Assembly (NCBI GenBank): GCA_963678315.1
Contig: OY782781.1
Location: 1,248,001 to 1,312,000, forward strand
Source: Candidatus Cloacimonadales bacterium
GTDB taxonomy: Bacteria > Cloacimonadota > Cloacimonadia > Cloacimonadales > JAFGVF01
DNA length: 64,000 bases
Reading direction: 5' to 3'
Under the pieces are notes generated by a model that was not told the origin of the DNA, searched no databases, and worked only from the letters and a program-made list of their open reading frames with translations. This document shows positions 1 through 64,000 of this stretch, one piece after another (positions within the stretch are counted from its first letter, which is position 1; every line of letters starts with the position of its first letter). The position numbers were made by a program, and so were the translations under genes.

Positions 1-223
1 TCTTAAGGTTTCTATATAATCTTTCACACACTTTGTCTAAACTAATGCTTTCATGTAAAGAAGTAGCTATCTGCCTTACTATTATTGAACCTGAAGAAAT
101 AATGCCTTTAGTTATGTCTTTCAATGCTTTATATTCAGGCAGACTTAATCCTTGTGCATACTTTTTTACTTTTTTGGAAAATTTCCCTTGCAATTTTACA
201 ACACTATTTTTTACTAATTTCAT
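1..223 (-). mobile_element. N-terminal part of a putative IS (DDE, IS4-like superfamily) transposase, running off the window start
   Basis: Not in the ORF track. My translation from the ATG at 223 is MKLVKNSVVKLQGKFSKKVKKYAQGLSLPEYKALKDITKGIISSGSIIVRQIATSLHESISLDKVCERLYRNLK, open to the edge. The GI.xSgS..v..IA.sL.E.i.L.K..eRL.RnL pattern resembles DDE transposase N-termini. A GAGCTCC...GGAGCTC inverted repeat lies just upstream. Confidence 0.65.
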
Positions 224-680
224 ATTTAGAGAGCTCCCTATTTTTTGTTTTGTAGTAAATTCAATTTATTTAAGGAGCTCTTCTTTTTCAATAAATATTT
301 TAATTTATTTTATTATTTATCAATTACTTATATCCCCTCGAAAAATGGCTTAATATTAGCCTTTTCTGGGAAGTTAAATTAAAATTTAATCATAAAGTTG
401 ATTTTTGAAATACATGCCGTAAATCTAATTTTTACCTGACAAACTATATCTCTAGAATACTTATTCACTCTTAGTTAGCTCTTTGGCTATATGGTTTTTT
501 GGGGGTATGCTTGTAATACTTCATCTGGGTTCAATAACGATAACCAAGTTCTTTGCTAGGTATTAAAATGTATTTAAGTTCAATTATAACAGTACTATAG
601 AAATGTAAAAATAATAAATAAGTTATTGACAAAAATGTATCTATTTTGAAAAAATAGCAATAAGAAAGGAGAACGAGATA

Positions 681-1214
681 ATGAAAACTAGAAATATTGT
701 ATTAATTGCAATGATAGCTATACTTTTATCTATGGTATCATTGTACGCTACAGGTCACAGTGGCCATTGTGGAAAATGTGAAGGTCATTCAGAAATTGAA
801 GAAGTTGAAGTAACTGGAAGAGTCACAAAAACCGATACTTGCTTAACCTTAACAGAGCAGGGAAAGGAAACAGTTTTAAAGCTTGTATTCTCTGAAGAAA
901 TGGAAGCAAAGGCAGATTCAATAGACACTCAAAGTATTTATACATTTAAGGGTAAATTATCAAATAGTGGAAAAACTATTTTTGTTAGTCAGTTTAGTGA
1001 GTTAACTCAAACTAAAACAGCAGGCTATCAGGTAATCCCTGAAAAATGTATAGGTTGTCGATTATGTGTGAGAAATTGTCCAGAAAATGCTATCAAAATG
1101 GTAGATGGGAAAGCAGTAATTGACCAAGAAAAATGTGTTGATTGTGGAATTTGTAAAGATGGTAACGGGAAGTTTAAGGGTTGCCCAGTAAAAGCAATTG
1201 AAAAAAGCAAATAA
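681..1214 (+). CDS. Exported 2[4Fe-4S] ferredoxin-like protein with N-terminal His/Cys motif and small beta domain
   Basis: Sec-type signal ending SLYA; HSGHCGKCEGH; CIGCRLCVRNCP and CVDCGIC...GCP cluster motifs; RBS AGGAG. Confidence 0.85.
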   Translation: MKTRNIVLIAMIAILLSMVSLYATGHSGHCGKCEGHSEIEEVEVTGRVTKTDTCLTLTEQGKETVLKLVFSEEMEAKADSIDTQSIYTFKGKLSNSGKTIFVSQFSELTQTKTAGYQVIPEKCIGCRLCVRNCPENAIKMVDGKAVIDQEKCVDCGICKDGNGKFKGCPVKAIEKSK

Positions 1215-1233
1215 GAATTGAAGTGGAGATGTG

Positions 1234-1770
1234 ATGAAAAAAATATTATTTGTTGTGACTATAGTCTTGTCTTTAGTTGTCACTCTTTTTGCAGTTTATC
1301 AGATTAATCCTTCTGATTGTAGAAACTGTGGAAGATGTGTTAGTGCATGTGATGAAGATGCAATTTATTTTGATACTAGTGTTGGAAAATACCAAATTGA
1401 TCCTAACCTATGTGAAGATTGTGGTGATTGTGTTGATAGATGTAGAGATGATGCTATTGAGCAAGTTCCAGTGTCTAATGATGATACAGATGTAGAAATT
1501 GTTACTTTAAGTGTAAATGTTTTTCCTAATCCAACAGCTACAAAAGCTATCTTTAAGGTATTCACTGAAGATAGAAATATGGAAGGAAAACTTTCAATAT
1601 ATAATATGAAGGGTCAAAAAATAAGATCATATAATGTAGATAGTAAGAATAATGTTACTAGTTGGGATTTAACCAATTCGAAAGGAACTAGAGTAGCACC
1701 TGGAAATTATCTCTATAAATTAGAAGCTGGAGATAAAACTATAACCAGAGCTATGACAGTCTTGGATTAA
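1234..1770 (+). CDS. Secreted 2[4Fe-4S] ferredoxin-like protein with C-terminal FlgD-Ig/T9SS type A sorting domain
   Basis: Signal peptide ending TLFA; CRNCGRCVSAC and CEDCGDCVDRC; tail FPNP...IYNMKGQKIR...WDLTNSKG..VAPGNYLYKL. ATG 1234 chosen (GGAG at 1225); alternative GTG 1231. Confidence 0.85.
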   Translation: MKKILFVVTIVLSLVVTLFAVYQINPSDCRNCGRCVSACDEDAIYFDTSVGKYQIDPNLCEDCGDCVDRCRDDAIEQVPVSNDDTDVEIVTLSVNVFPNPTATKAIFKVFTEDRNMEGKLSIYNMKGQKIRSYNVDSKNNVTSWDLTNSKGTRVAPGNYLYKLEAGDKTITRAMTVLD

Positions 1771-1771
1771 T

Positions 1772-2023
1772 ATGAATAAGAAACTGTTATTAATAATTAT
1801 TGTAGCAGTTGCATTTTGTGGGTTTCTCGTTGCTGTAGTAGTGACTGAGAAACCTTTTGTGCAAAAGAGCGATTGTGTTGGATGTGGAGATTGTGTAAAC
1901 GAGTGCCCTGTTGATGCTATTGAAATTGTGCATGGTAAAGCAGTTATTGACCAAGAGAAGTGTATTAACTGTCAGCTATGTGTAAAAAAATGTACTTATA
2001 ACGCTATAAAAGTAGGAAAATAA
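1772..2023 (+). CDS. Small 2[4Fe-4S] ferredoxin-like protein with N-terminal signal/membrane anchor
   Basis: Hydrophobic N-terminus; CVGCGDCVNECP and CINCQLCVKKC. Confidence 0.85.
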   Translation: MNKKLLLIIIVAVAFCGFLVAVVVTEKPFVQKSDCVGCGDCVNECPVDAIEIVHGKAVIDQEKCINCQLCVKKCTYNAIKVGK

Positions 2024-2268
2024 TGAAAAAGATTACTCTAATAGTACTGATTGGCTTGCTTGTTTTTGTGACTATATCTTGTAAGAAACCATCTGATAAA
2101 GAATACCATGTAGATAAATCTTCTTGTACTGCTTGCGGAGAATGTATTGATGCTTGCGATTACGATGCAATTGAATTTGATACAGATGGAAAGGCTGTGA
2201 TTGATCAATCAAAATGCAAAGCTTGTGGAGATTGCATTAAAGTATGTCCTGAAGGAGCAATCTATTAA
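2023..2268 (+). CDS. Lipoprotein 2[4Fe-4S] ferredoxin-like protein
   Basis: Lipobox-like VTISC after a hydrophobic stretch; CTACGECIDAC and CKACGDCIKVCP; TAATG coupling. Confidence 0.85.
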   Translation: MKKITLIVLIGLLVFVTISCKKPSDKEYHVDKSSCTACGECIDACDYDAIEFDTDGKAVIDQSKCKACGDCIKVCPEGAIY

Positions 2269-3479
2269 TGCGTAAAATATTCTTAACCTTGTTTTTACTA
2301 GCAGTCTCGCTGATATGGGCAGGCAACTATTGGAATCAGTCTCAAGTAACTTTAACCCAAGATGAAGATGCTGATTATTGGGGATTTAAGAATAATCATC
2401 TTGCTGAATATTATCTTAATAATCTCTATCTAGAAATAGGTCTTAATACTTTCCTTTCAGAAATCAGTTCTCCGGACTATATTGAAGAGAGAAGTTCTTA
2501 TGTTACTAATGAAATAAAATCTTTTACTATATATAATATTACTTCTAACTCAAGTCTTAAATTAGGCTTTAACAATAATTATTATGATTACAATAAAAGC
2601 ACTACTAATACTTTAGTTGAGGGGATAGGACTACCAAGCCAAACATTAGCTAAGAACTATTCATATCTTGTATATGAAGGGCAATTTAATAATTTGCAGA
2701 TTCTTAGTGGTGTAAGGTATAGAACAAATTATTATGATCATCAAATTGACCTAGGTGGTTTAATAAATACTGCTGAATATCATACTTATGATGAATTCTA
2801 TAAGGATATATATCTTGCCTATAACTTGAGTGAAGAAGTAAGGATTTATTCTGATTTCTATAATAAGACTTTCTATAGCTCAACAAAAGACTTCCTGGAT
2901 CCAAAACGTGAATATGATGTTACTGAATATGGTTTAGGTGTAAATTATACTTCAAAAGATTTCTTTAATGGAAAGCTGGTAGAAGATTTCTATTATGAAA
3001 AAAGATTAGGCGATAATCTACAAGAGTATGAAGAAGATTATTTTGTGAATAGTTTTAGATATGTTCTTGCTTTGCATGATAGATTAAATGCATTCTGTTC
3101 CTACATAAGCCACTTCTCCTATGATTCTGAAGATAAAGAATTTTATAGACTTGCTAATATGGTTAGAATGCAACTTCGCTATAACATATCTTATGATGAT
3201 GGCGATTCTTATATTTTAGCAGGAACTAGACTAAATCCTGAGAATCAATCACGAAGATACTTTGTTGAAGTTAAATATCCATTAATGGATAAGCTCTACT
3301 GTCGAGTAAATGAAACTTACTATTATGAAACATATAATTCTGTTTCAACAGCCCTTGAATACTACCTTACATCTGCAAGCCATATATATGTAGAAAATAA
3401 CTATACAGACTCTCTAGATGATTTTGGCTACTATTCTTATAAAAACCAATTCTTACTTGGTGCTAGGATGTATTTCTAA
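2268..3479 (+). CDS. Putative outer-membrane beta-barrel protein
   Basis: Signal peptide ending IWA; Tyr/Asn-rich alternating strands; C-terminal BAM-like signature LLGARMYF; TAATG-coupled on both sides. Confidence 0.7.
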   Translation: MRKIFLTLFLLAVSLIWAGNYWNQSQVTLTQDEDADYWGFKNNHLAEYYLNNLYLEIGLNTFLSEISSPDYIEERSSYVTNEIKSFTIYNITSNSSLKLGFNNNYYDYNKSTTNTLVEGIGLPSQTLAKNYSYLVYEGQFNNLQILSGVRYRTNYYDHQIDLGGLINTAEYHTYDEFYKDIYLAYNLSEEVRIYSDFYNKTFYSSTKDFLDPKREYDVTEYGLGVNYTSKDFFNGKLVEDFYYEKRLGDNLQEYEEDYFVNSFRYVLALHDRLNAFCSYISHFSYDSEDKEFYRLANMVRMQLRYNISYDDGDSYILAGTRLNPENQSRRYFVEVKYPLMDKLYCRVNETYYYETYNSVSTALEYYLTSASHIYVENNYTDSLDDFGYYSYKNQFLLGARMYF

Positions 3480-4465
3480 TGCTTAAAACACTTATTGAAG
3501 GATTTACTTTAGGTTTATCCACAGGCACACTTTGCCTTGTTTCCTGCACACCAATTTACCTACCTTATCTTGTATCGGAAGATAGATCCTTTGCAAAGAA
3601 TATTTGGAAGGTTATGGAAATATCTCTAGGACGTTTCTTTTCCTATATAGTCTTTGGTTTAATGGCTGGTTGGTTAGGAAGCAACATTGGAACAATTAAT
3701 CGGGATTTGTTTACTGGTATTGCTTACATCCTCTTATCAATATTCTTAGTAATGAGCGTTCTTAGGACCAAAAAGAAAGGAAAAGGATGCCATGTTCCTA
3801 AAATGCTAAAAGTTACTTCTTCTGCCTTTTTGCTAGGTGTATTTACAGGAATAAACTTCTGTCCTTCTTTCTTGATAGCTCTTTCAAAAGCAGTTGATTT
3901 AGCAGGTCCAATAAGTGGAGCTTTATTGTTTATGGGCTTCTTTTTGGGGACATCTATATTTTTAATACCTTTAGCCTTTTCGGGTTTCCTTGCTCAAATT
4001 AAGAAACTCAAGCTTGTAGCTCAAATTGCTTCTATTGCCATAGCTGTCTGGTTTATATATTCTGGTGCTACAAAAGTGTATGATTATATTAAAGAATCCA
4101 ACCAAGAATATTATATTGTTGAAGCAACATCAGCTGAATATTCTATGGTGTTGATTTCTAGTCAGGATACTGGGGCAAACTTCTTGACTTTGACTGATTC
4201 CCTTTTCTCCTTCAAGAAAGATCAGTTCACTCTAATCAATGATTCAATGATAGAAGCATCTGAATTAGAAGAATTCAATGATAATACTATTTTGCTTATT
4301 GAAAAGAAACTGATTACAGAAGCTAACCATGAAGCCTTGCAAAAGTATCATCATTTTATTATCACTAAAGATATACCAGCGGAAAATATCTTAGCCTTTC
4401 TTAGAAATACTAAAATGAAATTGAAACAAGATGCTCATATACATTTTTCTTTAGAAAGTAAATAA
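3479..4465 (+). CDS. DsbD_2/CcdA-like (TauE/SafE-annotated) multi-pass membrane protein with soluble C-terminal domain
   Basis: GLSTGTLCLVSCTP in TM1, GRFFSY motif, GINFCP in the second half, about 6 TM segments. Confidence 0.75.
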   Translation: MLKTLIEGFTLGLSTGTLCLVSCTPIYLPYLVSEDRSFAKNIWKVMEISLGRFFSYIVFGLMAGWLGSNIGTINRDLFTGIAYILLSIFLVMSVLRTKKKGKGCHVPKMLKVTSSAFLLGVFTGINFCPSFLIALSKAVDLAGPISGALLFMGFFLGTSIFLIPLAFSGFLAQIKKLKLVAQIASIAIAVWFIYSGATKVYDYIKESNQEYYIVEATSAEYSMVLISSQDTGANFLTLTDSLFSFKKDQFTLINDSMIEASELEEFNDNTILLIEKKLITEANHEALQKYHHFIITKDIPAENILAFLRNTKMKLKQDAHIHFSLESK

Positions 4466-4487
4466 ACTATTAAGTAAAAAAACACTT

Positions 4488-4518
4488 AAGAGTCTTGATA
4501 AGTCAAGACTCTTTTCTT
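4488..4518 (+). terminator. Intrinsic terminator of the Fe-S operon
   Basis: AAGAGTCTTGA-TAAG-TCAAGACTCTT followed by TTCTT. Confidence 0.7.
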
Positions 4519-4705
4519 GTTTGCAAAATAAAAGGATAAAGCTTTTTACATTTAGAATCCTAATAAGCACAGTGACTTTTTAAGTTCTAAAACATTATTT
4601 AGGATAATCTTAGCTTTTGGAATAAAAATCCCATCGCATAAATATGATTTAGGTTGAATTTACAATCTATTAGGATGTTTAATTTTGAAAACATGTGAGG
4701 TGTTT

Positions 4706-7700
4706 ATGCAAAAAAAAGTAAGCTTATTGTTTTGGTTTATAAGCATGTTTATGGTACTTTTACCAACTTTTTCCTATGGGCAATTTACTCTTGAGAGTGA
4801 TACTGAAGATCAAACAATTATTGTATTTAATCTGCCTGATTATAATATAATACAAGCAAATCATGTTAATAAAGGTTACAAAGTAATTGAAACTAGTAAA
4901 CATAATTACAGATTTGATGAAGGTTTACCTAACTTACCATTTTACAATACTACAATCCAAATCCCAGATTTGGGAGATGCTACATTTGACTATTCGATAT
5001 TAGAATCAGAAACTATTGAAAATACAGCTATTTTACCTTATTTTGAAGAAGTACCGGTTCTAGCAAATTCTACAGTAAAACAAGAAGAAAATAACCAATG
5101 GTATCCGGAAGATGAGGTGTTAATAGGCGAGCCAGCAATAATGAGAAACAAGAGATTAATCAATATAATGATTAACTCTTTTCGATACAATAACAATAAA
5201 CAAGAACTTCAAGTTCTTAAAAAAGTTAAAATAATAATCAATTATAATCGCAGTAGAACAGGAGTTAATCAGCTAATTTTTAATAATGTGGGCTCTTCTA
5301 ATGAATTCGAGGATGTTTTTAGAGCTAACATTCTTAACTATGAAAATCATGATAATAGGTCTGAATTTCAAAACCCTTCTATCCTGTATATATATAATTC
5401 TGTTTTACATGAAGGTTTTCTATCTTCCTTGAATGAGCTTGTTGAATGGAGAAGAGAGTTGGGATGGAAGGTTAGAGTTTTTAATTGTATGAATTTAACT
5501 AAAGAAGAGATTAAAGCGTATATTCAAGAGTGTTATTATTCGGATATAAATCCCATTACACATGTTACTATATTTGGCGATAATGGTATTCCATCATATT
5601 TTGAAGATATTGAGAGGGAAGATCCAACCTATGTTAATAGTGATCATCCTTATACATTGCTTTCTGGGAATGATTATCTTTCAGATATCTTTCTAAGTAG
5701 GATGTATGTAGATGATGATTATAAGGCTGCTGTTTTTGTAAATAAAATTATTAGTTATGAGAAGCAGGATATAGTAACAAATACTGATTGGTTTAATAAG
5801 AATATATTAGTAAGTGCTATTAATCAGGGTGTAGATGGTACGGTTATTTCAAGTGTTTTTACAAACCAATACGTGAATGAGATAATGTTAAGCTATAATC
5901 CTGCTTATGAGAATTCTGTTTATGATTATAGTTTGTCTACAAGTAACGTTATGGATGATATCAATGATGGCTGTCTTTTTTTTAATTATAGAGGAGATGA
6001 AACTATTTTGAATTTACACAACTACCTGGGCAACCAACTGGCAAACTATAACAAGTTACCAATTTTAGTGTTGTATACAGATAGCAGTCTGACATATTCT
6101 AACCGCTTTGGCAATTTAATGACAGTAATTGGGACTCCTGATACTCAATTAGGATCACCAGCTGTTTTTGGAATGGATACAGATGATAGTCATACAGCCT
6201 ACAATAATATTTTATCAGCTTCTACAATGGAATATTTCTTTGTAAATGATGGATGGTATTGTTCTAGTGCATTAAACAACGCTAAGTTGAGATTATGGCA
6301 AACTTATAATATACATAATCCTCAAGTCGCTGATTTACAAATGAAAGCTGCTGCACTCAATGGTGATGCTGCTATGAAAGTTTGGAAAGGTGTTCCCAAA
6401 GATATGGATGTATCATGTGATGATATTATTTTAGTAGGAAGTGACCAGTTTGAAGTTAGTGTAATGGAAGGTAACCAAGCTTTAAAAGATGTATGGGCAA
6501 CAATAAAGATTGGTGATGAGACCTACTCAACTTATACAGATTCTCGAGGTATTGCTATGATAGAATTTGCTATGGAAAGTGGGGAGGATGTTCTCTTAAC
6601 TCTATCTAAAGAGGGTTATAGAACACAACAAATGCCTTTATCTATTGAGGAAATTGAAGAAAGTATTATCATTGAAAATACTTCCTTATACTCCAATAAT
6701 CAAGAGTGTGATTTTTTATTAGCTCAATCTAGCTATGACTTAGAGTTGGAACTAAAAAATACAGGAACAGTCTTACTCCAAGATGTAGAGGTTACAATTA
6801 CCTGTGATTCTGAGGATATTAATTTTGATGCTGGTCAATTAAACTTTGGTGACTTAGCTTGTGGCGAAACTGGTCTAGGGAATTTCTCTTTCTCGGTGTT
6901 CTCTATTAATAACGATAAAGCTATAAAGTTTGATATTCTAATTGAATCTGGAGACAGGTCGTGGAATAAATTTATCTATTTTGATACTCAGACTCCAATT
7001 ATTGAGATTGATCCACAATTTGTAACTAATAGCTATAATTTTTTTCATGGGATAGTTGATTTCAGGATAGTTAATAACGGTAATCAAGCTCTAAATAATG
7101 GATTAGCTACTTTAACTACTAGTAATGGAGCTTTTACCATTACAGATAGCTCTTTTGAATTTAATGCGTTAGACATTGATAGTACTTTGACTCTAAACTA
7201 CTCCATTTCTTCAATAGGAAATATTTATTTGGGTACAATTGTACCTTTTGAGTTAGAGATAGAAGGGGATGGATATCATACAGTTTTACAGACGAATGCA
7301 TCTTACGCTTATCCTAGCCAAACTCAACCTACTGGTCCTGATCCCTATGGATATGTTATATATGATTCTTATGATACAAATTATGAGGAATGCCCAAACT
7401 ATGAATGGATTGATAGTTCTGAAATTGATAATGGTACTTATTTTGAGCTTGATTTTGACTATTCTACTCCTGAAGAAAACACAGTTCAATGCATAGAAAT
7501 GCCTTTTACCTTTAGTTTTTATGGGGTAGAATATGATTCTATATCTGTGTGTGCAAATGGATGGTTATCTTTTGGATATACCGAGCAAGCAAGCTTCAGA
7601 AATTGGAGTGTTCCTGGTCCTTTAGGTCCATCTCCTATGCTTGCTGTCTTTTGGGATGACCTTGAAATGGAAGAGTCTTCAAGTTGCAATTATGTTTATG

Positions 7701-8869
7701 ATATTGATAATCATTGTGTTATTATAACATGGCAAGACGTTGAAATATACAATAATGTTGCTCTTATTACTTTTCAAGCTATATTATATGACCCTGATTA
7801 TTATGATACCTCAACTAATGATGGACCGATTAAATTACAGTATCAAGATATATGGATTTTTGAAGTTAATCAACATAGTGGGGGGAATTATGTAACGGTT
7901 GGAACAGAAGATCATACTAGCCAAGTTGGATTAGAATACACTTTTAATAATCAATATCCTGTTACAGCACATCAATTAGAGGATAATTTCGCCCTTTACA
8001 TAACTACAGAAACTGAACAAAAAGCTCCTATAGCCATAGCAGAAATAAGTGATATATATATTGATGAAGATTCTGAATTCTCTGGATTAAATACAATCAA
8101 TTTGTTTAGAGACCCTAATAATGATGACTTTGAGATTTTCCTTGCAAATACAGAACATTTTACTATGACTATTAATGAAGCAAATATTGCTACTATTAGC
8201 CCAACAGAAGACTGGTATGGTGTTGAAGAAGTCACTCTATGTGCTCAAGATGATTTTAATCCTGATTGCGGAGAAATATCTTTTACTATGAATGTAAATC
8301 CTATCAATGATAGGCCTGTTTTACTCAATTCTTACCCTGAAGAAAGTGACTTGATAAGTGAGGTTGATTTCTTTGGATTTGGAGTTGATGTATATGACCC
8401 AGATAATGATATTGACTATACATGGAAGATAAATGGCACGATTATTGAGGGCGAGACAACTGATACATTGTACTACTATTTTGAAGAATTGGGTATCTAT
8501 AATATTAAATGTTATGCTACAGATGGTATGGTTACTATAATGACTGATTGGAATATTACTGTTACGACTGATAATGAAGTAGAATATGCTTTAGTTAACT
8601 CTCTATCCCAGAATATTCCTAATCCATTCAATCCTTCTACTGCTATAAATTTCTCTATTAAGAATAGTAGTAAAGTATCATTAATCATTTACAACATAAA
8701 AGGTCAAAAGGTTAAAACTCTCGTTTCTGATAGATTAGAAAAGGGAAATCATACTGTTGTTTGGAAGGGTAATGATGATAATAATCAAAAGGTTTCATCA
8801 GGTATTTACTTCTATAGATTAATCACTGATGAATTCCAATCTACAAGAAAGGCTATTATGCTGAAATAG
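4706..8869 (+). CDS. Gingipain-like C25 family protein (propeptide, C25 domain, Ig-like domains, T9SS/FlgD sorting domain), probably catalytically degenerate
   Basis: GLPNLP propeptide; WRRELGW, SDHPYTLLSGNDYLSDIFLSR, FFNYRG, NGDAAMKVW; C-terminal QNIPNPFNP...IYNIKGQKV...SSGIYFY. ATG 4706 follows GAGG. Confidence 0.8.
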   Translation: MQKKVSLLFWFISMFMVLLPTFSYGQFTLESDTEDQTIIVFNLPDYNIIQANHVNKGYKVIETSKHNYRFDEGLPNLPFYNTTIQIPDLGDATFDYSILESETIENTAILPYFEEVPVLANSTVKQEENNQWYPEDEVLIGEPAIMRNKRLINIMINSFRYNNNKQELQVLKKVKIIINYNRSRTGVNQLIFNNVGSSNEFEDVFRANILNYENHDNRSEFQNPSILYIYNSVLHEGFLSSLNELVEWRRELGWKVRVFNCMNLTKEEIKAYIQECYYSDINPITHVTIFGDNGIPSYFEDIEREDPTYVNSDHPYTLLSGNDYLSDIFLSRMYVDDDYKAAVFVNKIISYEKQDIVTNTDWFNKNILVSAINQGVDGTVISSVFTNQYVNEIMLSYNPAYENSVYDYSLSTSNVMDDINDGCLFFNYRGDETILNLHNYLGNQLANYNKLPILVLYTDSSLTYSNRFGNLMTVIGTPDTQLGSPAVFGMDTDDSHTAYNNILSASTMEYFFVNDGWYCSSALNNAKLRLWQTYNIHNPQVADLQMKAAALNGDAAMKVWKGVPKDMDVSCDDIILVGSDQFEVSVMEGNQALKDVWATIKIGDETYSTYTDSRGIAMIEFAMESGEDVLLTLSKEGYRTQQMPLSIEEIEESIIIENTSLYSNNQECDFLLAQSSYDLELELKNTGTVLLQDVEVTITCDSEDINFDAGQLNFGDLACGETGLGNFSFSVFSINNDKAIKFDILIESGDRSWNKFIYFDTQTPIIEIDPQFVTNSYNFFHGIVDFRIVNNGNQALNNGLATLTTSNGAFTITDSSFEFNALDIDSTLTLNYSISSIGNIYLGTIVPFELEIEGDGYHTVLQTNASYAYPSQTQPTGPDPYGYVIYDSYDTNYEECPNYEWIDSSEIDNGTYFELDFDYSTPEENTVQCIEMPFTFSFYGVEYDSISVCANGWLSFGYTEQASFRNWSVPGPLGPSPMLAVFWDDLEMEESSSCNYVYDIDNHCVIITWQDVEIYNNVALITFQAILYDPDYYDTSTNDGPIKLQYQDIWIFEVNQHSGGNYVTVGTEDHTSQVGLEYTFNNQYPVTAHQLEDNFALYITTETEQKAPIAIAEISDIYIDEDSEFSGLNTINLFRDPNNDDFEIFLANTEHFTMTINEANIATISPTEDWYGVEEVTLCAQDDFNPDCGEISFTMNVNPINDRPVLLNSYPEESDLISEVDFFGFGVDVYDPDNDIDYTWKINGTIIEGETTDTLYYYFEELGIYNIKCYATDGMVTIMTDWNITVTTDNEVEYALVNSLSQNIPNPFNPSTAINFSIKNSSKVSLIIYNIKGQKVKTLVSDRLEKGNHTVVWKGNDDNNQKVSSGIYFYRLITDEFQSTRKAIMLK

Positions 8870-8896
8870 TTTACTGCTTATATATAACTTAAAGAT

Positions 8897-8923
8897 GTAG
8901 AGACGCTAGCTAAGCGTCTCTAT
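8897..8923. repeat. GTAG-type REP-like palindrome
   Basis: GTAGAGACGC-TAGCTAA-GCGTCTCTAT; related degenerate copies at about 49978-50003 and 50042-50066. Confidence 0.6.
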
Positions 8924-9151
8924 CAATTTATATATCTCCAAAGAGGATACATTTTTTGGGCTTAGTAGCAAGGATATTGCTAATACTAACTAACTTTTCC
9001 TCATCATACTTTAAAAAAATAATAACTATTATTAATTATTATTAGCATTTTATTCTATCTTGTAAAAAAAAGTTTCCTTACATAAGTATCTAATAATTAG
9101 TAATAAAGAGAATCTACAGCTAATTAATATTAATATTTTGTAAAAAAAGTA

Positions 9152-9180
9152 TTGACATGGAAACAAGCATTTTATAACTT
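9152..9180 (+). promoter_or_regulatory. Sigma70-like promoter of the tRNA cluster
   Basis: TTGACA-17 bp-TAACTT, about 20 bp upstream of tRNA-Ser, with an AT-rich upstream region. Confidence 0.6.
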
Positions 9181-9201
9181 GCTTTTACATGATTTGAACA
9201 C

Positions 9202-9287
9202 GGAGAATTAGTCCTAATTGGTAAGGCAGCGGTCTTGAAAACCGCCGGGCTTCGCCCTTGGGGGTTCGAGTCCCTCATTCTCCGCCA
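9202..9287 (+). tRNA. tRNA-Ser(TGA)
   Basis: Acceptor GGAGAAT/ATTCTCC-GCCA; anticodon arm GCGGT-CT TGA AA-ACCGC; long variable arm; GTTCGAG T-loop. Confidence 0.95.
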
Positions 9288-9305
9288 TTTCTTTTATTAA
9301 TAAGT

Positions 9306-9396
9306 GGAGAGGTGGCCGAGCGGCTTAAGGCGTGCGCCTGCTAAGCGTATGTAGGCTAATCCCCTACCGAGGGTTCAAATCCCTCCTTCTCCGCCA
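9306..9396 (+). tRNA. tRNA-Ser(GCT)
   Basis: GGAGAGG...CTTCTCC-GCCA; anticodon loop CT GCT AA; long variable arm; GTTCAAAT. Confidence 0.95.
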
Positions 9397-9429
9397 TTGC
9401 GAATATTAAAAAATTAATATAAACAGTGT

Positions 9430-9504
9430 TGGGACGTCGACAAGTGGTAAGTCACATGGTTTTGGTCCATGTATCCGCGGGTTCGAATCCTGCCGTCCCA
9501 ACCA
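9430..9504 (+). tRNA. tRNA-Gln(TTG)
   Basis: TGGGACG/CGTCCCA-ACCA; anticodon arm CATGG-TT TTG GT-CCATG; GTTCGAAT. Confidence 0.95.
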
Positions 9505-9520
9505 TTTTAATTATACATGA

Positions 9521-9545
9521 ACCGTTTTAGACGGTCTTTTTTTTT
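9521..9545 (+). terminator. Terminator after the tRNA cluster
   Basis: ACCGT-TTTAG-ACGGT plus a long T tract. Confidence 0.7.
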
Positions 9546-9682
9546 GCCCTGAAATATCCAATTCTACTTGTAGACAAGACCTTTTACACAAAAAAAGAAC
9601 CAGAACAAAATTAATCTGTTCTGGTCCTAAAATGCTTAACCCAGATAAATCCTAATAGATTATATGGGCTAAAATTGTTTAT

Positions 9683-12600
9683 CTAATCAACATGAGCTTT
9701 AATTCGGTAGAACTTTCTAACTGATGAGTTAGTATCTTCCCAAGAAGTACTGCTTGTTGTATAGGTGTTTACGCTATCGAAATCAATAGTATCAGAAGTT
9801 TCAATTTGGTATGAACTAGCACCAATAACACTATCCCAGTTAAGTATAATATTACCTTGTGCATTTATTGAAATACTAATGTTTTCTGGAGAATCAATAG
9901 ATGTAATAACATCACCAAAGATAATAACTCTATCATCATCGCATATCATAATAGAAGAATCTTTAACAATAACAGAAGCAATATTCCAAGTTATATCATT
10001 ATCTGCATCATCATAAATCCATTGTATATTACCATCTGTATCAACTTTCATTAGTTCCGGAATACCACCAATAAGGTAGTTGTTATCAGAAGCTAAGGCA
10101 AGGGCTTTACCTTCACCATAAAAGCTGATAGGGTAGACTTTATCCCAAATCTTGTTACCACTAGAGTTTAGTTTAATCAAGACAGTTCTATTAGGTGTAG
10201 TTTGATCGTTATTATCGTGAGCATTACCTGTGATAACAAAGTTTCCATCAGCATCTTGCATAGCTGCTTTTCCGTATGAAGAAAAGCCTTGATTTGAAAC
10301 ACCAAAACCTTCTTCATATTCCCATTGCACAGAACCAGCTGAGTTAGTTTTGATAACCCAAACACGAGAATTACCAATAGGACTAGTTTCAGTTCCTGCT
10401 TTGTAGCCAGTTAGGAGATAGCCACCATCATTAGTTTGAATAACGCTGTTACATTGTTCTTGAGCATTATCCTCCCCATAGGTAATTTGAAATATTGGAT
10501 TAGTTTGATTCATTGCAGCCTTGGTAAGTAGGAAATCCCAATCCCTGAAACCAGTTCCACCTGTGATAACTGCATTGCCAGAATTATCAATAATCATATC
10601 CGTTACAAGCTCGTTACTAACTAGGTTACCTTCTTCATATTTATATGATTTTGACCATAAGGTATTTCCATTTAAATCAACTTGACTAAGGCCAGTCTTA
10701 TCACCATTGATGTATGATGTATTTTCATCTCTAGCAATCAAGAAATTACCATTTGATAATTCTATAGCCTTCTTAAAATAACTTGTCATAGTCGAATAAG
10801 TGTTACTTGAAAGAACTTGTCCTTGATTATTTATTGTCACTAAAGCATGATTGTTGTTGTTAAGTGTTCCTGCAAGGGCATATCCATTAGACGTTGCTGT
10901 TGCCTTATATATATTAAGTCCATTTATACTTTCATCATAAGAAATACTTGGAACATTCTCTGGGAACTCAGATACAAATGACCATACATCACCCTCTGAA
11001 ATATCTTCTGTATAGTTATTAGATAGTGTTACTCTCCAGTAATAAATTACTCCATAATCTAAGTTATCTATATAAGATAGATTATCTGTAATTACTCCAG
11101 AATATACTTCTGAAGCACCAGTCATCTCAGGATTGCTAGCGATTTCTACTAGACAGGTATTAAATCCAGTTGGATTAGTCCAGCTAAATGAAGAATTAAG
11201 TGCAATATCTCTAGAAGCTACACTCGGAGAAGGATTAAATGCTTTTAATCTATCTAAGCTTACATCAAACTGAATATCTTCAAAAAGTCCTGCATAAACC
11301 CAATCTTTAAACTCATAACCTGCTTTAGAAAACTCGAAATAGTAACCTTCAGAAGGTAAGGTCATAGACCAGTTACCATTCACGTCTGTATAAGTAGATT
11401 CTGTTTCTCTTGATTTCCAGCCACCTTCCATATCCATTAAGCTAACTAAAACACCTTCAATAGGCTCATTAGTGTATGAATCAGTAACTAGTCCGGTTAC
11501 AGTATATGCTTCTGTAACGCTAAAATTATAAGTTCTAGAAGAAATATCAAAACCACTTGCTGTTCTTCCTACCACTTTCCAATAATAACTTCCATTTGAA
11601 TCCAAATCTCCGAGTTGGGCATTATCAATACTGTTTATTTGATTACCACTATAGATGATATCACTTGCTGAGAAAGTAGAGTTCCCTTGTTGTAAATAGA
11701 AATCTATAGATGTAAAACTTAGCATTGATTCCCAAGAGATATCAGTATCTACGGTTGTTGCCGAATATTCTGCAGGATTTGGGTTAGTTACTACAAAATT
11801 AGGAGAGAATAGCAGAGCTAAACCATCAACTAAATAATAATCTGATTGCTGATAAGAAAGACCAGTTGAACCGTCATAGTTCTCTATTGCCACTGGGCAT
11901 TCTTCAAAAGGAAATGAGTCTGGGACGTCACTATATTGCATTTTAATATCGCCACTTTCAAAGAATATTAATTGAGCAGTCAACATCTCATTTTGATCAT
12001 ACATAAGTGGTATAGAACTATAAGTTAACACATAAGCATTTTCACCATTAATGATTGTATTCTCTTCGTAAAAAGCACCTTCTTGAACATTAGCAAACTC
12101 TGCAAAGAAAAGTGAAACAAGATTATTAACATCATTTTCTTCAGGAATAATGTTTCCTCCAAAAGAATTATCGCTTCTGTTAAAAGAAACCACCCCATAG
12201 TTATTCAGATATATATTACTAAATGTATCATAATAATATTTGAAGTTAAAACCTAAGCTTCGTGAATTACCAAGTTCAAACTGGCTTCTAGAAATTTCAC
12301 TTGCATTATCGGTTGGAATCCAATCATAAATTGGTCCATCTTGGTCCATTGAAGAGATTACATAGTAGTAATTATCATCTGGTCCTACTACTGTTGGAAC
12401 GATAGAAACAGTAAAGTCAAGATCTGCAGAATGACCTGTATTCGAAACAGCTTCAAGTGTAATTGTCTCTTCATCAATACTAGCATTTTCTGGAATTGAA
12501 GCTACTAGTCTCATCATTTTAGCATCTTCTGCTCCTAGTATGAAGTTGTCCATCTCTACTAATTCTAAGCTCTCTTCATCATGATCACTGAGATATTCAT

Positions 12601-14071
12601 ATAAAGTATACTCAAATTGATTGTTAGTTATTGAGAAGGTGAAAACTCCATCCATACTACCTGAATTCGAGATATAGAAATCACAATAAGAAGAGTGTCC
12701 TTTATGTGAAACAATAGTATTTTGTTCATCTTCAACTGTCATATATGGTTGAGCAATCTGACTACTTGATAGCACTATGTTATCAATGGTAAAACCACTT
12801 GTTGACACTGTTTCATTGTTTTTATAAATGAATTTTAATCTAAAAATTTGTCCTGCAACATTATTAGTCAAATCCTGTGAATAACTTTCCCAAGCGCTAT
12901 CTGTATCTGCTTGTAGAAACTCATAACTGTAATCAAGATCATCAATAACCACTGCAACTTGTAGATAGGCATCATCTGTTGACTGTGATTGATATTTAAA
13001 ATCAACAGTGCAAAAATCAAGTTCTCTTGCATCAATATATGGACTCAGTGCATAAGAGCTTTCTGAGTTGTTTGAAAAACCATCTACAGTTAAATCTGTA
13101 CCGATAGCATAATCACCTTGGTAAGCACTTGTAGGATCACTTGCAAGCCCCATAGGTTGGGCAATTTCCCAGGATGAATCAATTCCTCCAAATTCCCAAG
13201 CATTCATGTAAGGATCATCACTTTCGAAAGTAAAGGTAGTTTCTCCAGAGGCCAAAAGAATATTTTCAACTTCTAAAGAAGTAAAATAACCTGTTTCTGG
13301 TAGTCTTAGAGACCCATTCGCTAAGAAATAATATTCCTTTGTCCCAGCATCCATAGAATCAAAAGTATAGGTATAGATACCATTTGTTTCTGTTCCAGCT
13401 TTTAAGTCCATATCATAAGAATCACCATCAAGGACTAATTCTATTGATGCAGGCATAGCATTAGTTGGATCATAATAAGTTACATCAAATGTTTGTGATT
13501 GCCATGGTTTATTGCCTTCATAAGCATAGTTTCTTTTATCTTTCAAGATTGCACTTGTAGGGTTCTCTACAATCGAAATTGGATTATCATCACTGTAATA
13601 TTCTGAAAGTTGGTCATCCATTGTATCACCAATGTGATACTCTAAATTGTAATCTCCTTCAGTGTTACCAGTATTAAAAATCACGTTAGCTGTAACTATC
13701 TGATCTACACTCGCATGACTTTGAGATAATCCTGACCACCAATAATAACCTTCTGGTGCAGGATCATTAGATTCCATGCTGCTTGAGTTAGTTGAATTAT
13801 AAGTTATATTTCCAATAATTGTATCATCTGTTGATTGATAACTTATCTGGTCATTTTCAATAGTCCAATCATCAGGTACTAACATGGATAGAGTAAATGC
13901 ATGTTCATAAAATCCTGATGAATTAAGTTTAACATTTATTGGAACTATAACTTCACTGTTTGTATACCCCTCTGTTGGTTGAAAAATCGATAAGACTGTG
14001 AATCCACAGGCTGTTAAAAATAGTACTAATAATAAGCACAAAAATATAACCGTTTTTTTTGTATAAATCAT
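9683..14071 (-). CDS. Large modular cell-surface protein (possible lipoprotein; Ig/FN3-like, carboxypeptidase-regulatory-like and beta-propeller regions)
   Basis: N-terminal LTAC lipobox-like site; YYWKV/YYWRV FN3-like repeats; VTGLVTD...TYTDVNGNW domain; QTNDGGYLLTG propeller repeats; C-terminal LNWDSV.GA.SY...KFYRIKA. Confidence 0.75.
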   Translation of the reverse strand: MIYTKKTVIFLCLLLVLFLTACGFTVLSIFQPTEGYTNSEVIVPINVKLNSSGFYEHAFTLSMLVPDDWTIENDQISYQSTDDTIIGNITYNSTNSSSMESNDPAPEGYYWWSGLSQSHASVDQIVTANVIFNTGNTEGDYNLEYHIGDTMDDQLSEYYSDDNPISIVENPTSAILKDKRNYAYEGNKPWQSQTFDVTYYDPTNAMPASIELVLDGDSYDMDLKAGTETNGIYTYTFDSMDAGTKEYYFLANGSLRLPETGYFTSLEVENILLASGETTFTFESDDPYMNAWEFGGIDSSWEIAQPMGLASDPTSAYQGDYAIGTDLTVDGFSNNSESSYALSPYIDARELDFCTVDFKYQSQSTDDAYLQVAVVIDDLDYSYEFLQADTDSAWESYSQDLTNNVAGQIFRLKFIYKNNETVSTSGFTIDNIVLSSSQIAQPYMTVEDEQNTIVSHKGHSSYCDFYISNSGSMDGVFTFSITNNQFEYTLYEYLSDHDEESLELVEMDNFILGAEDAKMMRLVASIPENASIDEETITLEAVSNTGHSADLDFTVSIVPTVVGPDDNYYYVISSMDQDGPIYDWIPTDNASEISRSQFELGNSRSLGFNFKYYYDTFSNIYLNNYGVVSFNRSDNSFGGNIIPEENDVNNLVSLFFAEFANVQEGAFYEENTIINGENAYVLTYSSIPLMYDQNEMLTAQLIFFESGDIKMQYSDVPDSFPFEECPVAIENYDGSTGLSYQQSDYYLVDGLALLFSPNFVVTNPNPAEYSATTVDTDISWESMLSFTSIDFYLQQGNSTFSASDIIYSGNQINSIDNAQLGDLDSNGSYYWKVVGRTASGFDISSRTYNFSVTEAYTVTGLVTDSYTNEPIEGVLVSLMDMEGGWKSRETESTYTDVNGNWSMTLPSEGYYFEFSKAGYEFKDWVYAGLFEDIQFDVSLDRLKAFNPSPSVASRDIALNSSFSWTNPTGFNTCLVEIASNPEMTGASEVYSGVITDNLSYIDNLDYGVIYYWRVTLSNNYTEDISEGDVWSFVSEFPENVPSISYDESINGLNIYKATATSNGYALAGTLNNNNHALVTINNQGQVLSSNTYSTMTSYFKKAIELSNGNFLIARDENTSYINGDKTGLSQVDLNGNTLWSKSYKYEEGNLVSNELVTDMIIDNSGNAVITGGTGFRDWDFLLTKAAMNQTNPIFQITYGEDNAQEQCNSVIQTNDGGYLLTGYKAGTETSPIGNSRVWVIKTNSAGSVQWEYEEGFGVSNQGFSSYGKAAMQDADGNFVITGNAHDNNDQTTPNRTVLIKLNSSGNKIWDKVYPISFYGEGKALALASDNNYLIGGIPELMKVDTDGNIQWIYDDADNDITWNIASVIVKDSSIMICDDDRVIIFGDVITSIDSPENISISINAQGNIILNWDSVIGASSYQIETSDTIDFDSVNTYTTSSTSWEDTNSSVRKFYRIKAHVD

Positions 14072-14384
14072 ACTGATAGGCTCTCCTTAAGTTTTTAAAA
14101 TAATTTAAGTCATAGTTGTTAGATAAATATTTGCTGTCAATCGAATTGTAAGTAATTCTAGTCGAAGATTGTTTTTAAGAATTACTATATTATAGGTTAA
14201 CATTGTAATCTTTTTTGGGGCAGTAGGATTAAATACTAAAAGTATGTTAATAATAGCTGCTAACTAAAAGTTTAGCAAAATATTCTTGACTAAAATAAAT
14301 ATGATACGTATAATATAACAATTTTTGAAATACCTTTTGAATTGTATTATTTGTGAAATCATTTTTTTTTGATAAGGAAATTAT

Positions 14385-15521
14385 ATGAAGATTAAACAGA
14401 AATGGAAGAGTTATTTAAAGCGATTTTTGTTAATAGTTATAGTATTTTTAGTATGTTGGCATGCAGTAAGGGTTGTTACTTTAACAGATAAGAATTTTCA
14501 ATACCTTAACTCAACTGTTAGTAGAAACATAGAAGACTCTTTCCATACTGAAGAGGTATTTGAAATTAACAGGGAGTGGGAACTAGGCTTTCTTGCAATA
14601 AGTAGCTTTGCAATAACCAATAGAGCCTTTTTAGACTCATCTTATAAGGATAGAGCAATTGAACTTAATGAAATTCTTATACAAGAAATGATGTCAAAAA
14701 GAATACAAGATTTTTATGGATTTAAAGGATTTGATAATCTGTGTTTTAAGGAAAACCCTAACGAAAGTGTTATATATACAGGATATCTAAATTATATGCT
14801 GAGTACTTATAATTTATTAACAAGCAATAATAAAGAGATCTTAAGTCTTAACAAGAAAGTAAGTGAATATCTTTATGAACAATATAGGAACAGTTCCTCT
14901 AAATTCTTAGAGTCATACACCGGTAGCTGTTGGACTGGAGATAATGTAATTGCTCTAGCATCCTTAGAATTATATGATTTACATGCGAAGACTAATTACT
15001 CTATTGTATGTGATGAATGGGTCACTTCTGTTAAAGAACATTTCTTAGACAAGGATGGTTTGATGACTTCTGAAGTATTCTTAGATTATGACCACAAGAA
15101 ATGCTTACGCTATAAGGATACTGAAGGATCAACCATTAATTGGAGTACTATGTTTATTAAACACTTCGACGAGGAGTTTGCTAAAGAACAATATTATAGA
15201 TTTAGGGACAATTATTCAACTAACTTTGTTATACTAAGAGCTTTCAAGGAGAATAGTCCTGAACTTGATAACTTTTCGAAAGGTAATATCGACTCCGGTC
15301 CTATAGTATTTGATTATGGAGTATCTGCAACAGTTTTTGGATACGGTGCTGCTCGTGCTGTTGGGGATTCTTGGACTTATAAATCAATTAAGCTTGTTTT
15401 ACCATTCTTTTTTAAAAAGGCTGATACAGGAGTGAAATCTATTCTATATTCTCCATTGAGCGATGCTATTTTTAGTTTTTGTGCCACCCAAACTAAATTC
15501 GATAGAAGATATCTTAAATAG
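14385..15521 (+). CDS. Membrane-anchored (alpha/alpha)6-barrel protein, linalool dehydratase/isomerase-like
   Basis: N-terminal TM; LESYTGSCWTGDNVIALASL and NIDSGPIVFDYGVSATVFG motifs recalled from this family (not searched). Confidence 0.5.
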   Translation: MKIKQKWKSYLKRFLLIVIVFLVCWHAVRVVTLTDKNFQYLNSTVSRNIEDSFHTEEVFEINREWELGFLAISSFAITNRAFLDSSYKDRAIELNEILIQEMMSKRIQDFYGFKGFDNLCFKENPNESVIYTGYLNYMLSTYNLLTSNNKEILSLNKKVSEYLYEQYRNSSSKFLESYTGSCWTGDNVIALASLELYDLHAKTNYSIVCDEWVTSVKEHFLDKDGLMTSEVFLDYDHKKCLRYKDTEGSTINWSTMFIKHFDEEFAKEQYYRFRDNYSTNFVILRAFKENSPELDNFSKGNIDSGPIVFDYGVSATVFGYGAARAVGDSWTYKSIKLVLPFFFKKADTGVKSILYSPLSDAIFSFCATQTKFDRRYLK

Positions 15522-15686
15522 TATAATTACATAAAACACTTTTTAAACAATCAATCATACCTTGAAGCTTGAAGTCTTGTCAAATAATATAGTACTATCA
15601 AGAAGTTCTACTGTATTAGCTTGGCTTAACTAAACCAATAAATAGTAGGTGCATATTTTTATCTAAAATTGGCCAAATTAAGGCCA

Positions 15687-15747
15687 CCCTTACTTGCCTC
15701 CTTGAAAAATCGGCCTTTTTTCAATGAGACCAGTAAGGAAGGAGTTA
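15687..15747. repeat. 61-bp long-hairpin repeat, copy 1
   Basis: Near-identical reverse complement of 49633-49693. Confidence 0.85.
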
Positions 15748-15797
15748 CTGGGAATGTATACCGGGAGCATTCAATCGTCTTCGCCGATCACGGTCCT

Positions 15798-15920
15798 TGC
15801 GAATTGAACATATGCTCTTTTGTTCCGTAATAAAAGAGTGTTTTTTATAGTGCTTATTTATTATATGTTACAGGTAAGAATAGGTGTTTGCATGAGGAGA
15901 GAAGGACGCTAGCGAAGTTT
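15798..15920 (-). repeat. Degenerate att-like scar: tRNA-Arg(CCG) 3' fragment plus arm
   Basis: TGCGAATTGAACATATGCTCTTTTGTTCCG resembles 28677-28706; the next ~93 bp align without gaps to 21968-22060. Confidence 0.65.
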
Positions 15921-16030
15921 TTATTTGACTTCTTTTAGGTTAAATAGATATAAATTGAGATTGTGGTTGATAAGAGCTATGATAATATTGTATGTTGTAT
16001 TTAAACTATGGAAATAGTAATGGAGGGAAA

Positions 16031-17032
16031 ATGAAAAAAGAGCAAAATTATATTAAAGAAAATATTTTTAGACTAATCAACACTCTTTCAAATATGATGA
16101 GTAATCATATTGGTTATGAATCAACTTTGGTTAAAGAACTTTTGCAAAAAATTGTAGAAGATATTAAAATATCGTGTAGGATTAATAATGTTTCATGCGA
16201 TGAGCAGATTGCGAATCAAGTTTTTTTAACTAATCGGGACAAACATCATCCTAAATATTTTACTTCTGCTATTATTAAATCATGTAATAGAATAATTGAA
16301 ACTATTCCCAAAAATATTGATGAAACAACAGGTATCAAAGTGTTGTATTTCATGTATAATTATGTTAATGAAATTCTTCACGATTTATCCAGATTAAATG
16401 TAATCGAAAATAGTTGTTGTAAAACAGATTGTCTTTATGCTGAAGAAGCTTATAATGCATCTGTAGACTTATTATGGAATACTACTAGTATTAGAAAACC
16501 TTCTATTGTCCCTGTAACTCAATCTTCTGTATTTCTAATAAGACAGTCTATAGAACTAAAGTTGTATGGAATACTTGGAATTTCTGATATTCATCACGCA
16601 AATTCCTCTGTCAAAATCAAATTGCTTGATTTATTTAAGTTTATTGATAAGAATAACCAAATCAAGTGGGAGTTCAAGTTATCAAAAAGTAATCTAGAAA
16701 AGATCATTTTATGGACCAATGATTATGTCCACAATGGAGTAATATCATCTTTATGGCTTATTGAAACTGCTCAATATTTTATTAAAGATTTATTCAAAAG
16801 TAATCAAGATGATTTTTTAGTACAACTTAATAAGCTATGTAATGAAGCTAGTTTTAGTGACACTCAAACGATACCATACAGCATACATTGTTCTGTAAAA
16901 ATTGGCAAAGAATATTATAATAACAAGCTGAGAGTTGACTTCATTAATTACTTAATCAGTGAAAACCCAAAACTTAAAGAGGGAAAAGTCAAGATAATTG
17001 TGAAGAGTAGACCTGAATGCATGCTTATATGA
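16031..17032 (+). CDS. Hypothetical protein, possibly HEPN-like
   Basis: Long ORF; RBS GGAGG before ATG 16031; LIRQSIELKL and TNDYVHNG motifs. Confidence 0.55.
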   Translation: MKKEQNYIKENIFRLINTLSNMMSNHIGYESTLVKELLQKIVEDIKISCRINNVSCDEQIANQVFLTNRDKHHPKYFTSAIIKSCNRIIETIPKNIDETTGIKVLYFMYNYVNEILHDLSRLNVIENSCCKTDCLYAEEAYNASVDLLWNTTSIRKPSIVPVTQSSVFLIRQSIELKLYGILGISDIHHANSSVKIKLLDLFKFIDKNNQIKWEFKLSKSNLEKIILWTNDYVHNGVISSLWLIETAQYFIKDLFKSNQDDFLVQLNKLCNEASFSDTQTIPYSIHCSVKIGKEYYNNKLRVDFINYLISENPKLKEGKVKIIVKSRPECMLI

Positions 17033-17416
17033 TAAAAAAATATGGGAACCAAGTAAAAGTGTAAGAGAACAGATGAATAATCATGAAGTAGGTTCTAAAT
17101 GCTTATCATGACTAGCTACTTTAAATGTAATGTCATGATAGGCAGGTTGTTGCAGACTATAATAACTTATTACTTGTTGAACATGGGTTGTATGGACAGG
17201 ATTGAACAATCAAAATCAGTACGTGGGTTCAAATGTTTACTTCAATCAAATCAAGTAATAACGTTATAATAAAATCATTGTAAATCTTATAAAATAAGTC
17301 AATTAATGTGCCATGATACCACAACACTGTCTCCCGTTTTATTCATTGAAGCATTTGCATGTATCTAAAAAACTATAAAAAACTTCATTCTTGTTAATGA
17401 TATATGCAGATAAAAT

Positions 17417-17863
17417 TTAATATCTGTGAACTATGATACTAAACTTATTAAGAATGTATTCATTAATAAGTAAAACAATCATGAAGATAAATACATAGAA
17501 AACTATACAAAAGTATGGTCTTGTTGATTTTAATGATAAAAATATATTTTTGATACTTGGTTTAAAGAAAGCATTATTTTTATTGTCGTTAATATCATTT
17601 ATTTCGTTTAGTTCTGAGAATATCTTAAAAAGCAACTCCCTCATGATAGAGTGATAAAAATCTAATATAGATAATCCAGCAATTGGTAATATTGTTATAA
17701 ACGCTAATTTTGGTTTTCCTAGTACTCCAACTAGTGTTAAAATAATTGAAACGCATATTATGCAACAAATCTTTATATTATTTTTTAATGATGATAGATT
17801 TTCAAGTTTCTCTAGTGTATCAATTTTATACGATGTATCATTTATGTTTTTAATGCTTTGCAT
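17417..17863 (-). CDS. Small three-TM membrane protein, hypothetical
   Basis: Three hydrophobic segments; RBS GGAG; TTGACA upstream on the minus strand. Confidence 0.6.
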   Translation of the reverse strand: MQSIKNINDTSYKIDTLEKLENLSSLKNNIKICCIICVSIILTLVGVLGKPKLAFITILPIAGLSILDFYHSIMRELLFKIFSELNEINDINDNKNNAFFKPSIKNIFLSLKSTRPYFCIVFYVFIFMIVLLINEYILNKFSIIVHRY

Positions 17864-18421
17864 AATATTCTCCCATTAGTTATTATTTAACTAAATAGTA
17901 TTTTGTTGTCAAGTAATTATGAAATACTATTATATCTTTATTATTGTGGATGTTTTTTACATAAAGTAAAGTAAGAAAAAGATCATTTACATATAACATT
18001 ACGAGTTAACTAAAAAAAATTATCAAAATATTTTTGATTTAAATGAAACTGCTCTCGTAAACCTTGCATTAAAGAGATGGAATAATCTAGATGGGATTCC
18101 CACAGAATATATTATAGACTCTAAATTAGCTCAAAAGAAATACAAAAAATCAAAAGATCAGTTAAAGTCTTTCTTAAAAAGAGAATATTAAATTGATTAA
18201 TAACTCGTTAGTATCTAATTTTAAATAAATCAAGAGTTATAAGCATATACATTATTGTTCCACTTTTCTTAATATATTTTGTGTATTAATATAATAATTT
18301 TTATTGAGTTCCTAGATAACAAGAAAGAATATACATAGTCTGATTTAATAAAAACCTTGACAACTGTATTTTATTTAGTAATTTTAGCATAAAAATGTAA
18401 ATATTGAATATAGAGGTGAGT

Positions 18422-19771
18422 ATGATTATTGATTTAACAATGGAGAATGTTTTTTCAATAGGTAAAGAACAGAAATTCAGTTTTGAAGCATATGAACCAG
18501 CTGATAATGGTTATGAAGAACATTATATCTGTAAAATACCCAAAAGAGGAGAATATAAAAAAGAGGAAGATAGAAATTACAGATTGTTAAAAGTAGCACT
18601 ATTATTAGGAGCTAATGCTTCAGGAAAATCTAACATACTAAAATCATTTGATTTATTAAATGAAATCATGCTCAAGACAAGAAATAGAAATGAGAAATTC
18701 AATTATGAACCATTTCTTTTAAATCCTAAGATGGAAGAAGTAGCTTCTAAATTATGTTTGAACTTTTTGCTAGAAGATGATGATGGACAATACTCACGGT
18801 ATAAATATCTTATTGAGTTCACGAAAAATGAGATCTTACGAGAGCGCTTAGATAAATATCTATCAAGTCAACCTTCACTAGTATTTGAACGAGTAAGTGA
18901 TGAGGATAATGCGCGAGGTTTTAGGGTTGAGTATGGCAAAAAATTTAAGCCAAATCAGATTGAGACAATGACTATTGAAGCTAACACTCTTCCCAATAAT
19001 TCAATAATATCGATTTTTAATAAAAGCAATCCCTTATTTAATGAGTTAAAAAAAGTATATGGTTGGGGTAAAAAATCTTTTACAATGATAATAGCACCTA
19101 ATACTAATACAACCAGATATACAAATAGATTATTGGCAAGTGAAAGAAAACTAAGAGATTTAGGGAAATCTGTTTTAATTAATGCTGATTTTAACATCTC
19201 AAATATTGATATTGATGTACAAGAGATAGAATTAAATGATAAAGAAAAAAAATTACTAAAAACACTATCTGAAAAAGCTGAAGAAAATATATCTATTGAT
19301 GATTTAAAGAGAAGGTTTTATGACTTGAAACTGACTCATAAAGTACAGATTGATGGTGAGGAAGTTGAAAGAGAATTTGAGGAAGACTTAGAGTCTTTGG
19401 GTACAATGAAATTTTATAGTTTACTGGGTCCATATTTTTCTGCATTTAAGATAAATAGATTGATGATGATTGATGAAATTGAAACGTCACTTCATTGGGA
19501 ACTTCAAAAGAGTTTAATAACTTTATTTCTGATTAATTCAAAAAAGTCTCAACTTATATTTGCAACTCACAATCCTCTTTATTTAATGTGGGATATTATT
19601 AGAGCTGATTCTATCTATTTCACAGAAAAAAAAGATAATGGTGAGACTGATTTATACTCCTTAGTAGATTTTAATAATATAAATAGAGAAAATATATTCA
19701 AGAAGTACTTAATTGGCAATTATGGAGCTGTTCCTAATATAAATGAATATGACTTAGATTTAAAATTGTAG
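18422..19771 (+). CDS. RloA-like/AAA_21 ABC-type ATPase
   Basis: Walker A GANASGKS, ESLGT signature, Walker B MMIDEIETSLH, QLIFATH, C-terminal YLIGNYGAVP; ATG 18422 follows GAGG. Confidence 0.85.
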   Translation: MIIDLTMENVFSIGKEQKFSFEAYEPADNGYEEHYICKIPKRGEYKKEEDRNYRLLKVALLLGANASGKSNILKSFDLLNEIMLKTRNRNEKFNYEPFLLNPKMEEVASKLCLNFLLEDDDGQYSRYKYLIEFTKNEILRERLDKYLSSQPSLVFERVSDEDNARGFRVEYGKKFKPNQIETMTIEANTLPNNSIISIFNKSNPLFNELKKVYGWGKKSFTMIIAPNTNTTRYTNRLLASERKLRDLGKSVLINADFNISNIDIDVQEIELNDKEKKLLKTLSEKAEENISIDDLKRRFYDLKLTHKVQIDGEEVEREFEEDLESLGTMKFYSLLGPYFSAFKINRLMMIDEIETSLHWELQKSLITLFLINSKKSQLIFATHNPLYLMWDIIRADSIYFTEKKDNGETDLYSLVDFNNINRENIFKKYLIGNYGAVPNINEYDLDLKL

Positions 19772-19778
19772 GTATTAT

Positions 19779-20465
19779 ATGGGCAGAAATAGGATAAAAA
19801 GAGCTGAACGTAAGGGAAAATCCAAAAAAAATAAGTCCTTTCAAAATAGTGAATTTGATGGAAAAGGAGCAAGGAAGGATAGGCATCAAATAATCATATT
19901 TTGTGAAGGTCCAACAGAGCAAGAGTATTTTAAACAATTGAAAGAATATGAAGATCTTTGTAATATATACATTGAACCAGATATAAAAGCTGGATCTGAT
20001 TGGGAAAAGATATTTAATAGACTTAATAACTCATATATAGATGATGTATCATGTAGTTTCTATTGTGTCCTAGATTTAGACCAGCAAATTAATCAAGATA
20101 AAATGCCTGAATACTTAACTAAAAAAGGTAAACTACCGATACCCATAGAAAATGTAATTGAAACTTATATGTGCTTTGAAACATGGATTTTAATGCATTA
20201 TAAAGATAATCCTAAATCGGGAACATACTGTAGAACATCAGTAGATGAATTAAAAAAAATTGAAGGGTTTGGCAACTATATAAAAGGTGATAAATTTAAC
20301 AGTATATACTCTATTTTAAAAGATAATCAAAAAAAAGCATGTACCAATGCTGAACGTTTAGAACTTAAAAGAAATAAAGACATAAAAAAAGGGATTTATA
20401 AAGAGAAAGAGTGTCGTTTAGTTTATTCAAGTATGTGGAGATTAATTAAGGAGTTGTTAAAATAA
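19779..20465 (+). CDS. RloB family (AbiLii-like, TOPRIM-like) protein
   Basis: IFCEGPTEQEYF, CVLDLD and CFETWILMHY motifs; directly downstream of the ATPase. Confidence 0.85.
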   Translation: MGRNRIKRAERKGKSKKNKSFQNSEFDGKGARKDRHQIIIFCEGPTEQEYFKQLKEYEDLCNIYIEPDIKAGSDWEKIFNRLNNSYIDDVSCSFYCVLDLDQQINQDKMPEYLTKKGKLPIPIENVIETYMCFETWILMHYKDNPKSGTYCRTSVDELKKIEGFGNYIKGDKFNSIYSILKDNQKKACTNAERLELKRNKDIKKGIYKEKECRLVYSSMWRLIKELLK

Positions 20466-20762
20466 TTAATAAAGTGTAAATGCCCGACAATTCTAAAGAT
20501 GAAATTTTTCTAGCTTATTCTTACATACAGTATTACAATCCAAATAATTAAAAATAAGCCAATATGACAATTTAAGCAGTCGCTAAAATACACAGTATGA
20601 CTGTTAGAGTTGTCGTTTATATTTTAGAATATTGGAAATATAATTCCACTCTTCTTGATAGGCTTTTTGTATTAGGCAATTTATCTTTAGTACATAATAG
20701 TTATATGGACCGGAGCTCGCCTGAACTGTTATCAAGATGAAACACATGTATATGGCTAGCTC

Positions 20763-21503
20763 TTATAACAGAACACCTTCTACTAGAGCGTAAGCAAGTA
20801 TCGCTATTACAACAAGGATAATTATAGATCCGTACATTAGCACATAAGAGATGATTGCTTTGAGATAAGACCACACACTTTTTGCATTATAGAATTGTCC
20901 AATAGCCCAAGTAATGTAGACAAGTCCAATGCCATGAATGAAACTTCTCAGTTCTACTTTAAAGATATTTGAGCCTAAGCTTAGTATGGATTCCATTAAA
21001 GTGGAGTAGGCTACAGCGTAGATGTATAACACTAAAGTTTCATAATAGTTGTATTTTGTCTTTCTAAAGAGTAATCTTAGCCAAAAAGAAGAAATTAAAG
21101 CTAAGACTAGGTTCATATATCCATAGTTTTGCTCAAGCCAATTCAAAGCCTTTTTAACTACCTCAAATTGATTGTCTTCAAGTATAAAATCATTGCTTAA
21201 AGTTGTATTCTGAGAAATTATGGTATATATAAGAGAGCAAAAGAAAAGAAATATTATTGGCTTTTGAAGCTTTGTCCTGTCAGTAGTGATATAATTATTG
21301 ATAGCCTTACCAGGTCTAATACTCAGTTCTCTTATTGTGTAAAGTAAACCACTATCTTGATTAAATAGCTGACTAAACTCCTTAAAGATGAACTTACTAT
21401 TTATTCGCTCCAATTTAGCAGGAGTTCCACACTTTGGGCAAAAATTCTGTTCTACTTCTTCTGCACATTTTCTACAAATCATCTTAGATCTTTCATTCTT
21501 CAT
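20763..21503 (-). CDS. DUF3667-like membrane protein with N-terminal zinc ribbon
   Basis: CRKC...FCPKCG, LYTIRELSIRPG, multiple TMs, YNYYE motif. Confidence 0.75.
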   Translation of the reverse strand: MKNERSKMICRKCAEEVEQNFCPKCGTPAKLERINSKFIFKEFSQLFNQDSGLLYTIRELSIRPGKAINNYITTDRTKLQKPIIFLFFCSLIYTIISQNTTLSNDFILEDNQFEVVKKALNWLEQNYGYMNLVLALISSFWLRLLFRKTKYNYYETLVLYIYAVAYSTLMESILSLGSNIFKVELRSFIHGIGLVYITWAIGQFYNAKSVWSYLKAIISYVLMYGSIIILVVIAILAYALVEGVLL

Positions 21504-21667
21504 TTGTGTAAGTTTATCAATTCAGAAAAAATAAACTAATAAAGCTTCTCTTTTATAAGTCAAGCAAAAAAGAAACTCTTTATATATTCACCCTTAACTT
21601 TTTACCCTTAATCCTTCTTTATCAGTGTTTTTATCTTTCACTTTTCATTTTTCATTTTTCATTATGC

Positions 21668-21969
21668 CGTCCCTTCGGGACTAAATAGCAAATAAGTCAA
21701 CTATCCACGAATTGCACTAATAAACACGAATAAAGGAATATCAAAAACATATTTAACACAAAGACACAAAAAAACACTAAAGAACAAAATCCAGTTCCTA
21801 AACAATTAAACTCTTCAAGCTCTAAACTCTTAAACATTCTTATCATTTTAATCTGTTTAATCAGTGTTTTCAGTGTTCTATAGTCTTTCTCTTTTCATCT
21901 TTAATTTTTAATTATTAATTTATAAATGGCATCCCCGACGTGATTCGAACATGTGGCCTTTGTTCCGGA
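21668..21969. repeat. About 300-bp direct repeat of the tRNA-Arg 3' half and its downstream flank
   Basis: Close match to 28389-28708 by eye; one indel-rich patch near 21880-21910. Confidence 0.9.
21927..21969 (-). pseudogene. tRNA-Arg(CCG) 3'-half fragment (attR-like)
   Basis: TGGCATCCCCGACGTGATTCGAACATGTGGCCTTTGTTCCGGA; similarity to the tRNA ends at the anticodon loop. Confidence 0.85.
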
Positions 21970-22210
21970 ATAAGCCAGTATTTTCTATCATGTTTATTGG
22001 TAATATTTTAGGAAAGGAGATAATCTATTGCATGACGTGAGAAGGACGTGAGGGAGGTCTGGATTGGGATGTTTTTTTTGTTTGAAAAGAGATAAAACTT
22101 ATTGTAATTTTATATAAAATATCAATGATGTACTCCACTCTTCTTGAGAGGGGTCTTGTATTGGATTCTTTTAATGAAGAGGGTTAATCTTTAGCTAAAT
22201 ACTTTTTTAG

Positions 22211-22241
22211 AAAAAAGAGTCTTGAACAAATCAAGACTCTT
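22211..22241 (-). terminator. Terminator of amt
   Basis: AAAAAAGAGTCTTGA-ACAAA-TCAAGACTCTT (U tract on the minus strand). Confidence 0.7.
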
Positions 22242-22279
22242 AATGTTTTAACTATAATAGATTTTGTTAAATTACTGGT

Positions 22280-23482
22280 TTAAGCGTATGCGTCTTCGCT
22301 ATGAAGGGCTTTATCAAGTCCATCTTTTTCATGTTCTTCAGAAACACGAACGCATACAATTTTATTAATTACCCATAACATAGCATAAGTAAATAGATAA
22401 GCATAAATAGCACAACCGATAGTTGTTACAACTTGTTTGAAGAAGAAGCTAGTTTCTCCGTAGATAAGTCCATCTCCAGTGGCGGGGTTAAGAGCTGAAC
22501 TTGAAAAAACACCTAGGAGAATGGTTCCGATAAAACCACCCATTCCATGTACTCCCCAAACATCGAGAGCATCGTCCCATTTAAGCTTATTTTTGAGAGC
22601 AACAGCATAATAGCAACCTACACCAGAAGCGACACCAATAATAGCTGCAGCCCAAACTGGTACAAATCCAGCAGCAGGAGTAATGGTAGCAAGTCCTGCT
22701 ACGGCACCAGTCATTAAGCCGACAAACTTAGGTTTTCTTTCTTTTCTCCACTCGATTATAAGCCAGGTAACAGTTGCGAATGAAGCAGCAATGTCTGTGT
22801 TAAGAAAAGCTTGAGCAGTAATGTGGTCAACTTGAAGCTCACTTCCAGCATTGAAACCGTACCAACCAAACCATAGCAATCCAGTACCTATAGCAACTAA
22901 AGGAATACTATTGGGTTTTGGATTTTTATTCTTTCTTTCTCCAACAAAGATAACTGAGGCTAAAGCAGCAAAACCAGCAGTTACATGAACTACAATTCCA
23001 CCAGCAAAGTCTCTAACTCCCCATTCAGCTAATATTCCTCCACCCCAAACCATGTGTACGAATGGGTAATAGACAAATATCTGCCAAGCTATTAAGAAAA
23101 GGATATAGGCTTTAAATGAAACTCTGCCAGTGAAGGCACCAGTAATAAGTGCTGGTGTAATGATGGCAAACATCATTTGATACGCTATGAATACAAATTC
23201 GGGAATCAAACCATCACCAAATGGTGTGGTTGCACTAACTCCCATTAGGAACATCTTATCTAGATTTCCAATGATAGCTCCATCTCCACTAAAGCAAAGT
23301 GAATATCCCACAGTAAACCATAGTATTGTGGTAATTCCTAGTGAAACGAAGCTTTGAATCATGATGCCGAGGATGTTTCGCTTAGAAGCTAATCCTCCAT
23401 AAAAGAATGCTAATCCTGGAGTCATTAGCATAACTAAACTAGTAGCTACAAGCATAAAGCCTGTTGAGCCTGTGTTGAACAT
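22280..23482 (-). CDS. amt: Ammonium transporter (Amt family)
   Basis: LMTPGLAFFYGG, DFAGGIVVH, LWFGWYGFNAGS, GLATITPAAG, DDALDVWGVHG (twin His); ATG 23482 follows GGAGG. Confidence 0.95.
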   Translation of the reverse strand: MFNTGSTGFMLVATSLVMLMTPGLAFFYGGLASKRNILGIMIQSFVSLGITTILWFTVGYSLCFSGDGAIIGNLDKMFLMGVSATTPFGDGLIPEFVFIAYQMMFAIITPALITGAFTGRVSFKAYILFLIAWQIFVYYPFVHMVWGGGILAEWGVRDFAGGIVVHVTAGFAALASVIFVGERKNKNPKPNSIPLVAIGTGLLWFGWYGFNAGSELQVDHITAQAFLNTDIAASFATVTWLIIEWRKERKPKFVGLMTGAVAGLATITPAAGFVPVWAAAIIGVASGVGCYYAVALKNKLKWDDALDVWGVHGMGGFIGTILLGVFSSSALNPATGDGLIYGETSFFFKQVVTTIGCAIYAYLFTYAMLWVINKIVCVRVSEEHEKDGLDKALHSEDAYA

Positions 23483-23898
23483 ATGTTCCTCCAATTATTA
23501 TAACCTAGAATAGTATCATATCTCTTCAATTAACCTTAATGATGCCATAGACTTTTTTTGAAGAGTAAAATTCTAGTTAAAGAATATATAGTTATTCATT
23601 AAATTCTATTGCACTATTTAATTTTAGAAGAGATTCAAATAATAACATAGTTCTTAAAGTAATCATTTTCATCAAAAGGAATTGCTCTTTGGCTCGACTT
23701 ATGACTAGGAAAACTACCGCTAAACTCTGCCATTGTTCTATCTTGCGAAAATACAGATTCTAAGTGCTTTAACTATGCTTTACTAACTTTGGTGCATAGT
23801 TATCAGCTCCAGACATAATTTTTACTTGCCAGAAAAAGTCAAGAGATAGATTTTTGTATTAACTATTCTAGATTTTGTAAAAAATAATTGAGAGGATT

Positions 23899-25734
23899 AT
23901 GAATTTACAGCATATGAAAATGCAAATTCTGGAACTAGGATTACTTATCTTATCTGCTTATATATTCGGACTTATTGCTCGAAAAGTTAAGGTTGGAGAA
24001 GTGATAGGACAAATCTTTGGCGGGATTATTGTCGGACCACACTTCTTAGAACTTATACATAAAGTGTTAGAAAAGTTTTCCTCTTTGCATAATTTTAAGA
24101 TACTTAAACCTATCTATCATTTTTACAATTCTGAATTTCAAGAATATAGTGAAATTCTTGAAAGTTACCACTTCTTTGTATTTCTTTTCTTAGGAATGAT
24201 TGCCTTTTCATTAGGAGAAGAGCTACATAGAGATAGATTACGTCAAGTTGGATTCAAAGCTGTCCTAATATGCCTGATTCAAGGGGCTTTAACCTTTGCA
24301 ATAATATCAGTAGGTTTTAGATATGTTTTCCATTTTGAATGGATAAACTCTCTGATAATCGGGTCAATCGGAATAGCAACTGCTCCAGCCTTAACGTTTA
24401 TCTTAATGTCTAAGTTGAAAATTACTGGATCTTTGAAGAATATTCTCGCAAATATAGTTGTTCTTGATGATATCATGGAAGTTGTCTTCTTTTCAGTATT
24501 TTTAGGCATTGCAACTGCAAAGCAAAATGGTGAGCACTTAGCAGTCGGTCACCTCGCAATGCATGTTGGAATGGAATTACTATTAGCAACTATAATTGGC
24601 TTAGTAATTTTCTTGGTGTTTAAATTTACTGTAAAAGAGAGAGCCTCAGAAGAAGATATTAAAACTGATGATAGCTCATTTTTATCGACTGTGTTATCTG
24701 ATCATCCAACACCATCAGTTGAGATTATGTTAATTATGGTAGGTGTTATTGCAATAGGTATATCTATCGCTATACATTTTAATCTACCATTCTTAATTAC
24801 AGCTGTTGTTGCAGGATTTCTTATATCCAATTTTCATCATAACGCGATCTTTGAATCACTTAAAATTGAAAATGTAATGCCTATATTCAATCTGTTGTTC
24901 TTCGCAATAATTGGAGCAAGTGTAAGAATTGATTCTTTTACTTCTGATACATTGCTTCTTGCTCTAGGGTATATTGTGCTTAGATCATTCGGTAAGCTAT
25001 TTGGTAACTGGCTAGGAGCAAAAGCAACTAAACAGGATCCAAAAATTGTAGCAGCACTGCCTAAATTAATGCTTCCACAAGCCGGAATGGCTGCTGTTGA
25101 AACTATTCTTGTTGCTACTATTCTAGCTAAAAGTGGTGGTTTTACAATCTTTAATACAGTTATACCTGCATTGATAGTTTTTGAATTAGGTGGTGCTTAC
25201 CTCTCTGAAAGAACTCTAATTAAATGGAAAAGTTGGATTGTTGGCGAGAAAGAAGCTCTGCAATCAAAAACTCCAAACAATGAATTCTCTTTAAATGAGA
25301 TGTTAGGTAACCGAGTGTTTGAAATGATGGCTACAACCAAAGATGAAGCAATCTTTGAATTAGCTCAAACAATGGTGAAGAATAACGTTATAAATGAAAC
25401 CTCAGAGATTACCTTCGCTATATCTGAAAGAGAAAAGCTAGGTAGTACAGGCATAGGCAATGGAATAGCAATACCACACTGTAGAATCTCAGGTATTGAT
25501 AAACCTGTGATTACTTGTGGTCTGCTAAAACATAGTATTGACTGGCAAGCACAAGATAAACAAGATATAAGCTTGTTATTCCTAATTCTATCTCCCGATG
25601 ATAAACCTGCTTATCACCTAAAAGCGGTTAGAACTATAGCAGCAACCATATCTAAGAATTTAGACTTAAAAGAAAAATTACTTAACGCTGTAAAAAGCAG
25701 AGATATTGAATCCTCTATTTTAGAATTGATTTAA
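23899..25734 (+). CDS. Cation:proton antiporter (CPA) fused to a C-terminal PTS EIIA (Ntr/Fru-type) domain
   Basis: GIIVGP, ATAPA, VVLDD, PQAGMA transporter motifs; EREKLGSTGIGNGIAIPH phospho-His motif. Confidence 0.9.
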   Translation: MNLQHMKMQILELGLLILSAYIFGLIARKVKVGEVIGQIFGGIIVGPHFLELIHKVLEKFSSLHNFKILKPIYHFYNSEFQEYSEILESYHFFVFLFLGMIAFSLGEELHRDRLRQVGFKAVLICLIQGALTFAIISVGFRYVFHFEWINSLIIGSIGIATAPALTFILMSKLKITGSLKNILANIVVLDDIMEVVFFSVFLGIATAKQNGEHLAVGHLAMHVGMELLLATIIGLVIFLVFKFTVKERASEEDIKTDDSSFLSTVLSDHPTPSVEIMLIMVGVIAIGISIAIHFNLPFLITAVVAGFLISNFHHNAIFESLKIENVMPIFNLLFFAIIGASVRIDSFTSDTLLLALGYIVLRSFGKLFGNWLGAKATKQDPKIVAALPKLMLPQAGMAAVETILVATILAKSGGFTIFNTVIPALIVFELGGAYLSERTLIKWKSWIVGEKEALQSKTPNNEFSLNEMLGNRVFEMMATTKDEAIFELAQTMVKNNVINETSEITFAISEREKLGSTGIGNGIAIPHCRISGIDKPVITCGLLKHSIDWQAQDKQDISLLFLILSPDDKPAYHLKAVRTIAATISKNLDLKEKLLNAVKSRDIESSILELI

Positions 25735-25751
25735 TTAATCTCAGAAATATT

Positions 25752-25787
25752 AGCAAGGTCTAAAGCAAAGTAGACCTTGCTTATTTT
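25752..25787 (+). terminator. Terminator after the antiporter
   Basis: AGCAAGGTCTA...TAGACCTTGCT plus TATTTT. Confidence 0.6.
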
Positions 25788-25902
25788 ACTGGACTTATTC
25801 ATCTCTCCATAGATAATAGGTAGATTACCTTTTCTAATTTGACACAGGCTTTTTAACAATATTATAGAATTAGTAAATGTAAGATAATAAAATGGAGTAC
25901 TT

Positions 25903-26208
25903 ATGAAGTTACCAAAAATAGAAATTAATGAGCATGATCTACATGAAATTATTAAAGATTATGAGGTTGAAGAGTTTTATCTCTTTGGTTCAATATTACG
26001 GGAAGATTTCACTAAGGATAGTGATGTTGATGTTTTAATTTCTTTTAAGCAAAACTCTAATTACTCTCTATTTGATATTATGGATTTGCAAGAAAGACTG
26101 GAAAAGTACTTCAATAAAAAAGTTGATTTAGTGGAGAAAGAAGGGCTTAAAAATCCATACCGAAGAAAAGAGATTTTATCTACTGCTAGAAGGGTTTATG
26201 TTAATTAG
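25903..26208 (+). CDS. Minimal nucleotidyltransferase (MNT antitoxin)
   Basis: LFGSILREDF...SDVDVL, KVDLV, LKNPY; 101 aa. Confidence 0.9.
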   Translation: MKLPKIEINEHDLHEIIKDYEVEEFYLFGSILREDFTKDSDVDVLISFKQNSNYSLFDIMDLQERLEKYFNKKVDLVEKEGLKNPYRRKEILSTARRVYVN

Positions 26209-26233
26209 TGACAAAGATAAGGTTTAATATAAG

Positions 26234-26385
26234 CTATTTCTCTTTCAGAACATAATAGGTAGATGAATCAGAACGCTTTCGAACTATAAGTCCCTCATCA
26301 GTCATTTCAGTAAGAATATGATATGTCTCTGTATTGTCTAGATCAACTAGTGAGCATGCATCTATAATTGTTATTTTTGTTATTT
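26234..26385 (-). pseudogene. Remnant of a winged-HTH C-terminus
   Basis: Translation KITIIDACSLVDLDNTETYHILTEMTDEGLIVRKRSDSSTYYVLKEK* with no upstream start. Confidence 0.5.
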
Positions 26386-26559
26386 TATTGATATTCAATC
26401 AATTACAGCAAGCCAGAAAGATTAGTAATAATGACCCTATAGATTAGGAAAAAGGTGATTTATGAATATATAGCAAAAGTCACCCAATAGGTGACCTTTC
26501 CAATATAATTTATTTATAGATCTATAAATAAATATTTTATTAAAGTTCTTATTTATCAT

Positions 26560-26919
26560 CTAAACGTAGTTTCTTACAAATTCGTAGTAACCTCTTCTAC
26601 CATCACTTGAATGTAACTTTACTGATTTCTTTACTTTTTCAAGACATTTCACATAATCTTTTAGTGTGATCTGTTTGGTTTCATCTATTCTCTCTTTTCC
26701 TAATACCACGCAATGATCTATAACATTTTTAGTATCTAAATCTTCTATAACTTTTTCATTACGAGCATAGCCATACTCTTTTTTAATTGCAATTATAGCA
26801 TTATCCAAAGCGAAAACCATTTTTATATCAGTTAACTCTTCATTAAATTCATATATTACTTTTAGTCCATGTTCAATGTTATTAAGTATATCTAAGTATT
26901 TATCTGTAAAATTTACCAT
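26560..26919 (-). CDS. Hypothetical protein
   Basis: 119-aa ORF with GGAG RBS; C-terminal GRRGYYEFVRNYV. Confidence 0.7.
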   Translation of the reverse strand: MVNFTDKYLDILNNIEHGLKVIYEFNEELTDIKMVFALDNAIIAIKKEYGYARNEKVIEDLDTKNVIDHCVVLGKERIDETKQITLKDYVKCLEKVKKSVKLHSSDGRRGYYEFVRNYV

Positions 26920-26962
26920 TGTTTTATCTCCATTTTATATTTAAATTATTTACTATCTCTTC

Positions 26963-27260
26963 CTAAGGCACATAATAAGTAGACCTAGCTCACCCTTTTT
27001 TAACTATAAGGTCCTCTTGATTCCTTTGAACAAGAATATTTTATGTCTTGGAGTTATCAAGACTAATTATGCTACTAGCTTCTTTTCTTGTTATTTTATT
27101 ATTATCTAGAATATAAAAATAAACGTTTTTTGCTGTTCACTTAATCGTTCGTAATCGTCCGGTCTGGTTGATTTCATTCACATATGTTTTATTGTTTTCT
27201 TTAACTGAACGATACAATCTAACTTCAAAGAAATCATTTTCTTGATAATCTCCGGTGGTC
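26963..27260 (-). pseudogene. Disrupted 3' end of an ATP-binding/wHTH regulator-type gene
   Basis: Fragments YQENDFFEVRLYR, PDDYERLSEQQK and KITRKEASSIISLDNSKT*NIL...LIVKKG*ARSTYYVP, with stops and frameshifts. Confidence 0.55.
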
Positions 27261-27297
27261 TTAATTTAAAAATGAAAAGCAAACTTTATTATTCTAT

Positions 27298-27699
27298 TTA
27301 TACAGATTTCAGAAATTCTTGAATTATCGGGGCTCTTTCAATAGCATATTCATAGCTTTCGATTACACTATTAAGTGTTTTCTCATTAGATATGGCCATA
27401 TGATATGATCTTAAGCAAACACCTTCACAGAACGACCCAATATTTATCGTCATATTTAGCTTACCAATCTTTCGATACTCACCACCTTCAGGTAAGCTCT
27501 CTTTTAGCTTACAGTATTCTTTCCAATTTTCACGAAATGCTTCTACATAATTTTGTACTCTATTCCCTGGAATACTTACAAACGTACCATTATACCTAAG
27601 ATCTGGTCCTGAAAAATAGTATGAAATTTCCCACGATTCATTAGTTACTTTTAGTTCTCCCTTAAAAGGTAATTTTTCAACGTAAGTTCCTCTTTTCAT
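27298..27699 (-). CDS. Hypothetical protein
   Basis: 133-aa ORF with strong RBS GGAGGAG. Confidence 0.7.
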   Translation of the reverse strand: MKRGTYVEKLPFKGELKVTNESWEISYYFSGPDLRYNGTFVSIPGNRVQNYVEAFRENWKEYCKLKESLPEGGEYRKIGKLNMTINIGSFCEGVCLRSYHMAISNEKTLNSVIESYEYAIERAPIIQEFLKSV

Positions 27700-27970
27700 T
27701 ACTCCTCCAATAAGTTTTTATATAGTAGATCAGAACATATTCATTAAGTCAAGAGTTATTTGCCCAAAACTCGATTGGTCAATAAGCTCTAGTGATCGAT
27801 GATTTTCGTTCGAACTAGGAGATTGCTTAGAAAAAATAATTCAAAAGTGCTTCTAATTTAAGAAAAGTGTGCACATTAAATTTATATAGGGTTTTCTTTG
27901 TTAGACTTGTCATCAGTTAAATCTATCATTATAAATTAAAAATTGTTAATTGCAAATTCGTCCCGACATC

Positions 27971-28401
27971 CCCCACGATTGAAATCATGGGCTCTGAAGA
28001 GATATGTCCTTTCAGGACAATGCAAGGTCTTTGTGTAAGCATGAACTTTCTGTTCAACCTATCGGTGGATGCTTACACTCCATTATTATCTGGTGCGCAA
28101 GCATCTTGCTTGCTATTGGATCTCTGGATGCTTACACTCCATTAGCATCAGACAGAATTTGTCTGAGCTGGACTAAAAATCTATAGTTAAAAGAGGTATA
28201 ATCGAATTGTTTCATTTTTCATTTTTAATTTGTCATTTGTTTTATCATTATGTCGTCCTATTACTTAATTCAACATTCACTTTCTATTTAAATCTATACC
28301 GTCCCTTCGGGACTCAAACCTTTTATATCATTGAACATGGGGTGCAAGACTCAGTCAAAGCCTGACACGGCCCTGGCTTAGTACATGACGTCCCTTCGGG
28401 A
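27971..28401. repeat. Mosaic of REP-like palindromes
   Basis: CCCACGATTGAAATCATGGGCT, GTCCTTTCAGGAC, a ~54-bp unit at 28029-28082, GTCCCTTCGGGAC twice; related units recur at 48.1-48.5 kb, 49.7-50.1 kb and 21669. Confidence 0.7.
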
Positions 28402-28664
28402 CTAAATAGCAAATAAGTCAACTATCCACGAATTGTACTAATAAACACGAATAAAGAATACCAAAAACATATTAAACACAAAGACATAAAAAAACACTAA
28501 AGAACAAAATCCAGACCCTAAACAATTAAACTCTTCAACATCTAAACTCTTAAACATTCTTATCATTTTAATCTGTTTAATCAGTGTTTTCAGTGTTCTT
28601 CCGTCTATGCCGGACTAAAGATTTTTCACTTTTCATTTTTAAATGTAAATTATTAATTTATAAA

Positions 28665-28741
28665 TGGTATCCCCGATGCGATTTGAACGCACGGCCTTTT
28701 GTTCCGGAGACAAACGCTCTATCCAACTGAGCTACGGGGAC
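28665..28741 (-). tRNA. tRNA-Arg(CCG)
   Basis: Reverse complement GTCCCCGTAGCTCAGTTGGATAGAGCGTTTGTCTCCGGAACAAAAGGCCGTGCGTTCAAATCGCATCGGGGATACCA; anticodon loop CT CCG GA. Confidence 0.95.
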
Positions 28742-28874
28742 ACACTGAAATCATTCATACAATTTGAAGAATTTATGTCAAGCAAACTTCCGAGCTTGAA
28801 ATTTGCTTTTGCATAAGTAGAATTATTAATTAGATTATGAATAGTTTGAGTTATTATAAGAATAGGAGGAATTT

Positions 28875-30353
28875 ATGCCTAAAATCACTATAATTGGAGC
28901 TGGTCCTGGTGGCTTAACTAGTGCAATATTACTTCAACATCGAGGATTTGATGTAACAATTTATGAAAAGGATTCTATTCCAGGGGGACGAAATCAAGCA
29001 ATCCAGCTGGGTGATTATACTTTTGATACCGGTCCTACTTTCCTAATGATGAAATTCTTTTTAGAAGAGATCTTTCAGGAAACAGGTAGAGACATAGAAG
29101 ACTATTTAAAATTCTATGATTTAAATCCACTATACAGGTTGGTTTTTAAAGATAAAGAAATGCAACATTATCGTGAAGCAGAAAAGATGAAAGCAGAGAT
29201 AGAAAACTTGTTTCCTGGAGAATCTTCAGGTTATGATAAATTAATGGATTATGAATCTAGGAGATACCAAAGGTTATATCCTTGTTTAAAGAAAGATTAT
29301 TCCTATGCTAAGCGAATGGTCGAATCGGATTTACTTCATGCATTGCCGTATCTTCAACTTACAAAAACTATGTTTGGAGCATTAGGCTCATATTTTGATT
29401 CAGATGATTTGAAGATAGCATTCACTTTCCAGGCTAAATATTTAGGAATGTCACCGTGGAACTGTCCAGCTCTCTTCACAATGGTTCCCTATATTGAGCA
29501 TGAATATGGGATTTATCATGTTGAAGGAGGATTGAATAAAATCTCTTCTGCTATGGCAAAAGTGTTCGAAGAAGATGGGGGAGTCATTCATTACAATACT
29601 AAGGTGGCGAAACTTGTTACTGATGGTAAAAAGACAAAGGGGGTAGAATTAGAAAATGGTGAAATTATTGAAAGTGACGTTGTTATAATTAATTCTGATT
29701 TTGCTCATACATTCTCAAATATCTACAAACAATCCAAGAAGTATTCTCCTAAAAAATTGAAGGGGATGAAGTATTCTTGTTCTACATTTATGATGTATTT
29801 AGGCATTGATAAAATTTATGATATTCCTCATCATAATGTCTATTTTGCTGATGATTATAAGGCTAACATAGATGATATTACAGAATACAAAAGACTTGGG
29901 GAAGATTTTTCATTCTATGTGCAGAATGCTTCGATTACAGATGATACACTAGCTCCTCAGGGGCATTCTACAATCTATGTCCTCGTTCCTATTGCTAACA
30001 ATAAAAGTGGAATTAAGTGGGATGAGATTAAAGAGAAATATAGAAATGAAGTATTGGATAAGCTCAAGAATAGAGCTGGCTTAGAAGATATTGAAGACCA
30101 TATAGTCGAAGAGAAGCTAATAACGCCATTGGATTGGGAAAGAAATTATAATGTACACTTTGGAGCTACCTTTAATCTTGGGCACAATGTTTCACAAATG
30201 CTATATTTTAGACCTCATAATAAGTTCTCTGATCTAGATAACTGTTATCTAGTGGGAGGAGGAACACATCCAGGAAGCGGATTGCCTACTATCTATGAGT
30301 CTGGTAGAATTTCTGCTAGGTTGATATGTGAACAATATAGCAAGAAATACTGA
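28875..30353 (+). CDS. crtI: Phytoene desaturase family (CrtI/CrtN-like) FAD oxidoreductase
   Basis: IIGAGPGGL, FDTGPTFL, LAPQGHSTIYVLVP, YFRPHN, LVGGGTHPGSGLPTI. Confidence 0.85.
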   Translation: MPKITIIGAGPGGLTSAILLQHRGFDVTIYEKDSIPGGRNQAIQLGDYTFDTGPTFLMMKFFLEEIFQETGRDIEDYLKFYDLNPLYRLVFKDKEMQHYREAEKMKAEIENLFPGESSGYDKLMDYESRRYQRLYPCLKKDYSYAKRMVESDLLHALPYLQLTKTMFGALGSYFDSDDLKIAFTFQAKYLGMSPWNCPALFTMVPYIEHEYGIYHVEGGLNKISSAMAKVFEEDGGVIHYNTKVAKLVTDGKKTKGVELENGEIIESDVVIINSDFAHTFSNIYKQSKKYSPKKLKGMKYSCSTFMMYLGIDKIYDIPHHNVYFADDYKANIDDITEYKRLGEDFSFYVQNASITDDTLAPQGHSTIYVLVPIANNKSGIKWDEIKEKYRNEVLDKLKNRAGLEDIEDHIVEEKLITPLDWERNYNVHFGATFNLGHNVSQMLYFRPHNKFSDLDNCYLVGGGTHPGSGLPTIYESGRISARLICEQYSKKY

Positions 30354-30622
30354 TATTTAGGTAAGATTTAAAAAAACAGAGGATACGTATGGGGGTACGT
30401 GTCAAATTTTAGGCTAGAAAACTGTGTTGTAGAAGAAGGTTGAAAAGACTAAGTTTTTTAGTTCAAGATTTTTCTCATTTAGTGTTTATTAAATAACGTC
30501 CTTTTCAAATTCCTACTTGTTAAAATCCCTTGACTTTTTTAATAAAGTATGTTTTTTAGATAAAATGCAAAATTATGGGTAAAATCATGTAGAAGATGAT
30601 GAATATAAAGGATAAGAAACTA

Positions 30623-31678
30623 ATGAGGATAGTACATATTGTTGGAGCAAGACCGCAGTTTATAAAGCTTGCCCCGCTTTATAAAGAAATTAAGAAAGCT
30701 CAGTTAGAGCAGATAATAATACATACTGGTCAACATTATGATGATAAAATGTCTAAAGTCTTTTTTGAAGATTTGAAGATAGCTAAGGCTGATGTGAATC
30801 TATCCATTAATGGTGGTTCTCATGCTTATCAAACAGCAGAAATGATGAAAGGTATTGAGAAGGTTTTACTAGAAAATGAGAATATTATTGTTGTTATATA
30901 TGGCGATACGAACTCTACACTAGCAGGAGCAGTTACTGCTGCCAAACTAAACTTACCTATTGTTCATGTAGAAGCTGGATTAAGATCTAATAATCGTGAG
31001 ATGCCGGAAGAAGTTAATAGGATTCTTGCAGATAGGATATCTAATTATTTATTCGCTCCAACTCAAACAGCAGTTGATAATTTGAAGGAAGAAGGTTTGA
31101 CTCATATTACCTATTTTACTGGTGATATCATGACAGATTCTATTAATCAAAACATTATAATTGCTGAAGAAAAGTCTAATATTCTCCAAGACTTAAAGTT
31201 AAACTCTAAAGATTATTATTTATTAACTCTGCACAGACCTTACAATGTTGATAATCCAAAAAAGTTAAATTCTATAATAGAAAAGCTTAATGGGCTTGAT
31301 AAAAAGGTAATTTTCCCAATTCATCCACGAACTAGAAAGATTCTAGATAATAACAAGCTTAACAACTTAGATAATATCTTCTTGATAGAACCATTGGGAT
31401 ATTTAGATTTTCTAGTAATGGAAAAGAATGCTTGTAAGATTATTACAGATTCTGGTGGTATTCAAAAGGAAGCTTGCTTACTAAAAAGACCTTGTATTAC
31501 TTTGAGAACAGAAACAGAGTGGGTCGAGACAGTAGATGCCGGAGTTAATATGCTAGTGACTGAAATAAAAGAAACATTAGTTTCTGAAATAATAAAATTT
31601 AATCCAACATTTGAAAACAAGAACATTTTTGGTAAAGATGTGAGTAAGAAAATGGTCGAAATTATAAAAGGAATTTAG
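30623..31678 (+). CDS. wecB: UDP-N-acetylglucosamine 2-epimerase (non-hydrolysing)
   Basis: VGARPQFIK, HTGQHYD, GDTNSTL, HVEAGLRS, MPEE, TDSGGIQKEA; alternative start 30596. Confidence 0.92.
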   Translation: MRIVHIVGARPQFIKLAPLYKEIKKAQLEQIIIHTGQHYDDKMSKVFFEDLKIAKADVNLSINGGSHAYQTAEMMKGIEKVLLENENIIVVIYGDTNSTLAGAVTAAKLNLPIVHVEAGLRSNNREMPEEVNRILADRISNYLFAPTQTAVDNLKEEGLTHITYFTGDIMTDSINQNIIIAEEKSNILQDLKLNSKDYYLLTLHRPYNVDNPKKLNSIIEKLNGLDKKVIFPIHPRTRKILDNNKLNNLDNIFLIEPLGYLDFLVMEKNACKIITDSGGIQKEACLLKRPCITLRTETEWVETVDAGVNMLVTEIKETLVSEIIKFNPTFENKNIFGKDVSKKMVEIIKGI

Positions 31679-32860
31679 ATGGAACATAAAAGTCTTATAG
31701 ATTACATTGTTTTTATTATTAGAGGAAGGAAGTTTATAATTGCATTCACTTTTATCTTAGCAGTTATAGCAATAGTCTATTCTCTTGTTACACCAGTGTT
31801 TTGGAAGTCATCAACTAAATTCAAGGCTAAGTCATCAAGTAGTGCTTTGAATTTGGATATGTTAGGCAATTTATCTTCAATGATTCCTAGCGGTATAGGA
31901 GATATGTTTGGAGCTGGGAGCGAGTCTCAACAAGATATGCTAAATTACTTAAATTCAAGAAGTTTTTCTGAGCAAGTAATTAAAGAATTTGATCTTATCT
32001 CTTACTTCGAAATTGAGGAAGCTGATTCTTTAGAGGCTATTGACAAAGCTCTCTATAATTTCGGTGACCTAGTTAGCGTTGGAGTTGACCAAAATTCACA
32101 GCTTATATTTATTTCTGCAGAGACAAAAGACAAGCTTCTATCAAAGAACATCTGTACATTCATGAGAGAAGAAATGGTAGAGTTCATTTCTGAAAAGAAA
32201 AAGAAGGAATCAGAAAAAGAGTATTTATTCTTGCAAGGAAGAATGGCAGAATATGAGCAGCAGGCAAGTATTATATCTGATCAACTTTTAGAGTTTCAAA
32301 GAAAGAACAAGATCATTTCATTAGAACCTCAAATACAACAATTGATTGTTTCTTATAGTGATATGGTAGCTAAGAAAATATTACTTGATACTCAAAAAGA
32401 TCAATTAGTAAATTTGTATGGAGCAGATAATCCAACAGTTAGACTACTCATTGATCAAAGCAACTTATTAGACAAAAAGATTACAGAGTTTGAAACAAAA
32501 GATGGTTTAAGTGACAGTGAATACCTCATTGGTTTAAGCTCCTTACCTGAAATCTCAGTTGAATACGCAAATATTTACATTCAATCACAAATACTGGAAA
32601 AAGTTATAACAACTTTCTACCCACTCTTAGAGTCTGCTAAATTTTCTTACCTAAAGGATGCAGAACTAATTGAAGTTATTGATTATGAAAGAATTTCTGG
32701 AATGAAATCAAAACCTAAGAGAGCTATAATAGTTATTGTCGTAACCTTCTTAAGTTGTGTCTTTTCTGTAATTTTATCTATTGTTTGGTATTCTCAAGAT
32801 GAGAAAAATAGACAGAACTTGCTCTGTGAAGTTAAAAAGATTTGGAAGAAGAAATGTTAG
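31679..32860 (+). CDS. Polysaccharide co-polymerase (Wzz/GumC-like)
   Basis: Two terminal TMs flanking a coiled coil; SKPKRAII proline motif. Confidence 0.8.
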   Translation: MEHKSLIDYIVFIIRGRKFIIAFTFILAVIAIVYSLVTPVFWKSSTKFKAKSSSSALNLDMLGNLSSMIPSGIGDMFGAGSESQQDMLNYLNSRSFSEQVIKEFDLISYFEIEEADSLEAIDKALYNFGDLVSVGVDQNSQLIFISAETKDKLLSKNICTFMREEMVEFISEKKKKESEKEYLFLQGRMAEYEQQASIISDQLLEFQRKNKIISLEPQIQQLIVSYSDMVAKKILLDTQKDQLVNLYGADNPTVRLLIDQSNLLDKKITEFETKDGLSDSEYLIGLSSLPEISVEYANIYIQSQILEKVITTFYPLLESAKFSYLKDAELIEVIDYERISGMKSKPKRAIIVIVVTFLSCVFSVILSIVWYSQDEKNRQNLLCEVKKIWKKKC

Positions 32861-33984
32861 AATTAATACTTGATATAAATGATATTATTAAGAAATGTAT
32901 AAAGCACAAATGGCTAATTATTGGTTTCTTTTTATCTTCTTTCACAGTAGGTATCTTATTCTTGATTTTCGGAACAGAGTTATGGACTTCTTCAGCAACT
33001 ATTAAAACTTTTAAAACAGAGACTTTCACAGTTCCTAACAGTGAAACTATATCTTTAAATCTAGATTATTTCCAACTTGATATACTCAATCCTGAGAGGG
33101 AGAATTTACACAGTAGTAAGCTTGTTGATTCAAAGAGATTTGCCTATAAAACTATGGAAAAATTTGATTTAGTAAACTACTTCGAAATTGAAGAAGAGGA
33201 TAGTTTAAAAACTAGAGATTTATGCTTGAAGAAATACTATGAAGATGTATTGACTGCTTCTTATGATGAAGAATCAGAATTAGTGATTATTAGAGCAAAG
33301 ACTAAGGATAGGCAACTTTCCAAAGATATTGTCGATTTCCAAATTGCTGAGCTTAGAAATTACTATTTAAATAATTTCTTCAATTATAAGAGTGAATTAC
33401 TAGATTTCCTTAATGCTAGATTGACTTCTATTGAGTTAAAAAGAAGTCTCTTGCTAACTGAATTAAAGAAAGATGAATACACAAAGAACTCAAACTTTTT
33501 ACAAGAGAAAGTAACTAGTAAGTTAGAACTATATTATAGCCTTTTGCAAAAGAAGATAACTAACGAGATTCAGATAGATATTGCAAAAAAGATGTATGGT
33601 GAGTTAAATCCTGCAACTGAAGAGTTGATAGTTAAAAATCAAGCTATTGATTCTAAACTTAAGGATTTAGAAGAAAAGAGAATGGGGCTTATTTCTGGTT
33701 TTAATGATATACCCAAGAATGCAATTGAACATAAAAAACTAGAGTTTGAACTATCAATCTATGATGATTTATATGGATATGTGAAGAAAACTATTGAGGC
33801 AACTAATATTGATAAATTAAGAGAACAAAAGGTTTTAGAAATAGTTGATGATTCTTATTTAGCAGGTATTAGGACCTCTCCTGATACAAAGATTGTTTTA
33901 AGCCTTTGCCTTATTATTTCTTTGACCCTATCATTCTTGAGCATTGTCTTTATTGAAGATGTTCTACCTAGATTGGAGAAATAA
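32854..33984 (+). CDS. Second polysaccharide co-polymerase-like paralog
   Basis: Same two-TM architecture; FDLVNYFEIEEEDSL matches FDLISYFEIEEADSL in the previous gene. Confidence 0.7.
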   Translation: MLELILDINDIIKKCIKHKWLIIGFFLSSFTVGILFLIFGTELWTSSATIKTFKTETFTVPNSETISLNLDYFQLDILNPERENLHSSKLVDSKRFAYKTMEKFDLVNYFEIEEEDSLKTRDLCLKKYYEDVLTASYDEESELVIIRAKTKDRQLSKDIVDFQIAELRNYYLNNFFNYKSELLDFLNARLTSIELKRSLLLTELKKDEYTKNSNFLQEKVTSKLELYYSLLQKKITNEIQIDIAKKMYGELNPATEELIVKNQAIDSKLKDLEEKRMGLISGFNDIPKNAIEHKKLEFELSIYDDLYGYVKKTIEATNIDKLREQKVLEIVDDSYLAGIRTSPDTKIVLSLCLIISLTLSFLSIVFIEDVLPRLEK

Positions 33985-33989
33985 CAGTA

Positions 33990-35408
33990 ATGTCGTCAAT
34001 GGTTAAATCAAGTCTATGGATATTCTTCTGCTCTTTTTTTATAAGGATATTTAGTTTTATCTCGAATCCCATAATGGCTAGGAATTATCCTAAAGCAGAT
34101 ATAGCCGAGTTTCGTTCTTTACAAGCTTTGATATTATTAGTCTTTACTTTAATTCCAATAGGTTCAAACCTTCTCTATTTAGCTGAGAAGAAAGAGTTTA
34201 GAAGCAAATACTGGAATCAGTTTATCTCATTTTCAGTTATAGGTTCTGTAATTTCTATAATAGTGCTATTGTTTATTTCAGGGGGAATGTATCAGAAAGT
34301 CCCCATGCTGAATCTGATAGTCATATTAATTCCGCTTACATTAATATTAAAAAATATATATACCACTAAACTTACTGAGAAGATTGATTTTAAGAAGATT
34401 TCCTTAGCACAAATGATTCATCATACCCTTAATAATATACTTATAATAGTTGGTGCCTACACTTTAAAATCTATTGAAATATTAATAGCATCACTTATCT
34501 TTACAGAGATCTTAGAGATAGTAGTTTTAGCTGTTTATACAAAGAAATACACGGTAAAACTGAATAATAACAAGCTAATTATATTTGATAGGAAGACTCA
34601 GAATTTTACTTTTTTTGTAGGATTAAGTACTATTATTGTTAACTTTGCTTTGCAACTACCAACCATTTTAGCAGTAAACTTAATGGGGAGTGAGCTAGCT
34701 GTAGAATTTCAAATGCCTCTTATCTTAATAGGTGTTCCTGTTGTAATGATAGTACAAGCAGTTAGTAAAGTATTTTTACCGCTATTCTCAAATAATCCAG
34801 AGAATGAATTTATTCAGCAAAAAATTTTTATTACCCAATATATCTACTGGTTTGTTGGCTTCTCAATAATGTACTTTGTTTGGTGGTTTGCTAAAGACAT
34901 TACTTATTTAGTGATTAACCCTGAGTGGAAGAACTCAATATTAGCCTTAAAATTCTTCTCAATATTTATGTTTATTAATATACTTCAAAACTCTTTATCT
35001 CAAATAGCGCTGATTAAGAATAAACCTAGCGTTCAGTTTTATTACTCTATTTTTCTTTTGATAGGAAGAATTATCTCATTATATATAGGCTTCAAACACT
35101 ATGGGTTTTACGGTTCAGTTATAGCCTTCACTATTACTGATTCAGTAGTTAGATTAGCTAGATTAATAATAGACCTTCATCTTATAGATGTTAAATTAGT
35201 TGACTACTTAAGATATGTTAAGATCCCAATCTTATATTGCATAACATTGATCAGCTTATCGTATCTTCTAGCTAGCATAAATATCAAGGAATATATGTCC
35301 TTTATAATTGCAATCCTTCTTAGTATATTTATTTATGCTTTCATAGATAGAAAGAAATTATCTGAATTATATAAGTCTTTTGTTAAAGGATTTGCTAAAA
35401 ATGGATAA
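33990..35408 (+). CDS. wzx: Wzx-like polysaccharide flippase
   Basis: About 12-14 TM segments, 472 aa, polysaccharide locus context. Confidence 0.75.
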   Translation: MSSMVKSSLWIFFCSFFIRIFSFISNPIMARNYPKADIAEFRSLQALILLVFTLIPIGSNLLYLAEKKEFRSKYWNQFISFSVIGSVISIIVLLFISGGMYQKVPMLNLIVILIPLTLILKNIYTTKLTEKIDFKKISLAQMIHHTLNNILIIVGAYTLKSIEILIASLIFTEILEIVVLAVYTKKYTVKLNNNKLIIFDRKTQNFTFFVGLSTIIVNFALQLPTILAVNLMGSELAVEFQMPLILIGVPVVMIVQAVSKVFLPLFSNNPENEFIQQKIFITQYIYWFVGFSIMYFVWWFAKDITYLVINPEWKNSILALKFFSIFMFINILQNSLSQIALIKNKPSVQFYYSIFLLIGRIISLYIGFKHYGFYGSVIAFTITDSVVRLARLIIDLHLIDVKLVDYLRYVKIPILYCITLISLSYLLASINIKEYMSFIIAILLSIFIYAFIDRKKLSELYKSFVKGFAKNG

Positions 35409-36699
35409 GCTCAAAATATCTACATATACTCATCTTTTTTTGCTATCAACAGGGATAACCTTTATTGCTTGTTTATATCCGATAACTATGTTCTTCTCCT
35501 TAATTGTTATGCTTGTTTCAGCTTTCGTTGTTAAAGGGAAGTTCAAGAGTATCTTTTTAATATATCAGATAACACCATTAATTAATACTTTTTGGATGTA
35601 TTATGCTAAGACTTCAGGGTCAATAAATCGGTATTTCTTAGTATATTTAGTAATCTTATTTTTCATATTAGCTTATGCTGTGATACATAAGAAAATAAAG
35701 CTATTTTTAGGTCGATTTGAGCTATTCTCAATAGTGTTTTTTAGTTACTTAGTTATATCTACTCTTCTTTTCTCAGAATACAAAGATTATGGTTTTGAGA
35801 AGCTAACTTATCTAATGTTTACATGTTATGGCTCATTGATAGTTTATGTCTTTTATAATAGCAAGAAATCTATGGATTATCTTTTGGCCAGTGTTTCAAT
35901 CTTTGCTTTTATTATAACAATAATAGCAATCGTAACACCACTTGACTATCACTTAATTTTTGGTGAATATTTTGAGAAAAGACTAACTACCTTTAAACTT
36001 AATCCAATCTGGATTGCAAGGTATCTTTCCTATGGATTAATAGCAAACATTTACTTGATTATCAAATATAGAAATAAAATTATTCCTATTGTTGTTCTAT
36101 CAATATTATCTGTTTTTGAAGTAATATATTTCTTTAGAGCTGATTCACGAGCGCCAACAATAGCATTGTTAATGGGTATTATGCTATTTGTCTTTTTTCG
36201 ATATAGAAAAAATAAAATAGTTTTGTATTCACTAATTGTTTCTATCTTGGCAATGAGTATTTTTGTCTATCTGAACTTACAATCTTTATCTTCAACAAGG
36301 CTTACTGGTGGAGGAACAGCTAACTCTAGTTCTTATCAAAGAATAATAGCTCAATACCAAGCCTATGAATTATTAAAAGAAAACTATATTTTTGGAGGGG
36401 GGTTTGGCTCTTTTGCTAAATTCTATTTAGAATATCCTCATAATATCTTTTCTGAAATAACAAGTGAAACTGGTTTGATTGGACTAGTTTTATTGCTTAC
36501 AATGTTAGTTACTTCAGCATCAAATGCACTCAAACTTTTAAAGAAGTCAGAGGACTTAATAACAATCACTATGTTGGTACTTCTTGTTATGTCCTTTATA
36601 AATGTCAACTTTAGTGGTCATGTAGGGATAAATCCATATTTTTGGATATTCCTCTCTGCGGTAAACATCTTATTCTTAAAATCGAAAGAGGTAAAATGA
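35401..36699 (+). CDS. O-antigen polymerase/ligase family (Wzy/WaaL)
   Basis: Multi-TM; SRAP, GGGFGSF, YPHNIFSEITSETGLIG motifs. Confidence 0.8.
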   Translation: MDKLKISTYTHLFLLSTGITFIACLYPITMFFSLIVMLVSAFVVKGKFKSIFLIYQITPLINTFWMYYAKTSGSINRYFLVYLVILFFILAYAVIHKKIKLFLGRFELFSIVFFSYLVISTLLFSEYKDYGFEKLTYLMFTCYGSLIVYVFYNSKKSMDYLLASVSIFAFIITIIAIVTPLDYHLIFGEYFEKRLTTFKLNPIWIARYLSYGLIANIYLIIKYRNKIIPIVVLSILSVFEVIYFFRADSRAPTIALLMGIMLFVFFRYRKNKIVLYSLIVSILAMSIFVYLNLQSLSSTRLTGGGTANSSSYQRIIAQYQAYELLKENYIFGGGFGSFAKFYLEYPHNIFSEITSETGLIGLVLLLTMLVTSASNALKLLKKSEDLITITMLVLLVMSFINVNFSGHVGINPYFWIFLSAVNILFLKSKEVK

Positions 36700-37985
36700 A
36701 GAAAATTCTCTATATAGTATATTATTTTCCACCTTACCAAATTACGGACTCATTTAGAGCTACTAGAGTTGCCAAATTCCTTCCTGATAATGGAATCAAA
36801 CCTATAGTCTTAACTGGCTATGAAGGAAAACATCATTGGCAAGAAAAGACTTTAGATGAACTTCCTCCTGAAGTAGAAATACATAGAGTATCTAATCCTA
36901 TAAGTTATAAAAGAAAGAATAGTGTAAATCTGTATAAAGAAACAAGCAAACTTCAGAAGTTTAAGAATAGACTTATCATGACCCTAAAGGATATTGTGAT
37001 ATCTCCTGATTCATATATAATATGGACACTAAAGATTATACCAACAGCAATAAAGCTTATTAAAAAGCATAAAATAGACCATGTCATGATTTGCATAGGA
37101 CCTTATTCTCCAGCTTTAGCAGGATATATTCTAAAGAAATTAACAGGCGTAACTTATACATTAGATTACCGAGATGAGTGGCGTAAAAATTATAAAGGTA
37201 CTTCAGAGCTTTTTGAAAGACAGGTAAAACCTGAATCTCTTCCAAGAAGGTTCTGGAATAACTTTTGGGAAAAGAGATGTGTTGAGAATGCTAAGAATGT
37301 ATTTACTGTGTCTAAGCACATGACTGATGTTATCAAGAAGTTCTATCCCAAGCAGAAAAGAGCTTTTGCTTGTTATAATGGTTTTGTCAAAAGTGAATAT
37401 AGTCATTTAGATAGCAGTCCTAAGCCTACTACTGATATTCTCCAATTCTATTATATTGGTCATTTTGATGTAGATTCTTTATCTTACAATCCTATAAAAT
37501 TCCTGTCTGGCTATAAATCCTTTTTAAAAAATTCAGAATATAAGGCTCAGTTGCATTTATTTGGTGATATGAATGAACAAACTAAAGCTTTAATTACTAA
37601 ACTTGCACTAGATAATGACATAGTAATACATGGTAGATTTGAACATTCTACCTTACTTAAAAAGCTTATGAAAGCTGATTTTTTTGTTCAGTTCTGTTAT
37701 CCTGATTTACATCCTGAAACTCTTTCATTAAAAATGTTTGAATATGTGTTTCTCAATAAACCGATTATTTCTTTCTCTAGTGAAGTAGGGGAGATGGCTA
37801 GCTTTATTAAAGAAACAAGATCTGGCTACACATGTTGGGGATATGATGAAAACTCTATAGAGAAGTTGTTTCATAAGATTATTGAATTCCCTAAAGAAGA
37901 ACTTTTTTCTCCAGAACGTAAAGAAATCATTGAAAAATATAACTTTGAAAAGATTGTTAGCTTTATGGCTAGCAAATTGAAGTAG
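36696..37985 (+). CDS. Glycosyltransferase (GT4-like)
   Basis: ILYIVYYFPP, LDYRDEW, SLKMFEY motifs. Confidence 0.8.
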   Translation: MKKILYIVYYFPPYQITDSFRATRVAKFLPDNGIKPIVLTGYEGKHHWQEKTLDELPPEVEIHRVSNPISYKRKNSVNLYKETSKLQKFKNRLIMTLKDIVISPDSYIIWTLKIIPTAIKLIKKHKIDHVMICIGPYSPALAGYILKKLTGVTYTLDYRDEWRKNYKGTSELFERQVKPESLPRRFWNNFWEKRCVENAKNVFTVSKHMTDVIKKFYPKQKRAFACYNGFVKSEYSHLDSSPKPTTDILQFYYIGHFDVDSLSYNPIKFLSGYKSFLKNSEYKAQLHLFGDMNEQTKALITKLALDNDIVIHGRFEHSTLLKKLMKADFFVQFCYPDLHPETLSLKMFEYVFLNKPIISFSSEVGEMASFIKETRSGYTCWGYDENSIEKLFHKIIEFPKEELFSPERKEIIEKYNFEKIVSFMASKLK

Positions 37986-37993
37986 GAGACGAC

Positions 37994-38992
37994 ATGAATA
38001 TTTTAATAATCCATACTTGGGGAATTGGAGATATGATAATGTTCTCTCCCATATTAAAAGCTATTCAACAAAATATAAGCAATAGCAACATAGACTTTTT
38101 GATTACTTCAAAAGCAGCCTCATTCCCAATAGCTAAGTGTAAGAACATTAATAAAATATACTTTTGTGAGAATTCTATACAATCTTTTGTAAAGAAAGCT
38201 CTTGAACTAAGATCAACTAATTATGACTATATTTATGTTACAACTGGAGTAACTCCTTGGAAATCAGCTTTGTTTCTATCTTTGCTGAGAAGTAAAAACA
38301 AGATTGGTGAGTATAGAGAAAGGAAGTTACCTTTTATTTTTACTAAACAATACAAGTTCCAAAAGACAGAACATAAAATAGTTACCAATAGTCTTCTATT
38401 TTCTGATTTACTTAGCCAAGGAAAGGTTGAAAACAAGCCAGTATTTTGTTTAGATGATTCTGATAGGACTTTTGCTGAAGACTACCTCATAGAAAAAGCA
38501 TTTGATAAATCAAGAAAACTGTTCGGTATCCATCCTGGTTGTAATCAAAAGTATTCTTTTAAACGCTGGCCTCTTGAACACTATATTGAGCTGATTAAAA
38601 AACTACAAAGAAGAGAAGATATAGATATTATTGTCTTTATTGGTCCTGATGAGAAAGATATTGGTGCTAAAATTAATCAAGCGACCGGTGTTCATTGCAC
38701 TAATAACCTGAATATGTTTCAGACAGCATCACTTCTAGAAAAATGTCATTACTTCTTAAATAGTGATTCTGGTCTTGGCCATGTTGCAGCATGTTTTGAT
38801 GTTGAATTGTTTATTATCTTTGGTCCATCTAATGAGAAAGTAAACGCACCAATTTCAGATAAATGTCATATTCTTAGAGGAAAAGTTGCTCCTCCTCCAA
38901 TAAGCGAATACCATAATCTTACCCAACCACCAAAGTGTTTAACTGAGTTTTATCCTGAAGAAGTTTATTCTATTATAGAAAAGTATATATGA
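37994..38992 (+). CDS. Glycosyltransferase family 9 (heptosyltransferase-like)
   Basis: GIGDMIM, HPG...KRWP, SDSGLGHVA, IFGPS. Confidence 0.88.
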   Translation: MNILIIHTWGIGDMIMFSPILKAIQQNISNSNIDFLITSKAASFPIAKCKNINKIYFCENSIQSFVKKALELRSTNYDYIYVTTGVTPWKSALFLSLLRSKNKIGEYRERKLPFIFTKQYKFQKTEHKIVTNSLLFSDLLSQGKVENKPVFCLDDSDRTFAEDYLIEKAFDKSRKLFGIHPGCNQKYSFKRWPLEHYIELIKKLQRREDIDIIVFIGPDEKDIGAKINQATGVHCTNNLNMFQTASLLEKCHYFLNSDSGLGHVAACFDVELFIIFGPSNEKVNAPISDKCHILRGKVAPPPISEYHNLTQPPKCLTEFYPEEVYSIIEKYI

Positions 38993-38995
38993 AGC

Positions 38996-40144
38996 TTAAG
39001 ACCTAAGAGTTGACCAAGTAGCAACTTGTTTTCCTGTTAGAAATCTGTTAAATGCTAGAATAGAACATAAGAACATCACAACAAAGTAACCTGGAAGTTT
39101 GGTTAATTTCTTAAGAGGGCTTTTGTTGGATATTGCTAAATCTAAAGAACCTATTCCATAGAAAATAACTTGTAGCAGGAATACAATAGTGAAGAAACTT
39201 ACTTTAAATTCAACAAGAAAAGCATTGCTTACGAACATTCCAATAACAAATAAGAAGAATAACCATCTAAGAATCTTATGTGAAATTAAAGAAAATGAAG
39301 CATAAGGATTAGAAAATGGATTTAATAAACTTGCATGTCTGAAGGTAGCAAACCATTCTCTAGAAATGATTCTAATCTTCCTTTTGAACTCATCTTTATT
39401 TTCTTCTGAAACTTCTTCTTCTACAATCGCTTTTGGTTCGTATTTAGCATTATATCCTTTTTGAAGTGTTATCAAAGTCCTTTCATAATCATCTACAGAA
39501 CTTGGGTGTATCTGAGTGAATAGCTCTCTTTTTATTAAGAAGATTGAACCATTAGCTACAATGATTGATTTTGTCTTAGATTCACTATCTCTAATTGCAT
39601 TCTCATATTTCCAGTAAAGTCCCTCTCCAGAAGAATTTCCATCCTTAGCAAAATATCTTAACTGGCCAGCCACTAAACCTGTTTTCTCATCATCTTCAAT
39701 CTTATTCACTAAGTGCTTAATTGCATCAGGTCTAAAAAGAGAATTAGCATCTGTAGAAAGCACATAATCACAATCTAAAGTCGGCTCTACCATATTGTGG
39801 CCAGATGGTTTACCTCTTCTAGGTTTTTGAACAGCTAAAGAAACATTGCTATGTTGTAAAGCGTATTTTTCAACTATTGAATTTGTATTATCTTCAGAAT
39901 CATCAGAAATAACTAGGATTTTTATCTTATCTTTTGGGTAATCTAAAGCAATAAAAGATTCAATCTTTTCTGCAATTACATCTTCTTCATTAAAAGCAGG
40001 GCATAGCACTACTATGCTAGGTGTGTTCTTGCATTGAGATACTTCTTTATCTTTACAAAATCTTGAAATTATATTAATTAAAATTGGGTATAAAACTATA
40101 TGATAAACTAATAAAGTCAGTGAAATCCAAAATATATATGTCAT
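38996..40144 (-). CDS. Glycosyltransferase family 2 (membrane-associated)
   Basis: PAFNEE, SDDSED, TDAN, YWKYE, NGSIF, DD, SHKILRW. Confidence 0.88.
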   Translation of the reverse strand: MTYIFWISLTLLVYHIVLYPILINIISRFCKDKEVSQCKNTPSIVVLCPAFNEEDVIAEKIESFIALDYPKDKIKILVISDDSEDNTNSIVEKYALQHSNVSLAVQKPRRGKPSGHNMVEPTLDCDYVLSTDANSLFRPDAIKHLVNKIEDDEKTGLVAGQLRYFAKDGNSSGEGLYWKYENAIRDSESKTKSIIVANGSIFLIKRELFTQIHPSSVDDYERTLITLQKGYNAKYEPKAIVEEEVSEENKDEFKRKIRIISREWFATFRHASLLNPFSNPYASFSLISHKILRWLFFLFVIGMFVSNAFLVEFKVSFFTIVFLLQVIFYGIGSLDLAISNKSPLKKLTKLPGYFVVMFLCSILAFNRFLTGKQVATWSTLRS

Positions 40145-40328
40145 AAATAATCCTTTTCTTTCAGTTATTCTAAAAACATATAGATATTAAGACTGTCAAG
40201 TTTTTATCAGAAGCTAAGCATAATCATCTATTTAATCAAATAAATACTATGACTGAAATGCAATTGATTGTCTATTTTGAGGTAATCGCTTTTATATAAA
40301 GAGGGGGTAAGCAATATTACAACTAACA

Positions 40329-40356
40329 AGGAAGGAATATAAGATATTTCCTTCCT
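40329..40356 (-). terminator. Probable terminator of the glycogen cluster
   Basis: AGGAAGGAATAT...ATATTTCCTTCCT hairpin. Confidence 0.5.
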
Positions 40357-40384
40357 CATAAAAGCTCCTTGTGGAAAAAGTTAA

Positions 40385-41581
40385 TTATTTAATTCTCTCC
40401 TCCAAATCAGCTAATGCATTTATAAAGTATATGTAAGCTTGGTCTGGGGAATCATAAGGAGAGAAATATTTGTGTACATCACCATCGTTGAAGTACTTAG
40501 TACACATATAGTAGAAATGGTCAGAAGTTGTAAGCTTTCTAGCAACTTCTAAAAGGTCTTTATCTCCGTTCTCTTTAATTCTTTCGAAAAGTTCATAGAG
40601 AGTTTCAATTGAGTTATGTTGCATATCATTTTCTAACCAAGCTGAAAGATCTCTTTCTTCATCAGCCCAAGATACAGCTTGAGGGAATCCTAATGGCTCT
40701 TGTTGGTAATTAACCAATTTAGATACTTCTTTAGGAGTTGCAAATCCCATATGCTCGTACTTAAGTACTTCTTGTGGCAGTTTCTCCATAAAGTCAAAGA
40801 TGCCAGTTTCAGCCCATTGATGTTCTCCAAATGTTTCATAATCCATGAAGAGATTAAGGAATTGGTTACGATTATTATCGTTATTCCATGTTAGCTGGTC
40901 CATCCATTTAATAAACTTATCAGTTGTTAGTGGATACTGTGACCAGTTCTTATCAGAGAATCTGAAAGCTATATCATCAGAAAGTTGATATGATTTAAGA
41001 AGTAGGTTCATGGTTCTAGAATAGTTTTTGTAAGCGTAAAGCGGGGTTCTCCATCCAAGAACTCTTGGCACACCTTCAGTGAGAATTGTATTAAATCTAC
41101 CTGTTTCAAAAACAAGGTCAGATACTCTATCCTGGTAAATCAACTCAGTATTTCTAAAGGTCGTAGGGGTTTGTCCAAACTCTTCTTCAATAAGCTTAGT
41201 ATGCATATCTACTTGTTCAAGAAATTCATCTTTATTGTAGAGGAATGAAAGAGAGTGGTAATAAGTCTCTCCGATAAATTCAACGCAGCCTGTTTCAGCT
41301 AGAGCTTTAAATGAATCAAGCACTTCAGGGTAATATTCCTTGAATTGGTTAATTGATATTCCTGAAATAGAATAGGCGATCTTGAACTTACCTTTATGCT
41401 TTTTAATTAACTCAAGCATCAACTTATTAGTTGGTAGATAGCACTTGTCAGCTACTTTTCTCATTACTTTGTAATTAAGTTTATCATCAAAATATGATTC
41501 ATCAGAACCAATATCCATAACATTAAGATGTCGCAATCTGTAAGGTTGATGAACCTGGAAATAGAATACGATATTAAGCAT
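40385..41581 (-). CDS. Glycoside hydrolase family 57 (alpha-amylase-like)
   Basis: FQVHQPYRL, ETYYHSL, FRNTEL, LSDDIAFRFS, DYETFGEH, SDHFYYM. Confidence 0.92.
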   Translation of the reverse strand: MLNIVFYFQVHQPYRLRHLNVMDIGSDESYFDDKLNYKVMRKVADKCYLPTNKLMLELIKKHKGKFKIAYSISGISINQFKEYYPEVLDSFKALAETGCVEFIGETYYHSLSFLYNKDEFLEQVDMHTKLIEEEFGQTPTTFRNTELIYQDRVSDLVFETGRFNTILTEGVPRVLGWRTPLYAYKNYSRTMNLLLKSYQLSDDIAFRFSDKNWSQYPLTTDKFIKWMDQLTWNNDNNRNQFLNLFMDYETFGEHQWAETGIFDFMEKLPQEVLKYEHMGFATPKEVSKLVNYQQEPLGFPQAVSWADEERDLSAWLENDMQHNSIETLYELFERIKENGDKDLLEVARKLTTSDHFYYMCTKYFNDGDVHKYFSPYDSPDQAYIYFINALADLEERIK

Positions 41582-42920
41582 TTTCCCTCCTATGATTAGC
41601 AATTACATCTTCAAAGATAGCTTTTACTTGCTCAGCTGATCTATCCCACTGGATTTCTTTAACTTCTTCTGCTCCAAGCTTACCTATTCTTTCACACTCT
41701 TGTGGATTTTCTATCAGGTAATTCAAGGTCTCAGCCATTTCATCAATATTCCAGAAGTCAATTTTATAAGCATTTTCTACAACTTCCGAAACACCAGACT
41801 GTTTAGATATAATTGAAGTTATTCCGTAAGCCATCGCTTCCAGTGGAGCTATACCAAAAGGTTCTGATACTGAAGGTAACATATAGATATCTGCAATTCT
41901 AAGAATTCTTTCAACTTGCTTTCTATTAAGGAAGCCAGCGAATAGAAATCTATTCTTTAAACGCATGGAAGCAGATGAATGAAGAATCTTTCTAGCCATA
42001 TCACCAGTTCCTGCCATTATAAATCTAACATCTGGGTGTTTTCTTAAGACTTTCTGTGCTACTGACAGGAAGTAATCAGGTCCTTTCTGAATAGTAATTC
42101 TACCCAAGAAGAGGACAACTTTTCCTCTAAACATCTTCTCTTTCTTAATCTCATCATCCATATCTATAGAAAAGGCATTATGAACAATTTCAACTTTGCC
42201 AGTATCTAATTGATAACGAGAGATTAGCATTTGAGCTGTATATTTAGAGACTGCAATAACTCTATCAGCGTAACGCATACCAGAATATTCAAGCTTATGT
42301 ATTCTATCATCACCTGGTCCACCAGCTCTATCAAACTCAGTAGCATGCATGTGAGTTACAAGGGGAGTGTTAGTCAGCTTTTTAACTATCATGCCAGCAG
42401 GATAGCAAAGCCAATCATTGGCATGAATTGCGTCAAAATGTACTTGTTCAGCCAATTTCTCTGCTCTAAAAGCCATCTCTTGAACTTTTTTAAAGATATT
42501 TTCATTACCTTGTAAATGTATAGAAATAGACTCAAAAACATCTTCCTCTGTCTTTTCTAAATACTCCTCTTGTCTAATTGAAGTAACAATGTCCTTGAAG
42601 TTTTTTACTTGGGCTGGAGTGTAATAAGTCTCGGGGATATAAGATACTCCTAGATACTCCATCTTCTCTTGAATAGTGTTGAACTTCTTAGTAGATACTA
42701 TTAGCTTTTTAGTAGGAACATTACTATCTAAATTAACAAAGGGGAGAGTGTCTGCGTCTTCTTCTTTTCGGAGAGGGAAGTAGACAAATTCTTTGGTTGG
42801 AAGGAACAAATCAATCTCTACACCGGCTTTTAGCAATGATTTTACTAATCCGTAAGAAGCCATAGCAAGTCCCCCTGCTATCATTGGTGGAAATTCCCAG
42901 GTAAGCATTAAAATACGCAT
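41574..42920 (-). CDS. GT4 glycosyltransferase (glycogen synthase-like)
   Basis: MLTWEFPP..GGL, HANDW, HATEFDR, GRITIQKGP, SVSEPFGIAPLEA. Confidence 0.9.
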   Translation of the reverse strand: MRILMLTWEFPPMIAGGLAMASYGLVKSLLKAGVEIDLFLPTKEFVYFPLRKEEDADTLPFVNLDSNVPTKKLIVSTKKFNTIQEKMEYLGVSYIPETYYTPAQVKNFKDIVTSIRQEEYLEKTEEDVFESISIHLQGNENIFKKVQEMAFRAEKLAEQVHFDAIHANDWLCYPAGMIVKKLTNTPLVTHMHATEFDRAGGPGDDRIHKLEYSGMRYADRVIAVSKYTAQMLISRYQLDTGKVEIVHNAFSIDMDDEIKKEKMFRGKVVLFLGRITIQKGPDYFLSVAQKVLRKHPDVRFIMAGTGDMARKILHSSASMRLKNRFLFAGFLNRKQVERILRIADIYMLPSVSEPFGIAPLEAMAYGITSIISKQSGVSEVVENAYKIDFWNIDEMAETLNYLIENPQECERIGKLGAEEVKEIQWDRSAEQVKAIFEDVIANHRRENA

Positions 42921-44957
42921 CTATTTTGTTCCTCTTAGTTTCTTGATAGTCTCTTCAATATCATATACTGCGGCTACACTGCAAGCTTGAGCAGGTGAGC
43001 CCTTTGGAAAGTGAGGTTTACCTCCATCCCAAACAGCTGCGATAGTTGCAATATATCCTTTTTTATATTCAGTAACGAATTTATCAGTAATCTTTTCTAA
43101 TCCGCTTGCTAATTGCTCTTTATCCAAAGTATCTCTGAATAGCTTAAGGTAGACTGAAACATATGGCCATAGTAGCCATGCCCAAACAGTACCTTGATGA
43201 TAGGCTCTGTCTCTGTCATTTATTGTTCCATAATAGGTTCTTTTGAACTTATGGTGGTGTGGAGTAATTGTTCTTAAACCATAGTCTGTAAGTAATTCGT
43301 TAGTAGCTCTTTCATAGATTTTTTGAGTTTGACTCTTATCTAGAATAGAGTGCTTTAATCCAGCAGCAATAACTGCATTAGGTCTGAACTCTTCAACAGC
43401 TTTTCCTTCTACAATTCTGTCACAAAGTGTATCATTTACCCAGAAGCTTTCAAGTGATTTTGCTAAAGTATTAGTGTAATTATCTAGGTTAAACTTAGCT
43501 TTGCACTTCTTCTTAGATTTAGAAATCTTATTACAATGTTCAATCATCTCCTGATAACTCTTAAGAGCTTCGTACCAAAGGAAGTTAATTTCAACAGGAG
43601 CTCCGTCACGTGGTGTTACAGCCTGCCCATTAATTTTCACATCCATCCAAGTAGCTGAGGCGTATTTTGCTTTAATGTTAATTAAGTTATTATCATCGAT
43701 GAAGAACATTTCTTGGTCATCATTTAGATAGTTAAGAATGATGTTTTCTGTGATTTTCAGTATATCCTTGCAAACAGTGATTTTGTTCTTTATCATGGCA
43801 TACTTTCTTAATAGCATAATGTAATACAAGCTAGAATCCACAGATTCATAATTGCCATAAGATCCTGTTTCAGGGAACATATTCGGGATAAGACCATTTT
43901 TGATATGCTCATTGTATCTAAAGATAATCTTTTCTGCATGATCAAAGAATTTAGGCTGTTTTATCATTGCACTTAGTACAAGAATTGAATCTCTTCCCCA
44001 AGGACCAAACCAAGGGTAACCAGCTATAATATCATTTTCTGTAATAAAGTCTTGCAGGCTAAACTCTAATAGCTTTTCAACATCATTTCTAGAATATATA
44101 TCATTGTCGTTAAAATCTAAATTAAGAATATCAAAATTCTTGTAATTATCTGGATAATCTCTAGCTTTAGGTAGTTCTGAATATCGTTCTTCAATTCTAG
44201 ATCTCATATCCTCGAAAGAGTCTATAGTTTGGTCACTAAAAAGAATATCGACTTCTTCGTTTCTATCTAGTTGCAAGGATATTCTATAAGGACTTGCTAA
44301 ATCTCCAGTACAATCATAACCTAACATTGATTCCCAAGGATAGAAGATTTTGTTATAAACAAGGAAGTCTTCTTTGATTTTACCTTTAGATGTCATACAA
44401 AATAGTTCTGTTCCATTCGAAATACGCTGGATATGAGCACCATATAGATTGTATTCTTGAGCTATAGATGTACTAAAATCATTATCATTCAGAGTATGTG
44501 GGTGGTTTAAAAAGTGGTGGTTTACCATGCTAAGCTTAGGCCTAAGTCTCATATGAATCAAGTGTTTTGACAAGTTCTTATATCTAATAAGAATTGTGTT
44601 TGTTTCAGAATCCATCATAATCGATTTTCTTATAAGAATATCATTGTTGTGTGGTAAGGAAGAGTAGAGGAAGACAGGATAAGGTCTTAACCATGATTTT
44701 ACTAAATGTAGGAATCCTTCAGGATAGATACAGTTTTCATAGTTATTACTATCCAGAAATATTTTTTCTCCTCTCCATTCTATACTTTCTTCAATTGAGT
44801 TTAGTAATGCGTTTCTGTTTAATTTATTATCAGATGCTGTAAGCAATGTGTGGTATTTACGTTGATTTATCAAGTTACCAGTTCCTAATGCATAAGATCC
44901 ATTTTTATTCGTCAATATCCATTCGTGATGTTGTGTCTCAAGAAAATAATCAGACAT
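42921..44957 (-). CDS. Glycogen debranching enzyme (GH133, amylo-alpha-1,6-glucosidase)
   Basis: EWILTN, IAGYPWFGPWGRD, GLIPN, TWMD, TPRDGAPVEIN, YHQGTVWAW, AQACSVA. Confidence 0.9.
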   Translation of the reverse strand: MSDYFLETQHHEWILTNKNGSYALGTGNLINQRKYHTLLTASDNKLNRNALLNSIEESIEWRGEKIFLDSNNYENCIYPEGFLHLVKSWLRPYPVFLYSSLPHNNDILIRKSIMMDSETNTILIRYKNLSKHLIHMRLRPKLSMVNHHFLNHPHTLNDNDFSTSIAQEYNLYGAHIQRISNGTELFCMTSKGKIKEDFLVYNKIFYPWESMLGYDCTGDLASPYRISLQLDRNEEVDILFSDQTIDSFEDMRSRIEERYSELPKARDYPDNYKNFDILNLDFNDNDIYSRNDVEKLLEFSLQDFITENDIIAGYPWFGPWGRDSILVLSAMIKQPKFFDHAEKIIFRYNEHIKNGLIPNMFPETGSYGNYESVDSSLYYIMLLRKYAMIKNKITVCKDILKITENIILNYLNDDQEMFFIDDNNLINIKAKYASATWMDVKINGQAVTPRDGAPVEINFLWYEALKSYQEMIEHCNKISKSKKKCKAKFNLDNYTNTLAKSLESFWVNDTLCDRIVEGKAVEEFRPNAVIAAGLKHSILDKSQTQKIYERATNELLTDYGLRTITPHHHKFKRTYYGTINDRDRAYHQGTVWAWLLWPYVSVYLKLFRDTLDKEQLASGLEKITDKFVTEYKKGYIATIAAVWDGGKPHFPKGSPAQACSVAAVYDIEETIKKLRGTK

Positions 44958-45169
44958 AATATCTCCTCAAATCAAAATGCTTTACACAAAGTTAAGTACA
45001 AGTGTTAAGATTAGTCAAGAACTTTAACAATAATTTATCTTAACTAATGACATTTAGCAATGGCTAATGATATTTGGGTAATAATGAAAATGATTCATTC
45101 TTAATATAATACTTGCCAAGTTTCTTTTATAATGTTATCTTAGCACAAAATTAACAAAGAGAGTAAGGT

Positions 45170-46810
45170 ATGTTAAAACAAAACTATGTTAAATATTTTG
45201 AAGATGCAATAAAAAAGCACTGGGATTTGCCTGCTTTTTCAAATGTAGAAGATCATCCTTTTTACTTCAAAGATGTAGCTAGCAGGATAATCTGGCTTCA
45301 TAAAGTTCTTGATAAATGTGGAATCAAACGTGGAGATAAAGTAGCTTTAGTTGGTAAGAATTCAGCACATTGGGCAATCTCTTATCTTGCGATAACAACA
45401 TATGGAGCTGTTGTTGTTCCTATTCTACCTAACTTTACCCCAAGTGATATGACCCATATTGTTAATCATTCTGAAGCAAAAATGATTTTTGTAGGCAACT
45501 CAATCTTCGATAATATAGAAGAAGAAAACCTTCCAAAACTTCAGATAGTTATTCATTTAGACACATTTACTCTTGTTGATACTTCGAAAGAAATAGAAAA
45601 TACATCTTCAATCAAAGAATCATTAAAAGAATACAATGAAGTTTCTAAAGATAAGTTTTCTTTACCGAAGGATATTTCAAATAAAGAACTTGGTGAAATT
45701 ATATACACCTCAGGCACAACAGGCTTTACTAAAGGAGTTATGCTTCCTCTAAATAGCTTGATAACTAATGTTGTGGTGGCTGATGAAATGCTTTCATTTA
45801 GAACAGGTTCAAACATGCTTTCATTCTTGCCTTTATCACATGCTTATGCTTGTGCTTTTGATTTCCTCTATCCATTTACTCGTGGTGTACACATCCATTT
45901 CTTAGGCAAAATACCTTCACCTAAGCTACTTCTTAAACATCTCAAAGCAGTTAAGCCTGAAATGATAATGTCTGTTCCTCTAATCCTAGAAAAGATAATT
46001 ATAAAGAATGTATTCCCAATGTTTGAGAAGAAACTTATTAGAGCCTTATCGAAACTCCCTGGTGTTAAACATGTTATATACAATAAAATAAAACAGCAAC
46101 TTCTTAGTGTTTTTGGTGGTTCTCTAGAAGAGATGATAATTGGTGGAGCTCCATTAAATTCAGAGGTAGAAAAATTCCTTAAAGAAATCAAATTTCCATT
46201 TACTATTGGTTATGGTATGAGTGAATGTGGTCCACTAATTTCCTATACAGGATGGAAGAATCACAAATATAGAAGTGCTGGGCAGAGAGTTAACTATTTA
46301 CAAGCAAAGATAGATTCACCTGATGGTAAGAATATTCCTGGTAACATTTTAGTTAAAGGTGAGCAGCTTATGTATGGCTACTACAAGAATGATGAAGCTA
46401 CAGCTGAAGTAATAGATAAGGATGGTTGGTTAAATACCGGTGATATAGGTCTTATTGATGATGAAGATTTCATCTTTATTAAAGGACGTTCTAAGTCTTT
46501 AATCTTGGGACCTTCTGGTGAAAATATCTATCCTGAAGCTATCGAACAAACATTTAATACTTACTCATTTATCCAAGAATCATTACTTCTACAACGTGAT
46601 AATAAACTTGTGATTCATGTCTTTCCTGACTTTGATGAAGCTGATAAAAAAGCTATTTCTGAAAAGATGTTCCCTAAAATCATGGAACAAAATAAAGCTA
46701 CTTATAATCAAACAGCCCCTGCTTATGCCAAGATATCTAAAATAACTATAGTGGCTGAAGCTTTTCAAAAAACACCAACCCAGAAGATTAAACGCTATCT
46801 ATATAAATAG
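45170..46810 (+). CDS. Long-chain fatty acid-CoA ligase (AMP-binding)
   Basis: YTSGTTGFTKG, GYGMSE, WLNTGD, GRSK, GENIYPE. Confidence 0.9.
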   Translation: MLKQNYVKYFEDAIKKHWDLPAFSNVEDHPFYFKDVASRIIWLHKVLDKCGIKRGDKVALVGKNSAHWAISYLAITTYGAVVVPILPNFTPSDMTHIVNHSEAKMIFVGNSIFDNIEEENLPKLQIVIHLDTFTLVDTSKEIENTSSIKESLKEYNEVSKDKFSLPKDISNKELGEIIYTSGTTGFTKGVMLPLNSLITNVVVADEMLSFRTGSNMLSFLPLSHAYACAFDFLYPFTRGVHIHFLGKIPSPKLLLKHLKAVKPEMIMSVPLILEKIIIKNVFPMFEKKLIRALSKLPGVKHVIYNKIKQQLLSVFGGSLEEMIIGGAPLNSEVEKFLKEIKFPFTIGYGMSECGPLISYTGWKNHKYRSAGQRVNYLQAKIDSPDGKNIPGNILVKGEQLMYGYYKNDEATAEVIDKDGWLNTGDIGLIDDEDFIFIKGRSKSLILGPSGENIYPEAIEQTFNTYSFIQESLLLQRDNKLVIHVFPDFDEADKKAISEKMFPKIMEQNKATYNQTAPAYAKISKITIVAEAFQKTPTQKIKRYLYK

Positions 46811-46990
46811 ATTTTTCTAAGCAGATTTTTTGTTATCAATCAGTCTGCATTTTTATTTAAACAATAATTTTAGCTTTCTTTATATAAAAAGAGAGCTATT
46901 TTTTTTATTTAGAATTACACTTTTCTTGACTAATTTTTAACAATCAGGCTATCTTGACATAGAAAAAACATTATTCAGGAGAATAGAAAT

Positions 46991-48064
46991 ATGTATCGTT
47001 TTAGAAAAGACTTAGAGTCAAAGAAAGCTGTGGAAATCAATGTTCCACATAAAGATATAATGATGTGCTTAAATGAAAGTACATTAAATCCCTTCGAAGC
47101 TGTAAAAGATCAGTTACTTGAAAACCTTAAAAGTGTTGAGTTAAATAGATACTTCAATGACATCACCCCAAGACTTCGTGAAAGTTTAGCAGAATATGTA
47201 GGACATGGAATTAAAGCTTCTCAAATCTTGTTTGGTAATGGTGCTGATGAAATGCTTTATTACATTTTTACTTCAGTTAGAGAGAATGAAGATTCTTATG
47301 CTGTATCTTTAGCTCCTTCTTATTTTGATTATAAGAGCTATTCAGATGCAGTAGGACTCGGGGTTGAAATGATTGATTTGAATGAAGATTTTAATTTCTC
47401 AACAGAAGATTACTTAGAGAAGGTTAATCATCCAAACTGTAAACTAGCTATTCTATGCAATCCTAATAACCCTACAGGCAATATGATTCCTGACAAAAAG
47501 ATTGTACATATATTAGATAATACTGATAAACTTGTGCTCTTAGATGAAACTTATTTTGAATTTTCAAAAAATACTTTTGCTGATGTTCTTCATAAATATC
47601 CTAATCTAGTTATTGTACGCTCTTTCTCAAAAGCTTTTTCTGTAGCTGGACTCCGTTTCGGTTATCTTATTACATCTGAAGAGAATGCAGTAGAACTAAA
47701 CAAAGTTATGCCAGCTTTCCATAGTTCATTAATGATTCAAACTTTTGCATATACAATTATCCAAAATAAAGAGATATTCTTGAATCATACAGCTAATGTT
47801 ATCGAACTTAGAAATGAACTTTATGAATGGTTGGTTGAAAAAGAGTATGTAACAACTTATAAGACTAAAACTAATTTCTTAGTTTTTACTATTGGTCAAC
47901 CTACAGCAGATCTCTTCAACTATCTCTCAGATAATGAAATTGCTCTAAGACCAGTCTGGGCTCACCCAATCCTTAAAGACCATATCAGAATTTCTATTGG
48001 TACTAAAGAAGAAATCGAAAGATTCAAAGAACTTTTCCTTGAATTTATAGAAAAAATATACTAG
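46991..48064 (+). CDS. hisC: Histidinol-phosphate aminotransferase-like PLP enzyme
   Basis: GNGADE, CNPNNPTG, DETY, RSFSKAFSVAGLRFGY. Confidence 0.75.
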   Translation: MYRFRKDLESKKAVEINVPHKDIMMCLNESTLNPFEAVKDQLLENLKSVELNRYFNDITPRLRESLAEYVGHGIKASQILFGNGADEMLYYIFTSVRENEDSYAVSLAPSYFDYKSYSDAVGLGVEMIDLNEDFNFSTEDYLEKVNHPNCKLAILCNPNNPTGNMIPDKKIVHILDNTDKLVLLDETYFEFSKNTFADVLHKYPNLVIVRSFSKAFSVAGLRFGYLITSEENAVELNKVMPAFHSSLMIQTFAYTIIQNKEIFLNHTANVIELRNELYEWLVEKEYVTTYKTKTNFLVFTIGQPTADLFNYLSDNEIALRPVWAHPILKDHIRISIGTKEEIERFKELFLEFIEKIY

Positions 48065-48083
48065 TTGATAAATCAATATATAT

Positions 48084-48111
48084 AGCCCCTTCTTTGTAAG
48101 GGGGTTTTTTT
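48084..48111 (+). terminator. Terminator after the hisC-like gene
   Basis: AGCCCCTT...AAGGGGGTT plus T tract. Confidence 0.7.
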
Positions 48112-48114
48112 ATT

Positions 48115-48505
48115 GGGACTGTAAGCTTCCAGCTTACAAAAAATACCTTTTGTGTAAGCATGAACTTTTAGTTCAGCCTATCGGAGGATGCTCTCACTCC
48201 AACAACGCACTAGGATTGTAGCCTTCTCTGGCTACGAAAAGTGCTTTTGGCTTGAAAGCACTCCTGCTTGAGAAGGTGTTTTAAATGTTAATCTATTCAT
48301 AAATTACTCTTGTTATCTTGAAGGGATTTATTATCCAAAGCCTAACTTTTAAAAGCTAGGTAAATAAAATTATGAATGTTGTTAGTGCTGAAAGTACTTA
48401 CCTGATCGTGCTATATGAGAAGTCCCTAAAGGACTACTAATGCATAGTTAAATCTCTACCCATGATTGAAATCATGGGCTTTGGATAATGTACCCTTTCA
48501 GGGTA
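48115..48505. repeat. Mosaic of REP-like palindromes
   Basis: 48147-48201 matches 28029-28082; 48459-48505 matches 27972-28018; TGTAAGC...GCTTACA hairpin. Confidence 0.7.
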
Positions 48506-48561
48506 TTTTAGACAGCACTCATTCTGAAAGTAATTTATCAGATTGCCCTCTTACTCCAAAC

Positions 48562-48590
48562 AAAAAAAGCAGGCAATTTCTTACCTGCTT
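48562..48590 (-). terminator. Terminator after the PPIase gene
   Basis: AAAAAAAGCAGG...CCTGCTT. Confidence 0.7.
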
Positions 48591-48619
48591 ATAGCATATA
48601 TATGTTGGTTGTTTTGTTC

Positions 48620-49366
48620 TTATTTATATTCGATTGTATATTTCTTTTGAAGTTCTTCAACTTTAGCAACGTAAACTTCACGTTGTTTAACAGTTGTAAG
48701 TTCATTAGTGATAGTTTGTTTAACTTGATCAAGTTCTACATCTTGAGCTTCTTTTTTATCATCAAGTTTGATAATATGGTAACCGAATTGAGTTTTAACA
48801 GGTTCAGAGATTTCACCAACTTTCATTTCGAAAGCAGCTTGTTCGAATTCAGGAACCATTCTACCTTTACCAAAATAACCTAAAGAACCACCATTATCTT
48901 TTGATGGACAGCTTGAATTTTCTTTAGCTGCAGTAGCAAAATCAAGTTCATTAGCCATGATTTTGTTGTATACTTCTTTGATAGCTGCTTCATCATCCAT
49001 TAAGATGTGGCTTGCTGAAATTTCTTCATCTTTTTTATATTTAGCTTTATTTGCTTCAAAGTGTTGAGAAATTTCTTCTTCAGAAACTTTTGCTGAAACT
49101 AATATATTATTAATATTGATTTGAGTCATTACAGTTTCTTTTAATCTATCTAATTCAACTTGAAAAGCTTCTGTTTCATCTATTTTTTGGTCAATAGCAT
49201 CAGCTAATAGTAATTTTTGATTAACTAATTCAGTTAAAATTTGAGCTCTACCTTGTTCATTGTTGAACTGAGCACTGCGTTGTGGTCCTAATTGTTGTAG
49301 GAACATATCTACATCGTGGTTAGTAACTTCTTTACCATTAACTACTGCTAAAACTTTGTTTTCCAT
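48620..49366 (-). CDS. Parvulin-type peptidyl-prolyl isomerase (PrsA/SurA-like fold, no signal peptide)
   Basis: [39 protein letters not shown]. Confidence 0.9.
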
Positions 49367-49632
49367 TATTTTCTCCTCAGGTTTATATCATATCTGTATG
49401 TAAAGAAAATTTAATAGCTATATCTGTCAAATTATTTATTTTATATTTTAGCAAACGATTGATGCAACTGCTAGAAATATTAGCAATGGGCTAGCTTTTT
49501 TTTGTCACAGAATCATACTTACTGTCATTAATAATAGGGCTAAATCCCTTTGTTTAGGCTCTATTGGGAAAGACGTCAGCATTTTTCCACTTAATTTCTC
49601 TTTGCTAGCTAGCACCGACAGAAACTCTTGTC

Positions 49633-49693
49633 TAACTCCTTCCTTACTTGCCTCATTGAAAAAAAGCCGATTTTTCAAGGAGGCAAGTAAGGG
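49633..49693. repeat. 61-bp long-hairpin repeat, copy 2
   Basis: CCTTACTTGCCTC.TTGAAAAA...TTTTTCAA.GAGGCAAGTAAGG; inverted copy at 15687-15747. Confidence 0.85.
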
Positions 49694-49739
49694 ATGAGTT
49701 AGGAGTTAGGAGTGAGAAGTGAGGAGTTGCTATCCATAA

Positions 49740-50123
49740 AAACCCCGAAGGGGTGGCATATACTAAGCATGGAGGCTTGCCCTCCATGTAATAGTTAAGA
49801 AATAAAAAAAGCCCTGAAAGGGCGACATAAAGGCTAAGCTTTATCTGCAAACAGAGAAGTTTACCACGAAAAGCACGAATAACACGAAAAACAGTCAAAT
49901 TATTTAGGACTGGACAGACATACTAGGATCGCCAGCCTGTGAGCTGGCTTCACTTAGAACGTAGTTATAAGTGAATTCGTAGAGCCGTTCGGAAGAACGT
50001 CTCAGATACAAGCTATAAGCTTGTGTACCCAGAGGAAATTTGTAGAGACGTTTGGAAAAACATCTCGAAAAGGAGTGTATGCATCCACAGGTAGGTTGAA
50101 CGAAGTTCATGCTTAAGCAAAGG
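49740..50123. repeat. Mosaic of REP-like palindromes
   Basis: ACCCCGAAGGGGT, GCCCTGAAAGGGC, GTAGAG-type units; 50072-50123 is an inverted copy of the 28029/48147 unit. Confidence 0.7.
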
Positions 50124-50282
50124 TAAGAACAATTTAAATACGAAGGGTCTTCATCTAATGCAATCAATAAGTTTACTGTCCTCGAGTGTTTAGAACAAAA
50201 ATCAAATAATACAAAAGCATCTTGACAGAATAAACAGTCATAAGTTATTATACAAAAAATTAAAATATTTTTAGGAGAAAAG

Positions 50283-51134
50283 ATGAATTTTCAGGATATA
50301 ATTCTTACATTACAAAGCTATTGGGCAAAACAGGGCTGCAATATAATCCAGCCGTATGATGTTGAAATGGGAGCAGGTACTTTCCATCCTGAAACTTTTT
50401 TTGGTTCTTTAGGCGAAAAGAATACAAAAGTAGCTTATGCACAGCCATGCAGACGTCCTAAAGATGGTAGATATGGAGACAATCCCAATAGATTACAACA
50501 TTATTACCAATTTCAGGTAATTCTAAAACCATCTCCTGATGATGTACAGAATTTATATTTAAGAAGTCTAGAAGCAATTGGAGTTGATGTAAAAAAACAT
50601 GACATTCGTTTTGTTGAAGACGATTGGGAATCTCCAACATTAGGAGCTTGGGGACTTGGTTGGGAAGTATGGCTTGACGGTATGGAAATCAGTCAATTTA
50701 CATATTTCCAACAAGTTGGTGGTCTAGACTGTTCTCCAATAAGTGTTGAATTAACTTATGGATTGGAAAGACTTGCAATGTATATTCAAGCTGTTGAAGA
50801 TTACAAAGACTTACAGTGGAATGACACAACAAAATATGGAGATATCTTCTATCAAAGAGAAAAGGAATATTCACACTTTAATTTTGACCATGCAAATGTA
50901 GATCATATGTTTAAGTCGTTTGATGAATATGAAGCAGAGTGTCACAGATTAGTTGCAGAAAAACTAGTTTTCCCGGCTTATGATTACCTTTTGAAATGTT
51001 CTCACTCATTCAATTTACTAGATGCACGTGGCGTAATTTCTGTTACAGAAAGAGCTAATTATATTGGAAAGATTAGAAGAATGGCTAAAGCGTGTGCTGA
51101 GCAGTACTTAGAAAATCAACAAAAGGAGAATTAA
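50283..51134 (+). CDS. glyQ: Glycine--tRNA ligase alpha subunit
   Basis: [51 protein letters not shown]. Confidence 0.98.
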
Positions 51135-51919
51135 TGTTAAACGCTTTATTTGAGATTAGATTTTCTACTCCAATAATTGCTACAGCTATTCACAATGGAC
51201 ATTTAGTCAGAAAAGGATTAAGAGAAAATCTGCTTATTTCAACTGATGACAGAAGAAGAGAAGAAGATCCTTATACAAATAGTATTATCAGATCTTTTGA
51301 GAATAGAATAGTTGTAAATACTTCAAGATTTGAAATAGATTTAAATAGAAGAAGAGAAAAAGCTGTTTATCAAGAAGCTGAAGATTGTTGGGGTTTGGAT
51401 GTTTGGAAAAAACCTCTTACTAAAGAAGAAATTGACAAATCTCTTCAAGAATACGACTTCTTCTATAGAAGAATTGATAGAATAATTGCTGAATTGATTG
51501 AGACATTTGGCTTTGCAATTCTTCTTGATGTTCACTCTTACAATCATCATAGATTAGGTTTTGATCAACCTTATGATTGTATAGAAGAAAATCCACAAGT
51601 TATACTAGGCACAAACAATATGCCTAAACATTATAAGACAATTGTAGAAAAATTAAATGATAAATTTTCAGAAAAGACATTCTTAGGGGAACCTCTTGAT
51701 TGCCGTATGGATGTAAAATTCCCTGGTGGAAACTTAACAAGACATCTTCATAGAAAATTCCCTAACAAAGTCTTCGCTCTTGCTATAGAGTTTAAAAAGA
51801 CTTATATGGATGAATGGTCTGGTGAGCTCTACAAGGATATATTAGAGGAGCTTATTGGTTCATTACACTCAATTATTGGTTCACTGCAAGAAATTACTGC
51901 AGAAGACTTAGAGGGATAA
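51134..51919 (+). CDS. N-formylglutamate amidohydrolase family protein
   Basis: AIHNGH, REEDPYT, SRFEIDLNR, DVHSYN, AIEFKK. Confidence 0.85.
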   Translation: MLNALFEIRFSTPIIATAIHNGHLVRKGLRENLLISTDDRRREEDPYTNSIIRSFENRIVVNTSRFEIDLNRRREKAVYQEAEDCWGLDVWKKPLTKEEIDKSLQEYDFFYRRIDRIIAELIETFGFAILLDVHSYNHHRLGFDQPYDCIEENPQVILGTNNMPKHYKTIVEKLNDKFSEKTFLGEPLDCRMDVKFPGGNLTRHLHRKFPNKVFALAIEFKKTYMDEWSGELYKDILEELIGSLHSIIGSLQEITAEDLEG

Positions 51920-51932
51920 CTTATACATTTTA

Positions 51933-53474
51933 ATGAGACTACATAGAACTCAAATATTAGTACTTTTAATTATATTCACTTCTTTATTAACAGCTAGAGA
52001 AGTGAATATCTTTTTTTTGGTACATGGTTTATACAGCTCAAATAGCTATTGGTCAGATTTGATTGAGTCTGATAGATTTGAACAAGCGAATTATTACTTT
52101 GCTGGAAACTTTGATGTTGATGAAAACCTTTTTAGACAAGATGAGTACATTGTTACACCTGACTTTGATCAAGATATTGATAGTCTACTAAAGAATCACC
52201 AAGATTTAGTATTCACAATAAACTTCTCTTCTGGATTTAGAAATAGCTTTAAACAACAAGCTAATCAGATTGGGCAAGTGTTAAAGATGATTCCTGATTC
52301 AACTAACTACCATGTATATTTGGTAGGACACTCCATGGGAGGTCTAGCCAGTAGGTGCAATGTAACGACTAATCTAGACCATGATGTAGATGGTTTAATT
52401 ACTATTGGCACACCTAATTTAGGTTCATATTTAGGTAATACTTCAAGTGGGCTTACAGGCTTTATTGGACGATTCTTTGAAGCTTTGGAAAGGCCTGATA
52501 ACATACTAACTGGCCTTTCTAGAATATGGAAGGATAATGACAAAAATGTTACTCCCGAACTATCACCTCAAAGTGCTGATTTAATGAAGTTAAATTCTTT
52601 TGCCTTTCCTGATTCAATCAAAAGCATATCCATATTCTCTACTATTAATACCAAAGATGAAATTGAAGGACTAAGTGATTCAGAGAGATTAGTTCATCAA
52701 GTTCTTCAAGTAGAAAAACTCAAGTCATTTGATTCGCTAAATCCGAAAGATATTGAGATTACTAAGCTTTATAACGATTTGTATTATAATGATGGCATTG
52801 TGGCTATCACTTCCCAGAATATTCAAAATGCAATCCCTAACAAATATGACATTGAAGCTCACCATATCCCTACTAGAGTTTATCATGATCATGAGCCAAT
52901 GGATTTCAATCATATAATTCCTGCTATGCAAATAATAACACAAAAACACAAAAGTAGGAACTATAATATATTCATTTACTCTACAACTGCTGAAGTAATT
53001 AACAATAATGATTTCCGTGGTTTATTGGAGCTCTTCCATGAAAAGATTGATTTTAAAAGTACTTTTGTAATTGACGATTCAAGTGGCTATTACCCTATAT
53101 ATTATGATAAAGACATTATCTATTATGATTATGGTTTGTTTCTTGTAGATGATAACGAAAAACTAGATATGATAGCATCTAAAATCGAAAATATGAAAGA
53201 GTTTCCTATTATCATAAACTTCTCAGAGAAAAACAATATATCTAAATTTCACGGTAAAGATTGTATCTATGTTAAAGTGGATTCAATTGATGAAGCAGAA
53301 AAATTTTCTAAGTTCTTAATTGATATGCTTAGTGGAAAAATCCATGTGAAAGAAGATGAAATCTATAAAGTAAAAGAACCGATTATACGTTACTACTTTT
53401 CAGATTCGAATATGACAGAAAGACTAAAAATCCCAACCCAATGGTGGAAAGATCATTTAATGTTTTTCCAATAA
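51933..53474 (+). CDS. Exported alpha/beta hydrolase (lipase/PGAP1-like)
   Basis: Signal peptide; LVHG, GHSMGG nucleophile elbow, IGTPNLGS, NDGIV. Confidence 0.85.
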   Translation: MRLHRTQILVLLIIFTSLLTAREVNIFFLVHGLYSSNSYWSDLIESDRFEQANYYFAGNFDVDENLFRQDEYIVTPDFDQDIDSLLKNHQDLVFTINFSSGFRNSFKQQANQIGQVLKMIPDSTNYHVYLVGHSMGGLASRCNVTTNLDHDVDGLITIGTPNLGSYLGNTSSGLTGFIGRFFEALERPDNILTGLSRIWKDNDKNVTPELSPQSADLMKLNSFAFPDSIKSISIFSTINTKDEIEGLSDSERLVHQVLQVEKLKSFDSLNPKDIEITKLYNDLYYNDGIVAITSQNIQNAIPNKYDIEAHHIPTRVYHDHEPMDFNHIIPAMQIITQKHKSRNYNIFIYSTTAEVINNNDFRGLLELFHEKIDFKSTFVIDDSSGYYPIYYDKDIIYYDYGLFLVDDNEKLDMIASKIENMKEFPIIINFSEKNNISKFHGKDCIYVKVDSIDEAEKFSKFLIDMLSGKIHVKEDEIYKVKEPIIRYYFSDSNMTERLKIPTQWWKDHLMFFQ

Positions 53475-54031
53475 TCCTTAAGAGTAGAAGTTATAATTTG
53501 AGGAACTAAACCTGTAACAGACTGATTATTATTGAGTTTACTCCTTACTTCAGTAGAAGATATGTCATAAGGCTTGATGCTAACTACATTAAAACGAGGA
53601 TCAATTTTCTGAGAAACAGCATATCCAGAACTTCTACTAACTACTGTAAAATTAACATTATCAAGCAACCATTCACTTTTGTACCACTTGTCAAATGAAA
53701 GTGCATTATCCATACCAATAACAAAAGTAAAATCAGTAAGTGAATACTCTTCTGTAATTCTATTAATCAAGTTGAAAGTGTAATTAACGCCATGCTTAGG
53801 GTCATCTAAGTCACTTAGCTCAAAATCAGAAAATTCACTAATTGCCATAGATACAAGATTACAGCGTTGCTGATATGAGAGATATTTGTTTGTTGTCTTA
53901 AGAGGATGATTGCCACTTGGAGTAAATAAAATTTTAGAAGCAATATGCTTTGTTATTAATTGTTCAGCTACATAAATATGACCATTATGGATGGGATTAA
54001 ACATCCCACCCAAGATAGCAAATTTGTACAT
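53453..54031 (-). CDS. nadD: Nicotinate-nucleotide adenylyltransferase
   Basis: GGMFNPIHNGH, IGMD, ISSTEVR. Confidence 0.92.
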   Translation of the reverse strand: MYKFAILGGMFNPIHNGHIYVAEQLITKHIASKILFTPSGNHPLKTTNKYLSYQQRCNLVSMAISEFSDFELSDLDDPKHGVNYTFNLINRITEEYSLTDFTFVIGMDNALSFDKWYKSEWLLDNVNFTVVSRSSGYAVSQKIDPRFNVVSIKPYDISSTEVRSKLNNNQSVTGLVPQIITSTLKDYWKNIK

Positions 54032-54753
54032 TAGTCTAGTTTATCTTCTATTTTCTTAGTGAGTTTATGTTCAGGGTACATTGCTTTTAAGTACTGAACA
54101 TACTTACTCGCTTCATCATTTAAGCCTTGTTTATGGTAAATAAGTGCAGTATAATAAGCAGATTGAATTTCATATTCACCTTGAATACCAGTTTCAAGAA
54201 CTTCTTTAAAATACATCAAGGCAGCAGGATAGTCAGGTAGCTTATAATAGGTATAACCATTTAGATATTTCTTTTCAACTAACTTATCTTGTGCTTTCTT
54301 TATCAATTCTATAGCTTCAAGTCTATACTTTCCACCTGGATATCTAGTTAAGTACTCATTCAATGAATTAATTGTAGCAACTGTTTCATCTTGAGTGTAG
54401 GAAGCAGGTTCAGAAGTTTCCCAGTTACACTTACCAATTCTAAAATATGCTATTTCTAAATCATTCAAGTCTGAAGAGAAACGCATCATTAATTGATATT
54501 GCAGCTTAGCATCATAGTAATCTTCAAGCTCATAATAAGAGTTTGCTAACTTCTCTTGTGCATCAAGTGTATATTTTGAATTAACATATCTGGTAATTGA
54601 TTCGTATACTGGAATAGCTTTTTTGTACTTTCCTTGTTCATAGTACTGATTTGCTAAATCATATTTCTCAATATCAGATAGTTTTTCATAACTATTATTA
54701 CTACAAGCAATTAAGACTGATAATGTTGCTAAAATTATTAAAAGTTTATTCAT
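54031..54753 (-). CDS. bamD: Outer membrane protein assembly factor BamD (TPR lipoprotein)
   Basis: LIAC lipobox, TPR repeats, YTQDET...YLTRYP pattern. Confidence 0.8.
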   Translation of the reverse strand: MNKLLIILATLSVLIACSNNSYEKLSDIEKYDLANQYYEQGKYKKAIPVYESITRYVNSKYTLDAQEKLANSYYELEDYYDAKLQYQLMMRFSSDLNDLEIAYFRIGKCNWETSEPASYTQDETVATINSLNEYLTRYPGGKYRLEAIELIKKAQDKLVEKKYLNGYTYYKLPDYPAALMYFKEVLETGIQGEYEIQSAYYTALIYHKQGLNDEASKYVQYLKAMYPEHKLTKKIEDKLD

Positions 54754-54760
54754 ATTTCCT

Positions 54761-55255
54761 CTATTCTATTGCCCATAGCGAATAAACTAATGAGCCTAAT
54801 ATTAGTGATAAAGCAAATGGCTTCCATAAAGATGTTTTATTTGAAGCATCATCTACTTTAGATATATTCTTTTTACTAGCTAAAATAACTATTTTCTCTG
54901 TAGAAACCTCTGTAATCTTGTAAGACACATTAATCTCTTGAAACTTTTCCTTTCTTGATACTAAAAATGAGGTCCTATCTTGATAAAACTCTTTGTTTTT
55001 AATATCAAATTCAATTGAGTAATCAGCAAAATCTCTCTTTTCTACAACCGAAAAACCTTTACTTACCAATGTCTCAATTAACTGATTGTTATAATCAGAA
55101 TTGCTGGATTTGAAAACGTAATAGTCCTTATCAAGCAACAAATACGGCTTTAAGTATTTAAATAATGAGTCACTGATTACACTATCATCATCATTTACTG
55201 CATAAACATTAAAAACTAAAAAGATAATCCCTAAAATTATACCTAGTCTTTTCAA
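54761..55255 (-). CDS. Hypothetical exported protein with C-terminal membrane anchor
   Basis: Signal peptide, C-terminal TM, inside the operon. Confidence 0.65.
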   Translation of the reverse strand: MKRLGIILGIIFLVFNVYAVNDDDSVISDSLFKYLKPYLLLDKDYYVFKSSNSDYNNQLIETLVSKGFSVVEKRDFADYSIEFDIKNKEFYQDRTSFLVSRKEKFQEINVSYKITEVSTEKIVILASKKNISKVDDASNKTSLWKPFALSLILGSLVYSLWAIE

Positions 55256-56062
55256 TTATTTAAGCTCCTCAATCATTCTGTTAACTCTATCAATTCTGAC
55301 ATAATTAGGGTAAAGTCTTTTTAACTTCATGGCAAGATCAAGAGCTGAATCATGATCACCTTGAGTTCTATGGATTATTGCCATTTTAAGCATAGAATCA
55401 CTAGCTTTTTCAGTATCAGGCCAATTGTCCACGATATGTTCAAAATTATCATAAGAAGATTGGTAATCCTTCAAATCATAGTCAATCTCAGCAATCCAAT
55501 AGTAGCAATTAGGAACTAATTCATTATTAGGATAATACTTGATAATTTGAGAAAACTTATCTCTTGCTGCACTATAGTTCTTGTTTACATAAAGAACTCT
55601 AGCTTGAGAATACTGTGTATCAGCAGGAATCTTCTTCTTGTTTAAGTTATCAATCTTCTTCTGAGCTTGAGATGGTTTATTAACCTTAGCCTCTGACTGA
55701 TTTCCTTTAGTATTACCTTTTAAAGCTATATTCTCTAATTCTTCGACTTTAATTGTACTTTCAGTAACCATATCAAACATTGATTCAATACGGTCACCAT
55801 GGAAAATAACCATATCTTCAAGATTTGATATTCTTTCATCTAATACAAGATAACTATTTTGCAATCTGATTGTTGAATATGAACTTGTTCCCCCTGAATT
55901 AGTTTCAAATTCTCGTAATATCTTGCTGTAATAACTCAATGAATCCTGGAGTGAGTTAACTCTTTTTTCTAGTTCTACATTCTGTTTATATAATTCTAAA
56001 TTATTGCTACAGCCGGAAAGAATCAACACTAGAAGCCCAATAATAACAGCATATTTCCTCAT
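55256..56062 (-). CDS. CpoB/YbgF-like coiled-coil plus TPR lipoprotein
   Basis: LSGC lipobox; coiled coil; YPNNELVPNCYYWIAE and KASDSMLK TPR motifs. Confidence 0.75.
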   Translation of the reverse strand: MRKYAVIIGLLVLILSGCSNNLELYKQNVELEKRVNSLQDSLSYYSKILREFETNSGGTSSYSTIRLQNSYLVLDERISNLEDMVIFHGDRIESMFDMVTESTIKVEELENIALKGNTKGNQSEAKVNKPSQAQKKIDNLNKKKIPADTQYSQARVLYVNKNYSAARDKFSQIIKYYPNNELVPNCYYWIAEIDYDLKDYQSSYDNFEHIVDNWPDTEKASDSMLKMAIIHRTQGDHDSALDLAMKLKRLYPNYVRIDRVNRMIEELK

Positions 56063-56173
56063 AATAAATCCTTTAGATCATAGGTATATTTAATTGCTTT
56101 GTTAACTTCACATCCATAATGAAACATCAAGTAGGATGAGGCTTTTAAACCCCATCCCTTAAATTAATCTATG

Positions 56174-57580
56174 TTAAGCTTTCTTCATGAAAGCTTTGTA
56201 GCCTTTATATGAGCTGTACAAGTCAGCTTTATTAACTACTTCATAAAGTGAGTGCATTCCTAATAAACTAGGACCACAATCAATAACTTCTGCACCGTAT
56301 TCAGCTAAGAATTTAGCGATTGTTCCACCACCACCAACATCAACATTACCTAATGTACCTGTTTGCCAGATTACTTCATCTTCGTTGAAGATTCTAATCA
56401 CTTCAGCATTGAATTCAGCATTAGCATCATTAGAACCACCTTTTCCACCAGCACCTGTATATTTCAATAAAGTAACACCGTGCCCAACTATAGGAGCATT
56501 TGACTTGTCATGAACTGAATGCCAGTTTGGATTGATTGGTGCATTTACATCAGCAGAAAGAACCTTTGATTTCATCATAGTCTTTCTTAAGTTGTAAGAT
56601 CCACAATCTTCATCATTTTGCTTTAAAACATCAGCTATGAAATCTTTAATAAAGATTGATTTAGCACCTGTATTACTATCAGATCCAACCTCTTCTTTAT
56701 CACTAAAGTAAACAATTGAAGTTCTTTCCATATCTTCTTGAGGAATATCAAGTAAAGCTTTAAGTCCTGTGTAAGCACAGATTCTATCATCTTGACCATA
56801 ACCCATAACCATAGATCTGTCAAGTCCCATTTCTCTTGCTTTGCCAGCAGGAACTAATTCAAGTTCAGCAGATAAGAAATCTACTTCTTCAATACCATAC
56901 TTCTCATTAAGAAGTTGTAATACATGATATTTAATCTTTTGTTTTTGGTCTTCATCATCTACAGGAATTGAACCAAGAACAACGTTTAATTTATCAGCAG
57001 AAATAGCTTCACCAAGAGGCTTAGATGATTGAACCTTTCTAGCTAAATGAGGTAATAAATCAGGAATAATGAATACAGGATCATTTTCATCTTCACCAAT
57101 ACAAATATCAACCTTCTTACCGTTTTTATCAATCACAATACCGTGAATTGCTAGTGGAGTTGAAACCCATTGATATTTTCTAATTCCACCATAATAGTGA
57201 GTTTTAGCCATTGCTAAAGCAGCTGTTGAATCTTCATAGAAAGGATTTTGTTTTAAATCAATCTTAGGAGCGTCAACATGAGCAGCAATTAAGTTAATAC
57301 CGTCTGAAACTGGTCTTTTACCGATAATAGCAAAAGCCATAGATTTATTTCTGAAAGAAGCAAAGACTTTTTTAGAAGCTTTTTCAGTAAGGATTTCAGT
57401 AAAGCCAGCAGCTTTAAGTACATCTTCTGTATAATCAATAGTTTCTCTTACATTTTTACATTTGTTCAAGAAATCAATGTAGTCTTTTGAAAATTCGTGA
57501 GCAGCTTTGATATCTTCTTTTGGAGCTTTTTCCCAAAAGTTCTTCTTGCTATATGATAAACTTTCTTTCTCTTTAGCCAT
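56174..57580 (-). CDS. M18 family aminopeptidase
   Basis: AHVDAPKID, HYYGGIRKYQW, QDDRIC, DKEEVGS, SADV, GMHS. Confidence 0.92.
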   Translation of the reverse strand: MAKEKESLSYSKKNFWEKAPKEDIKAAHEFSKDYIDFLNKCKNVRETIDYTEDVLKAAGFTEILTEKASKKVFASFRNKSMAFAIIGKRPVSDGINLIAAHVDAPKIDLKQNPFYEDSTAALAMAKTHYYGGIRKYQWVSTPLAIHGIVIDKNGKKVDICIGEDENDPVFIIPDLLPHLARKVQSSKPLGEAISADKLNVVLGSIPVDDEDQKQKIKYHVLQLLNEKYGIEEVDFLSAELELVPAGKAREMGLDRSMVMGYGQDDRICAYTGLKALLDIPQEDMERTSIVYFSDKEEVGSDSNTGAKSIFIKDFIADVLKQNDEDCGSYNLRKTMMKSKVLSADVNAPINPNWHSVHDKSNAPIVGHGVTLLKYTGAGGKGGSNDANAEFNAEVIRIFNEDEVIWQTGTLGNVDVGGGGTIAKFLAEYGAEVIDCGPSLLGMHSLYEVVNKADLYSSYKGYKAFMKKA

Positions 57581-57597
57581 TTTGTACCTCTGTTTAT

Positions 57598-58065
57598 TTA
57601 TTTTATTGATATAATCTTAAATTTTCTTTCACCTTTAGGCGTTTTAGCAACAGCAATTTCATCTTTAGCCTTGCCAATAAAACACTTACCTATAGGAGAA
57701 GCAATAGATATTTTTGTAATATTTTCTTCGTGGAAGTTTACTTCATCAACTCCAACCAAGTGATAAGTAACATATTCATCACTACCAATTTCTTCTACTT
57801 CAACAACAGCACCAAATCTTACTTTATCTTTAGCAATTGTAGAAGGGTCAATTACTTTCAACTTTGAGCTTCTAACTCTTAAGTAAGTAACTTCATTATC
57901 AATTTGGCGTTGTCTTTCTCTAGCAGATTTATATTCAGCATTTTCACTAAGGTCGCCCATTTCACGAGCTACTTGGACAGCTTTCATAACTGATGGTCTT
58001 TCTTCCAAAAGTTCTTTTATTCTTTTTTGAATTTGTTGCATTCCGTATGGTGTTATATAATCCAT
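57598..58065 (-). CDS. greA: Transcription elongation factor GreA/GreB
   Basis: AREMGDLSENAEY, ISIASPIG; the RQRQIDNE segment is GreB-like, so the paralog is uncertain. Confidence 0.85.
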   Translation of the reverse strand: MDYITPYGMQQIQKRIKELLEERPSVMKAVQVAREMGDLSENAEYKSARERQRQIDNEVTYLRVRSSKLKVIDPSTIAKDKVRFGAVVEVEEIGSDEYVTYHLVGVDEVNFHEENITKISIASPIGKCFIGKAKDEIAVAKTPKGERKFKIISIK

Positions 58066-58069
58066 AAAG

Positions 58070-58885
58070 TTACTTCCTTTTCATTTTCCTTTTTAGCAAC
58101 TTCCTACAATTTAGTGCACTTTTCTTAAGTCGTGCATTCCCTGATTTAGTCCACTCCTCAACAATTTCATAGATTCTTTCATTACAGAATGAAGTTCCAC
58201 CTGTAAGGATTTCCACAACATTAGGGTCATGAGAATTAGCATAGTATTCAAAAGTTTCTACAAATAGTTCTTGGTCAAACTTACCTAATTCTTTAACAAA
58301 TTGAGAATAGATTTTTATCATCTCTGCAGAAGCATACATCCACTTATTTTCGAGATGTTTTAATACTGGTTTTGCATATTCCTTATTAGCTTTACACATC
58401 TTGATAAGTAGTTTAATGCTAACCTGCTCTAAAGTAAGTTTATTAGAATTTAACCAGCTATAAACATGATGCAAATATTTATCAGGATTCTTTTTAAGTA
58501 TTGGTAAGAACACTCTATCTAAAAGAGTAGAAATATCTGAAGCATCAGTAGATGAGTTAAGATATTCTGTCATCTTTTCAAAGTATAAGTCATTGTCTTT
58601 CTTAATAAACTTAGCTATAATAGTTGATGTAATGAATTTTCCATTATCTCCACCAGAATACCATAAGTAATCATAGAAATCTATATGCTCAGAATGCTCT
58701 TTAGCTATCTTAGTAGAAATTTCTTTTGCAACAAGTGACAACACTTCATGAGGAATATTGTGTCCTGCTCTTACAGGATAAGAGTTGTAAATAATTCCAA
58801 TGTGGTAATCTTTATTTGGTAATTTATTTTGAATAAAATCATCTGTATCTTTAATTAGTCTTTCTTTCCAGTCTAATGATATCAT
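58070..58885 (-). CDS. HEAT/ARM-repeat protein (DNA alkylation repair-like)
   Basis: All-helical repeat pattern; family assignment is tentative. Confidence 0.5.
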   Translation of the reverse strand: MISLDWKERLIKDTDDFIQNKLPNKDYHIGIIYNSYPVRAGHNIPHEVLSLVAKEISTKIAKEHSEHIDFYDYLWYSGGDNGKFITSTIIAKFIKKDNDLYFEKMTEYLNSSTDASDISTLLDRVFLPILKKNPDKYLHHVYSWLNSNKLTLEQVSIKLLIKMCKANKEYAKPVLKHLENKWMYASAEMIKIYSQFVKELGKFDQELFVETFEYYANSHDPNVVEILTGGTSFCNERIYEIVEEWTKSGNARLKKSALNCRKLLKRKMKRK

Positions 58886-58897
58886 TAATTCTCCTAC

Positions 58898-61800
58898 TTA
58901 ATTTAGTATAGCAATTTTCCCTTTTTTAGTAGATCCTTTCATCTGCATGATATAGAAATATGTTCCTGATGAGAGTTTCTTCCCAGCATTATTTCTTAGG
59001 TTCCACTGATAGACTTCATTACCATAGAATGGACCTATATTTTTATCATACACAATATCTCCAGCTAAATTATAGATAGTAATCTTTCCGCGTGCATTTA
59101 AAGGGATATTAGTAAATTTAATTTCATTGATTCCGTCTGCAGTATACACTGGGTTAGGATATATTTGCAATTTTGACAAATCATTAATATCTGTCAAGCT
59201 GAATTGAACAGTGTTTGATTGCAATAACATAAGGTTATTCGAGAAATCACTAATATTATGAATTACAATTTTATATGGTTGAGTTGAGTATTTTAAGTTG
59301 TTCTGAAATCTAACAAAAACATTTTGCTGATCTAGGCTAACACTTACTATGGAGTTATCTGTATCATTGAATGGCCTAACAAGTTCAAAATTCTCTAAAG
59401 TTAAAGTGTTACTATCAACAGATTTTATCATTTCACTGAATTCAAGAACAATCTCTTTCTTGTTTACAACATCTACATTAACTACTTCTGGAGGTCTAGT
59501 ATCAGCAGTGTTTTCAAAATCAAATTCTAGATATTCTGAAATCAATCCATTTGAGCTCTCAATATTTCTACAATAAAGAGTGTAGCTGTCATTAACTAAC
59601 TTAGATTTAAGTTTAAGTGTAGCAACTGTAAATTCTTCATTCAAGATTGCAGAATTAATTAATAGATCTGCATCATCAAAAGTATAATGTCCGATATCTG
59701 TCATATATCTATCAAGCGGTACATTGAACTCAACATTGAGGAAGAAATCATTAACTTTTGTAACACTAATTACTTCAGGAAGACAATCAGGAATTACTTT
59801 CTTCCATACAGTTAAATAACTTTCTGCTACAGGGAAGTTGTTATTAATAGCTTTTACAGCATAATAGTAGTCTTCTCCCTGAGTCAAATTGTAATCATAG
59901 AATTCACTTTCTGTTTGAGAACCCACCAACTGCTCAACTATACCATATACAGGATGATTATAGCGTTGATAAATCTCGTATGATGTATTTGCTTCTTGTA
60001 TCCAGCTTAGTTTAACTGTTGTTTCATCAATAGCTACAGCAGTAAAGCCTTGTGGAGATTCTGGTTCATTCATATAATCTCTAGAAGTAACCTTTACACT
60101 AATCAATTCTTCATCTTGAATTTGGTTACAAAAGAGAATTGGATCAGATTCTTCATCTTGTTGGTAAACATTTATTTGGAATGAATCAGTTGAGTTATGA
60201 ACTGCTTTAGCATCCATTTTCTCTCCATCCCATTCAAAAGTATATAAATATGGTGTAACTGATATGAAGAGTTCTTCTTTTCCATTTCCATCCATATCAT
60301 AAGCTGCTATAGAATTATTACTACCAACTGAATCAAGGCTTATCGTATCCAGCACATAGTAAGAATCATTACCATCGCTTTTAAAGATGGTGAATTCAAA
60401 ATGTGAGTTATTAACATTGACCTGGTTTCTAACATAGCCACCAATTACGAATTCATTTTCTCCGTCTCCAGTGTAATCGCCATAATCTATGTAATAACAA
60501 GAACCTACATTCAATCTTGTTTCCCAAACAAGGTAATCTTCAATATTTGGTTTCTTTTCAAAAATCATTACATCGCCATCAGTATCTGCAATCAGAATAT
60601 CAGGATAGATATCTCCATCTAAATTAGTACATTTAACATTAGGAACAAAGATATTTCTAGAGTCAGTAGGCGAAGGATTATAGATAACTTCTCTTTCACT
60701 AAATCCGCTTGTTTGTCTAGCATATAATTTAATAACAGTAGCATCAGGGTCATCAACAATACAAATCAAGTTTGATTCGTTATCGCCATTATAATCAGCA
60801 AAGACTCCTCCAATAGCATTTGGTATCTCTTGCAAGTAACTATCAATAGGATATACTGATTCCTCTGTACTTTCAAACACATAGCCATTAATCTGGTCAG
60901 TCGCAAGAACTTCATAACCAATATCGTTAGTATTTCCAATGTCTAACGGTCTAAATTTTTGTGTAAACTGATATTTTGTTTCAAAGGTATTTCCATTTTG
61001 CTCAAAAATTCTTACATTACCAAAAGTTCCATTTTCAATGAACATACTTACGAACTCATTTTTCCCATTTCCATCAAAATCAACAAATTTCTCTGTTGCA
61101 AGAATAGGAAGAGAGAAATTATTTACATTGTAATGAGTTATTGCTGTTTCATCATTATTTATAGTAGCAAAATCTTCTAAGAGTCCACTATATAATGTTA
61201 AACCAGCTCTATTAGTTGCATATACTTCAATATCAATATTCCCAGCTGGAACATTATTAGGAATCTGTATGTACTGAACAGAGTCTGCTACAGAAGAAAA
61301 AGCTGAATAATTGTTACCATTTTCATCAATAATATTGACTTCAATAGAAACATCTTCATTGTATTTCATTTTAATATAATGGTTTTTATAGTTAGAATTA
61401 AACCTTTCAACATACTCTATAGTGTCTGTCAGATAAGGTAAGCTTTTATCAATTGTCACATGCTTAATAATATTAAACACATTGCCTGATTTATCTTGTA
61501 CTGACAACCTAATTCTATACTCTCCATCAAGAAGTTCATCTTCAAGCTCGAACCTTTTGAGGAAGCCATCTTCAACTGCTTCATAGTAGAATATTGGAGA
61601 GTTATTATGGGTTTGGCAATCATACCAGTCATATTGTCCAGGTGCTTGCTCAGTTGAATAAGTAACTGAGTATCTAAAGAAGTCAGGAACATCAATGCTT
61701 CCAGTAATATCAAAATCTGAACTCAGTCCCATTTCTTCATGCGGATAGGATATTGCTAAATAAGGGTTTTCTATTGTAGTAATCAGTTTTTCTGCATCAA

Positions 61801-63064
61801 TTAAACCATAACCAAAGTATTGGTCAAAGCCAGGAGTACCCAAATCTTCAGAAGTAGAATATAAAAGAGTCTTGACTTCTTCAAAATTAAGGTCTGGTTT
61901 ATATGAAAGAAGTAATCCGATTATTCCTGTAACATGAGGAGCAGCCATAGAGGTTCCAGACTGTTCTTGGTAGCCTCCATTTTCACTTTCTGGGTCATAA
62001 GTAGACATAATCTGAGAACCAGGAGCAACGACATCTAAGTCACTACCATAACTTGAAAAGGAAGACAGCATTTTATATCTATCAACAGAACCAACCGAAA
62101 TAACATTAGATAGTCTAGCAGGGTAACTCACAATTGGACCTGGATCATTACCTGAAGAAGCTACGAGGATAACACCATGGTCATAAGCATATTGGCAAGC
62201 ATCTGCAATAATTGGGGAATAGTTCTGGTCTCCCCAAGACATATTGATTACCTTTGCTCCCATATCTGTTGCATATATAAGAGAAGCAGATACATCGTCA
62301 TCTTGTAGGTAACCACCAGATGAAGTCATGAAACCACCTCTTACAGGAAGTAATCTTACATTCCACATAACGCCAGCAACTCCAATACCATTGTTTGTTT
62401 CAGCAGCAATAATTCCTGAAACGTGGGTACCATGATAGTTTTCATCACTTGGGTCGTTATCTCTCTCTATATAATCACCAAGAGCGATATTGTTTAAGAG
62501 AGGAGCATCTGCAAAATCCCAACCATGCACATCATCTATGTAGCCATTATTATCATCATCAATCCCATTATTTGGAATTTCACCTTCATTGACGTAAACT
62601 ACATTAGTTAAATCAGGGTGATTTAAAGCTATACCAGAATCAATAACAGCAACAATTATATCTTCACTACCTGTTGAGTATGCCCATGCATTAGGAATAT
62701 TACACAAGTTCAATAGTTGTTGCGGATAATAGGGGTCAGTAGTTCTTGAGTGAAATTTATTAATATAGTTAGGTTGAATAAAGTCTACATCAGGGTAACG
62801 CTCTTTACGACTTTCTATTTCTGATAAAGGAATATCTCTTTCTGTTTGTATTACAAAGTAACCATTATTGTTAGTTTCAGATACAGCTTTAATGCTTCTA
62901 ACACGATAAGACTTAATCCATCTAGAAAAGTCTGTATTAGCTTCTAAAGTAAAAGTATTTTCTCTATTGATAGTTTTTACAATAAGTTCATTTGGTGTGT
63001 AATTCAAAGCTACACAAGCAATAGTTACTAGTAATAATACAGAGGAAAAGAGATACTTCTTCAT
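58898..63064 (-). CDS. Secreted S8 subtilisin-like protease with FG-GAP-like, FN3 and Ig domains and a C-terminal sorting domain
   Basis: VAVIDSG, HGTHVSG, GTSMAAPH triad; DFDGNG/DYTGDG repeats; IYPNP...IYNLAG...LSSGTYFY tail. Confidence 0.92.
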   Translation of the reverse strand: MKKYLFSSVLLLVTIACVALNYTPNELIVKTINRENTFTLEANTDFSRWIKSYRVRSIKAVSETNNNGYFVIQTERDIPLSEIESRKERYPDVDFIQPNYINKFHSRTTDPYYPQQLLNLCNIPNAWAYSTGSEDIIVAVIDSGIALNHPDLTNVVYVNEGEIPNNGIDDDNNGYIDDVHGWDFADAPLLNNIALGDYIERDNDPSDENYHGTHVSGIIAAETNNGIGVAGVMWNVRLLPVRGGFMTSSGGYLQDDDVSASLIYATDMGAKVINMSWGDQNYSPIIADACQYAYDHGVILVASSGNDPGPIVSYPARLSNVISVGSVDRYKMLSSFSSYGSDLDVVAPGSQIMSTYDPESENGGYQEQSGTSMAAPHVTGIIGLLLSYKPDLNFEEVKTLLYSTSEDLGTPGFDQYFGYGLIDAEKLITTIENPYLAISYPHEEMGLSSDFDITGSIDVPDFFRYSVTYSTEQAPGQYDWYDCQTHNNSPIFYYEAVEDGFLKRFELEDELLDGEYRIRLSVQDKSGNVFNIIKHVTIDKSLPYLTDTIEYVERFNSNYKNHYIKMKYNEDVSIEVNIIDENGNNYSAFSSVADSVQYIQIPNNVPAGNIDIEVYATNRAGLTLYSGLLEDFATINNDETAITHYNVNNFSLPILATEKFVDFDGNGKNEFVSMFIENGTFGNVRIFEQNGNTFETKYQFTQKFRPLDIGNTNDIGYEVLATDQINGYVFESTEESVYPIDSYLQEIPNAIGGVFADYNGDNESNLICIVDDPDATVIKLYARQTSGFSEREVIYNPSPTDSRNIFVPNVKCTNLDGDIYPDILIADTDGDVMIFEKKPNIEDYLVWETRLNVGSCYYIDYGDYTGDGENEFVIGGYVRNQVNVNNSHFEFTIFKSDGNDSYYVLDTISLDSVGSNNSIAAYDMDGNGKEELFISVTPYLYTFEWDGEKMDAKAVHNSTDSFQINVYQQDEESDPILFCNQIQDEELISVKVTSRDYMNEPESPQGFTAVAIDETTVKLSWIQEANTSYEIYQRYNHPVYGIVEQLVGSQTESEFYDYNLTQGEDYYYAVKAINNNFPVAESYLTVWKKVIPDCLPEVISVTKVNDFFLNVEFNVPLDRYMTDIGHYTFDDADLLINSAILNEEFTVATLKLKSKLVNDSYTLYCRNIESSNGLISEYLEFDFENTADTRPPEVVNVDVVNKKEIVLEFSEMIKSVDSNTLTLENFELVRPFNDTDNSIVSVSLDQQNVFVRFQNNLKYSTQPYKIVIHNISDFSNNLMLLQSNTVQFSLTDINDLSKLQIYPNPVYTADGINEIKFTNIPLNARGKITIYNLAGDIVYDKNIGPFYGNEVYQWNLRNNAGKKLSSGTYFYIMQMKGSTKKGKIAILN

Positions 63065-63075
63065 TTTATAGTACC

Positions 63076-63978
63076 TTAGAATTTATAAGATAAACTTACT
63101 TTATGAACTGCATCTATATCATCTTTCATTTGCATATATGCATAATCAATGTTGAAAGAATCATAATCTATTCCTATACCATAGTTCATATCATTGACAT
63201 CATCATCAACTTTATAGCCAGTTCTTACATAAAGAATCTCAAAGACTTTAATTTGAGCACCAAAATTATATTGAACATCAGTATCATCTGCTTTATGAGC
63301 ATTAACATCGAAAGCTAAATCATAATTTGAGGTTAAAATTTCTTTGCTTAAGCCAATTTCATATCTTCTAAATAGATCTACTTTTTCTTGATCCATTTTT
63401 GAAGCACTACCTATATTCTTAGCTGTAATATATAATTTTGTATCTCTTAATGGAACAGACCAAACATAACCTAAATCTGCAGTTACCCCATAACTTGAAG
63501 CAGTATGTATTTTCTCATACAAGAAGTTAGCATTAATACCTACATAGTGGGTTGCTCCGAATCTATAAGCATAGTTAATAGTTCCAATAAGATCCATAGG
63601 AGCATATTCTCCGATAATCATTCCATTAGTATCACGTTCATCGATATCGCCATAACCTAAATGTTTGAAACCAATACCAAAGTGATATTTTCTTTTGTTA
63701 AGGGAATAAGCTCCACTTGTCATATCTGTATCTGCTAACCAAAAGTTTTGAGCTACACTAAGAATTCTACTTTTATTGAATAAACCTGCTGCTGGGTTAT
63801 TCATAAAGGTGAAAGCATCATCAACGATAAGTACACCTGTGTCACCCATGCCAGACATTGCTGTAGAAGGATTAATTTCTAGAACCTGGAAACCATACTC
63901 TCCAGCATTATCATGAACTGCATTTAACGATACAACTAAGCTAACTACTAGCACTATTAATAAATATATTTTTTTCAT
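63076..63978 (-). CDS. PorV/PorQ-family outer-membrane beta-barrel
   Basis: FQVLEINPSTAMSGMG, NPAAG, KNIG, C-terminal HKVSLSYKF. Confidence 0.8.
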   Translation of the reverse strand: MKKIYLLIVLVVSLVVSLNAVHDNAGEYGFQVLEINPSTAMSGMGDTGVLIVDDAFTFMNNPAAGLFNKSRILSVAQNFWLADTDMTSGAYSLNKRKYHFGIGFKHLGYGDIDERDTNGMIIGEYAPMDLIGTINYAYRFGATHYVGINANFLYEKIHTASSYGVTADLGYVWSVPLRDTKLYITAKNIGSASKMDQEKVDLFRRYEIGLSKEILTSNYDLAFDVNAHKADDTDVQYNFGAQIKVFEILYVRTGYKVDDDVNDMNYGIGIDYDSFNIDYAYMQMKDDIDAVHKVSLSYKF

Positions 63979-64000
63979 TTTATCCTCTATTTCTCTATTG

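Follow-up and report, generated by a model that had tools for sequence, protein, structure and literature searches.

What might a bacterium do with four ferredoxin-type proteins that carry export signals and are encoded next to an outer-membrane barrel and a DsbD-type membrane protein? The question is raised by a locus of a Candidatus Cloacimonadales bacterium, lying in a stretch of 64,000 nucleotides that was analysed as a whole (here called the window), for which an earlier note had proposed an Fe-S analogue of the haem-based conduits. Positions 681 to 4465 of the window form a single, tightly packed operon, with its six genes (F1 to F4, BB and DS, all on the plus strand) where that note had placed them. 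The three TAATG overlaps described there were found at 2023, 2268 and 3479, and the F2/F3 junction reads TAATATG. AAGGAG lies upstream of 681, and 25 nt 5' of the first gene there is a sigma-70-like promoter match (TTGACA, 18 nt, TG-AAAAAT; 626..655, plus strand), which is a consensus match only, such matches being as numerous in the region as expected from shuffling. The single terminator reported at 4488 corresponds to an intrinsic-terminator-like hairpin with an 11 bp stem, followed by a T-run (4488..4513, plus strand). Since the same gene order is seen in other Cloacimonadota genomes, the arrangement is far above chance. A motif scan of all six genes agreed with the note that none contains CxxCH.

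Export of the ferredoxin-type proteins

F1 (681..1214; 177 aa) consists of a signal peptide, a His/Cys-rich stretch directly after it, a beta-rich domain of ~90 aa and, at the C-terminus (residues 116-177), a ferredoxin domain of 2x[4Fe-4S] type (Fer4 match, E 6e-11). Homologues were found in 12 of 15 related loci, the His/Cys-rich stretch only in this genus and its sister genus. F2 (1231..1770; 179 aa), which we start at GTG 1231 and the earlier note at ATG 1234, has a signal peptide followed by a dicluster ferredoxin domain at residues 23-80; a T9SS type A sorting domain occupies the C-terminal residues 97-179. The surface sorting tail first recognized from the letters is borne out by a TIGR04183 match above its cut-off (42.7 bits versus 23; PF18962, E 1.3e-7). 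The tail was also recovered in a genome-wide scan with the T9SS tail model (127 matches in the genome), and PorU is encoded as well (573.6 bits, cut-off 420). In F3 (1772..2023; 83 aa), an N-terminal hydrophobic segment, either signal peptide or signal anchor, precedes a dicluster ferredoxin domain whose eight cluster cysteines are all kept in 14 aligned sequences. In this genome no cleavage site stands out in the segment, and in several homologues it ends A-x-A-like or lipobox-like; what had been called a membrane anchor is thus indistinguishable from a signal peptide. F4 (2023..2268; 81 aa) combines a lipoprotein signal with a dicluster ferredoxin domain ending AIY, and its proposed lipobox stands, with Cys20 invariant in 14/14 aligned homologues.

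All four proteins match Fer4 dicluster models with scores above the Pfam cut-offs, and the eight ligand cysteines of each domain are conserved in every aligned homologue. The two CxxCxxCxxxC motifs previously ascribed to each protein are present in F2, F3 and F4; F1 has one such motif, its second being a CxxCxxCx9C variant. Each of the four has a Sec-type N-terminus, with positive charges N-terminal to every hydrophobic stretch. In relatives, the slot of F2 is occupied by proteins of 343-1417 aa, mostly lipoproteins, that combine Fer4 dicluster domains with fibronectin-III (fn3) repeats, and lipoproteins of related clusters are built ferredoxin-fn3-ferredoxin. These relatives, the Sec-type N-termini, the F2 tail and the invariant F4 lipobox cysteine are four independent lines that uphold the claim that the four domains are exported. 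The N-terminal segments could in principle be anchors, as in RnfB, in which case the domains would belong to an ordinary membrane-associated redox complex of the cytoplasm; the RnfB of this genome also starts with a hydrophobic helix, and the F3 segment lacks a clear cleavage site. We regard this as extremely improbable, given the sorting tail, the lipobox, the same-slot paralogues with fn3 repeats and lipoboxes, the distribution of charges and the presence in the same operon of an outer-membrane barrel with a signal peptide.

A search of this genome, a single contig of 97.9% completeness, found no TatC, and one was detected in only 2 of 101 Cloacimonadota genomes. This would make F1 to F4 Fe-S proteins exported by Sec, a class with no maturation route known to us: to our knowledge, the periplasmic Fe-S proteins described so far all leave the cytoplasm in folded form via Tat, and no Fe-S cluster assembly pathway outside the cytoplasm is known. 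With no such pathway known and no TatC found, occupancy of these domains by clusters is therefore an assumption, and we treat F1 to F4 as candidate Fe-S proteins on the strength of their motifs. The same two considerations speak for a reading in which no cluster is present in vivo and the domains fold on Zn or disulfides, the motif being a relic in proteins with a structural, adhesive or other envelope role; fn3 repeats and T9SS tails are indeed typical of adhesins and surface enzymes. It appears very unlikely, however. The eight ligand cysteines per domain and the surrounding ferredoxin signature show strict conservation from family to family in the phylum, NapH-like redox proteins are linked to the module (see below), and disulfide-bonded domains would have little use for a CcdA-like reductant exporter of their own.

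The barrel and the DsbD_2 protein

BB (2268..3479; 403 aa, 384 in the mature protein) has a signal peptide and is predicted to be a 20-strand outer-membrane beta-barrel with no plug (AF2 model, pLDDT 84.7). It ends in MYF, and the terminal Phe, F403, is invariant in 20/20 sequences, so the barrel assignment made from the letters holds. No Pfam family was matched in a Pfam search, and sequence relatives were found only within a tiny family of its own (77 representative clusters in 1.84 billion). The best structural matches are barrels of TonB-dependent transporters: BtuB (Z 17.5, rmsd 4.3, 328 residues aligned), Cir (Z 17.2), the SusC-like BT1762-1763 chain D (Z 16.6) and FusA (Z 14.8). MtrB (6r2q_B) appears at Foldseek rank 45 (E 1.6e-6). 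As in the SusCD-like pairs of the FCB group, the BB gene adjoins that of a small lipoprotein; here, in contrast to SusCD, BtuBG or FusA, the lipoprotein partner is a ferredoxin, and BB has 20 strands in 384 mature residues, with no plug domain, no TonB box and no Pfam TonB_dep_Rec match. TonB-dependent transporters are 22-strand barrels with a plug of about 150 residues in the lumen; a ferredoxin domain of 60 residues should therefore fit BB. Modelling gives weak support to docking of F4 on BB: complex prediction returned an ipSAE of 0.41 (runs 0.41, 0.47 and 0.37; best control 0.00). Of 157 solved complexes, 116 pass the mark applied here, as do 2 of 215 mismatched pairs; only 18 of the 157 solved complexes, but both of these mismatches, passed at 0.60 or under. 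The runs shared at least 78% of contacts with a partner pLDDT of at least 69, and no interface was returned.

DS (3479..4465; 328 aa) is a six-helix membrane protein matching DsbD_2 (PF13386, E 9.6e-20), with a Cys-free alpha/beta domain (~residues 211-325) predicted to lie on the periplasmic side; loop charges over 37 sequences put both termini outside. Four cysteines are invariant: C19 and C23 in TM1, C104 in a cytoplasmic loop, and C128 within an FCP motif of TM4. The family match and the invariant cysteines of TM1 and TM4 sustain the earlier description of an inner-membrane protein of DsbD/CcdA type with paired transmembrane cysteines. In an hhalign comparison (E 0.0026, probability 11.6), C19 falls on the active-site Cys in TM1 of a canonical DsbD. 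A separate canonical DsbD is encoded in this genome. DS thus shares with CcdA and DsbD six helices, cysteines in TM1 and TM4, termini predicted outside and an association with exported proteins that need reduced cysteines for a cofactor. It differs in matching DsbD_2 and not DsbD_TM (PF02683), in the extra invariant C23 and C104, in its C-terminal domain and in its presumed clients, which carry ferredoxin motifs and not CxxCH. In a VIA-align search, the membrane domain matched best to 8ahx_A (Z 8.8, rmsd 5.2, 144 residues aligned) and 7xk3_E (Z 8.7), values in the range that is uninformative for helical bundles. These matches belong to RnfA/RnfE and NqrD/NqrE, in which we take transmembrane cysteines to hold an intramembrane Fe-S centre; DS shares the TM1 and TM4 positions, but hhalign against the RnfA and RnfE of this genome gave a probability of 0.1. 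DS looks more like a thiol-reductant exporter, maturation factor or carrier than an electron entry point.

Automatic annotation names DS a "sulfite exporter TauE/SafE", and PF13386 includes UreH-like metal permeases. One may thus ask whether the module handles Fe-S clusters, iron or thiophilic metals. The ferredoxin-type domains would then be cysteine-rich carriers that capture these at the surface and in the periplasm and pass them on via BB and DS, the latter acting as a Cys-lined permease of the LysE/DsbD superfamily; the traffic could be inward, as uptake, or outward, as export and detoxification. The four invariant cysteines, spread from the cytoplasmic loop through TM1 to TM4, would suit this, as would the His/Cys-rich stretch of F1 and several metal-related neighbours (Fur and FeoB after the cluster in locus L022; an HMA protein, a P-type ATPase and an ArsP permease around L013). 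Furthermore, as Tat was not found, it is in any case beyond the cytoplasm that the apo-proteins must encounter iron and sulfide. We nonetheless consider trafficking distinctly unlikely. The metal-related neighbours are not conserved among genomes, and the F1 stretch has the narrow distribution given above. Full canonical dicluster motifs, with their Cys-Pro and Ala-Ile positions, typify stable electron-transfer ferredoxins and not cluster carriers. Finally, the NapH-like and NapG-like families are annotated as 4Fe-4S-binding electron-transfer proteins, and L022 has them without DS.

Conservation and possible redox partners

The module is conserved across Cloacimonadota, and the gene set recurs in the same order in other genomes. 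We quantified this over the 66 DS loci with at least 2.2 kb of upstream sequence. The slot adjoining DS holds an ORF of 300-520 aa in 52 of them; the barrel HMM matches 39 of these 52, and the remaining 13, co-aligned, match the barrel alignment (hhalign probability 99.4, E 5e-22). At least two small ferredoxin ORFs are present in 56/66 loci. DS itself was detected in only 59 of 151 genomes of the phylum (E <= 1e-10), so the module is not universal. Flanking genes vary by genome: a C25 peptidase here and, elsewhere, a Cu-type ATPase, DsbD/thioredoxins, a MacB-type ABC transporter or Fur-FeoB. No terminal enzyme or acceptor is encoded at the module. Our literature search found no description of this architecture, and as far as it shows, the combination of genes is previously undescribed.

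Related clusters point to possible redox partners. A NapH-like Fer4_5 membrane protein is encoded in 20 of the 57 loci with at least 5.5 kb upstream, and related clusters also carry four-cluster NapG-like ferredoxins. In this genome the NapH/NapG-like pair lies at a separate locus, outside the operon: the single Fer4_5 protein has 35-42% identity, near full length, to the NapH-like proteins in most of the loci hit, and its gene is followed by that of a 192-aa tandem dicluster ferredoxin of exported type. A scan of the ~830-aa ORF that lies upstream in one of the loci gave Pyr_redox_2, Fer4_20 and Fer4 matches. ORFs of similar size lie upstream in five further loci. NapGH and its relatives (MauMN, NosR/NirI) share with these Cloacimonadota pairs a Fer4_5 membrane protein with two C-terminal dicluster motifs and an adjoining multi-cluster ferredoxin with an export-type N-terminus. 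NapG, however, is exported by Tat and NapH oxidizes quinol, whereas in this genome neither TatC nor a UbiA-family prenyltransferase, taken as the quinone marker, was found (the latter was matched in 14/14 control genomes). Moreover, the pair described here has no nitrate, nitrous-oxide or other reductase attached and is associated instead with a barrel, with ferredoxins that are lipoproteins and with a DsbD_2 protein. No multihaem cytochrome was found in this genome, in which only one ORF has at least two CxxCH motifs. The NapH-like, NapG-like and ferredoxin-fn3-ferredoxin neighbours, together with the lack of multihaem cytochrome, TatC and UbiA, favour a redox role.

Such a role could be confined to the periplasm, with the NapH/NapG-like pair and small ferredoxins giving low-potential electrons, DS giving thiol reductant and BB serving as a substrate channel; polysulfide, sulfur, disulfides or a metal entering through BB might be reduced in the periplasm or at the surface. 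The exported ferredoxins and their NapH-like partner would fit this equally well, as would the CcdA/DsbD-type nature of DS, the structural likeness of BB to solute and TonB-type channels in general, and the weak docking support. In addition, one genus has a canonical DsbD, a thioredoxin-like protein and an AhpC/TSA-type redoxin after the cluster. We think it unlikely all the same: the F2 tail and the long fn3-spaced lipoproteins of relatives put domains beyond the periplasm, none of the clusters examined encodes a catalytic subunit (molybdopterin, sulfur reductase or similar), and a plug-less 20-strand barrel would form a pore wider and more open than is usual for small solutes.

A possible haem-free relay

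We tentatively favour a haem-free Fe-S electron relay from the inner membrane to the cell surface, with DS keeping the exported cysteines reduced, and give it a probability of roughly 0.45. The four 2x[4Fe-4S]-type domains, Sec-exported, would be placed at successive depths of the envelope: F3 at or near the inner membrane, F1 soluble in the periplasm, F4 lipid-anchored at the outer membrane and F2 fixed at the surface via the type IX secretion system. Electrons would enter via the NapH-like membrane polyferredoxin and the tandem NapG-like ferredoxin, and the plug-less BB would let a ferredoxin domain, most likely that of F4, through the outer membrane. DS would not be the point at which electrons enter. 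Its part would resemble that of CcdA in the maturation of cytochrome c, namely to export reducing power, or possibly cofactor, and thereby keep all eight cysteines of every apo-ferredoxin reduced after export, ready to receive clusters beyond the inner membrane. Cluster occupancy, carrier order, barrel passage, direction of electron flow and physiological partner are what we infer here. Of the conduit analogue proposed earlier, the exported domains, the barrel, the DsbD-type protein and their co-conservation stand; electron transfer across the outer membrane we only infer.

Some observations argue against a relay. No protein of the module carries a wire-like chain of cofactors. In the fn3-spaced lipoproteins, the two ferredoxin domains are several domains apart, which is beyond tunnelling along one molecule, and the relay would therefore need diffusion or swinging domains. 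DS belongs to a superfamily of thiol-disulfide proteins and transporters, not of one-electron carriers, which points to thiol-disulfide or metal chemistry, and BB could equally be a solute channel. The weak docking result, the lack of a known maturation route, the missing terminal enzyme or acceptor and the patchy distribution in the phylum weigh on the same side.

The layout is shared with MtrCAB of Shewanella and the PCC, Pio and Mto systems, in which a periplasmic redox protein, a barrel and a surface redox protein are likewise co-encoded. Both BB, as modelled, and MtrB, which is among its structural matches, are plug-less and wide enough for a protein. The module differs in using 2x[4Fe-4S]-type ferredoxins instead of multihaem cytochromes, in attaching its surface component by T9SS, in lacking an evident continuous cofactor chain, and in its barrel, which has 20 strands where MtrB-type conduit barrels have 26 and is related only to its own small family. 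An Fe-S subunit of Fer4 type does occur on the outer face of the outer membrane, beside a barrel, in DmsEFAB of Shewanella; there, DmsB is exported with a Tat-exported molybdoenzyme and by type II secretion, and receives electrons via the decahaem DmsE, whereas the module described here has no catalytic subunit, haem or Tat. If the relay is real, these Cloacimonadota would have a haem-free way of moving electrons to the cell surface.

Operon layout and the four ferredoxin-type proteins

The operon at window positions 681-4465 comprises six ORFs on the plus strand, called at exactly the positions that the earlier note had claimed. Four genes for small ferredoxin-type proteins, F1 (681-1214), F2 (1231-1770, with a GTG start at 1231 and the next ATG at 1234), F3 (1772-2023) and F4 (2023-2268), precede those for a 403-aa barrel protein, BB (2268-3479), and a 328-aa membrane protein, DS (3479-4465). 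The TAATG overlaps reported for three junctions are indeed present (F3/F4, F4/BB and BB/DS), and the F2/F3 junction reads TAATATG. AAGGAG lies 5' of the first ATG of the operon, a promoter-like stretch at 626-655 is recognizable by sequence match only, and at 4488-4513 the sequence shows a hairpin (stem of 11 bp) and a T-run. No read of four RNA runs (X19, X20, X22 and X7) could be placed. On the upstream side, an AT-rich gap of 450 bp (GC about 0.29) separates the operon from a partial ORF without Pfam match (2-223, minus strand), which runs off the start of the window. The gene directly downstream (4685-8869, plus strand) encodes a 1394-aa protein with propeptide and catalytic domains of a C25 (gingipain-type) peptidase, Ig-like repeats and a T9SS sorting tail; other genomes do not keep this gene beside the module. 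At 18404-20465 (plus strand), an AAA_21 ATPase gene precedes an RloB-like gene, a pairing typical of abortive-infection or OLD-type defence systems. The genes flanking the operon in the window (the C25 peptidase, surface proteins, the AAA_21/RloB pair and an ammonium transporter) were rejected as parts of the module; they are unrelated to it, and their adjacency is not conserved.

All four small proteins match Fer4, Fer4_7 and Fer4_10 above the curated Pfam cut-offs, in agreement with the ferredoxin-like character proposed for them. We took as clostridial-type 2x[4Fe-4S] ferredoxin domains those in which a span of about 55 residues contains two CxxCxxCxxxC(P) motifs and which match a Fer4 dicluster profile above cut-off; by motifs and profile together F1-F4 belong to this class, and cluster binding is predicted for each. 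The earlier note had assigned two CxxCxxCxxxC-type motifs to every one of them; F2, F3 and F4 each have two CxxCxxCxxxC motifs, and F1 has one such motif and a CxxCxxCx9C variant as the second. The ligand cysteines are kept in every homologue of the F1-F4 alignments, and a motif scan bears out that CxxCH is absent from all six genes. Residues 24-36 of F1, after the signal peptide, form a His/Cys-rich stretch, GHSGHCGKCEGHS; only the sister genus has a shorter version of it, HCGKH, which more distant F1 homologues lack. The stretch may be a lineage-specific metal site. A search of the ESM Atlas with the N-terminal domain of F1 gave no usable match.

Several features bear on the side of the membrane on which these domains lie. 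At the start of each small protein a short basic run precedes a hydrophobic segment, and there is no RR motif among the aligned N-termini. The tail of F2 is a type A sorting domain (TIGR04183, 42.7 bits versus a cut-off of 23), as the earlier note had suspected. A type A cargo of T9SS is recognized by a sorting domain above cut-off, an N-terminal Sec signal and the secretion machinery in the genome, and F2 combines the tail and a hydrophobic N-terminus with a genome that encodes the machinery: the host genome, a single contig of 2.99 Mb that is 97.9% complete, contains PorU (573.6 bits versus a cut-off of 420) and 127 matches to the T9SS sorting domain, F2 included, 126 of them over cut-off. 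The suggested lipobox of F4 is supported by C20, invariant in 14 of 14 aligned homologues and preceded by I/V/F-A/G/S, the pattern of a bacterial lipoprotein. The T9SS tail, the invariant lipobox, the fusions to fibronectin-III (fn3) repeats found in relatives and the Sec-type N-termini are four independent features that agree in placing the ferredoxin-type domains outside the cytoplasm; they exclude a reading in which the proteins are merely anchored while their Fe-S domains stay cytoplasmic, an objection that the earlier note had raised against its own proposal. We regard a cytoplasmic orientation of the ferredoxin domains as barely credible.

The barrel and the DsbD_2 membrane protein

Neither Pfam nor NCBIfam holds a family for BB. 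We aligned 20 family members and obtained a model from AlphaFold2, which predicts (mean pLDDT 84.7, pTM 0.74) a signal helix followed immediately, from residue 20 on, by 20 beta-strands of a plug-less barrel; F403 is invariant in the family alignment. With a signal peptide, a closed antiparallel barrel in the model and a C-terminal aromatic residue, the 403-aa protein is an outer-membrane beta-barrel, as had been assumed. Comparison with solved outer-membrane barrels gave Z values of 15-17.5. The top matches by Foldseek and VIA-align are the barrels of TonB-dependent transporters (BtuB, Z 17.5, rmsd 4.3 over 328 aligned residues; Cir, Z 17.2), 18-19-strand porins rank next, and MtrB (6r2q_B) is found among many generic lower matches (rank 45, TMq 0.48). 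TonB-dependent transporters are defined by an N-terminal plug and TonB box inside a 22-strand barrel; BB was rejected as one of them because it has no plug domain and no Pfam match to Plug or TonB_dep_Rec. The family is small, with 13 clusters in a search of 5.8 billion proteins, none informatively named, and 77 representatives among 1.84 billion in a profile search. Sequence searches tie BB to no family beyond its own, and a single-protein pattern scan of genome contigs with BB returned no relative, the relatives having come from the genome search.

In TonB-dependent transporters the barrel normally has a plug of about 150 residues inside it, so that a plug-less barrel of their size could accommodate a 60-residue ferredoxin. 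Prediction of a complex between BB and F4 lends weak support to such an association. Its ipSAE is 0.41 (runs 0.41, 0.47 and 0.37; best control 0.00). Of 157 solved complexes 116 attain the mark, as do 2 of 215 mismatched pairs; at values of 0.60 or under, only 18 of the 157 solved complexes do so, together with both of the mismatched pairs that pass. At least 78% of contacts are shared between the runs, the partner pLDDT is at least 69, and no interface was reported. Charge complementarity between barrel and ferredoxin domains, judged from their net charges, was uninformative.

The membrane protein DS matches DsbD_2 (PF13386) over residues 9-191 (E 9.6e-20), and its AlphaFold2 model (pLDDT 82.1) has six long helices, with an alpha/beta domain at the C-terminus (residues 211-325). 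An alignment of 37 sequences shows four cysteines that never vary, namely C19 and C23 in TM1, C104 in a basic loop before TM4 and C128 in an FCP motif of TM4. A six-TM core with conserved cysteines in TM1 and TM4 is characteristic of the DsbD/CcdA superfamily; DS has this core, and the paired transmembrane cysteines noticed earlier are real. C19 aligns with the TM1 active-site cysteine of a canonical DsbD from a related genome (E 0.0026, probability 11.6). Mean loop charges over the 37 sequences are +1.6 (loop 1-2), +4.9 (loop 3-4) and +1.4 (loop 5-6), and about zero or negative elsewhere; from these and the positive-inside rule we infer that both termini, and hence the Cys-free C-terminal domain, are probably periplasmic, a topology that agrees with known CcdA and DsbD.

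A profile search of PDB sequences with DS gave chance-level matches only, and Foldseek against the PDB gave no match at E <= 0.001 (TM scores about 0.18). VIA-align placed RnfA (Z 8.8) and NqrE (Z 8.7) on top, a middling fold match at Z values that the program rates as uninformative for helical bundles, and hhalign against RnfA and RnfE of the host genome returned a probability of 0.1. DS thus differs from the membrane subunits of Rnf and Nqr (RnfA/E, NqrD/E) in having no profile similarity to them and only this middling resemblance in fold, and an Rnf/Nqr-type intramembrane Fe-S centre in DS was demoted to a lead. The C-terminal domain matches only generic alpha/beta subdomains (LacI/CcpA type, Z 7.0-7.2), with no usable match in the ESM Atlas. 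Longer DS homologues of 436-499 aa, which exceed the norm of 320-335 aa by 100-170 residues, occur in six loci (L081, L082, L085, L104, L105 and L107).

Conservation and gene neighbourhoods across Cloacimonadota

The gene set is conserved together: its order and slots recur across Cloacimonadota loci, as established by a neighbourhood comparison, which the earlier note had proposed as a check. Among 15 loci compared, the full order F1-F2-F3-F4-BB-DS is found in six genomes of the same family and variants in the others. Of 41 related genomes 16 contain a match to BB, among them 10 of the 11 that belong to the same family; DS has matches (E <= 1e-10) in 59 of 151 genomes of the phylum, corresponding to 31 of 53 genera. 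A motif-based scan of GTDB species genomes with the DS alignment collected 85 DS relatives, of which the best 80 were kept. Seventy-four of these 80 loci come from records named as Cloacimonadota. Two more are labelled "uncultured bacterium", and Delongbacteria, Armatimonadota (a 7-kb contig), Fibrobacterota and Chitinispirillaceae contribute one each. Of the 80, 76 contain a DS ORF of 250 aa or more, 66 of them with 2.2 kb or more of upstream sequence. An ORF of 300-520 aa adjoins DS in 52 of the 66 loci; 39 of the 52 match the barrel HMM, the N-terminus is hydrophobic in 50, and the last residue is F, W or Y in 44. The 13 that the HMM missed, aligned jointly, match the barrel alignment (hhalign probability 99.4, E 5e-22, 379 columns). 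Small ferredoxin ORFs number two or more in 56 of the 66 loci, one in a single locus and none in nine.

Relatives of the module carry further genes. By Pfam, proteins of about 260 aa are NapH-like, that is, Fer4_5 membrane proteins with C-terminal dicluster motifs, and those of 168-275 aa are multi-cluster ferredoxins. Proteins of 343-1417 aa, mostly lipoproteins, combine Fer4 dicluster domains with several fn3 repeats, the longest having one ferredoxin domain near the N-terminus and one at the C-terminus. Considering the 57 loci with at least 5.5 kb upstream, a NapH-like protein is encoded in 20, a ferredoxin ORF of at least 320 aa in 33, a T9SS-tailed ferredoxin in 12, and either of the latter two in 43. 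Six loci have an upstream ORF of about 830 aa. That of L054 (L054:673-3165), the one covered by the domain scan, matches Fer4_20, Pyr_redox_2 and a C-terminal Fer4, and may encode a cytoplasmic NAD(P)H-linked electron donor; the similar-sized ORFs are in L062, L069, L071, L073 and L080.

Other neighbours vary with the lineage. L022 has a NapH-like gene inside the cluster and no DS, and a Fur-family regulator and FeoB follow its barrel gene (L022:6210-8931). One related genus has a canonical three-domain DsbD, a thioredoxin-like protein and an AhpC/TSA-type redoxin after the cluster (L018:7405-10936). The cluster of the sister genus is flanked by an HMA-domain protein and a heavy-metal P-type ATPase on one side (L013:7874-10326) and an ArsP-type permease on the other (L013:632-1702).

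The window operon has no NapGH-type pair of its own; the pair is encoded at a distant locus of the host genome. The only Fer4_5 (NapH-like) protein of the genome (genome position 1843117-1843896, outside the window) is 35-42% identical to cluster-embedded NapH-like proteins, near full length in most loci matched. The next gene encodes a 192-aa protein that has an export-type N-terminus and two dicluster domains joined by a Ser/Thr/Glu-rich linker. The pair (1843117-1844478; L035:4118-5479) lies between genes for a beta-eliminating lyase and a patatin-like protein. Since homologous NapH/NapG-like pairs sit inside the ferredoxin-barrel cluster of other Cloacimonadota, the module is split over two loci here.

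Candidate roles and relation to known systems

To our knowledge, all well-characterized electron routes across the Gram-negative envelope use multihaem cytochromes, and the known periplasmic Fe-S proteins all depend on Tat for export; the module would break both rules. Porin-cytochrome conduits are its nearest functional analogue, but no module component is recognized as homologous to their parts. An MtrCAB-type conduit, with multihaem c-type cytochromes (several CxxCH) as periplasmic and surface partners, was rejected because CxxCH is missing from the six genes and only one ORF of the host genome has two or more. Tat export with a quinol donor, as in NapGH-type systems, was likewise rejected: besides the lack of RR motifs, no TatC was found in the host genome (11 of 14 control genomes matched) and no UbiA-family prenyltransferase (14 of 14 controls matched). 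A sample of 101 Cloacimonadota genomes, each with a completeness of 90% or more, yielded TatC in only 2.

In the main texts of the open full-text literature we found no description of exported ferredoxins with a barrel, of T9SS-sorted ferredoxins, or of Fe-S-based conduits in Cloacimonadota. A passage of one article attributes possible DIET in Cloacimonadota to conductive pili (PMC7382037), and surface Fe-S proteins are, in a passage of another, only proposed for a Gram-positive organism (PMC4137172). Literature abstracts describe Fe-S cofactors as inserted in the cytoplasm before Tat export. In the open full-text literature we could find no precedent for dicluster ferredoxins that are complete and yet predicted to leave by a Sec-type route, with one of the four serving as T9SS cargo.

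Electron transfer is the best-supported role of the module, because the ligand cysteines show strict conservation, NapH/NapG-like proteins are linked to the module, a flavoprotein gene lies upstream in some relatives, and neither cytochromes nor a quinone prenyltransferase were found. We tentatively favour a trans-envelope Fe-S electron relay, with a rough probability of 45%. Against it stand the failure to find TatC and the fact that we know of no way of building Fe-S clusters outside the cytoplasm. Both would suit exported domains that carry no cluster, which we hold to be very unlikely next to the conservation of every ligand cysteine; one may speculate that in an anoxic periplasm rich in Fe(II) and sulfide the clusters are loaded spontaneously or with assistance. 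The relay also has to contend with the barrel, which could be a solute channel, with ferredoxin domains spaced by fn3 repeats, which cannot make a rigid wire, and with a terminal enzyme that is not encoded. A redox module confined to the periplasm is in our view unlikely given the sorting tail of F2. Metal-related genes among some neighbours and the automatic annotation of DS-family proteins as exporters speak for trafficking of Fe/S or metal; beside the links to NapH/NapG-like proteins we find this quite unlikely.

Returning to the relay, we read DS not as the electron entry point but as a putative CcdA-like helper that keeps exported cysteines reduced by transfer of reductant, because its chemistry would be thiol-based, because the genome already has a general DsbD (one canonical copy, outside the operon), and because one relative runs the module with NapH alone. 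A fuller reading, somewhat unlikely as a whole, would connect these elements in a phylum in which TatC, UbiA-type quinone prenyltransferase and cytochromes are not found or rare. Sec would carry the ferredoxins across the membrane in an unfolded state, and their [4Fe-4S] clusters would be added only once they are outside the cytoplasm, with the four-cysteine DsbD_2 protein as a dedicated maturation factor, the ferredoxin counterpart of CcdA. The matured proteins would then form an all-Fe-S path through the plug-less barrel to T9SS-anchored or fn3-tethered ferredoxins at the surface, allowing syntrophic fermenters cytochrome-independent direct electron transfer to other species or to minerals.

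Cloacimonadota are abundant in anaerobic digesters and anoxic sediments and are thought to be syntrophic. If the module is an electron conduit, it would provide a testable mechanism by which fermenters that lack cytochromes get rid of reducing power, and extracellular electron transfer would gain a second cofactor chemistry. Insertion of the clusters after Sec export, if that is what happens, would expose an unknown branch of Fe-S biogenesis. Even under the alternative explanations, it is a conserved lineage-specific envelope system built from parts without assigned function.

Follow-up and report, generated by a model that had tools for sequence, protein, structure and literature searches.

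Cloacimonadota, a phylum nearly without the twin-arginine (Tat) system, conserve ferredoxins bearing Sec, lipoprotein or type IX secretion system (T9SS) signals beside an outer-membrane barrel of their own. The reading we favor, with a probability of roughly 45%, is that these proteins form a haem-free porin–ferredoxin conduit for electrons through the cell envelope, with clusters inserted after Sec export. The genes lie in a window of 64,000 nucleotides (the whole stretch of DNA that was analyzed) from a Candidatus Cloacimonadales bacterium, whose 2.99 Mb genome is a single contig of 97.9% completeness. The relevant features, in window coordinates, are:

626–655, + strand: promoter-like site upstream of ORF1 (TTGACA, 18 nt spacer, AAAAAT, with TG)
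681–1214, + strand: ORF1, 177 aa, N-terminus MKTRNIVL
1231/1234–1770, + strand: ORF2, 179/178 aa, N-terminus (M)MKKILF
1772–2023, + strand: ORF3 (F3 family), 83 aa, N-terminus MNKKLLL
2023–2268, + strand: ORF4 (F4 family), 81 aa, N-terminus MKKITL
2268–3479, + strand: ORF5, 403 aa, signal peptide, 20-strand β-barrel, no plug domain, C-terminal Phe
3479–4465, + strand: ORF6, 328 aa, DsbD_2-family inner-membrane protein with six transmembrane (TM) helices
4488–4513, + strand: terminator-like hairpin (11 bp stem, T-rich tail) closing the six-gene operon

Judging from this layout, positions 681–4465 constitute a single six-gene operon with the four ferredoxin genes at its head. One-base overlaps (TAATG) join ORF3 through ORF6, and the barrel gene ORF5 appears to be translationally coupled to the ferredoxin genes. 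The promoter-like site is a consensus match only, one of 24 such sites in the region versus 22.7 expected. ORF7, encoding a C25 peptidase, was considered as a further member and rejected, because the terminator and a 220 nt gap stand before it. The initial annotation was right about the four genes at 681–2268, but missed the larger operon with its outer-membrane barrel and the conservation across the phylum.

That annotation had described the four products as Fe-S-motif proteins with Sec-type signals and no twin-arginine motif, and both parts of the description hold. Pfam Fer4 scores for ORF1 through ORF4 are 42.1, 43.1, 56.4 and 56.5 bits, all above the gathering cut-off of 21.1 bits. With these scores and their paired motifs, the proteins are 2×[4Fe-4S]-type ferredoxins by domain, and cluster binding is predicted. 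All four N-termini are positively charged and hydrophobic, and inspection found RR in none of their N-regions; signal classes were assigned by inspection, a lipobox regular expression and conservation, not by a trained predictor. Across the whole 2.99 Mb genome, CxxCxxCxxxC occurs in 28 ORFs, six of which have a signal-like N-terminus by a crude rule that also passes 31% of the ∼2058 genome ORFs of at least 100 aa. Four of these six are ORF1–ORF4; the remaining pair consists of a NapH-like protein and its exported ferredoxin partner, encoded 595 kb away (genome positions 1843117–1844475, outside the window) with no barrel alongside. The pattern of exported ferredoxins at 681–2268 is thus more than chance.

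The four proteins differ in architecture. ORF1 begins with a Sec-type signal, for which ..SLYA is the likely cleavage site, and continues with a middle domain of ∼80 aa with no recognized fold, followed by a Fer4 dicluster domain of the same type as that of the NapH-partner ferredoxin. Its second cluster motif carries a 9-residue insertion, CxxCxxC(x9)CP. In the ORF1 family (alignment A6, 10 rows), the signal is conserved and six of the eight cluster cysteines are invariant; a seventh is nearly so (at least 90%), and the eighth does not appear among the conserved positions. A His/Cys-rich stretch directly follows the ORF1 signal. ORF2 combines a Sec-type signal and a 2×[4Fe-4S] ferredoxin domain with a T9SS type A C-terminal sorting domain (CTD), matched by both TIGR04183 (42.7 bits, cut-off 23) and PF18962 (32.2 bits, cut-off 27). 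It has 15 homologues, 14 of which were aligned with it, and in all 15 rows (A1) the eight cysteines are invariant and the signal and CTD conserved. When this profile was searched against genome contigs, matches were dominated by the T9SS tail (VFPNPT.., IYNIKGQK), so they inform taxonomy and say little about synteny. ORF3, a signal peptide plus a 2×[4Fe-4S] ferredoxin, is predicted to be soluble in the periplasm; signals are conserved and all eight cluster cysteines invariant among the 28 rows of its family (A5). ORF4 pairs the same kind of domain with a lipoprotein signal (..VTIS-C20). Its lipobox cysteine, in the context [GAS]-C, is invariant in 29 of 29 rows (A4), as are the eight cluster cysteines.

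Comparison with solved structures gave RnfB for ORF1 (7e-12) and, for ORF4, the polyferredoxins MvhB and FwdF, RnfB and clostridial ferredoxin. By sequence, then, the closest solved relatives of ORF1 and ORF4 are true [4Fe-4S] modules. Signal-bearing relatives are common: of the 150 cluster representatives (50% identity) that best match the F4 profile, 45 begin with a signal-like sequence. A Tat regular expression flagged five of these 150, four of them convincing by eye, and only four of the 45 signal-bearing representatives carry a convincing Tat motif.

Fe-S proteins reach the bacterial periplasm, by the textbook route, through Tat after folding. The initial annotation proposed looking for tatABC, and profile searches of this single-contig, 97.9% complete genome returned no match to either TatC or TatA (in control searches, matches were obtained in 11 of 14 genomes). 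These null results exclude Tat piggy-backing as the export route in this genome. Elsewhere in the phylum, TatC is present in 7 of the 201 Cloacimonadota genomes searched, in none of 10 from the source's own family, and in only one of the 74 genomes that encode the barrel. Tat is, in short, almost entirely missing from Cloacimonadota. The machinery for the other signals is encoded: a 2118 aa ORF matches SprA_N (93.5 bits), the T9SS translocon, and LspA is found as Peptidase_A8 (4.9e-39). With its type A CTD and Sec signal, ORF2 has the attributes of T9SS cargo, and ORF4, with its invariant lipobox cysteine, those of a signal peptidase II substrate, lipidation itself being predicted. The genome is essentially without CxxCH proteins. 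Only one ORF genome-wide contains at least two such motifs, none of the six operon genes contains CxxCH runs, and the cytochrome c maturation family Cytochrom_C_asm has no member in the genome.

The core of the cluster, two small exported ferredoxins and the barrel, recurs across Cloacimonadota, often accompanied by a NapH-like membrane polyferredoxin and Fer4-FN3-Fer4 lipoproteins. Among 30 loci around barrel homologues, F3 is encoded in 26, F4 in 27 (the three loci without it are truncated by contig ends) and a DsbD_2 protein in 25. Twelve further loci were drawn from genomes negative in a single-sequence barrel search, and 7 of these 12 contain the series of ORF1-like, NapH-like, large ferredoxin lipoprotein, F3, F4, barrel and DsbD_2 genes. 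In other genera, the protein equivalent to the upstream one is a lipoprotein of Fer4-FN3(n)-Fer4 type. NapH-like (Fer4_5) proteins are found in 171 of the 201 phylum genomes and are encoded inside the cluster in several genera (Fer4_5 at 2.1e-19 for a cluster-encoded homologue).

ORF5 matches no Pfam or NCBIfam family. Its structure model (pLDDT 87.4) is a plugless barrel of 20 strands. The best fold matches are the barrels of TonB-dependent receptors, which house a plug (TMq ∼0.6), and TMq against MtrB (6r2q_B) is 0.46; on the model, such matches look generic for large barrels. A Protein Atlas search returned generic porin-like clusters only. A homologue of ORF5 was found in 74 of the 201 Cloacimonadota genomes.

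ORF6 is assigned to the DsbD/CcdA superfamily by its match to PF13386 (71.8 bits, cut-off 24.9), its six helices and its Cys-Pro motifs in TM1 and TM4. Four cysteines are invariant in its family (A3, 18 rows): C19xxxC23-x-P in TM1, C104 in a basic loop and C128-P in TM4. A Cys-free C-terminal α/β domain is predicted from the model to be periplasmic, with topology assigned by the positive-inside rule. ORF6 is the only DsbD_2 gene in the genome, and its protein cluster has 248 members, mostly from Cloacimonadota. The A3 profile was not found in one Zixibacteria, one Bacteroidales and one Armatimonadota-labelled genome. In sequence comparison with solved structures nothing relevant emerged, the sole row being a chance match to a cyclin (E 0.64), and Foldseek gave no meaningful match (TM ≤0.2). 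VIA-align paired ORF6 with RnfA (8ahx_A; Z 8.2, rmsd 5.1, 146 aligned residues) and NqrE (7xk3_E; Z 8.0, rmsd 5.1, 144 aligned residues), scores too low to indicate anything beyond a shared packing of helices; for the C-terminal domain, the resemblance is to halves of LacI or periplasmic-binding folds (Z ∼7). Membership in the Rnf-Nqr family was rejected when hhalign of A3 against the genome's own RnfA/E-type proteins gave a probability of 0.1. A role in cytochrome c maturation was likewise rejected, because Cytochrom_C_asm is absent from the genome. The initial annotation had put forward the 3479–4465 gene as a maturation candidate, and here its expectation must be weakened. The ORF6 subfamily is missing from 29 of the 74 barrel-positive genomes, so the protein cannot be essential. 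Of five such genomes sampled, four have no DsbD_2 protein of any kind, while canonical DsbD_TM proteins occur in all five genomes checked, including the source genome.

In the conduit that we propose, the four ferredoxin-domain proteins would leave the cytoplasm unfolded via Sec, ORF1 and ORF3 with cleavable signals and ORF4 as a lipoprotein, and ORF2 would be handed to the cell surface by the T9SS. Together with the distant NapH-like pair, the operon proteins would carry electrons from the cytoplasmic membrane across the periplasm and then through the outer membrane to the cell surface, as a ferredoxin analogue of porin–cytochrome conduits. Once across the membrane, the proteins would receive their [4Fe-4S] clusters in a periplasm that is anoxic and well supplied with Fe(II) and sulfide, with cysteines held reduced by DsbD-type thiol reductant transfer, as for apocytochrome c after Sec export. 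We infer that ORF1–ORF4 are exported, that their clusters are occupied outside the cell and that the proteins form a physical complex, and we likewise infer which way, and with what partner, electrons flow. [4Fe-4S] ferredoxins are oxygen-labile. We know of no extracytoplasmic Fe-S assembly in bacteria and, to our knowledge, maturation of [4Fe-4S] ferredoxins outside the cytoplasm has never been shown; our analysis of the genome identified no extracytoplasmic Fe-S assembly factor.

A bolder version, which we regard as doubtful, holds that in Cloacimonadota, as in many other anaerobes, [4Fe-4S] clusters are assembled outside the cytoplasm on apoproteins exported by Sec, that ORF6 is a dedicated envelope factor for this, and that the ferredoxins wire the barrel. 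Other anaerobes are included on the grounds that many Sec-signal diferredoxins occur in metagenomes. C19, C23, C104 and C128 of ORF6, being membrane-embedded or juxtamembrane, might relay reductant to the apo-ferredoxins or, alternatively, might themselves bind an Fe-S cluster or translocate one, in the manner of RnfA/E and NqrD/E. Loaded ferredoxins stacked in the 20-strand barrel would then make an all-iron–sulfur wire to the ferredoxin displayed at the surface by the T9SS, with which syntrophs could exchange electrons with other species or with minerals without cytochromes.

Several other explanations compete with the porin–ferredoxin conduit. The genes may instead specify a redox module of the periplasm that stops short of crossing the outer membrane, in which ferredoxins shuttle electrons from the NapH-like protein to periplasmic or surface acceptors (such as sulfur or polysulfide, metals or organic compounds) and ORF5 is a substrate porin. 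In keeping with this, the NapH-like protein and its exported ferredoxin stand alone in the source genome, with no barrel beside them; NapH-like proteins are far more widespread than the barrel (171 versus 74 of 201 genomes); and two loci (L136 and L143) encode a NapH-like protein, an exported polyferredoxin and a DsbD_2 protein together in the absence of a barrel gene. Against it, the barrel gene is apparently coupled in translation to the ferredoxin genes, ORF5 belongs to no substrate-specific family, the T9SS is predicted to send one ferredoxin (ORF2) to the surface, and the operon at 681–4465 contains no reductase gene. We consider such a shuttle unlikely.

We also considered that the eight-cysteine proteins are cluster-free in vivo and act in metal or sulfide (Fe, Cu, Zn) binding and buffering, or have a disulfide-bonded structural role, with ORF6 a metal/thiol transporter and ORF5 the matching outer-membrane channel. 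Sec export does imply an apo form, and the DsbD_2 family includes putative transporters annotated as TauE/SafE-like. Moreover, Cu P-type ATPase/HMA genes adjoin the cluster in a sister genus, as do Fur and FeoB in another genome (G031), neighbors with which a metal-handling role would fit as well; the His/Cys-rich stretch of ORF1 also points this way. However, the F3, F4 and ORF2 families keep the full CxxCxxCxxxC(P) spacing strictly, and the ORF1 family almost as strictly; the close likeness to true cluster-binding modules is hard to explain without clusters; and the company of a NapH-like redox protein speaks for electron transfer. We therefore give the cluster-free explanation, including the transporter and channel roles it assigns to ORF6 and ORF5, only a small chance.

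Export of folded holo-proteins by an unrecognized Tat-independent route, which would make extracytoplasmic assembly unneeded, has in its favor that Fe-S proteins, as a general rule, receive their clusters in the cytoplasm, and that NifU is present in the genome. It seems highly improbable, given that the signals fall into the ordinary Sec, SPII and T9SS classes, that the clusters examined and their surroundings encode no candidate translocase, and that the T9SS crosses the outer membrane only. Least probable of all is that the hydrophobic N-termini are membrane anchors with the ferredoxin domains facing the cytoplasm: ORF3-type N-termini might be uncleaved anchors, given how the signals were classed, but each of the four proteins has more positive charge on the N-terminal side of the segment than on the C-terminal side, in accord with the positive-inside rule, and the T9SS CTD, the invariant lipobox, the fusion of related ferredoxin domains to FN3 domains in lipoproteins of other genera and the co-operonic outer-membrane barrel make a cytoplasm-facing orientation, which the initial annotation had named as fatal to its idea, very unlikely. 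Because the signals are of Sec and lipoprotein type, Tat is missing and the topology is predicted to be non-cytoplasmic, clusters, if present, would have to be inserted outside the cytoplasm. The earlier proposal of extracytoplasmic assembly thus stands as to domain type, signals and lack of Tat, and holds if clusters are present.

These data suggest an undescribed, haem-free electron route through the envelope. We found no description in the literature of Sec-exported ferredoxins, T9SS ferredoxins or a barrel–ferredoxin cluster, and the portions consulted of PMC7382037, PMC8542988 and PMC12590816 mention neither Sec- or T9SS-exported ferredoxins nor the cluster. Should the proteins prove to be loaded, assembly of Fe-S clusters is possible outside the cytoplasm, electrons can pass across a Gram-negative envelope with no haem, and abundant syntrophic fermenters of anaerobic digesters may swap electrons directly with their partners. 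Direct exchange by digester syntrophs would in turn mean screening cytochrome-poor microbes for extracellular electron transfer in a different way. As the proteins are small and should be expressible, the system is open to direct test.

The closest functional parallels are the porin–cytochrome conduits, namely MtrCAB of Shewanella, PioAB/MtoAB and the Pcc complexes of Geobacter. As in MtrCAB-type systems, the genes for three kinds of component sit together: a redox protein of the periplasm, another that is a lipoprotein or lies at the surface, and a large outer-membrane barrel with no plug. The redox centers here would be [4Fe-4S] ferredoxin modules, whereas there they are multihaem cytochromes, of which this system has none; the ORF5 barrel is smaller than MtrB, with 20 strands rather than 26, and unrelated to it in sequence; and the complex proposed here is a prediction from gene content and a barrel model. 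NapGH/NosGH quinol dehydrogenase modules (Fer4_5, PF12801) likewise pair a polytopic NapH-like protein with an exported polyferredoxin, and ORF1 shares its type of ferredoxin domain with the NapH-like protein's partner. NapG-type proteins, however, use twin-arginine signals and Tat, whereas the signals here are Sec-type and Tat is missing. The clusters examined here contain no nitrate or N2O reductase genes, and a lipoprotein ferredoxin, a T9SS ferredoxin and a barrel are added.

CcdA/DsbD in cytochrome c maturation offers a third comparison, with a Sec-exported apo-protein and a six-TM protein bearing Cys-Pro in TM1 and TM4. By this analogy, ORF6 likely maintains the cysteines that ligate the cofactor in a reduced state outside the cytoplasm. 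In contrast to CcdA/DsbD, ORF6 occurs in a genome with no cytochromes c, has four invariant cysteines and a Cys-free periplasmic domain, and belongs to a subfamily that is largely confined to Cloacimonadota and absent from many cluster-bearing genomes. Finally, DmsAB of Shewanella also places an Fe-S subunit outside the outer membrane, but that protein receives its cofactors in the cytoplasm, passes through Tat in folded form and is carried across the outer membrane by type II secretion.

The four Fer4-type ferredoxin genes ORF1-ORF4 are the first part of a six-gene operon that ends with ORF6, a DsbD_2-family membrane protein. One-base overlaps (TAATG) link ORF3, ORF4, ORF5 and ORF6 in series. 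The features of the operon are:

626-655, promoter-like site
681-1214, plus strand, ORF1, ferredoxin, 177 aa, N-terminus MKTRNIVL
1231 (GTG) or 1234 (ATG) to 1770, plus strand, ORF2, ferredoxin, N-terminus MKKILF
1772-2023, plus strand, ORF3, ferredoxin, 83 aa, N-terminus MNKKLLL
2023-2268, plus strand, ORF4, ferredoxin, 81 aa, N-terminus MKKITL
2268-3479, ORF5, outer-membrane barrel with signal peptide and C-terminal Phe
3479-4465, ORF6, the genome's sole DsbD_2-family gene
4488-4513, terminator hairpin, 11 bp

Upstream, 457 nt of non-coding sequence separate ORF1 from a 74 aa ORF (2-223, minus strand) that is open at the window edge and has no Pfam match. Beyond the terminator, a gene with its own transcription unit (4685-8869, plus strand) encodes a 1394 aa gingipain-like protein, which combines a C25 peptidase and its propeptide with Ig-like domains and, at the C-terminus, a T9SS sorting domain. 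Further along the plus strand lie an AAA_21 ATPase of 455 aa and, after it, an RloB-like protein of 228 aa (18404-20465), a pair typical for candidate anti-phage defence systems, and an LPS or O-antigen-type polysaccharide cluster (30596-38992; UDP-GlcNAc 2-epimerase, Wzz, flippase, Wzy_C, glycosyltransferases and heptosyltransferase).

The initial annotation described four Fe-S-motif proteins with Sec-type signals and no twin-arginine motif, and this is borne out. By inspection, each N-terminus has one to three Lys/Arg residues followed by a hydrophobic stretch of 17-21 residues, and RR occurs in 0/4. All four proteins exceed the Pfam Fer4 gathering score (42.1 to 56.5 bits vs 21.1). The motif CxxCxxCxxxC is complete twice in each of ORF2, ORF3 and ORF4; ORF1 has a single complete copy, and its second motif carries a nine-residue insertion ahead of the last Cys-Pro. 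ORF2 bears a type IX secretion C-terminal sorting domain (TIGR04183, 42.7 bits vs a cut-off of 23; PF18962, 32.2 bits vs 27), and ORF4 has a lipoprotein signal terminating in ..VTIS-C. Homologues of ORF2 (n = 15) are each 178 aa long, and the signal, eight Cys and sorting domain are kept across the 15 rows of the alignment (ORF2 and 14 homologues). The lipobox Cys and eight cluster Cys of the ORF4 family are invariant (29/29 rows), as are the eight Cys of the ORF3 family (28/28 rows), where rows were mostly picked by a script requiring an early Cys then E/Q-Y/F and a ..AI[YH] end; reading by eye the sequences left out by this rule, we saw no ORF4-like sequence lacking the early Cys. Genome-wide, CxxCxxCxxxC occurs in 28 ORFs, six of which have a signal-like N-terminus by a crude rule; among all ORFs that reach 100 aa, 31% pass it. 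ORF1-ORF4 account for four of the six, and the other two form a pair at 1843117-1844475 in the genome.

The genome of the window consists of one contig (2.99 Mb; 97.9% complete), and profile searches for TatC and TatA gave no match in it. Across the phylum, TatC is found in 7/201 genomes (six of the seven above cut-off), in 0/10 genomes of the same family and in only one of the 74 genomes that carry an ORF5 homologue. The genome encodes a SprA translocon gene and LspA, and a crude T9SS-tail motif occurs on about 105 ORFs. The cytochrome c assembly family was not found, and only one ORF has at least two CxxCH motifs. The cytoplasmic Fe-S scaffold NifU is encoded (NifU_N at 693811); the SufB/D core family was not found here and is present in 14/14 control genomes. 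There are also two Rnf-type clusters, with four Rnf-Nqr genes in total.

ORF5 has no Pfam or NCBIfam match. The predicted structure, built from a 24-row alignment (pLDDT 87.4), is a 20-strand β-barrel without a plug. In fold, it comes closest to the 22-strand barrels of TonB-dependent receptors (TMq about 0.6), and MtrB (6r2q_B) matches at a TMq of 0.46. A single-sequence search, which underestimates the total, found ORF5 homologues in 74/201 phylum genomes. At 30 loci around such homologues, a script found the ORF3 family at 26, the ORF4 family at 27 (the other three being ended by contig boundaries) and a DsbD_2 protein at 25, in the order ORF3 family-ORF4 family-barrel-DsbD_2. Cross-tabulated over the 201 genomes, 45 have both the barrel and the ORF6 subfamily, 29 the barrel only, 38 DsbD_2 only and 89 neither. 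Loci were inspected for 12 of the 38: seven have the complete cluster, in which the barrel-sized gene is divergent, and the single-sequence barrel count is therefore too low. Two have a NapH-like gene beside DsbD_2, with or without an exported polyferredoxin, and three a lone DsbD_2.

The pair at 1843117-1844475, outside the window, comprises a 259 aa NapH-like polytopic Fer4_5 membrane protein and, directly after it, a 192 aa protein with a Sec signal and two ORF1-type ferredoxin domains. This pair lies inside the cluster in other genera and is likely the inner-membrane module of the system; Fer4_5 proteins occur in 171/201 phylum genomes. In those genera, genes for an ORF1-like and a NapH-like protein (the latter with two Fer4_5 domains plus Fer4) open the cluster and precede one for a lipoprotein of 600-1400 aa in which several FN3 domains lie between two Fer4 diclusters. 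These fusions are strong circumstantial evidence that the ferredoxin domains act outside the cytoplasm. The large lipoproteins all end hydrophobic-aromatic (..AVVAY, ..YVIAY, ..WVIAY; L113:6912-8705, L114:4302-6122, L115:4-2478, L118:2878-6036 and others), a tail resembling an outer-membrane β-signal or strand-docking motif. The family of the present genome has the small T9SS-tagged ORF2 in their place. At one locus (L142, genome G037, 2408-7178), three regulator-sized genes, one with an N-terminus like a response-regulator receiver domain, separate the NapH-like module from the DsbD_2, barrel and ferredoxin genes.

ORF6 is predicted to have six TM helices and a C-terminal α/β domain without cysteines. 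Four cysteines are invariant among its homologues (n = 18): C19 and C23 in TM1 (CxxxCxP), C104 in the strongly basic TM3-TM4 loop and C128 in TM4 (FCP). The positive-inside rule would place both the N-terminus of ORF6 and its C-terminal domain in the periplasm. Membership in the Rnf-Nqr family was rejected. The subfamily is present in 83/201 phylum genomes (E <= 1e-20), with 0/19 in genus g5 and 0/20 in genus g8. Canonical DsbD_TM proteins occur in 5/5 genomes checked, the present one among them, and 4/5 sampled barrel-positive genomes without the ORF6 subfamily have no DsbD_2 protein at all. ORF6 had been proposed as a maturation factor; a role as a dedicated reductant relay is plausible, but a dispensable one, because the subfamily is missing from 29/74 barrel-positive genomes. 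An ORF6-subfamily gene as strong as the Cloacimonadota matches (2.6e-151) was also found at L147, in a record labelled as an Armatimonadota MAG (G204) that may be mis-binned or mislabelled.

Among the best 150 50%-identity representatives matching the ORF4-family profile, 45 have signal-like N-termini, of which only 4/45 contain a Tat motif that convinces; the others are mostly proteins of 150-250 aa that combine a signal with two diferredoxin domains. Hence, Sec-type ferredoxins appear to be widespread in metagenomes. A full-text literature search found no description of this system, and passages of Cloacimonadota or digester papers do not mention it.

The signal types, T9SS tail, lipobox, FN3 fusions, operon partner and absence of Tat together argue strongly for Tat-free export of ORF1-ORF4, to which we assign a probability of roughly 85%. 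An alternative that fits the same exported proteins is a periplasmic redox module for which the plugless barrel ORF5 would act as a substrate porin, set against the surface signal on ORF2. The proteins could also be Cys-rich binders of metal or sulfide, without clusters. Neighbouring genes, read by eye from N-termini, would fit this as well: Cu-type P-type ATPase and HMA-domain genes lie upstream of the operon in the sister genus (L109/L110), and in one genome (L122, G031, 8093-10811) a Fur-like regulator and FeoB follow the cluster. Strict motif conservation and likeness to MvhB, FwdF, RnfB and clostridial ferredoxins suggest instead that clusters are bound. Folded export via an unknown route would have to accommodate the Sec-type signals. 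Least probable, given the sorting domain, lipobox and FN3 fusions, is that the N-terminal segments are anchors of ferredoxins facing the cytoplasm.

If ORF1-ORF4 are exported without Tat and do bind clusters, insertion of the clusters would have to follow Sec translocation. Cytochrome c maturation offers the most economical parallel: the apoprotein would leave the cytoplasm, a DsbD/CcdA-type protein would hold its cysteines reduced, and the cofactor would be gained outside, possibly spontaneously in a strict anaerobe of sulfidic, Fe(II)-rich habitats. In the system-level reading, electrons would pass from the NapH-like inner-membrane protein to the periplasmic ferredoxins ORF1 and ORF3, on to the lipoprotein ferredoxin ORF4 with the plugless barrel ORF5, and finally to the surface ferredoxin ORF2, delivered via T9SS. 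The whole system would be a haem-free analogue of porin-cytochrome conduits, a comparison that agrees with all of its anatomy.
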